From an uncultured virus (IMG/VR IMGVR_UViG_3300031134_000596) (lineage: Duplodnaviria > Heunggongvirae > Uroviricota > Caudoviricetes), in IMG/VR virus record IMGVR_UViG_3300031134_000596: a stretch of DNA of 25,196 nt; one strand, given 5' to 3'. The position numbers and the translations under genes are program-made. The notes under the pieces are model-generated. The model ran no database searches. It was given only the letters and a program-made list of their open reading frames with translations, and had not been told where the DNA came from. Shown piece after piece: positions 1-25,196 of this stretch. Position 1 is the stretch's first letter; each line of letters starts with the position of its first letter.

Positions 1-1
1 T

Positions 2-178
2 AGAGCTCGTTATGGTGTATCCATCGACTTCGGAGATAACCTGGCTGACATTCTCAACGAAGAAACCGTAAGGAATGGGAAAAATGAAAACTACTACTTG
101 GACGCTGTTGTTCGAGGAGGTAAACCTTCGTTGATTGTTCGTCAACGTGATGGTCTCGAAGCACCTGTCCTCATCTAA
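2..178 (+). CDS. 3' end of a hypothetical protein (truncated by window edge)
   Basis: Frame 2 is open from the window start to TAA at 176-178 (RARYGVSIDFGDNLADILNEETV...LEAPVLI); followed by the AGGAGG RBS of the next gene. Confidence 0.75.
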   Translation, partial: RARYGVSIDFGDNLADILNEETVRNGKNENYYLDAVVRGGKPSLIVRQRDGLEAPVLI

Positions 179-199
179 TTCGATTAGGAGGGTTGAAAA

Positions 200-544
200 A
201 TGTATTCTGCTTATGAGGACCTTCAAAACTTGAGGAAAAGCTGGAGAACCAGCAATCCTGAACTGAAGCTGATTCTTTCATTGGAGGGTTCTGTGTTGAC
301 TCTTCATCTGATTGAGGTCCCTGTCTTTTCCCGACGCCAAGGATACGGCAGTGAGATTATGGAGGAGTTGAGCTGTATCGCAGACCGTCATAACTTGAAG
401 CTTGTGTGTGAACCTGATGACTCACACGGAACCTCTATGGAGGTTCTTGAGAAGTTCTACTCCCACTACGGGTTTGCATGGTCAGCTGCTGGTCTCATGA
501 TTCGTGAACCTGCTTATTCGGATTTGTTTGCAACAGCAAGCTGA
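200..544 (+). CDS. GNAT-family acetyltransferase-like protein
   Basis: Acetyl-CoA binding motif A 'V...RRQGYGSEIM' and motif B 'LEKFYSHYGF'; AGGAGG RBS upstream. Confidence 0.7.
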   Translation: MYSAYEDLQNLRKSWRTSNPELKLILSLEGSVLTLHLIEVPVFSRRQGYGSEIMEELSCIADRHNLKLVCEPDDSHGTSMEVLEKFYSHYGFAWSAAGLMIREPAYSDLFATAS

Positions 545-556
545 CTGTGCTACAGT
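528..556 (+). promoter_or_regulatory. sigma70/SigA-type promoter pointing into non-coding structured region
   Basis: TTGCAA(528-533)-N17-TACAGT(551-556) with extended -10 TG. Confidence 0.6.
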
Positions 557-557
557 T

Positions 558-688
558 CAGGTAACGCCGAAAGAGCCTGCTGCTGGTTAAAGACGCAGCC
601 CACCTCCACCTGGATAACCAGATGCAAGGTGGGCGTAAGTCTACAAAGCTTTGTAAACCCAGTGTATGCCTTCTTTCGGCGTTACTTG
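558..688 (+). ncRNA. candidate structured non-coding RNA (~125 nt, three-way junction), family unknown
   Basis: Perfect 14-bp terminal helix 561-574/672-685; further nested helices 582-588/656-663, 591-594/639-642, 598-605/627-634, 610-613/618-621, and hairpin 642-655; upstream promoter; no credible ORF. Confidence 0.55.
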
Positions 689-957
689 TCTAACCAGTCA
701 ATTTTATCGACATCTGACTGAAGAACAACAGTGTTTCTCATCAGAGGTATCAAATCACTGTATTCTTGCTGGGCTGCATGTGATAAGAACCTCATAGCTG
801 TGGCGAATCCTGCCATTACTGCTGCGTTTAGTTCCTCTGCTGAGTAGGTTGAGTGCAACATTTTAAGCTTTTCAACGTCATGTTCGAGGAAAGCTTCGTA
901 AATGCTGAGACCTAAGAGACTATTATCTTGAGCTTGCTGATAATCAGACTTGTTCAT
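682..957 (-). CDS. hypothetical protein (91 aa)
   Basis: ORF with AAGGAG RBS and a TATGAT/TATAAC -10-like box upstream on the minus strand. Confidence 0.75.
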   Translation of the reverse strand: MNKSDYQQAQDNSLLGLSIYEAFLEHDVEKLKMLHSTYSAEELNAAVMAGFATAMRFLSHAAQQEYSDLIPLMRNTVVLQSDVDKIDWLDK

Positions 958-1082
958 GTGAATCTCCTTCGTATAGTAGTTATATCATAACAGACAGCAG
1001 AGAACAGAACAACAAACGCTAACACCAGGGTGGCCAGACAACAGCCGATATTTTGTAGGTACATGCAGATCGAAAGGCACCC

Positions 1083-1541
1083 ATGGATGACATCATTCAG
1101 TTCACTACTCTTACGCAGTCAATTTTGACTGTTGGGGCTGGAGCTTTAGTCATTCTGTTGATTGCTTCAGCCATCTGGTACTACCTACGTAAACGCAAAA
1201 CAGGGTCAGAAAAGTCCCGTTTTCGTTCAACAATAGTTGGTGTTCTTATCGGCGTAGTGGTACTTGCTGTAACTGTTACCGGCGGGGTGTACCTGAACAA
1301 CACCAGCAACAACAACACTCTTCGTGAAGCTTTAGAGAACCAAGACGTTTCGGTTACTGCAACAGAATTCGAGACCCTCAAAACTGGTCGTACCATAGAA
1401 AAAGGGGATGACACCGTAACTTTGGTACCGCTAGATAACAAATCACAGACTTACGAACTGGTCGTTCTTCCTAAAGATACCAGCGTTGAAGAGCCAGAAG
1501 ACCTTGATGATATCCTCACCCCTGAGGATTCATCAAACTAA
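1083..1541 (+). CDS. membrane protein with two TM helices and acidic C-terminal tail
   Basis: Two hydrophobic segments separated by a basic loop (RKRK...RFR); GAAAGG RBS. Confidence 0.8.
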   Translation: MDDIIQFTTLTQSILTVGAGALVILLIASAIWYYLRKRKTGSEKSRFRSTIVGVLIGVVVLAVTVTGGVYLNNTSNNNTLREALENQDVSVTATEFETLKTGRTIEKGDDTVTLVPLDNKSQTYELVVLPKDTSVEEPEDLDDILTPEDSSN

Positions 1542-1549
1542 TCTTTTAG

Positions 1550-1578
1550 TTGCAGTTTGTTCTAAAAAATGATATCGT
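1550..1578 (+). promoter_or_regulatory. promoter for a leaderless transcript (HAD gene plus family A operon)
   Basis: TTGCAG(1550-1555)-N17-TATCGT(1573-1578), TG extension, ATG 6 nt downstream, no SD. Confidence 0.65.
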
Positions 1579-1584
1579 TGTTCC

Positions 1585-2115
1585 ATGACGAAACTTTTCT
1601 TAGACTTTGACGGGGTGGTGAACTTCGAAGGATCACGCTCTGCGTATCGTAAAAACAGAGACACTCTTGGTTACCTGCAGCAGGATGTGGTTCATAGTCG
1701 TCTGGGAATCTTTCGTATCAACTACTCGGCGGAACTTGTCCGTAAATTGAACTCTGCCCACACTGCTCATGGTTTTGAATGGCTGTGGCTTACCACTTGG
1801 GTGAATGAAGCAAAGACACTTCTGGACCCTCAGTTGAGTTCCCATTCAGATGGTTCCGTGGATTGGGACCCTCACAGCCGTCTCGGAGTTGACTACCAAG
1901 ACACTCGTGCTTCCCGCAAATATGAAGCACTTAAGGAGTCTTATGACGGAGAACCTTTCGTGTGGGTTGATGATGAAGCAACAGTTAAGTTCGATGCTGC
2001 TGATTTTGACGTACCCACGTTGGTAGTAGCACCGAACCCAACCTACGGGGTAAGTAAAACCGAGTTGGCTACTATACTTGAATTCTTTGCTGCTCACAGT
2101 GGGAAGGATTCATAA
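1585..2115 (+). CDS. HAD-superfamily hydrolase (HAD_SAK / Swiss-army-knife RNA-repair-like type)
   Basis: Motif I 'LFLDFDGVVN', motif II 'WLTTW', Lys in 'SRKY', motif IV 'FVWVDD', C-terminal 'P..GVS'. Confidence 0.8.
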   Translation: MTKLFLDFDGVVNFEGSRSAYRKNRDTLGYLQQDVVHSRLGIFRINYSAELVRKLNSAHTAHGFEWLWLTTWVNEAKTLLDPQLSSHSDGSVDWDPHSRLGVDYQDTRASRKYEALKESYDGEPFVWVDDEATVKFDAADFDVPTLVVAPNPTYGVSKTELATILEFFAAHSGKDS

Positions 2116-2116
2116 C

Positions 2117-2941
2117 ATGGGTCTATTTAGCAAAGCCTCTACCCCAGAAGTGGATTCGAGAGCGAAAGCTGCTTGGGTCAAAAATGCATCCAAGAAAGAC
2201 TTGAGCGCTCAATGGGCTGAAATTGTCAACCGTCTGCATGAACTGCTGACAGGTGATGTTTTGTACTACCCAGAGCAGCAAAAGAATCTGCTTTCCAGCA
2301 TCTCGCTGATTCGAGATGAATGGATGCTTATCGACAAGCAGCTCATGACTGATGAAGAATCAGTGAACATGTACTGGGTAATTAACAAAGAGATGCCTAA
2401 CCTCATCATGAGCTTGGGTCAAATGAAAGCTGAACGCAGCAGCTCTTCAGCGAACCATGAAGGTAACTACCTTGAAATCTCTAAAAGAGTTAGACAGATG
2501 CAGGAAGGAGTAATGCGGCTCCGTGCAAAAACTGATGCAGAAAAGCTGTCTCGTTTCACTGACCCAGCTAATAGCAACTCTCACCAGAATCTGTCAACTC
2601 TGTCCTTTCCCGCATACCCTGATTTGCCTGTAGCTATCCAGGAGAAGCTTGCAGAGATTGGGGTCCTTTGGAGAGAACTTCAGGAAGAGACTCACACCAC
2701 TGAAAATGAGTACTTGCTGGAACGCCTTGTAACGGATTACATTCCCAGTTCTGTTGAGCTGTACCAATCCTTCACCAAAGCCCGTGAGAGCCAGCTTCAG
2801 GAGGCTCAGGACACGCTTTCCGCCCAGCTGGAGCTCATCAAACAAAGGGTAAGTTCCATCCAAGAGGGCATCCTTGGCCAGCAGCTCAAAGCTATGAATG
2901 CACAGACTGATTTCCTTACTCAGAGATTGAACGGCATCTGA
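2117..2941 (+). CDS. family A paralogue 1 (XpaC/KlaA-like helical C-terminal domain)
   Basis: Start re-called to ATG 2117 (GGAAGGA RBS); 'ENEYLLERLVTDYIPSSVELY...QLELI...QTDFLTQRL'. Confidence 0.75.
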   Translation: MGLFSKASTPEVDSRAKAAWVKNASKKDLSAQWAEIVNRLHELLTGDVLYYPEQQKNLLSSISLIRDEWMLIDKQLMTDEESVNMYWVINKEMPNLIMSLGQMKAERSSSSANHEGNYLEISKRVRQMQEGVMRLRAKTDAEKLSRFTDPANSNSHQNLSTLSFPAYPDLPVAIQEKLAEIGVLWRELQEETHTTENEYLLERLVTDYIPSSVELYQSFTKARESQLQEAQDTLSAQLELIKQRVSSIQEGILGQQLKAMNAQTDFLTQRLNGI

Positions 2942-3729
2942 TGAAATTTTTCGACTACTCCAATGCTTTTGAAGGCATGTCCAAGTCTGAGTACATCAAA
3001 CTTATCTCACATATGCGAGCCAAGTTTGACCAGTTCGACATCGAACGACGAGGACTTGCGTACTACGGCTCGAACGACAGCACAATCAAAAACAGCTACA
3101 CAGCGATTCTCAACAGAGCTCTACAGGCTAACTTTGACAAGCCTGGCATGTCCAGAAAAATCGCTCCTCTACTTCTGAAAAAACTCAACGGGCTTTACTT
3201 GGAGATTGAACACTACTCTTCCTTAGGTCGCAGAATGCCTGAAGGTAAAACCAATCGAATTCTTCGACGTTTCAAGAGGCTGTACAAGAAAATCACTCTA
3301 CTGGTTACCTCCACGGAGAACCTGGAAGTACCTAAACTTGTCAGCGGTTTCGAATTCACGAACAAAGCTTTACCTACCCAAGAGACTTCTCTTCCTGGGC
3401 TGAGTACACAACTGGACAAGGTGAGAAGTCTGGTTTTGGTAGCCAAAGCGTCCCCTCTTGAAACAGAAGAAGCCTATTTCCTCCAGCAGATTGAAGAGGA
3501 CTACTTGCCTAACATCGTGTCAACAGGTGTGAACATTCGGAACGCTTCCGAAAACATCAAAAAAGAAGCCCAAGTACAGTTCTCAAAACAGCTGAACTCC
3601 ATTGAAGCTGAACTCATGAACATTATCGACGGAGCCGCGAGCAAGATGCTTCAAGGCGCCACCATCCAAACCAATTTCCTGGAAACCAAACTTGGTAAAA
3701 GCCAGGGTAAAGGAGAACTGACAGTATGA
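2941..3729 (+). CDS. family A paralogue 2
   Basis: 'EEAYFLQQIEEDYLP...QLNSI...QTNFLETKL'; TGATG overlap with upstream gene. Confidence 0.8.
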   Translation: MKFFDYSNAFEGMSKSEYIKLISHMRAKFDQFDIERRGLAYYGSNDSTIKNSYTAILNRALQANFDKPGMSRKIAPLLLKKLNGLYLEIEHYSSLGRRMPEGKTNRILRRFKRLYKKITLLVTSTENLEVPKLVSGFEFTNKALPTQETSLPGLSTQLDKVRSLVLVAKASPLETEEAYFLQQIEEDYLPNIVSTGVNIRNASENIKKEAQVQFSKQLNSIEAELMNIIDGAASKMLQGATIQTNFLETKLGKSQGKGELTV

Positions 3730-4526
3730 CTGAATTCGGAAGTAAAAAGTGGTTTGACCAGCTTTCCTCTGAAGACTACTCTCATGTCGTCGGTCATGCC
3801 GAAAAGCAGATTCGCAAGACTTTTTCGGTCTCCAGATTGAAGAAAAATCAGCAAGACAAAATCAACGCTCATTTGCTTAAAACAATGGAAATGCTCAACC
3901 GTTTGAACCTGGAGCATCGTCCATCTAAAACACATGCTTTCAAACTGTTGTTCCAAACCTTACCCAAGTTTTTGGAAGATGCCATTCTGTATTCTGAGAT
4001 TGAAGCTACTGCTTTGCAGCACAGTGTCGGAATGTATGAACGTAGCTTAAAAATGTACGAGACTACGAAAAAGCTGTACGAGAAATTCTTGGAATGGGAG
4101 CGAGCAGCGAAACCCAAGAACAACCATCTGAGCATGTATGATGGAATCACTTTGAGCGAAAGCGGAACAGTCCTGTTGGATACCCAAACTCCTTTCCCAG
4201 TGGTGAACAAACTCATGGATAGAGTGAAAGCTCTGGCAGAGTCAGCTGTCCTGGTCAACATTTCAACTGAAGATGCCTATTTTGTTGAGCAGGTAGTGAA
4301 GCAGTATCTTCCAGATATCTCTGACTCATCCAAAAATCTGACACTGGTCACCGATTCGATGAAACAAACAGCAGAGAAAAACTATTTCCAGCAGTTGAAT
4401 CTGTTGGCGGAGAAGCTTGAATCCCTTATCAATACAGCTAACGAAAAAGCTTTGCAACAGGTGTTAGACCAGACACAATTTCTGACAGAAAAACTTGTCA
4501 ATAGACCGAAGGAGCTAACCCGATGA
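3726..4526 (+). CDS. family A paralogue 3
   Basis: 'EDAYFVEQVVKQYLP...QLNLL...QTQFLTEKL'; ATGA overlap. Confidence 0.8.
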   Translation: MTEFGSKKWFDQLSSEDYSHVVGHAEKQIRKTFSVSRLKKNQQDKINAHLLKTMEMLNRLNLEHRPSKTHAFKLLFQTLPKFLEDAILYSEIEATALQHSVGMYERSLKMYETTKKLYEKFLEWERAAKPKNNHLSMYDGITLSESGTVLLDTQTPFPVVNKLMDRVKALAESAVLVNISTEDAYFVEQVVKQYLPDISDSSKNLTLVTDSMKQTAEKNYFQQLNLLAEKLESLINTANEKALQQVLDQTQFLTEKLVNRPKELTR

Positions 4527-5290
4527 CTGAATTTGGTACTGTCCAGTGGGTCCAAGAAGCATCCCACGAAGAGTGGAAGGAAATGCTGGGTCATCTTCAG
4601 AAACGTATTAACCGACTGCTGATGACCGAAGACTCATTCTGGGATGGCAACATAGACGAAAGCATCAGGGAAGACCTCAATGATGCAATCAAGTTGTTGG
4701 AAAAACTTGACCCTGCCAGGAATTCGGCAAAGCTTCATAACCTGGTCTTTGTTCACATTGTCAACATGATGAAGCTGGTCAGCAAATATGACACTTTCAG
4801 AGCAGGGAAAATTGCATCCATAGTGGCATGGCGTAAAGCTAGGCGCTGCTACTACAAAGTAGCGAATCATGTCAAGAAGGTGGACAATAAGAAAGAGCTG
4901 CAGATATTTGCAGACTTTTTGCCAGCCCAGAAAGCTATCACTTCAACCCAGATGACTCCTTTTGAAACAGTGAACACTCGAATCAAGGAGATGAAAGTTG
5001 TCCTGGACCAGCTATCATCAGTGTCTTTGACGACAGAAGATGAGTACTTGCTCTCTGAAATCAAAAATTCTTACATCCCTCACATTGTGAAAGCTGCTTC
5101 TGAACTGAAAATGTCTTCAGCTATCAACACAACTGAAGTGGAGAAGCATTTCCTGACACAGCTTGAGCTTGTCCAAAAACAGCTGCAGGAGCTGGTGGAC
5201 CGTAAAGTTGCTGACACATTCAACGATGTTCTCACCCAAACCCAGTTTTTGTCCGAAAAATTTGAAGAACGCAAAGGAATGACAGTATGA
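4523..5290 (+). CDS. family A paralogue 4
   Basis: 'EDEYLLSEIKNSYIP...QLELV...QTQFLSEKF'; ATGA overlap. Confidence 0.8.
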   Translation: MTEFGTVQWVQEASHEEWKEMLGHLQKRINRLLMTEDSFWDGNIDESIREDLNDAIKLLEKLDPARNSAKLHNLVFVHIVNMMKLVSKYDTFRAGKIASIVAWRKARRCYYKVANHVKKVDNKKELQIFADFLPAQKAITSTQMTPFETVNTRIKEMKVVLDQLSSVSLTTEDEYLLSEIKNSYIPHIVKAASELKMSSAINTTEVEKHFLTQLELVQKQLQELVDRKVADTFNDVLTQTQFLSEKFEERKGMTV

Positions 5291-6105
5291 ACAAACCAGG
5301 GTCCTTCAAATGGTTCTTTGAACTCTCAGATAGTGACTATGCTGCTCTGATTGAACACCTGAAGACAACAAACTATAACCTGTTCAAGAATAAGCAGCTT
5401 TTAGCTTACATTATCCACGATGACCAAGTTCGGAGCCATGTTTCACAGTTTTTGAAAGCAGCAAGCAAAGCTAACCGGGTAAAAAAATCTGCAGCTCGTA
5501 GACTGTATAAGCTGATGTTCAAAAAACTGGATGTGCTGTTTTCCGAGCTGGCAAAATACGGTCATGTTCAAGCAGATTTTACTGCGTCTGGCATGATTGT
5601 GGATTACAGCGAAAAGTTGAAAAAGGACATGAACACACTGTTCGCAAAATATGATGCAGTGGAAACTTTTGAGATGCTAAAAGGTTTGGAACTGAGTTCA
5701 GGACTGGTACTTCTTCCTACCCGAACCCAATTCCCTCAGGTTAATAACAAACTGGAAGAGCTGAACCAGTTAGCCCTGCAGGTAGGTAAAACACCCCTGA
5801 CTGTAGAAGAACAGTATTACGTTGATGAAGCCATCAAAAACTACATCCCAGGAATTCTGAAAGCCTCCGATGCTGTCCAACAGCTTCCAACAGCTGAGCT
5901 GAATGAGCTGGAGAAGAATTTCATGTCTCAGATCAACTCAGTAAAAGAGCAACTGCAGCAAATTCTTGCAACAGCTAACGCCCGCACCATGCAGGAAGTG
6001 CGTTCCCAAACAGCTTTCTTGGAAGCCAAGAACGCTCAAAGCCAGCTTGCTCTACCAGCGGCGGATGGCACCACTCTACTGAAGAAAGAGAATAGCCATG
6101 TCTGA
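5287..6105 (+). CDS. family A paralogue 5
   Basis: 'EEQYYVDEAIKNYIP...QINSV...QTAFLEAK'; ATGA overlap. Confidence 0.8.
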   Translation: MNKPGSFKWFFELSDSDYAALIEHLKTTNYNLFKNKQLLAYIIHDDQVRSHVSQFLKAASKANRVKKSAARRLYKLMFKKLDVLFSELAKYGHVQADFTASGMIVDYSEKLKKDMNTLFAKYDAVETFEMLKGLELSSGLVLLPTRTQFPQVNNKLEELNQLALQVGKTPLTVEEQYYVDEAIKNYIPGILKASDAVQQLPTAELNELEKNFMSQINSVKEQLQQILATANARTMQEVRSQTAFLEAKNAQSQLALPAADGTTLLKKENSHV

Positions 6106-6460
6106 AAAAAGTGCAATCATGGCTGAACTTGCCGCATTGGGCACTCCTTGGAGCCGGCGTCTGACAGATTTGAAAGCTTCAGAAAGAGTGTCTTTAGCTG
6201 GTCTTGAAACGCTTGTCAAAATTTTGAGAACCCCAGAATTAGACAGCTGGGATACTCTCGGAATTTTCCCTGGAGAATACAGTGGTCTTCGAATTGAATT
6301 CCACGACAACAGGAAGCATCTGACTATCGAAATTGATAAGCAGGACGAAATCTATGTTGTCTACTTCGACTTTGAAAACAATGTTGAATTCCACGAAGAA
6401 ACTAAGTCTCATGAGAAAGCAATCAAGCTGGTCATTTCTCACCTGAAACGAAAACAGTAA
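6098..6460 (+). CDS. hypothetical protein (120 aa), unrelated to family A
   Basis: 8-nt overlap with upstream gene; alternating beta-like pattern in the C-terminal half; lacks the YLP domain. Confidence 0.75.
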   Translation: MSEKSAIMAELAALGTPWSRRLTDLKASERVSLAGLETLVKILRTPELDSWDTLGIFPGEYSGLRIEFHDNRKHLTIEIDKQDEIYVVYFDFENNVEFHEETKSHEKAIKLVISHLKRKQ

Positions 6461-6474
6461 AGATATTAGGCTCC

Positions 6475-6503
6475 TTGTAACAACCAGCTATTTATGATAG
6501 TAT
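6475..6503 (+). promoter_or_regulatory. sigma70-type promoter for family A paralogues 6-7
   Basis: TTGTAA(6475-6480)-N17-TAGTAT(6498-6503) with TG extension; followed by a GAAA-tetraloop hairpin (TATAAGGT-GAAA-GCCTTATA) in the 5' UTR. Confidence 0.65.
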
Positions 6504-6555
6504 CAAGGTGGTTATATAAGGTGAAAGCCTTATAAAGAAAGCAGGAGAGAAAGAG

Positions 6556-7452
6556 ATGCCGTCTAAAAGGGATTATGAAGAGGCAGCGAGAAAGTCCAAC
6601 AGGGACACTCTCAACGAGATTAGAAGAACTATCGAGATACGAACTGTAGCTAAGAACTACAAAGAAGCTCTCAACGCAGCTCAGATGGCTAACTATAAGA
6701 ACCTCACAAACAAACAGCTGTACACGATTTTTGACGGCTACACTGGTAAGATCGAACTGACTCTCAAGAAGCCTGGTTTAGAGCGAATCTATGCGGCTCA
6801 TAACACACACAGCTCTTACCTGAACACTATTTCTTACTTGCGGAACGTTGACCGTTCAGTTTGGGCCGCCCGTCTGAAGCTGCGAAAAATTCTGGGCACC
6901 TCTTTACCCAAGCTCTTTGCTCTGTTTGATAAAGCCTCAGAGACCTCTGACGATTTTGAAAACCTGCCTGATGTGGAAGCATTTGCTGTCAAAGTTGAAG
7001 TCATCTCCAAAGCCCTGTCGGAGCAGTACCCTAAACCAGTCAAAGCCCAGCCTCAGATGTCTGCCACGCCATTGAGAGGCGCAGGACAGAAAGCTCTACC
7101 TGCTGTTGAAGCTAACGTTGCCCCTGAAGTCACTGCTGTGTTCAGAAAGATTGCAGCCCTCGTGGCTGAACTGCAGAAGATGAAACTCAGCCCTGAAGAT
7201 GAGTACTTCATGGAAAGCATCACCAATGAGTATCTTCCGTCTATTAGCAATGCAGCTAAATCGTTGACAGTTGCAGATGAATGGACTCGGGTCGAAGCTA
7301 ACCGAAACTTTGTTACTCAGCTGTCTTTGATTGAAAAAAGACTGACGGAGCTGCTTGACGGAGCTCATGAAGGAACTCTTCGTGAGGTGAAAGTCCAGAC
7401 AAGCTTTCTGAGACAAAAATTTGGAGACAAAGACAAAGGACTACAGCTATGA
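6556..7452 (+). CDS. family A paralogue 6
   Basis: 'EDEYFMESITNEYLP...QLSLI...QTSFLRQKF'; AGGAG RBS. Confidence 0.8.
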   Translation: MPSKRDYEEAARKSNRDTLNEIRRTIEIRTVAKNYKEALNAAQMANYKNLTNKQLYTIFDGYTGKIELTLKKPGLERIYAAHNTHSSYLNTISYLRNVDRSVWAARLKLRKILGTSLPKLFALFDKASETSDDFENLPDVEAFAVKVEVISKALSEQYPKPVKAQPQMSATPLRGAGQKALPAVEANVAPEVTAVFRKIAALVAELQKMKLSPEDEYFMESITNEYLPSISNAAKSLTVADEWTRVEANRNFVTQLSLIEKRLTELLDGAHEGTLREVKVQTSFLRQKFGDKDKGLQL

Positions 7453-8444
7453 GTGAACTTGGCACACTAGAATGGGTGAAGAACTCTTTCCAATCTGAAT
7501 TCGACGCTTTCATCAAGACCTTAAAAGCAGATGTCCACAAGTCTTTCAAGCAAAAAGAGGTGCTGTACTGGAATTTTCAGAACTACTCCGCTGCTGATGA
7601 ACTTAAAGATGCTTTGGATAGGACCTGCACAGTGGACCGAACCAATGACACCGTAGCTCACAAAGTTTACAAGCTTCTTTTCAAGAAAATTGTCCCGTTG
7701 CTGGATTTTGTTCGAGACTACAGAGAAACCAGTCTCAAAGATTTAAGAAGCGGCTACCATCGTAAACGAATCAGTGGCATGTATCGTTATGCTAAAACTA
7801 TAACCAGATACAATAATGCTCTGCATGGCATAGAGCCTGGAATTCTGACCACATATGCAGCTTCTCTTTCCGGAACAGCTGTTACCACTCCGAACGATGA
7901 CACCGTGTATGAGCAAACACAGTACACCTTAGTCAACTCGCTCATTTACGATATTAGAACCCTGAGAACTGTATGTCTTGAATCAAGAAGCACTCCTGAG
8001 GAGGAGTACTTCTTAGAGCAAATTGTCACGTCTTACATCCCAGCTGTGGTCAAAGGTGCTGCTGCGGTTGCTAACGCTTCACCTGAAGTGAACCAGCAGG
8101 CAGAGAAGAACTTCATTCGCCAGTTGAAATTAGTTCGCACGAAGTTGCAGGAGCTGGTTGAGAAAAACAGTCTTGCTGCTTTGAAGGAAGTGGAAGCTCA
8201 AACAGAGTTTTTGGCGACCAAGTTTGAAGAGAAACCAGCCAACCAAGCTTTGACTTTGGGAAAGGGTGCATCTGCTCCGAAGCCGCTTCCTCAGAGGTCA
8301 ACTAAAGTGGTTGACTCGCTGGGTTTTGACGGTCGCCCTATTCGGTCTGCCAAAAAGTACCCTGCAGGAGTTACATCTAAAAGCACAGTCCTTTTAGGAC
8401 ATCAGAACTCGCATTATTTTCATGAGAAAAGTTGGTCCGATTGA
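7449..8444 (+). CDS. family A paralogue 7 with C-terminal low-complexity extension
   Basis: 'EEEYFLEQIVTSYIP...QLKLV...QTEFLATKF'; ATGA overlap. Confidence 0.8.
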   Translation: MSELGTLEWVKNSFQSEFDAFIKTLKADVHKSFKQKEVLYWNFQNYSAADELKDALDRTCTVDRTNDTVAHKVYKLLFKKIVPLLDFVRDYRETSLKDLRSGYHRKRISGMYRYAKTITRYNNALHGIEPGILTTYAASLSGTAVTTPNDDTVYEQTQYTLVNSLIYDIRTLRTVCLESRSTPEEEYFLEQIVTSYIPAVVKGAAAVANASPEVNQQAEKNFIRQLKLVRTKLQELVEKNSLAALKEVEAQTEFLATKFEEKPANQALTLGKGASAPKPLPQRSTKVVDSLGFDGRPIRSAKKYPAGVTSKSTVLLGHQNSHYFHEKSWSD

Positions 8445-8522
8445 ACTACGAGAATAAGCGACTGACCGTACTGTTCTGTTAGTATATTGAAGAAGCAAAT
8501 GCTTCATGTTCAAGGAGGAATT

Positions 8523-8771
8523 ATGTCTCACACGCTCAACCCTGTGGATGTTCGAGAAATAGCAACTAATGCTGTTCGGCTGATCCAGTTCAATGATGAC
8601 AACTGGGAACAGGTTTACGAGTTCGTGAACTTCGAATGGGATGAAGACGACAAGAATGTGGGAGTTCCTGACCGTTTAGTGTTGGATGCTGCTGGCCATG
8701 AAGAGCCTCTTGTTGTCGAAAAAGGTCAGTGGATCGTGAAGTACAGCGACTTGATTGTGGATGTCATCTAA
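8523..8771 (+). CDS. small acidic hypothetical protein (82 aa), phage-like
   Basis: Start re-called to ATG 8523 after AAGGAGG; 'A...IQF...N' and 'V..GQWIVK' pattern typical of small phage proteins. Confidence 0.7.
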   Translation: MSHTLNPVDVREIATNAVRLIQFNDDNWEQVYEFVNFEWDEDDKNVGVPDRLVLDAAGHEEPLVVEKGQWIVKYSDLIVDVI

Positions 8772-8775
8772 AACC

Positions 8776-9123
8776 ATGGCTGTTTACGTAGATGACATGC
8801 TCATGGAAGCAACTGTAAACGGTGTCACATCCAGATGGTCTCATCTGTTTGCCGACGATACTGAAGAACTCATGGTCTTCGCTGGGAAGCTTAGGCTTTC
8901 ACGTGCCTGGGTTCAATACCCTGGAACATGGAAAGAACATTTTGACCTTACCAAAATGGTTAGGCTAAAAGCATTAGGTCTTGGCGCCATCAGTGTTCCC
9001 ATCATGTCCCAAGAGTGGGTTGATTTGCAGAACAAAAAAAGAGAACAAGCAGGTCTGCCTCTATTAGTGAAGCGGGTTGACCCTGCAGACTCTAAGCCAA
9101 CTCCTGAGTTCACTTTGTTCTAA
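8776..9123 (+). CDS. DUF4031 family protein
   Basis: 'MAVYVDD...WSHLFADDTEEL..FA..L.L...W.Q......HFDLT...R..A...GA' matches the DUF4031 pattern; start re-called to ATG 8776. Confidence 0.8.
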   Translation: MAVYVDDMLMEATVNGVTSRWSHLFADDTEELMVFAGKLRLSRAWVQYPGTWKEHFDLTKMVRLKALGLGAISVPIMSQEWVDLQNKKREQAGLPLLVKRVDPADSKPTPEFTLF

Positions 9124-9136
9124 CTCTGATGTAACT

Positions 9137-9173
9137 AAGTAGGGCCCGACAAAATCTGTCGGGCCCTACTTTT
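9137..9173. terminator. bidirectional hairpin terminator
   Basis: 15-bp perfect stem AAGTAGGGCCCGACA/TGTCGGGCCCTACTT between convergent genes, followed by T run. Confidence 0.85.
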
Positions 9174-9177
9174 GTTC

Positions 9178-9498
9178 TCAGCGGTCGCTGCGATGAATCT
9201 CGGTAATCTTCGTGCCATCAGGAACAGTGATGGTGGTGAATGTCGAGTAGGTGTTCATTTCACCTGCTGTTACCGTTACGGGCCAATCGGGAAGAAGATA
9301 ATCCTCTTCGTAGAGACCAAGAGCGGCTGTCCAGCAACCGTTAGAGCGGCAGTCCACGTATAGAATGGCAGTATCTCCGTTAGGGGCTTCAATCACCCCA
9401 GACCAATGGCCGTTGACTTCGTTGAATTCGTCAGCACCTTCCACCCCACCGATTTCGATGAGGTCGTCACTTGAACCATAAACTGTAAGCTCAGCCAT
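9178..9498 (-). CDS. acidic hypothetical protein (106 aa)
   Basis: Start re-called (MAELTVYGSSDDLIEIGG) after GAAAGGA RBS; TGgTAAAAT -10 upstream; the 'YGxSDDLxE' start is a phage-type motif. Confidence 0.75.
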   Translation of the reverse strand: MAELTVYGSSDDLIEIGGVEGADEFNEVNGHWSGVIEAPNGDTAILYVDCRSNGCWTAALGLYEEDYLLPDWPVTVTAGEMNTYSTFTTITVPDGTKITEIHRSDR

Positions 9499-9547
9499 TT
9501 TGCGTCCTTTCACAAACGTTGTTATGGTTCTATTTTACCATCATTTG

Positions 9548-9823
9548 CTATAGATGAGAAGACTCACGAGCAGGAACAAACTCCCACTGACCTACATAGC
9601 TCAGACGCACAAGTGTCTGCCTCTGGTCCTCAGGAAGAGTGTAGTCCAAAGTGGTGTTCGCCAGAAGCTCCATCTTACCTGAACGCTTGTCTCGGATTGC
9701 ATACTCTTTTCGGGCTGGCACCAGGTCAAAAGTGTCCAGCGAATCGATGACAGCATTCACCTGCTCATCGGTGAAGCCTTTGCTGGCGAGCGAGTTTTTC
9801 AGAGCTTCAAGCTGGTCTGTCAT
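9548..9823 (-). CDS. hypothetical protein (91 aa)
   Basis: ORF with AAGGGA RBS, directly downstream of the SprT-like gene. Confidence 0.7.
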   Translation of the reverse strand: MTDQLEALKNSLASKGFTDEQVNAVIDSLDTFDLVPARKEYAIRDKRSGKMELLANTTLDYTLPEDQRQTLVRLSYVGQWEFVPARESSHL

Positions 9824-9835
9824 TTTCTATGTCCC

Positions 9836-10363
9836 TTAGCTGATTTTGTATTGAATGGCGAAGCCGAAATGTATGGAAAACGTACCAGCAACTCCTCTTG
9901 AAGTCAAAATATCGCCGTGAAACTTTTTTCGTGCCACCTTGGTCACTTTTCCTACTGCACCGTCAGGAAACTTCAACCTGTCACCAATTCTCACTCCAGA
10001 TTCTGCCGCACTGATAGAAAGAAGGTGCTTAGCTCGTTTGTTTCGTTCAGCAATGTCTGGCCGTGCAGGATTATCTGCTGTTCGTTGCCCGGTGTAGCCC
10101 AAACTGGCTGCTTTCTTCTTCCATTCCGGTCCGTGCCCTGCTGAAGGCGGTAGAAGAGCATGAGCTATCTCATGAAGCATTGTCTGATGCACATGCTCCC
10201 GAGTTCCAGCTGCGACCATATGCCGGCTGATGCTAATTGTCTGAGTGTGGAAGGTAGTCAGACCTAAACGATTTTTCGCTCTATCGAACTTGAATGACCA
10301 GTTCTTCAACCCGTGACGCACCATGAGGTGTCGAGCAAGCCTTTCCGCTTTTTCTAATTCCAT
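9836..10363 (-). CDS. SprT-like zinc metalloprotease domain protein
   Basis: 'W.FKFDRAK.RLG...ISIS...TMLHEIAHAL....GHGPEWK' (HExxH plus GHG.W); start re-called to MELEKAE after GAAGGA; TGgTACGAT -10 upstream. Confidence 0.85.
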   Translation of the reverse strand: MELEKAERLARHLMVRHGLKNWSFKFDRAKNRLGLTTFHTQTISISRHMVAAGTREHVHQTMLHEIAHALLPPSAGHGPEWKKKAASLGYTGQRTADNPARPDIAERNKRAKHLLSISAAESGVRIGDRLKFPDGAVGKVTKVARKKFHGDILTSRGVAGTFSIHFGFAIQYKIS

Positions 10364-10484
10364 TTTTCCTTCTAAGATCAGTCTACATCGTACCATGAAC
10401 CTCTAATTTAGAAGGTTACAGGCAGGTGTTATTCGTACATCGTTCGAACATAAAGTAACAGTCGAAAAAAGTTCAGAAAAAGGC

Positions 10485-10513
10485 TTGCACCCTCATGCCA
10501 ACTAGGATAGTGT
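10485..10513 (+). promoter_or_regulatory. sigma70-type promoter of the 46-aa peptide gene
   Basis: TTGCAC(10485-10490)-N17-TAGTGT(10508-10513), with A-tracts upstream (UP-element-like). Confidence 0.65.
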
Positions 10514-10568
10514 CAGTTTTGTCAGAGAGAAACGGGTCCTGAGAAGCCCACAAACAAAGGAGAGTTCA

Positions 10569-10709
10569 ATGCGAGCGTTCATCACGGGTGTTCTTGCCCT
10601 CACGGTCCTTGTGACCTGCACCACGGGTGCAGCCATCGAGGCTGAGGCTGCGAACGCGGTCCCGACCACCGTCGCTGCAGGTACCGCTGCAGTGGGTGTT
10701 TTCGCCTAA
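10569..10709 (+). CDS. 46-aa small secreted/membrane peptide (not in ORF track)
   Basis: MRAFITGVLALTVLVTCTTGAAIEAEAANAVPTTVAAGTAAVGVFA; AAAGGAG RBS, own promoter and own hairpin. Confidence 0.7.
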   Translation: MRAFITGVLALTVLVTCTTGAAIEAEAANAVPTTVAAGTAAVGVFA

Positions 10710-10720
10710 TCAAAGCTGTT

Positions 10721-10758
10721 AGGAAGAGGGGAGCAGGAATTCCTGCTCCCCTCTTCCT
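10721..10758. terminator. 38-bp perfect palindrome, probable terminator
   Basis: AGGAAGAGGGGAGCAGGAA|TTCCTGCTCCCCTCTTCCT, 11 nt after the peptide stop codon. Confidence 0.65.
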
Positions 10759-10816
10759 GTTAAACCAACTGGACAAGCGACCACGCTTGCCTCTGCCTCA
10801 AAACTTCTGATCGGAG

Positions 10817-11044
10817 ATGACCATGACTGTACTCATTTTAGCAACCGCTTGTGCTGTAACCAGTACCTCCACTGCTTTCTTGTGGGTTAAGTTACGTCAC
10901 GCCAGAGCGGAAAACACCCGCAAAGAAGTGCAGTTGATGTATCGAAACAAAAAAGATGCCCGCTTGGCGTACCAAAATGGAAAACGAGATGGACGAAAAG
11001 AAGCTCACGTGTTGAAAGCTGAAACCGCTCAGGTGCCTCTGTGA
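10817..11044 (+). CDS. small protein with N-terminal TM anchor and basic tail (75 aa)
   Basis: Hydrophobic N-terminus followed by a K/R-rich helix; GGAG RBS (start may be a downstream ATG). Confidence 0.6.
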   Translation: MTMTVLILATACAVTSTSTAFLWVKLRHARAENTRKEVQLMYRNKKDARLAYQNGKRDGRKEAHVLKAETAQVPL

Positions 11045-11134
11045 GGCTTTAGGTCTCAACCACCACCAACGCCTCATAGATGGCTGTAAAGTGCCTCAGA
11101 GCCAGTCCAGAGGCTTCTCCTGGTAGATTCTGAC

Positions 11135-12052
11135 CTAATCAGTGAGTTTCATTCCATGTTCTTGTCTCTGGCTGATGTAATCAAGATGAGCTCGCATGTT
11201 TTTGGTGTTGCCTGCAGAGAATTGGTCTTGCAAAATTTCTGCTTCTACTTTAAGCGAGTTCAAACCCTTCATCAGTAAACTTGAGCTGTGCTCTTTTACC
11301 GACTCAGCATAGAGCTGTAACAGCTGATCCAAGTCTCCCAGCACTCTTTCCACAGCATGTCTTTCTTCTACGGAAAGGTTCTGGTTTTTGAGTTTGTACA
11401 TTGAGTAACGAATTGCAATGCATGCTTCGTTAGCAGCTTTGTCCATCTCAGGGTCTGAGGGAACTATCAGCTTGTCTTCCTGAAACACTTGTTCATGCTT
11501 TTCTTCAAACTGCACAGACAAAAGGGTTCCTTCTTGTGAGTTGACAGTAAGGAAGCACAAATCTCCTGTAATTGATTTGACTTCCAAAGTGAATTTGTCA
11601 TCATCTCGATACAGATGGGTAAAACCTTCCCACAACCGGTCAGATGTCACAGTAGGCAGCAAGAAGTGTTTCAGCTCAGGTTGAGCGTTCCACCATTTTC
11701 TGAACCTGTTACGAAACAACTGCTTGCGAGAGGGTCCCATAAAAGCGGACCATGCCCCTACTGACATGGCAGCTGTACTTGCTAAAGTTGCAATAGCTCC
11801 GACAACTATGAGTTGAGGAACTGCAGCCATCAAACCAGCTCCTGATGACATGAAAATAGTGCCACCTAAAGTCAACGCCATTGCATTGTCGCTACTGAAT
11901 CCAGAAGAGAAACGGTAAGGCTTTTTCAGATCGACAGTACGGGTTATTGTTTCAATCACCACACCAGGAGCTGACTCCGATTGTTTATCTGAAGGAACAG
12001 AGTTCAAGTACAGTGCTGTCGCATTTTCATAAGCATTATTTTTCGCGGTCAT
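11135..12052 (-). CDS. membrane-anchored distant family A member
   Basis: Two TM segments; C-terminal 'LSVEERHAVERVLGDLDQLLQLY...L..L..E...L....HLDYISQR' aligns by eye with the family A domain. Confidence 0.7.
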   Translation of the reverse strand: MTAKNNAYENATALYLNSVPSDKQSESAPGVVIETITRTVDLKKPYRFSSGFSSDNAMALTLGGTIFMSSGAGLMAAVPQLIVVGAIATLASTAAMSVGAWSAFMGPSRKQLFRNRFRKWWNAQPELKHFLLPTVTSDRLWEGFTHLYRDDDKFTLEVKSITGDLCFLTVNSQEGTLLSVQFEEKHEQVFQEDKLIVPSDPEMDKAANEACIAIRYSMYKLKNQNLSVEERHAVERVLGDLDQLLQLYAESVKEHSSSLLMKGLNSLKVEAEILQDQFSAGNTKNMRAHLDYISQRQEHGMKLTD

Positions 12053-12411
12053 CAGCTCACTTCAGTGTCTTTCCTAAAGCACTCAACTACATGCTCAGTT
12101 TGGTCAACATAATCCGCAGGCTTGCGTTTGAAAGAGTCATGAGGTGAAGGCGTGTCAAACCACAAAGCAACTGACCAATCTTCAACACCACGGTCAGATG
12201 CAATTTTTAGAATCTGCTTCAGTGCAGGGTAAGGTTTCCTATTCTCATCCAGCTGGAAAGCTGGGTACAGCATAATTCCTGAAGCTTCGACACCTAAACC
12301 GACACGGTTAGTTTCTGCGATTTCCATTTCATCGGAATCGAATACCATAGGCCAGGTTTTTAGGAACGCTGATTTCAGTTCAACAAGTCTGCGGGCAGGA
12401 TCGTAAGTCAT
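12052..12411 (-). CDS. Xre/MbcA/ParS antitoxin-like (Rv2175c-like) C-terminal domain protein
   Basis: 'LYPAFQLD....P.P.L..IL.......W.VALWF.TP........PAD' pattern; leaderless start re-called to ATG 12411 (TACAAT 6 nt upstream). Confidence 0.55.
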   Translation of the reverse strand: MTYDPARRLVELKSAFLKTWPMVFDSDEMEIAETNRVGLGVEASGIMLYPAFQLDENRKPYPALKQILKIASDRGVEDWSVALWFDTPSPHDSFKRKPADYVDQTEHVVECFRKDTEVS

Positions 12412-12466
12412 GGTTGAATTGTATCTCATTTCAGGCAAACCCGCAGGTAAAAAGCACTTTGAGCTG

Positions 12467-12495
12467 TTGCGGGAACGTACTTTTTGAGCTATGCT
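12467..12495 (+). promoter_or_regulatory. sigma70-type promoter
   Basis: TTGCGG(12467-12472)-N17-TATGCT(12490-12495). Confidence 0.6.
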
Positions 12496-12526
12496 GAGCG
12501 TCTAACTGACCATGAAAGGCACAACA

Positions 12527-13264
12527 ATGATTGACCACAGTGACGCAAGAACGCAGGCTCTGGTTATAAAGCACGCAGACCTCCTCGTAGAAGCTGCCTG
12601 CACATCCTACGAGAACCGCAAAATGTTCAACAGTCGAAAGACCCGTGATGTATGGTGCCCCAAGCACAGCACCTTCCATCTTGTGTACGCAAGTCAGTAC
12701 GCTTCTGTGTGGGACAGTCTGAAGAGCTTTCTTGACATTGAGACACCTCTTACGCTCGACCAGGAGAAAGAGCTGAGTGCCATTTCACGACAGCTCGTGA
12801 ACATCCTTGATGGACCTAACGGACCCATGATGAAGAGGACAGGAAAGAAGCCTGTTGTCCAGCAGAAGGCTACTACGAAGGTGAAGAAGCAGGTTATTTC
12901 TGGTCCCTCGCCTCTGAGTGCAGCTCAGAGCAACAAGAACATCCTGTCCTACAAGAACAACATTTCACTTACAGAGGCTGAAGCGGAAGAGTTCTCCAGT
13001 TGTATTCGTAAGAGAATGTTCATCAACGCAGCAGCTGCGGAGACTTTCCGTGACAGAGCTGCGGATTCTACTGAATTCCACGTTTACTCCTGCAACCACT
13101 GCGAATGGTGGCACATCGGTCATATCGTGAATGAGAATGCAGCTCGCCCTGAGGGTTACTACCGCATGAAGCTGCTCCGACTTTCACCCCAGGATAAGAA
13201 CCTTCTGATTGAGTTCAAGAGGAAAGTTCAGGTCCGACGCGAATACCTAACACAGACTGCTTAA
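12527..13264 (+). CDS. basic protein with two Cys/His (zinc-finger-like) modules
   Basis: 'C....RKMF...VWCPKHSTFHL' and 'CIRKRMF...A...VYSCNHCEWWHIGH'; start re-called to ATG 12527 after GAAAGG. Confidence 0.7.
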   Translation: MIDHSDARTQALVIKHADLLVEAACTSYENRKMFNSRKTRDVWCPKHSTFHLVYASQYASVWDSLKSFLDIETPLTLDQEKELSAISRQLVNILDGPNGPMMKRTGKKPVVQQKATTKVKKQVISGPSPLSAAQSNKNILSYKNNISLTEAEAEEFSSCIRKRMFINAAAAETFRDRAADSTEFHVYSCNHCEWWHIGHIVNENAARPEGYYRMKLLRLSPQDKNLLIEFKRKVQVRREYLTQTA

Positions 13265-13309
13265 AGTAAGAGGGACTCTCCACCGTGGAGAGTCCCTCTT
13301 ACTTTAAGC
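13259..13309. terminator. bidirectional terminator, 24-bp arms
   Basis: GCTTAAAGTAAGAGGGACTCTCCA-ccg-TGGAGAGTCCCTCTTACTTTAAGC; arms include both convergent TAA stops. Confidence 0.85.
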
Positions 13310-13669
13310 CATGTGATTTGAGGCTTGTTTCCATAGCTCAGCCCCACAACAAGAACGTTGGATAATTTTTTTAGCTTCTGGCTCAGACAGCTGAATCGTC
13401 CATTGTTTGTTCAGAAGGTCGTGTTGGAGTACACCGCGTTCGACAGCTCTGTCCATTGCAATGCGACCAGTTTGTGTTTTCAAAGTGAAAGGACTCAACT
13501 CCAAGTGAAAACGCAGTTCGCATTCAGCCGGAAAATGATCTTCGAATGCGGAGAATGCACGCACAAGACGTGAGTCCAAGCATTCAAAGTCGATCATCTG
13601 GACGCCTTCGATGCGTAACGATGCAGTGATGCCGTCAATAAAATTGTCCAGGTTAACGCCGGAAGTCAA
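13304..13669 (-). CDS. hypothetical protein (121 aa)
   Basis: TTG start with GAAAGGA RBS; ends in the terminator hairpin. Confidence 0.7.
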   Translation of the reverse strand: MTSGVNLDNFIDGITASLRIEGVQMIDFECLDSRLVRAFSAFEDHFPAECELRFHLELSPFTLKTQTGRIAMDRAVERGVLQHDLLNKQWTIQLSEPEAKKIIQRSCCGAELWKQASNHMA

Positions 13670-13745
13670 AATGTTGTCCTTTCTTGTCAGTGAACTAAAC
13701 GGGGGATGTTCACATATCTATCCTAATGCATAAATGTATTTTTAG

Positions 13746-13774
13746 TTGCGAAACACGCTTTAGCGAAGTATAGT
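13746..13774 (+). promoter_or_regulatory. sigma70-type promoter reading into a ~150-nt region lacking a clear gene
   Basis: TTGCGA(13746-13751)-N17-TATAGT(13769-13774). Confidence 0.6.
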
Positions 13775-13928
13775 TACTGTGATTAGCCGTCGTTATTGGA
13801 ATGGAGCTGTAATGCCCAAAGTAATTGACTCACTACCATGAAGTTTCTCATAAACGACGTATTGACGCAGCTGAAGCCACAGCGTCGGAAGTTGCTTCGA
13901 CGTCTTGGTAGTAGTCGGTAATAAAGAC

Positions 13929-13957
13929 TTGCAGGACTGTTGTTGATGGTGTAAGCT
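13929..13957 (+). promoter_or_regulatory. sigma70-type promoter for the 64-aa gene
   Basis: TTGCAG(13929-13934)-N17-TAAGCT(13952-13957). Confidence 0.6.
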
Positions 13958-14000
13958 TTTGTTATATCTTCCGCAAGCCAACATACTAAGGAGAACACTA

Positions 14001-14195
14001 ATGGCTCGCACGAACACCTTTGCTCAGATTCAGACCCTTGCTGGTCTGGAGAAGGCTCGGGACCTTGTTGCTGACCCGCAGAACATCAACCCTGACGGTC
14101 AGCTGACTGCACGAGAGACTCGGTTCCGTCAGAAGCACATCAGCGAGGACTACATCACTCGTCGTGCCCAGATTCTGATTGCACGAATGAAGTAA
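14001..14195 (+). CDS. small basic hypothetical protein (64 aa)
   Basis: Start re-called to ATG 14001 after AAGGAG; own promoter and terminator. Confidence 0.75.
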   Translation: MARTNTFAQIQTLAGLEKARDLVADPQNINPDGQLTARETRFRQKHISEDYITRRAQILIARMK

Positions 14196-14202
14196 CGAAC
14201 TC

Positions 14203-14239
14203 AAGTCGTTCTGCCTGAACACGGCAGGGCGGCTTTTTT
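14203..14239 (+). terminator. Rho-independent terminator
   Basis: AAGTCGTTCTGCC/GGCAGGGCGGCTT stem (G-U pairs valid on + strand) ending in a T6 run. Confidence 0.8.
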
Positions 14240-14258
14240 CGTGCTGATAGTAGAACCT

Positions 14259-15011
14259 ATGCTCAGAATAGCCACCCAGAACCTTGGAATGCCTCAGAAG
14301 TCTGACGGTTGGAAACACCGTTGGAGCGTTAGGCAGAAAGCTCACGCCAATCTCCTGAACAGCAACCGATTTGCTTTGGTCGCTTTGCAGGAGCTTCCTG
14401 CTGAGAATTTTGACGACTTCAAGCACACCATGAACCACAAAAGCAAAATCTGGGAATTCATCGGTGATTCATACATGAATGCTGTAGCCTTCAATGAAGA
14501 CTTCATTCATGTCGCTGATAAACCAGAGACGTTTGTCTACTCAGACAACGCTGAAGGTTGCTCTTCAGCTTTTACGGCTGTCCCTTTTTATGACCTCGGT
14601 GCTGAGGTGTACTTTACGTTCATCGTCACACACCTCAATGGAGGTGACCGTGCTATTCGTACAAAGCAGACAGCAGAGCTGGTAGCGTACGCTGAGACCA
14701 GAAGGACTTCTGAGAATCCTGTCATCGTTGCGGGTGATTTCAACTCACTTTCAGCAGCACAGGCAGTGTTCAACTCCGCTGACTTCACTGATTTGTGGGA
14801 AGCCACCCCAAACAAAGAGAACACTTTCATGAACTCTTACCAGGGGTGGACAGAAAAGTCGAAAGCTCGCCACCAGGAGGAGAGAGTTGACGCTATTTTC
14901 GGTTCAGGTAGCCTGCATGTGATTGAAGCAGGAGTCCTTCCTTCTGTATGGCATAATGTTCAAGCGTCTGACCATAACGCTGTGTGGTGTGAAGTGACGT
15001 TGAACGACTAA
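14259..15011 (+). CDS. endonuclease/exonuclease/phosphatase (EEP) family protein
   Basis: 'LRIATQN', 'VALQE', 'THL', 'VIVAGDFN', 'RVDAIF', 'ASDHNAV' catalytic motifs; start re-called to ATG 14259. Confidence 0.9.
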   Translation: MLRIATQNLGMPQKSDGWKHRWSVRQKAHANLLNSNRFALVALQELPAENFDDFKHTMNHKSKIWEFIGDSYMNAVAFNEDFIHVADKPETFVYSDNAEGCSSAFTAVPFYDLGAEVYFTFIVTHLNGGDRAIRTKQTAELVAYAETRRTSENPVIVAGDFNSLSAAQAVFNSADFTDLWEATPNKENTFMNSYQGWTEKSKARHQEERVDAIFGSGSLHVIEAGVLPSVWHNVQASDHNAVWCEVTLND

Positions 15012-15871
15012 GGCTTCAGGTACCGAACAAAACCTGTATGGTCCTCTTCTGCTGACACAACCTGCATTGGTGCCATGTCTTTAACCAGAGTCTTCAAATG
15101 TGGGTCTGAACGCCAAGACCATTTGTCTTCTGTGTAAGAACAGGAAGTTTCAACAGCTTTCAATGCTTCCATTGGGTCACAGCCGTAGAAACCACTGGAC
15201 CAGGCACGGTTGGCTTCCACCACTAACCATTCACTACGGTCCATGTCTAAAGCAACATCAAGTACATATGCAGGAGGGGTGTCTCCAACATTAGAAGTTT
15301 CGACATGCTGAGCAAACTCTTGGGCGTTAAAAAGTTCTGAAGAGTCGATACCTGAATGGAAACCAACCCCTTTTACAAGGTACGGACTGCCGGCGATGAC
15401 TTCTCCATTACGGATAAAGAACCGGTGTTCGTAGTCTAAGTTAAGGAAAGAATCAGTCCATTGCAGATGAATGTCCTCGGATAAACCGTTACTCAAAAAG
15501 ATATCTTTCAGCTCGGAGTAGCTATACCTTCCTGGGGCCAGTGACTTCACTTTCGCTTCTGCTGGTTTGACCCAGATTTGGTCAGAAAATTCAGGCATCT
15601 CTTTGAAAGTAGTTGCGGTGATTTTTCTACCAGTGAATTCGGGGTTCAAATTAGCTAACCATGCACTGCCGGGTGAGCACAACTGTGTAGCAAATCCAAG
15701 CTCTTGGAGCTGTGCTGCGTACAGTCCGCCCATCCAGTAGATGGTGTCGTAGTTTGCCAAATCAGGGATGACATCGCCGTAGCTGAAGAAGAGTTCTCTG
15801 TCGGTTATCCCTTTGCTGATCGATTGCACAAGGTTTACGCTGTGGGCTACAGTTAAGACGGCTTTCTTCAT
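15008..15871 (-). CDS. ATP-grasp domain protein (DUF4343 / R2K clade)
   Basis: 'WVKPAEAK.K', 'EHRFFI..G.VI..SPY', 'AYVLDVA......W.VVEAN.AWSSGFY'; leaderless start re-called to ATG 15871 (TATACT 6 nt upstream). Confidence 0.8.
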   Translation of the reverse strand: MKKAVLTVAHSVNLVQSISKGITDRELFFSYGDVIPDLANYDTIYWMGGLYAAQLQELGFATQLCSPGSAWLANLNPEFTGRKITATTFKEMPEFSDQIWVKPAEAKVKSLAPGRYSYSELKDIFLSNGLSEDIHLQWTDSFLNLDYEHRFFIRNGEVIAGSPYLVKGVGFHSGIDSSELFNAQEFAQHVETSNVGDTPPAYVLDVALDMDRSEWLVVEANRAWSSGFYGCDPMEALKAVETSCSYTEDKWSWRSDPHLKTLVKDMAPMQVVSAEEDHTGFVRYLKP

Positions 15872-15902
15872 GGTTCGAGTATACATGATTTTATCAGCAA
15901 TT

Positions 15903-15943
15903 GAAAGAGGACCTAACTCTTCGTCAGGGTTAGGTCCTCTTTC
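15903..15943. terminator. hairpin terminator
   Basis: GAAAGAGGACCTAACTCT/AGGGTTAGGTCCTCTTTC 18-bp stem downstream of the 15960-16235 gene. Confidence 0.75.
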
Positions 15944-15959
15944 TTATTACTTGGTTGGG

Positions 15960-16235
15960 TTAGATGACTTCCAGCTCATCCCCACGACCAAGAACCGTGT
16001 AGACAGCCTTGGTGGTTGCTACGGCAAGGTCCAGGTCCATGTGACGCAGGAACAGGTACTTGGTGAACAGCTTCGTTCGGTTGGTAGCCTGGTCAGCGGA
16101 GAAGCTCTCCGAAAGCAAAAGAACGACAAGACGCTCTTCATCTCGGGCGTTGTAGCCGTGCTTGGTGTAACTGTCGGAGACGCTCTTCAGAGCAGCAAGA
16201 GCGTCAATGCGGGTGGTGGTGGCGAGTGTGACCAT
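15960..16235 (-). CDS. hypothetical protein (91 aa)
   Basis: AAGGGAG RBS; promoter TTGCTT-N17-TACAGT at 16312-16284 (minus); terminator downstream. Confidence 0.8.
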   Translation of the reverse strand: MVTLATTTRIDALAALKSVSDSYTKHGYNARDEERLVVLLLSESFSADQATNRTKLFTKYLFLRHMDLDLAVATTKAVYTVLGRGDELEVI

Positions 16236-16415
16236 GGTTATCTCCCTTGACAGTGGGAAGTGCTATTCACTCCCTGTAGTAACACTGTAGTACGAGAACG
16301 AACAAGAAGCAAGTATCTCGACACATGTTTCTGGATCAGTTCTTGCCTGATTCCTAACGTTGGACAAAAAGACAAAAATGAGATAAGATGTGAATACTCT
16401 TTGAAAGGTTTTTTC

Positions 16416-16748
16416 ATGCCCATCCATGTTGACATTAGGATCAACGATACAGTTGTCGAGTCGTTGCATGTGGGTCGTATGAGTAAAAACGGAACACATG
16501 CTGGAAGTATCAACGAATACTCCATTCTCAAAGGCAGTGACCTTGACAAGCCAGGCTTGGTCTCAGAACCAAACGAACCTGAATGGGATACAGGTGTACG
16601 TTTCAACCATCGTTACGGCGATGATGCACTTCTGGCTCTTTTCAGAGGTCTTTATGCTCTCCATGGGCAGCCGGCAGTAACTGAACGTGAGCTGGAGTTA
16701 GAGCAAGAAGTTGCTCGCCTGAAAGCAATTATTTCGGCTGATGGCTAA
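16416..16748 (+). CDS. hypothetical protein (110 aa)
   Basis: Start re-called to ATG 16416 (MPIHVDIRIN) after GAAAGG; promoter TGGACA-N17-TAAGAT at 16361-16389. Confidence 0.75.
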   Translation: MPIHVDIRINDTVVESLHVGRMSKNGTHAGSINEYSILKGSDLDKPGLVSEPNEPEWDTGVRFNHRYGDDALLALFRGLYALHGQPAVTERELELEQEVARLKAIISADG

Positions 16749-16756
16749 GAGCCTGG

Positions 16757-17284
16757 TCAATTCAACTCTTCGTAATTAGCTGGCAGTTTTCCTGCATCGT
16801 ATTGGCGTTCCCACTCATCGAAGCGTGAGCTCTGAGTGTCTAACCACTCTTGATGCACTGCAACCTTTGCGTGAGCTTGCATTTTCTTTCTCTCTACAGA
16901 ACGTAGATACAAACGGTGACCGAGGAAGTTGATTCCTTGTTTCGCGGCAAAGCACATAATTGGTGTAAGTATGCCCATCCAAGCGATAGCTGAAATGGAG
17001 AAGCCTTCGTCCTGAAGGACGAACAATGTGCTAATGAGGGAACCGGCAACCGCACCAGCGGCAAGTGTGTTCGTTACAGCAAGTACTAACCGGTCAGGTT
17101 CTTCCTCTACGAAAGGGTTAGAAGATCGACCAAAAATTTCTCCCATCAATAAAGCCATGCATGCAACTGACAACCACATCAAGTTGCTGCCGCTCAAAGG
17201 CTGGTCGAAGGAACGGAAGATAACTGACCCTATTGCCAGGATCGCTCCTAAAGAAAACCACATGGTAAGAAACTTATATCGCAT
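16757..17284 (-). CDS. four-TM membrane protein
   Basis: Four hydrophobic segments and a charged C-terminal tail; apparently leaderless. Confidence 0.75.
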   Translation of the reverse strand: MRYKFLTMWFSLGAILAIGSVIFRSFDQPLSGSNLMWLSVACMALLMGEIFGRSSNPFVEEEPDRLVLAVTNTLAAGAVAGSLISTLFVLQDEGFSISAIAWMGILTPIMCFAAKQGINFLGHRLYLRSVERKKMQAHAKVAVHQEWLDTQSSRFDEWERQYDAGKLPANYEELN

Positions 17285-17339
17285 CCAGTTACATTATCAG
17301 CATGTTTTCAGTAGGAGTCATTTTAGACATTCAGGGTAC

Positions 17340-17362
17340 AAAAAAGACCCCATTTAGGGGTC
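17340..17362 (-). terminator. Rho-independent terminator
   Basis: Minus strand GACCCC-taaat-GGGGTC-TTTTTT. Confidence 0.75.
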
Positions 17363-17381
17363 AAATTTGTTGAATCAGGTG

Positions 17382-17702
17382 TTACCTGTTGTCAAGGAGA
17401 ACCTTGAACATGGTGCTGAACAGCGTCCGCTGGACCTCCTCAAAGAGGTCAAAAGTCTGAGCAGGGACGAACACCAGCTCCACCTGCATCTTGTTGTGGA
17501 TAACAGCCTTGTCCTCTGACATCACCACCTCGAACTCGACAGAAACCTTCGGGTGGACCTCACCTGTGAAGCCAGCGTGTCGCTTGATGAGCGGGAAAAC
17601 ATCGTTCTCCAGGGCAGCCTCAGCAGAAGCGGCAGTCTTCTCTCGAAGCTCCTCAAGCTGCTCAGCCGGGATGACATCCTTCAATGCGGGCAGGGTAACC
17701 AT
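17382..17702 (-). CDS. acidic hypothetical protein (106 aa)
   Basis: ORF with purine-rich RBS, TAGGCT -10 upstream and terminator downstream. Confidence 0.75.
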   Translation of the reverse strand: MVTLPALKDVIPAEQLEELREKTAASAEAALENDVFPLIKRHAGFTGEVHPKVSVEFEVVMSEDKAVIHNKMQVELVFVPAQTFDLFEEVQRTLFSTMFKVLLDNR

Positions 17703-17864
17703 TGTGTCTCTTCTCTCTCAGTTGAAGTAATTGATTGAAGCCTACACCATTCCACTGACAATGGGAAGAGTGTGTTCGGGATACTCTCATTATCTGACCC
17801 AGGACTACCATTTATCCCTTCTGTATGGTAAGATAGAGAATACGACTTACAGTAGAGGAAAACT

Positions 17865-18236
17865 ATGTCTTTCACATTAGCTGAAATTAAGAGTGCCATC
17901 GATCAGTACGAGGTGGACCGTGAAGAAAACGAGGACACACCTTTTGCAGAGACCCTCATTGAAGGTGACTGGTCTCTCCCTCGGGACCAGCGCAAGCAAG
18001 AGGTGGAACTCCCTGGAATTGGCACAGCTGTTTATGTTGATGCCAAAGACGGAGCTGAAGGCGGCGGCGAAGACATCTGGGTTGTCTTCAAAATTGGAGA
18101 GCGTTTCTTCCGCCTGAACGGTTACTACGCATCCTACGATGGTTCCAACTGGGGTGAAAGCGGTCTTGACGAAGTGACACCCAAAGAGAAGGTTGTCACT
18201 GTCTTTGAGACCGTTGACAGTTACCGAGGCTGGTGA
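17865..18236 (+). CDS. family B paralogue 1
   Basis: 'PGIGTA......GAEGGGEDIWVVF.....FRLNGYYASYDGSNW....EVTPKEKVVTVFE'; GAGG RBS; TGgTAAGAT -10. Confidence 0.85.
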   Translation: MSFTLAEIKSAIDQYEVDREENEDTPFAETLIEGDWSLPRDQRKQEVELPGIGTAVYVDAKDGAEGGGEDIWVVFKIGERFFRLNGYYASYDGSNWGESGLDEVTPKEKVVTVFETVDSYRGW

Positions 18237-18239
18237 AAC

Positions 18240-18584
18240 ATGTCTTTGACAGCTGCACAGGTTAAAACTGCCATCCAGAACATCAAAGAGACCAGCTACT
18301 CACCAGAGCTGGGTGCTGCTTATGGGTTTGCTGCTACTTTAGTTGATGGTAATTTCTTCAACAACGAGTACGAGTACAGCCTCGAAACAGATTTGGGCAC
18401 TGCCAAACAGGTTGACTACAAGCGAAATGTGGATAACGAGTTGACGTTGGTGTTCCAGATTGGCACCCAGGTGTTCGCCATTGATGGACTCTATGATTCG
18501 TATGATGCTGACGAATGGTACATCAACTCTGTACGTGAAGTAACTCCTGTCGAGAAAACCATCATCGTTTACGAGAACCTCTAA
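18240..18584 (+). CDS. family B paralogue 2
   Basis: 'LGTA..VD...LVFQIG...FAIDGLYDSYDADEW....VREVTPVEKTIIVYE'. Confidence 0.85.
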   Translation: MSLTAAQVKTAIQNIKETSYSPELGAAYGFAATLVDGNFFNNEYEYSLETDLGTAKQVDYKRNVDNELTLVFQIGTQVFAIDGLYDSYDADEWYINSVREVTPVEKTIIVYENL

Positions 18585-18596
18585 GGAGACAAGACT

Positions 18597-19253
18597 ATGA
18601 CTTTATTGAAAGACCTTGCTGCAGCTATTGAGTCCACCAACCTCTTCGTTCTGCAGTTGGAGAACGACAAAAAGGTGAACTTAGGTTCACTGGGTGAAGT
18701 AGAGTATGTTGACTCAAAAGTGCAATCTGCCTCCGTGGGCGATATCGAATGGGTGGTCTTCCGTCACGAGAACGACCTTTACCGCATGTATGGTGTTGTA
18801 GAACAATTTTTCTCGGAGACTGTTCGATGGCAGACTGATTCACTTGAGAAGGTGAAGAACTACGCTCTCAAAGAGAGAACATACAAGAAGTCTGAAGACA
18901 GCTCAAAGCCTGCCTTAACAGTCAAAAACTTTACCGACTTAGCAAAAAGCTATGGTTGGGGCTACTTCATCCGCTTAGTTCAGAAGAGCAGTAACACTGT
19001 AGCTGTTCAGGTCCCTAACTTCCCTTACGACATCTACATGTTTGAAGACTACCGAATGGATGGTGAAGGAAGCGGTGAAATCTGGATGGTCTTGCGAATT
19101 TTCGATGTTGAACAGAACAAAGACCGCTTCTTCAAAATCGAAGGTTACTACGACTCGTACGATGGTGAAACATGGAACCAGTATCACCTCCGCGAAGTAG
19201 TTCCACATGACCGAGTGGTCCGTTTTTACGACTCTGTATGGTCAACACATTAA
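18597..19253 (+). CDS. family B paralogue 3 (two tandem domains)
   Basis: Degenerate N-terminal copy 'LGEVEYVD...WVVF...LYRMYG...W...LEKV' and full C-terminal copy 'GEGSGEIWMVL...FKIEGYYDSYDGETW...REVVP'; AAGGAG RBS. Confidence 0.85.
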   Translation: MTLLKDLAAAIESTNLFVLQLENDKKVNLGSLGEVEYVDSKVQSASVGDIEWVVFRHENDLYRMYGVVEQFFSETVRWQTDSLEKVKNYALKERTYKKSEDSSKPALTVKNFTDLAKSYGWGYFIRLVQKSSNTVAVQVPNFPYDIYMFEDYRMDGEGSGEIWMVLRIFDVEQNKDRFFKIEGYYDSYDGETWNQYHLREVVPHDRVVRFYDSVWSTH

Positions 19254-19301
19254 TAGATGGTAGAATGGTTCGAGTAACCATAAATTAGAAAAGAGAGAGT
19301 T

Positions 19302-19637
19302 ATGCCCGCAGCTTATTCGACTGATGAAATTCTCGCAGGAATCAAGGCTTTTGATACGACCAGTAGCTGGATTTCACCTGCCAGTGCGTTCGTTGAGAAG
19401 ATGACGTACGGAGACAAAACCGCCACCATCCCTGGTATCGGTGTCGCCACTTTGAAGGATGAGAAGCTAGGAGAAGAGGGAGAAGGTGAGAACATTTGGG
19501 TGGTGTTCGAGCTTTATGGTTCCCTGTACCGTCTCAACGGTTTCTACAGCTCTTACGATGGGGAAGACTGGACTTACGGCAGCGTTGTTCAGGTGAAACC
19601 TCGTGAAATTACAACAACAATCTACGAAGCTGTCTAA
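19302..19637 (+). CDS. family B paralogue 4
   Basis: 'PGIGVA......GEEGEGENIWVVF.....YRLNGFYSSYDGEDW....QVKPREITTTIYE'; own TGgTAGAAT -10. Confidence 0.85.
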   Translation: MPAAYSTDEILAGIKAFDTTSSWISPASAFVEKMTYGDKTATIPGIGVATLKDEKLGEEGEGENIWVVFELYGSLYRLNGFYSSYDGEDWTYGSVVQVKPREITTTIYEAV

Positions 19638-19648
19638 CTAAAGCAGCA

Positions 19649-19685
19649 TTCCCCTCTACTCTGGTTCTGCCAGGGTAGAGGGGAA
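19649..19685. terminator. hairpin terminator closing the family B cluster
   Basis: TTCCCCTCTACTCTGG-ttctg-CCAGGGTAGAGGGGAA 16-bp stem. Confidence 0.7.
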
Positions 19686-19708
19686 ACTTATTTGAAAAAG
19701 GTGTTACT

Positions 19709-20629
19709 GTGATCCCTGTTATCGCTGAGGGTAAAGGGGCTAAAGCTTTGGCCCGCTTGACTCCTGTCGAAAATTATCGAACGGCTCAGAGAGTAGAAAA
19801 ACTTCAAATTGCAAGCGGAGCAACAACCTTGTTTGGTTCTGCCATAGCTGGTATAGCCCTTCCAGCTATTTTTGCCCCAGAAGCCTTCTCTATCTATCTT
19901 TCTGTCATTGGAGGTCTCCTCAGTCCATTCTTAGGGATGCGTGTTGCACGAAGCATCTATAGGCGATTCTTGTTCACAGATACAACTGACCTTGCGATAG
20001 GCATTCGAAAAGTTCTGTACGATTGGGCTTATCAACAGTACAACGTCAGAATTATTTCACAGTACTGGATTGATACAAAAGCTTTGTACTCTGGACAAAA
20101 ATCGGATCGCCATTTGGGAAACATGGAAGATGAAAAAGGTAACGAATACCAGCTGTGGATCAATTCTGAACAAAAACTGAGTCTTCAAAAACACGTAGGG
20201 GGACAAAGTTATAGCATCCAAAAACCTATAGCTCCTTTACCGAAGCAGAAAGCTTTGCCTGCAGCTGAAGCTAATACTGAAGAAGTTTTCTTCATCTCAA
20301 AAACACAATCTGTTGACATTTTGATTGAGTACTTAGAAGAACTTGAACTGGACGCTGAGCAGGCTCATTTGGTTGAGAGAGCGAAAGACGATTTAGCTTA
20401 TGCTCTCAACATGTATGAGAACCTACTGAAAGTAGGGGAAAGTTCTGAAGCTAATCAGCATTTGAGGTTTGCGGTTCGCACTTTGAGAAACGAACTCCAG
20501 CAGCTGAAAGAGGAATACATCCAAAGTGTCAGAAGTCAAGCCCATCTTCAGCAAGAGTATCTAAAAAGTCGTACTGCCGGCTCACAAGATTCAGGTCAGC
20601 TGCAGTTGCATCCGACGAAAAATAGTTAG
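19709..20629 (+). CDS. membrane-anchored distant family A member
   Basis: Two TM segments, 'QKALPAAEAN' linker, C-terminal 'LDAEQAHLVERAKDDLAYALNMY...L..EL..L....QQEYLKSR'; GTG start with AAAGG. Confidence 0.7.
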   Translation: MIPVIAEGKGAKALARLTPVENYRTAQRVEKLQIASGATTLFGSAIAGIALPAIFAPEAFSIYLSVIGGLLSPFLGMRVARSIYRRFLFTDTTDLAIGIRKVLYDWAYQQYNVRIISQYWIDTKALYSGQKSDRHLGNMEDEKGNEYQLWINSEQKLSLQKHVGGQSYSIQKPIAPLPKQKALPAAEANTEEVFFISKTQSVDILIEYLEELELDAEQAHLVERAKDDLAYALNMYENLLKVGESSEANQHLRFAVRTLRNELQQLKEEYIQSVRSQAHLQQEYLKSRTAGSQDSGQLQLHPTKNS

Positions 20630-20632
20630 ACA

Positions 20633-20681
20633 AAAGGCTCTTCGTGTACAGCTTAGAAAAAGTCATACACGAAGAGCCTTT
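20633..20681. terminator. long inverted repeat / terminator
   Basis: 16-bp perfect arms AAAGGCTCTTCGTGTA/TACACGAAGAGCCTTT with a 17-nt spacer. Confidence 0.65.
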
Positions 20682-20740
20682 GCTTATATTCATTTTTTGG
20701 TGTATGATGAAATGTACCATAGTAGAAAATAGGTACTAAC

Positions 20741-20932
20741 ATGACTCGCAGTTTAACTCCTGCCTTTGCAGATATCATCAACAGAGCTGATGCTCTTCAC
20801 ATGACCATCCCTGAACTCTACCAGCATGAAACAGCAGAGCTTCAGAAGTCCTTCTCTGGATTCGAGTTAGCAATTCGAAGGAACGAACTGAGAAAGAGTT
20901 ACGACCGTAAGTATGTCGGAGACAAAGACTAA
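20741..20932 (+). CDS. small hypothetical protein (63 aa)
   Basis: ORF with AGGT RBS and -10-like boxes in the AT-rich upstream region. Confidence 0.6.
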   Translation: MTRSLTPAFADIINRADALHMTIPELYQHETAELQKSFSGFELAIRRNELRKSYDRKYVGDKD

Positions 20933-21025
20933 AATCGTCCTTTCCCAATCGGTGGCCAGTTGTAGAAAAGTGTTGCAAATTGCATTCAGTTAGGTGCATA
21001 ACCAGCACATGGTACAGTTAAACGT

Positions 21026-21430
21026 ATGACTTTACCAGATGGAAACTCAGCACCGGAGACTTCTTTACATGAAGTTCGTCAGTATGCTTACAAAGCAGAA
21101 CCTGTAGTCAGCCGAAAGTATCAGGTCATTTCCCCTATTTGGGTTATTCTAATGACCAGTGCAGCGTATCTCTTAGGTCTTGCCATTACTTTCGACATCA
21201 CAGGTGACTACGTTAGTTGGCTCACCACTTCAGCCATCCTTATTCTCTGCTTAGCGAATTTCCTTCAACTGCTTGTTTTGTCGAAAGCATCTGAACAGTT
21301 GATCCAAGCTGCTCAAGCTAAGTACTCGGATAAGGTTTCCCGCAAAGCCCTTATGGCCTACAACAAAGCTGTCCTCTATCTTGGACCTGCTGGTTTGGCA
21401 CTTGGAGCTGTAACAGTCCTCATTTTTTGA
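21026..21430 (+). CDS. three-TM membrane protein
   Basis: Three hydrophobic segments; leaderless (TGgTACAGT 7 nt before ATG). Confidence 0.75.
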   Translation: MTLPDGNSAPETSLHEVRQYAYKAEPVVSRKYQVISPIWVILMTSAAYLLGLAITFDITGDYVSWLTTSAILILCLANFLQLLVLSKASEQLIQAAQAKYSDKVSRKALMAYNKAVLYLGPAGLALGAVTVLIF

Positions 21431-21440
21431 GTGAACTGTT

Positions 21441-21752
21441 TTACAACCCTTCAGCTATTTTGCGTAGAACTGTTAGATGGTTCTTCCAGGCTGCACGACC
21501 TTCTTTGGTCAAAGAGACCATCGTTCGAGGGTATTTACCTACAAAGCTTTTCTGAACAGCAAGATAGCCGGCAGTTTCCAAAGCGGATATCTGTTTACTC
21601 AAAGCTGAATCAGTTACTTCGAGGTTCTCTTTGACTTCTTGGAAACTCAGCTTTTCAGCTTTGTCCAAAGACGCCATGATTGAGAATCGTATGACGTTAT
21701 GGAGTAGGTCGGTCAGTTGGTGACGTGGATGTGACTGTTCTACCGTACTCAT
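21441..21752 (-). CDS. winged-helix transcriptional regulator (ArsR/MarR-like, HTH_34 type)
   Basis: 'LH..IRFSIMA.L.....LSF..VKE.L.VTDSALSKQISALE.AGYL.V.K.FVGK.PRT.V.LT..GR.A...H...L'; start re-called to ATG 21752, ATGA overlap with upstream gene. Confidence 0.9.
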   Translation of the reverse strand: MSTVEQSHPRHQLTDLLHNVIRFSIMASLDKAEKLSFQEVKENLEVTDSALSKQISALETAGYLAVQKSFVGKYPRTMVSLTKEGRAAWKNHLTVLRKIAEGL

Positions 21753-22180
21753 CGTCGGGCCTCGATTGTGGCGGCAAAGAAAGTTACAAGAAGAATTAAT
21801 CCAGAGGTAGCTGCAGCCCAGATAACAGAGCCGTGCATGAATCCTACTACAGCAATGGCTCCTGCATATGCGACAGCCCAGGATACAATGTATGCTGCCC
21901 AACGCTTACTCCAGGCGAAGGCTCGTTTTTCTCTGGTAGTGGCAAGGAAGAACATCAGCAGGGCGAACAACATAGTCAGTGTGGCTGTGTAGGCCAATCC
22001 GAAGGAAGCGCCTTCGGTTAGAGTCATGGCTAAGCTTCCGAAAGCTGTGATTATTCCTAAAGCGAGAATGAAGCTGATGTAGGGCCATTTTACCGCATCG
22101 TGGGACTGCTTGCTGAGAGTTGTTGCTCTGTTCAGCAGGTCTTGTGCTTCGGTGGGACTGAAAGGTGCTTGCGTATTCAT
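21749..22180 (-). CDS. four-TM membrane protein co-transcribed with the winged-helix regulator
   Basis: Start re-called to ATG 22180 (MNTQAPF) after AGGAG; four hydrophobic segments; this gene pair is common in Actinobacteria. Confidence 0.8.
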   Translation of the reverse strand: MNTQAPFSPTEAQDLLNRATTLSKQSHDAVKWPYISFILALGIITAFGSLAMTLTEGASFGLAYTATLTMLFALLMFFLATTREKRAFAWSKRWAAYIVSWAVAYAGAIAVVGFMHGSVIWAAATSGLILLVTFFAATIEARR

Positions 22181-22331
22181 GGTGTTCTCCTGTTCGTTTT
22201 CTCTATCTACTTTCCTTATCGGCAAGTACTTGACAAACAAGAAAACATATTGCATTTTCTTTGGGTTGTTTTCTATGTAAGCCTGTGCTAAGCTATGTAA
22301 GTACTTTGTTGGAGAATAGAGAGAAAACCAA

Positions 22332-23138
22332 ATGAAGATTCTTGTCGGTTCAACCGCATTGAAGCATCACATGCCTGACATCCGCGAGCCTAAGGACCTG
22401 GATTATCTCCTGGTCAACCCCACTCCTGAAGAGCTTGAGCTTCTGAACGAGGGACAGGGTGTTGATGTCTTTACCCATCCTGACCTTTCCAAGTGGGACT
22501 GGTCAGGTGAGGTCCCCTCGCTGGATGAGCTGTACACGCTCAAGGTCTCACACTCTTTCTGGGAGCTGAAGAACGGCACTTGGGACAAGCACATGTTTGA
22601 TGTGGTGAAGATGAGTGAAGCTGGAGCGAAGTTCATTCCTGAGCTCCACGCTATCCTTTACCCCATCTGGGTTGAGAAGCATGGAGTAAAGAAGGCTAAC
22701 CTGGAGCTTGCTCCTGATGAGTTCTTCAACCCTCATGTCCAGCGTAAGTACGACCATGACTCTGTTCATGCCTCCGTTGCTTACCGTGAGTCTGGTATCC
22801 CGCTGTTCAACGAGATTCTTCGTGACGGTCACCAGGTTGCTGTGGACCGTGCCAAGTTTGAGGCAATGCCCCTGGAGACTAAGTTCCAGTTGGTTCGTGA
22901 GGAAGTTTACGCGACAGCACTTGAGCGTCGTCTGATTCCGTCCAACTACACGTTGAACCCTCGTGTGGGTTATGCTTACGCTCTGCGTCGCACCATTACT
23001 TCATACACAAAGGGCTGGTTCCCTCTGTTCATCGTCCTGAACTTCGGTGAACTTCGTAAGCCTGATGTGAACTTTGTGCAGATTCATCACGAAAACGCTG
23101 ACCGTCTCATTCCGTTTGATGATAAGGTAGAAGCATGA
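22332..23138 (+). CDS. phage-type protein with N-terminal nucleotidyltransferase-like GS...DxD motif
   Basis: 'ILVGSTAL.......REPKDLDY', 'LYTLKVSH.FW', 'W.KH..D', 'R.YDHDSVH', 'EE..A.A.ER'; TGcTAAGCT -10 upstream. Confidence 0.6.
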   Translation: MKILVGSTALKHHMPDIREPKDLDYLLVNPTPEELELLNEGQGVDVFTHPDLSKWDWSGEVPSLDELYTLKVSHSFWELKNGTWDKHMFDVVKMSEAGAKFIPELHAILYPIWVEKHGVKKANLELAPDEFFNPHVQRKYDHDSVHASVAYRESGIPLFNEILRDGHQVAVDRAKFEAMPLETKFQLVREEVYATALERRLIPSNYTLNPRVGYAYALRRTITSYTKGWFPLFIVLNFGELRKPDVNFVQIHHENADRLIPFDDKVEA

Positions 23139-23395
23139 ATCAGCCGCAGATTATTATCACTCTGAACTCTCGTCAGCAGGAGACTCTCCGAGACGCAGCT
23201 AAGTCCTGCCATGTTCGCATCCGCAGCGTCCTGAAGAAGCTGGATGAGACAACCCTCACCTCGCATGGCTCAGCCATTTTCTACATCTCTCCTCGGGAGC
23301 TGAAGGAAATCAAGCAGCTAGACAAAGCAAGCCGAGTGAACATGAGTGACATCATGGCAATGACTCGTTCAGGTAAGCGTCTGGCTAACCTGTAG
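23135..23395 (+). CDS. small basic hypothetical protein (86 aa)
   Basis: ATGA overlap with upstream gene, AAGGT RBS. Confidence 0.75.
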   Translation: MNQPQIIITLNSRQQETLRDAAKSCHVRIRSVLKKLDETTLTSHGSAIFYISPRELKEIKQLDKASRVNMSDIMAMTRSGKRLANL

Positions 23396-23407
23396 TCTTA
23401 TCGCCAC

Positions 23408-23448
23408 ACTAAAGAAGCCCCTCCAGCAATTGGAGGGGCTTCTTTAGT
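23408..23448. terminator. bidirectional terminator
   Basis: 18-bp perfect stem ACTAAAGAAGCCCCTCCA/TGGAGGGGCTTCTTTAGT between convergent genes. Confidence 0.85.
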
Positions 23449-23453
23449 TCAAC

Positions 23454-25196
23454 TTATCTTACCCATTTAGGGTGCAAGTTCGTTGGGAAGGTTGAGTAAT
23501 CAGCAAAGAAGCGGTGGTCTGTTACTCCACTGACATTCCAGCTTGTCAAATCTTGCTGGAATCCAGTATTTTTGTTGAAAGCACTAATCATAGTTTTGAC
23601 GTTCTTAGTGTCCCAGTTGTTCAACGGTTGATTGAAAGTGGAGTTCTCAGCAAAGAGGTAGTCAATTCCTGTTACGTTACCCACATTCCAACTGTTGATA
23701 GGCTGATTGAATGCTTTAGCCTGGTAGAACATTCCACCAATTACTTGAGCGTTGGACATGTTCCATTTGTCCAACGGCTGGTTGAACGCTGTTGACTGGT
23801 AGAACAAAGAACCAAAGTGGGTAAGGTGACTTACATCCCAGTTGTTGATTGGCTGGTTGAAAGGAGAACCGGCAAAGAGACCACTGATTTTTTTGGTGCC
23901 AGTGAAGTCCCAATTTGCCATCGGTTGGTTGAAACCTGAATTCTGGAACATGAAATCCATGATGGTGACGTTTTTAGTATTCCAGTGCTGGATTGGTTGG
24001 TTGAAGGAAGTAGCTCCTTTGAACGTACCTAATAACGTTGTGACATTGGTAACATCCCAGTTGGATACATCTGGGTCGTTGAAAGCTGGAGCATTTTCAA
24101 ATATTGAATTCAGGTAAAGAACAGTCGAAGGAATACTTCGGGGTACACCAACAAAGTTAGGCATGTCGCGGAAAGCAGCTCCGGCTGAGAACGTTCTGGA
24201 GTTGGTTCCCCATGAATCCATTGAACGAAGGCAGTTTTTCTGAGTCTGAGTCATGTCCTCTGAAGTCATCATGAGGAAAGTACCTTTGAAGGTGGCTGTG
24301 TAGGTGACTCCAGGAACAAGGTTTCTATTGGTAGGAGCATAGCCGTTCATGTACAATTTCTGAGAGTAGCCGTCACTCCATGTGAGCATTCCATCACCTT
24401 GCTCAACTGGTACAGCTCCTACAGTGCCGACTGGGCAGTTGATAGTAAATGAGGTCTCACCATAGAAAACAGGTGTGGTTCCACCAGGCCCACTGCCTGG
24501 AACCCCAGGTACGCCACCGTCTCCATTACCGCCAGGGTTATCAACAGGAGGTGTTGTTCCACCACCGGGAGTTGTTGTGTCACCGCCGGTACCACCAGTG
24601 CCGCCTGAGCCATCCCCAGGTGTTGTTCCGCCACCAGTGTCACCACCGTTATCTCCGCCGGTGCTTCCACCACCAGTTCCTGGAAGTCCAGGAAGTGAGC
24701 CACTTCCATCATCTTCAACAACTTTACCATCAACGATAGGGCCTAAACAGCTGCCCAAGTCTGTACCTGTGATGACTTTCGGAGTTTTAGCAGAATTGTA
24801 TGACACGAAAATGCGTCCTGAGTCCGACTTAGAGTACCCTGCATAGTCTTGACCTTTGCTATCAGAGACAACTTCAGTACAATACTTGATTGGCTGGTTC
24901 GGGCTTTCGATGAGGAGGTTGTTCAATGCTAAATCTGCACTGTAGCCGAACGTGTTATTTTCGCCGTTGATAAGTTTATAGTCAGGAGTTGCACTCAAAC
25001 CATAGAAAGCGTTCTGGGCGGTGTGGATTGACTGGAGTTGATGCTTGGCCGCGTTATCTTGAGCCCAGGGAATGACAGCAAAAATTGTTGCTGAAATAAC
25101 ACCCCCGATGAGACCGATGACGATGACACCAACCATGATGGAAGCCAGATCGATGGCTGCTTTTGAAGAGAGCAGAGCGTTGCGTAGTTTTAGCAT
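23454..25196 (-). CDS. surface protein: pilin-like N-terminal helix, Gly/Pro/Thr linker, DUF285 (BspA-type) repeats
   Basis: N-terminus 'SKAAIDLASIMVGVIVIGLIGGVISATIFAVIPWAQDNAAKHQL'; ~8 repeats 'FNQP(I/L)..W(D/N)...V..M..MF'; ATG lies at the window edge so the true start is unverified. Confidence 0.8.
   Translation of the reverse strand: MLKLRNALLSSKAAIDLASIMVGVIVIGLIGGVISATIFAVIPWAQDNAAKHQLQSIHTAQNAFYGLSATPDYKLINGENNTFGYSADLALNNLLIESPNQPIKYCTEVVSDSKGQDYAGYSKSDSGRIFVSYNSAKTPKVITGTDLGSCLGPIVDGKVVEDDGSGSLPGLPGTGGGSTGGDNGGDTGGGTTPGDGSGGTGGTGGDTTTPGGGTTPPVDNPGGNGDGGVPGVPGSGPGGTTPVFYGETSFTINCPVGTVGAVPVEQGDGMLTWSDGYSQKLYMNGYAPTNRNLVPGVTYTATFKGTFLMMTSEDMTQTQKNCLRSMDSWGTNSRTFSAGAAFRDMPNFVGVPRSIPSTVLYLNSIFENAPAFNDPDVSNWDVTNVTTLLGTFKGATSFNQPIQHWNTKNVTIMDFMFQNSGFNQPMANWDFTGTKKISGLFAGSPFNQPINNWDVSHLTHFGSLFYQSTAFNQPLDKWNMSNAQVIGGMFYQAKAFNQPINSWNVGNVTGIDYLFAENSTFNQPLNNWDTKNVKTMISAFNKNTGFQQDLTSWNVSGVTDHRFFADYSTFPTNLHPKWVR
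24470..24712 (-). repeat. low-complexity Gly/Thr/Pro linker with repeated GGGTTP units
   Basis: GGGTTPGD, GDTTTPGGGTTPP, GPGGTTP; CCACC/CCGCC-rich DNA. Confidence 0.8.

Follow-up and report, generated by a model that had tools for sequence, protein, structure and literature searches.

The window analyzed here, the whole stretch of 25,196 nucleotides, carries seven paralogous plus-strand open reading frames in tandem at 2117-8444 (Table 1). Neighbouring genes of the array overlap by 1-8 nt, suggesting coupled translation, and the sole exception is a 95-nt gap 3' of an intervening 120-aa gene, which matched neither the family HMMs nor any Pfam or NCBIfam family above cut-off. In a related locus, L005, the six array genes are contiguous with no gap, whereas the array of the window is split by the 120-aa gene. 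The genes for the membrane protein and the HAD_SAK_2 protein upstream of the array are both syntenic in loci L004, L005 and L006, and the DUF4031 gene downstream is syntenic in L005. The plus-strand transcription unit probably ends at the hairpin predicted after the DUF4031 gene.

Table 1. Features of the window
Feature	Position	Strand	Remarks
152-aa membrane protein	1083-1541	+	upstream of array
HAD_SAK_2 phosphatase-like protein	1585-2115	+	upstream of array; PF18143 E 2.3e-10
Paralogue 1	2117..2941	+	274 aa; conserved 'founder'; acidic or neutral throughout
Paralogue 2	2941..3729	+	262 aa; in MAFFT alignment; N-domain is a recombination hot spot
Paralogue 3	3726..4526	+	266 aa; copy with AlphaFold2 model
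Paralogue 4	4523..5290	+	255 aa; in MAFFT alignment; C-domain HMM E 2.7e-49
Paralogue 5	5287..6105	+	272 aa; in MAFFT alignment; groups with paralogues 2 and 3 (support 89/87)
Unrelated gene splitting the array	6098..6460	+	120 aa; also in L004
Paralogue 6	6556..7452	+	298 aa; in MAFFT alignment
Paralogue 7	7449..8444	+	331 aa; in MAFFT alignment; C-terminal extension of ~65 aa
94-aa protein, then DUF4031 protein	8487..9123	+	downstream of array; PF13223 E 4.3e-14
Terminator-like hairpin (predicted)	9137..9171	+	15-bp stem, 9 G-C pairs; consensus scan only
Distant family member	11135..12052	-	305 aa; one or two predicted helices in a hydrophobic membrane segment, then family C-domain; HMM E 3.3e-4
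Second distant family member	19709..20629	+	306 aa; two predicted TM helices and C-terminal domain; HMM E 3e-4

In a MAFFT alignment of all seven array proteins the overall identity of genes 2-7 to gene 1 was 17-19%, and in a separate alignment of the C-terminal ~115 aa the identity to gene 2, its first row, was 24-31%. Ten columns of the full-length alignment were invariant (M1, E196, Y199, Y208, P210, Q237, Q263, T264, F266 and L267), and they reproduce the motif E(D/E).Y........Y(L/I)P ... QL ... QT.FL given in the first-pass annotation. Searched against 1.84 billion proteins, a profile of the seven C-domains matched 317 cluster representatives at E<=1e-3, 131 of them at E<=1e-10; it also matched the independent arrays of L005 and L006 at 1e-27 to 1e-31. 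The likeness is far above chance. The identities and the profile matches bear out the claim that seven tandem genes have a common C-terminal domain. Of 155 family proteins, 128 carried the signature [ED][DENQ].[YFW]x8[YFW].P. No Pfam, NCBIfam, PHROG or PADLOC model names the seven paralogues, and the PADLOC defence models gave no match.

An HMM of the N-domain, made from a 128-sequence family alignment that includes the seven proteins of the window, matched all seven at E 1e-11 to 1e-30. The N-terminal halves had been described as variable termini on a conserved domain; they are indeed diverged, but they are still homologous and belong to one two-domain unit. Their reported basic character holds for genes 2-7 (pI 9.1-10.0) but not for gene 1, and the proposed common start M(T/S)EFG..W is found unchanged in genes 3 and 4 and in approximate form in genes 5 and 7, but genes 1, 2 and 6 lack it. 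At the level of sequence, these comparisons confirm that the seven array genes are true paralogues, homologous over their whole length and not in the C-domain alone.

The two distant family members were aligned with the counterparts of the 11135..12052 protein from L004, L005 and L006, and this alignment matched the family C-domain (hhalign 94.3%, E 1e-7, 92 columns). A hydropathy scan revealed one segment, starting at residue 65, in the minus-strand protein and two in its L004 counterpart.

Selection on the array was determined by comparison with L004, a locus 93.8% identical to the window, and all seven frames were intact in both. The dN/dS was 0.03 for genes 1 and 5, 0.04 for gene 3, 0.18 for gene 4, 0.10 for gene 6 and 0.14 for gene 7 (0.09 for the 120-aa gene), and the range over all seven paralogues was 0.03-0.18, indicating that the array genes are real and under purifying selection. 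In the N-half of gene 2 dS was saturated and dN was 0.20; positions 3001-3500, within gene 2, showed 67-75% identity to L004 compared to 90-99% in the flanks. Each of the two strain pairs shows a single N-domain swapped for a divergent allele. The lineage of L005 keeps its six-gene array at the same place, between the HAD_SAK_2 and DUF4031/SprT genes, with flanking orthologues 35-65% identical to those of the window. Gene 1 and the first L005 array gene, at 50.5% identity, are the only clear orthologue pair, whereas genes 2-7 are 18-29% identical to L005 genes 2-6 and show no one-to-one pairing. Gene 1 and its orthologue form a clade (99/99) that is weakly sister (62/87) to telA-adjacent proteins of Actinomycetales (type A, below), and the array copies also form lineage-specific clusters (89/87 and 94/94).

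As predicted by AlphaFold, a basic N-domain of four helices is joined through a disordered linker to an acidic C-domain of three helices. In the AlphaFold2 model of paralogue 3 (pLDDT 91.4) the N-domain helices span residues 15-32, 40-59, 65-89 and 96-128, the linker residues 129-157 and the C-domain helices residues 158-176, 181-203 and 210-258. The C-domains are acidic in genes 2-6 (pI 4.8-5.2). The predicted fold is a generic helical bundle: among solved folds there was no specific match, Foldseek returned none at E<=1e-3, and the best VIA matches (Z 10.4) were designed bundles. Taken together, these results show that the array consists of functional paralogues, all seven coding for a cytoplasmic protein that is wholly helical and has two domains.

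The closest relatives outside the arrays are unnamed telA-adjacent proteins of Actinomycetales, either soluble and ~170-200 aa long (type A) or ~210-290 aa long with two TM helices (type B). The window family C-domain matched type A at hhalign 97.7% (E 1.4e-12) and type B at 97.5-97.9%, and the two types matched each other at 98.7%. A type A model (pLDDT 81.7) ends in helix, helix and long helix, like the window C-domain. From 40 loci found, 28 were chosen non-randomly, by E-value and ORF size, and 27 of these were telA-linked: telA lay directly upstream of all 24 soluble type A genes, separated from them by 0-93 nt at the 23 loci where the gap could be measured, and two genes upstream of three of the four type B genes. 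The gene order was TerC-TerD-TerD-TelA-X, with X directly after telA, or TelA-VWA-X. These results assign the three-helix C-domain to an unnamed family of actinobacteria that is encoded near telA.

Type A and B proteins have in common with the window proteins, besides the C-domain, the signature ...E(Q/D)...(D/S)Y(L/I)P... and a Q/H-G-x-F-L-x-K-F ending. An N-terminal aromatic/FG peptide is common to type A (M.FGRF...) and the window proteins (MTEFGS..W), as is an L-x-L tail (...LTLGGR in type A; ...ELTV, ELTR, GMTV or GLQL in the window). On the other hand, types A and B lack the basic four-helix N-domain, come from genomes of 64-71% GC, unlike the apparently low-GC source of the window, and are single-copy and telA-adjacent, whereas the window has seven soluble and two TM copies and shows no telA. 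The expectation that such proteins are normally single-copy was borne out, with one or two matches in 36/401 and 49/401 sampled genomes and no array in any. Since the ordinary relative is a single gene beside telA, the organism of the window appears to have multiplied and diversified a telA partner.

The domain had originally been likened to XpaC and KlaA. KlaA, of the IncP kilA (klaABC/telA) operon, is a partner of TelA (KlaB). PF10112 (Halogen_Hydrol), the XpaC family, matched none of the seven array proteins at E<=1, none of 147 family representatives at E<=1e-4 and none of 20 further proteins at E<=1 or <=10. Type B, on the other hand, matched an alignment of 28 genuine PF10112 proteins from Bacilli at hhalign 91.2%, and at 93.2% (E 2.9e-7, 201 columns, TM pair included) when seven type B sequences were used; reversed-sequence controls for this comparison gave 2.1-3.7%, and all hhalign controls 0.6-3.7%. 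The direct match of the window family to XpaC was weak (20.7%, E 1.1e-3, 74 columns), with the motif in the same register. By profile comparison, the window C-domain family is thus shown to be a remote, transitive relative of the XpaC cytoplasmic domain, so that the likeness to a TelA partner stands as transitive homology through types A and B, although not as membership of PF10112. Like types A and B, XpaC is telA-linked, with a TelA-like ORF within 1.5 kb at 20 of 28 loci, and it is single-copy, with one match per genome in five genomes and in the 24 matching genomes of a second sample. It differs from the seven window proteins in being ~205-245 aa long with two TM helices, whereas they have no TM helix and an extra N-domain. 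TelA (PF05816) is all-helical like the window family and occupies the same functional neighbourhood in the relatives; homology to TelA itself was rejected (hhalign 1.1% for the family and 0.6% for type B).

In published work on E. faecium, an xpaC deletion reduced the daptomycin MIC 8-fold, an effect that required intact telA (PMC6811118). The xpaC gene is a member of the LiaR/CesSR envelope-stress regulons (PMC10269926, PMC7864038), and a role for TelA in building sub-membrane structures that counter phage or xenobiotics has been put forward (PMC7824862, which summarises Anantharaman et al. 2012). In agreement with the first-pass annotation, no telA was found within 33 kb, that is, the window and 8 kb upstream, and a six-frame HMM search at E<=10 found no telA-like frame in either the window or L004-L006. 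TelA (0/5) and the array family are likewise absent from five small Microbacteriaceae genomes (0.9-1.9 Mb), so that a reduced genome may well lack TelA.

The source of the window looks like a low-GC actinobacterium near Microbacteriaceae and not a phage, and its genome is probably reduced. The earlier wording of 'host factors' and 'replicon', which implied a phage or plasmid, is not upheld by a context that looks like the chromosome of such an organism. That the array is phage, plasmid or other mobile-element cargo acting against host factors is therefore very improbable, even though some points count in its favour: a known family for only 8 of the window's 29 ORFs, the match of DUF4031 to a PHROG family, and R2K ATP-grasp and HAD_SAK_2 domains, which are frequent in large phages. 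There was no match, by DNA or protein, in 50,697 phage records, nor in IMG/VR, and no capsid, terminase, integrase or relaxase was seen in the window. Contigs carrying the array are 789-883 kb long, the gene order is retained across deep divergence, and an M23 peptidase, an LCP wall-polymer ligase and an NTP transferase are encoded 6-10 kb upstream, the LCP being 45-53% identical to those of Microbacteriaceae.

We tentatively infer that the array may encode a set of adaptors that serve an envelope-stress machine of the TelA type, a reading that is possible rather than probable. A hetero-oligomeric or polymer scaffold, in which the C-domains associate in a mixed sub-membrane lattice that perhaps replaces TelA in a reduced genome, is unlikely but retains some weight: the start/stop overlaps suggest coupled translation, the C-domain is conserved and the N-domains are variable, a head-to-tail pairing of acidic C-domains with basic N-domains is conceivable, each domain may be a diverged duplicate of the other (hhalign 87%, E 3.9e-6, 52 columns), and some family members have long coiled-coil extensions of 450-842 aa. 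However, the relatives are single-copy beside telA, so a hetero-oligomer is not the ancestral mode, and a copy number of seven in one lineage and six in another, with no one-to-one orthologues, is a poor fit to a complex of fixed stoichiometry.

A new role independent of TelA, in which the C-domain is left as a structural remnant and the N-domains bind an acidic polymer such as nucleic acid, would agree with the basic N-parts of genes 2-7 (family median pI 8.7), with the absence of telA from the 33 kb and with the nucleic-acid-related neighbours HAD_SAK_2, SprT-like, Exo_endo_phos and R2K ATP-grasp. We regard it as quite unlikely, since conservation across 128-155 family proteins is highest in the C-domain, the N-terminal peptide and the tail, which argues for a retained ancestral interaction, and no DNA- or RNA-binding fold was recognized in the window paralogues with Pfam, Foldseek or VIA. 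The extreme divergence between paralogues (17-29% identity) could also suggest decaying or functionless duplicates, but this is hardly credible: the dN/dS values contradict it for all seven genes, whose frames are intact in the window and L004, and the array persists in a lineage whose flanking proteins are 35-65% identical.

Under the adaptor reading, the partner gene would have been amplified in this lineage to give a conserved founder (gene 1) and five or six fast-diverging copies, with the membrane anchor or short N-peptide replaced in the array copies by the basic four-helix domain. The conserved parts, namely the acidic C-domain, the short N-terminal aromatic/FG peptide and, behind the last helix, the hydrophobic-x-hydrophobic tail, would together let all copies dock on a sub-membrane stress machine of the TelA type or an equivalent one. 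The variable basic N-domains would give the copies different inputs or targets, of which anionic membrane or envelope-stress cues are the simplest, and recombination would trade new N-domain alleles between strains. The paralogues may thus be diversified adaptors or regulators of envelope-stress or exclusion responses, and the array would represent a case in which one partner of the poorly understood telA membrane-stress system has been multiplied and diversified.

The seven genes of the array lie on one strand, adjacent genes overlapping by 1-8 nt, and the series is interrupted by an unrelated gene (Table). The start of gene 1 agrees with a 274-aa database protein that is 98% identical. In an alignment of all seven proteins, overall identity to gene 1 was 17-19% and ten columns were invariant, reproducing the motif from which the first-pass annotation had recognized seven paralogues with a common C-terminal domain; across the C-terminal ~115 residues (the C-domain) identity was 24-31% with gene 2 as reference. 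Run against 1.84 billion proteins, a C-domain profile retrieved 317 representatives (50%-identity clusters) at E<=1e-3, of which 131 reached E<=1e-10, and the motif signature was found in 128 of 155 family proteins, so the paralogy is upheld.

Table. Positions of the array genes and of other features of the window
Feature	Coordinates	Strand	Length or content
Gene 1	2117-2941	+	274 aa
Gene 2	2941-3729	+	262 aa
Gene 3	3726-4526	+	266 aa
Gene 4	4523-5290	+	255 aa
Gene 5	5287-6105	+	272 aa
Array-interrupting gene, unrelated	6098-6460	+	120 aa
Gene 6	6556-7452	+	298 aa
Gene 7	7449-8444	+	331 aa
TM family member	11135-12052	-	hydrophobic membrane segment(s) then C-domain
TM family member	19709-20629	+	hydrophobic membrane segments then C-domain
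HAD_SAK_2 gene	1585-2115	+	
SprT-like gene	9836-10396	-	
Perfect palindrome	10721-10758		38 nt
128-aa gene	12052-12438	-	128 aa
250-aa gene	12512-13264		250 aa
Exo_endo_phos gene	14241-15011	+	
R2K-clade ATP-grasp gene	15008-15886	-	
HTH_34 regulator	21441-21902	-	
DUF7275 gene	22332-23138	+	
Surface-protein gene	23454-25196	-	>=580 aa, exits window end

The N-terminal halves had been described as basic and highly diverged, which holds in part. The N-part is basic in genes 2-7 (pI 9.1-10.0) and fast-evolving, and the C-domain is acidic in genes 2-6 (pI 4.8-5.2), with family-wide medians of 8.7 for the N-part and 4.8 for the C-domain, but the gene 1 protein is acidic or neutral along its whole length. 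An N-domain HMM built from the 128-sequence family alignment matched all seven array proteins (E 1e-11 to 1e-30), so the N-halves are still homologous and, as judged from these profiles, the whole array protein is a single homologous unit whose front half evolves faster. A scan for promoter-like sequences gave chance level (8 found vs 9.6 expected).

No Pfam family scored above cut-off for any of the seven genes, and PF10112 (Halogen_Hydrol; gathering score 29.8 bits), the model of the Bacilli envelope-stress protein XpaC, was absent even at E<=1. Among 147 family representatives scanned at E<=1e-4 no family exceeded its cut-off and PF10112 was again absent, as it was from nine further proteins (E<=10) and 11 Microbacteriaceae homologues (E<=1). 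The model itself performs, with matches in 5/5 and 24/81 Bacilli genomes. PHROGs, NCBIfam and PADLOC gave no match for the seven proteins. None of the seven has a TM segment, and just 4 of 155 family proteins were flagged for one. The AlphaFold2 model of the gene 3 protein (128-sequence alignment; pLDDT 91.4, pTM 0.58) predicts a short N-terminal helix (residues 7-11), a four-helix part (15-32, 40-59, 65-89 and 96-128), a disordered linker (129-157) and a C-terminal three-helix bundle (158-176, 181-203 and 210-258). Foldseek found no PDB match to this model at E<=1e-3. An exhaustive VIA search returned generic or designed helical bundles only (best Z 10.4, inside that tool's own uninformative range for helical proteins), the best hit of a PDB sequence search was a designed coiled coil (E 0.012), and the ESM Atlas gave no usable match. 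Some long family members (560-842 aa; P0103, P0127, P0128, P0140, P0141, P0149 and P0151) carry the domain mid-protein; in the three whose sequences were read (P0103, P0127 and P0151) it is followed by long, mostly coiled-coil-like stretches.

Profile searches found one or two C-domain matches per genome in 36 of 401 genomes from the family of a Leifsonia genome and in 49 of 401 further genomes of the order; neither set held an array, the relatives being single-copy only. Two unnamed types of Actinomycetales protein, both without a Pfam family, carry the domain. In type A (~170-200 aa, soluble) the helical domain is preceded by an N-terminal M.FGRF..S.FG peptide and a linker and followed by a tail such as LTLGGR; type B (~210-290 aa) has two TM helices before the domain. 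The signature E..(Y/H)..(E/D)(Q)....(D/S)Y(L/I)P and an F-L-x-x-K ending are common to the window family and both types, and the window-family HMM matches type A/B proteins at 1e-13 to 1e-17. Both types have the C-terminal three-helix domain in common with the array proteins; type A also shares with them an N-terminal aromatic/FG peptide and an L-x-L tail, and its model (pLDDT 81.7) is predicted to end helix, helix, long helix, as the array proteins do.

Linkage to telA was examined at 28 of 40 places, picked by E-value and ORF size and therefore non-random. The telA gene was directly upstream in 24/24 type A loci, within TerC/DUF475-TerD-TerD-TelA-X-TerD clusters, the gap being 0-93 nt in the 23 loci where it was measurable from the ORF call. 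Type B was the second gene downstream of telA, following a gene for a VWA/SBP protein, in three of four loci. Around the 28 genuine PF10112 genes of Bacilli that served as XpaC reference set, a TelA-like ORF was found within 1.5 kb in 20.

By hhalign the window family matched type A at 97.7% (E 1.4e-12, 106 columns) and type B at 97.5-97.9% (E 6.2e-12 to 5.7e-13, 95-99 columns), and the two types matched each other at 98.7% (E 1.5e-16, 132 columns). The direct comparison of the window family with XpaC was weak (20.7%, E 1.1e-3, 74 columns, in the same motif register), and type A gave 0.1% (E 0.66, 31 columns). On the other hand, type B matched XpaC at 91.2% (E 1e-6, 126 columns) with five sequences and 93.2% (E 2.9e-7, 201 columns) with seven, against reversed-XpaC controls of 3.7% for type B and 2.1% for the window family; type B against TelA, a further control, gave 0.6%. 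Since the chain from the window family through type B to XpaC and the telA linkage agree, the comparison with XpaC in the first-pass annotation points the right way: the array domain appears to be a TelA-partner domain with a remote relationship to XpaC, but on profile evidence the array proteins are not members of PF10112.

XpaC has two N-terminal TM helices and a cytoplasmic helical domain in ~205-245 aa, whereas the seven array proteins are devoid of TM helices. XpaC is telA-linked in Bacilli, and types A and B are single genes downstream of telA or telA-VWA, respectively, whereas the array holds seven tandem copies and no TelA-like frame was found in the window, in the 8 kb upstream or in the related metagenome loci L004-L006 (E<=10), confirming that a telA partner is absent nearby. 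The family showed no homology to TelA itself (hhalign 1.1%; PF05816 absent from the seven genes and the 147 representatives), and TelA as the origin of the N-domain was rejected on the same score. Prediction of a complex between TelA and the adjacent type A protein of one Microbacteriaceae genome scored 0.28 and 0.16 against a mark of 0.32, uninformative either way. L116 (277 aa), a Bacillus telA neighbour whose record holds no PF10112 gene, proved unrelated to the family (hhalign 0.1%), and no IncP record was among the plasmids matched by tblastn with TelA. When compared with each other, the family's N-domain and C-domain profiles matched (hhalign 87%, E 3.9e-6, 52 columns, with helical composition bias uncontrolled), which hints that the two-domain protein may have arisen by internal duplication of an XpaC-like domain.

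Two TM members elsewhere in the window bring its domain-bearing proteins to nine, seven being array genes. Together with their counterparts in L004-L006 they matched the family C-domain (hhalign 94.3%, E 1e-7, 92 columns); their score against XpaC was 23%, not above that of the reversed control (25%). Two further hot spots of divergence from L004 lie at 11751-12250 and 12501-12750 (77-84% identity, most other bins having 90-99%) and take in the minus-strand TM member's N-terminal part, the 128-aa gene and the start of the 250-aa gene.

Locus L004, 93.8% identical to the window in DNA, has the same seven genes and the 120-aa gene, whereas L005 and L006 each carry six consecutive family genes at the equivalent site, flanked by HAD_SAK_2 and DUF4031/SprT. 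The gene 1 protein is 99% identical in L004 and about 51% identical to its relatives in L005 and L006; flanking orthologues of the two lineages are 35-65% identical, a range that includes gene 1 (50.5%). Genes 2-7, compared with the five other genes of the second lineage, showed 18-29% identity and no one-to-one pairing. By maximum likelihood, gene 1 grouped with its orthologue in a clade (99/99) weakly sister to type A (62/87), genes 2, 3 and 5 clustered (89/87), as did L005 genes 2, 3 and 4 (94/94), and the remainder was an unresolved star with long branches. The 120-aa gene weakly matched PDC-M32A, a candidate defence protein in PADLOC (E 5.7e-4), and gave a sub-threshold PG_binding_5 match; the six genes of the L005-lineage array are contiguous, without a gap for a gene of this type.

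Two N-domains departed from their surroundings. That of gene 2 (window 3001-3500) was 67-75% identical to L004, with synonymous sites saturated, between flanks of 90-99%. In the L005/L006 pair, otherwise 97-99% identical, a 375-nt block over the gene 3 N-domain was unalignable, and gene 3 protein identity was 65% vs 99% for the other five genes. Both anomalies look like replacement by divergent alleles through recombination rather than local positive selection.

The related loci are on large metagenome contigs (L004, 788,683 bp; L005, 883,042 bp; L006, 878,612 bp), all with about 46% GC. Upstream of the array, genes encode an M23 peptidase, an LCP wall-polymer ligase and an NTP transferase. 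The LCP protein has its closest named relatives in Microbacteriaceae (Planctomonas, Gryllotalpicola and Leifsonia; 45-53% identity), and its identity to five small Microbacteriaceae genomes was only 41-48%. In GTDB, peptide-pattern scans for gene-1 orthologues, for the LCP protein and for the motif E[DNE]EYFLE[QE] gave no relative, and the source lineage had no representative among the GTDB genomes sampled. We infer that the window is chromosomal DNA and that its source, probably genome-reduced, is a low-GC actinobacterium close to Microbacteriaceae. A phage origin was rejected: searches of phage records with the window (megablast) and with gene 7 (tblastn) gave nothing, and IMG/VR gave chance-level short hits or none. 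On the 820,703-bp contig of P0127 there is also an LCP gene, whose product shares 60% identity with the LCP protein of L004.

The surface-protein gene that runs off the window end carries DUF285/PARCEL repeats (Pfam E 1e-60) and is Mbov_0838-like by NCBIfam (E 4e-37); such repeats are typical of Mycoplasma and Listeria surface lipoproteins and are therefore unusual for actinobacterial DNA. Domains of nucleic-acid repair/modification type abound in the region (Exo_endo_phos, R2K ATP-grasp, SprT-like and HAD_SAK_2), the first two encoded by convergent genes overlapping by 4 nt. A perfect palindrome between the SprT-like gene and the next gives a reverse-strand self-match against L004, and similar palindromes occur in L005 (4625-4672 and 1498-1536). 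The DUF7275 protein (E 6.7e-54), with a trace of DUF7277, is encoded beside the HTH_34 regulator.

In Enterococcus faecium, deletion of xpaC is reported to have lowered the daptomycin MIC 8-fold and redistributed anionic lipid domains, both only with telA intact (PMC6811118); other sources describe induction of xpaC within LiaR/CesSR-type envelope-stress regulons (PMC10269926, PMC7864038) and a proposal that TelA forms sub-membrane structures hindering phage or xenobiotic entry (PMC7824862, citing Anantharaman et al. 2012). Read against protein anatomy, these functions suggest a module for docking on TelA, or on some equivalent partner, that would comprise the conserved C-domain, the aromatic/FG peptide at the N-terminus and the L-x-L tail, while the basic N-domains would replace the membrane anchor of XpaC and bind anionic membrane or other cues; a role in stress response or exclusion would follow the same comparison. 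The chief weak point of this reading is the lack of telA in the sequence covered. Since telA was absent from all five small Microbacteriaceae genomes, the array may function independently of TelA or take its place.

The presence of one conserved founder, next to copies that diverge fast and recombine, suggests a panel whose members differ in specificity. Taken to its full extent, the array would be a self-standing, diversity-maintaining sensor panel, a founder plus five or six fast-turnover XpaC-like adaptors whose basic N-domains are exchanged among strains in the form of allelic cassettes, serving as a repertoire for envelope insults or phages in a genome-reduced actinobacterium, possibly without TelA; we consider this unlikely as a whole. 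Rivals of the docking-module reading are that the paralogues build a hetero-oligomeric lattice, that the basic domains have a TelA-independent role, or that the genes are cargo of a mobile element. Simple decay of duplicates is contradicted by the dN/dS of 0.03-0.18 between the window and L004 in all seven genes, similar to that of neighbouring genes.

Both TelA and XpaC have a wide distribution and turn up repeatedly in resistance screens (tellurite, nisin, daptomycin and bacteriocins), and to our knowledge neither has a known mechanism. We rate the array as the tandem amplification of an unnamed XpaC/TelA-partner branch whose soluble, two-domain architecture is new. In agreement with the earlier statement that no such layout is known to be described, a literature search found no multiplied XpaC-like or TelA-partner gene and no description of the telA-adjacent actinobacterial family, its coverage lacking most subscription journals and so being no proof of absence. 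The family is large, has no Pfam model and appears to bridge the telA-adjacent genes of Actinomycetales and XpaC of Bacilli, its core of three-helix domain, N-terminal peptide and C-terminal tail being a natural candidate for the TelA-contact module. The array is also a natural experiment in which a partner was multiplied six- to seven-fold; one copy is conserved and the rest diverge fast, their N-domains recombining, in an apparently small genome from which one might expect redundant genes to be lost. If the sensor-panel reading were true, the variable N-domains would mark what the system senses, giving a first clue to the purpose of the XpaC/TelA-partner domain and a case of immune-like diversification built on it.
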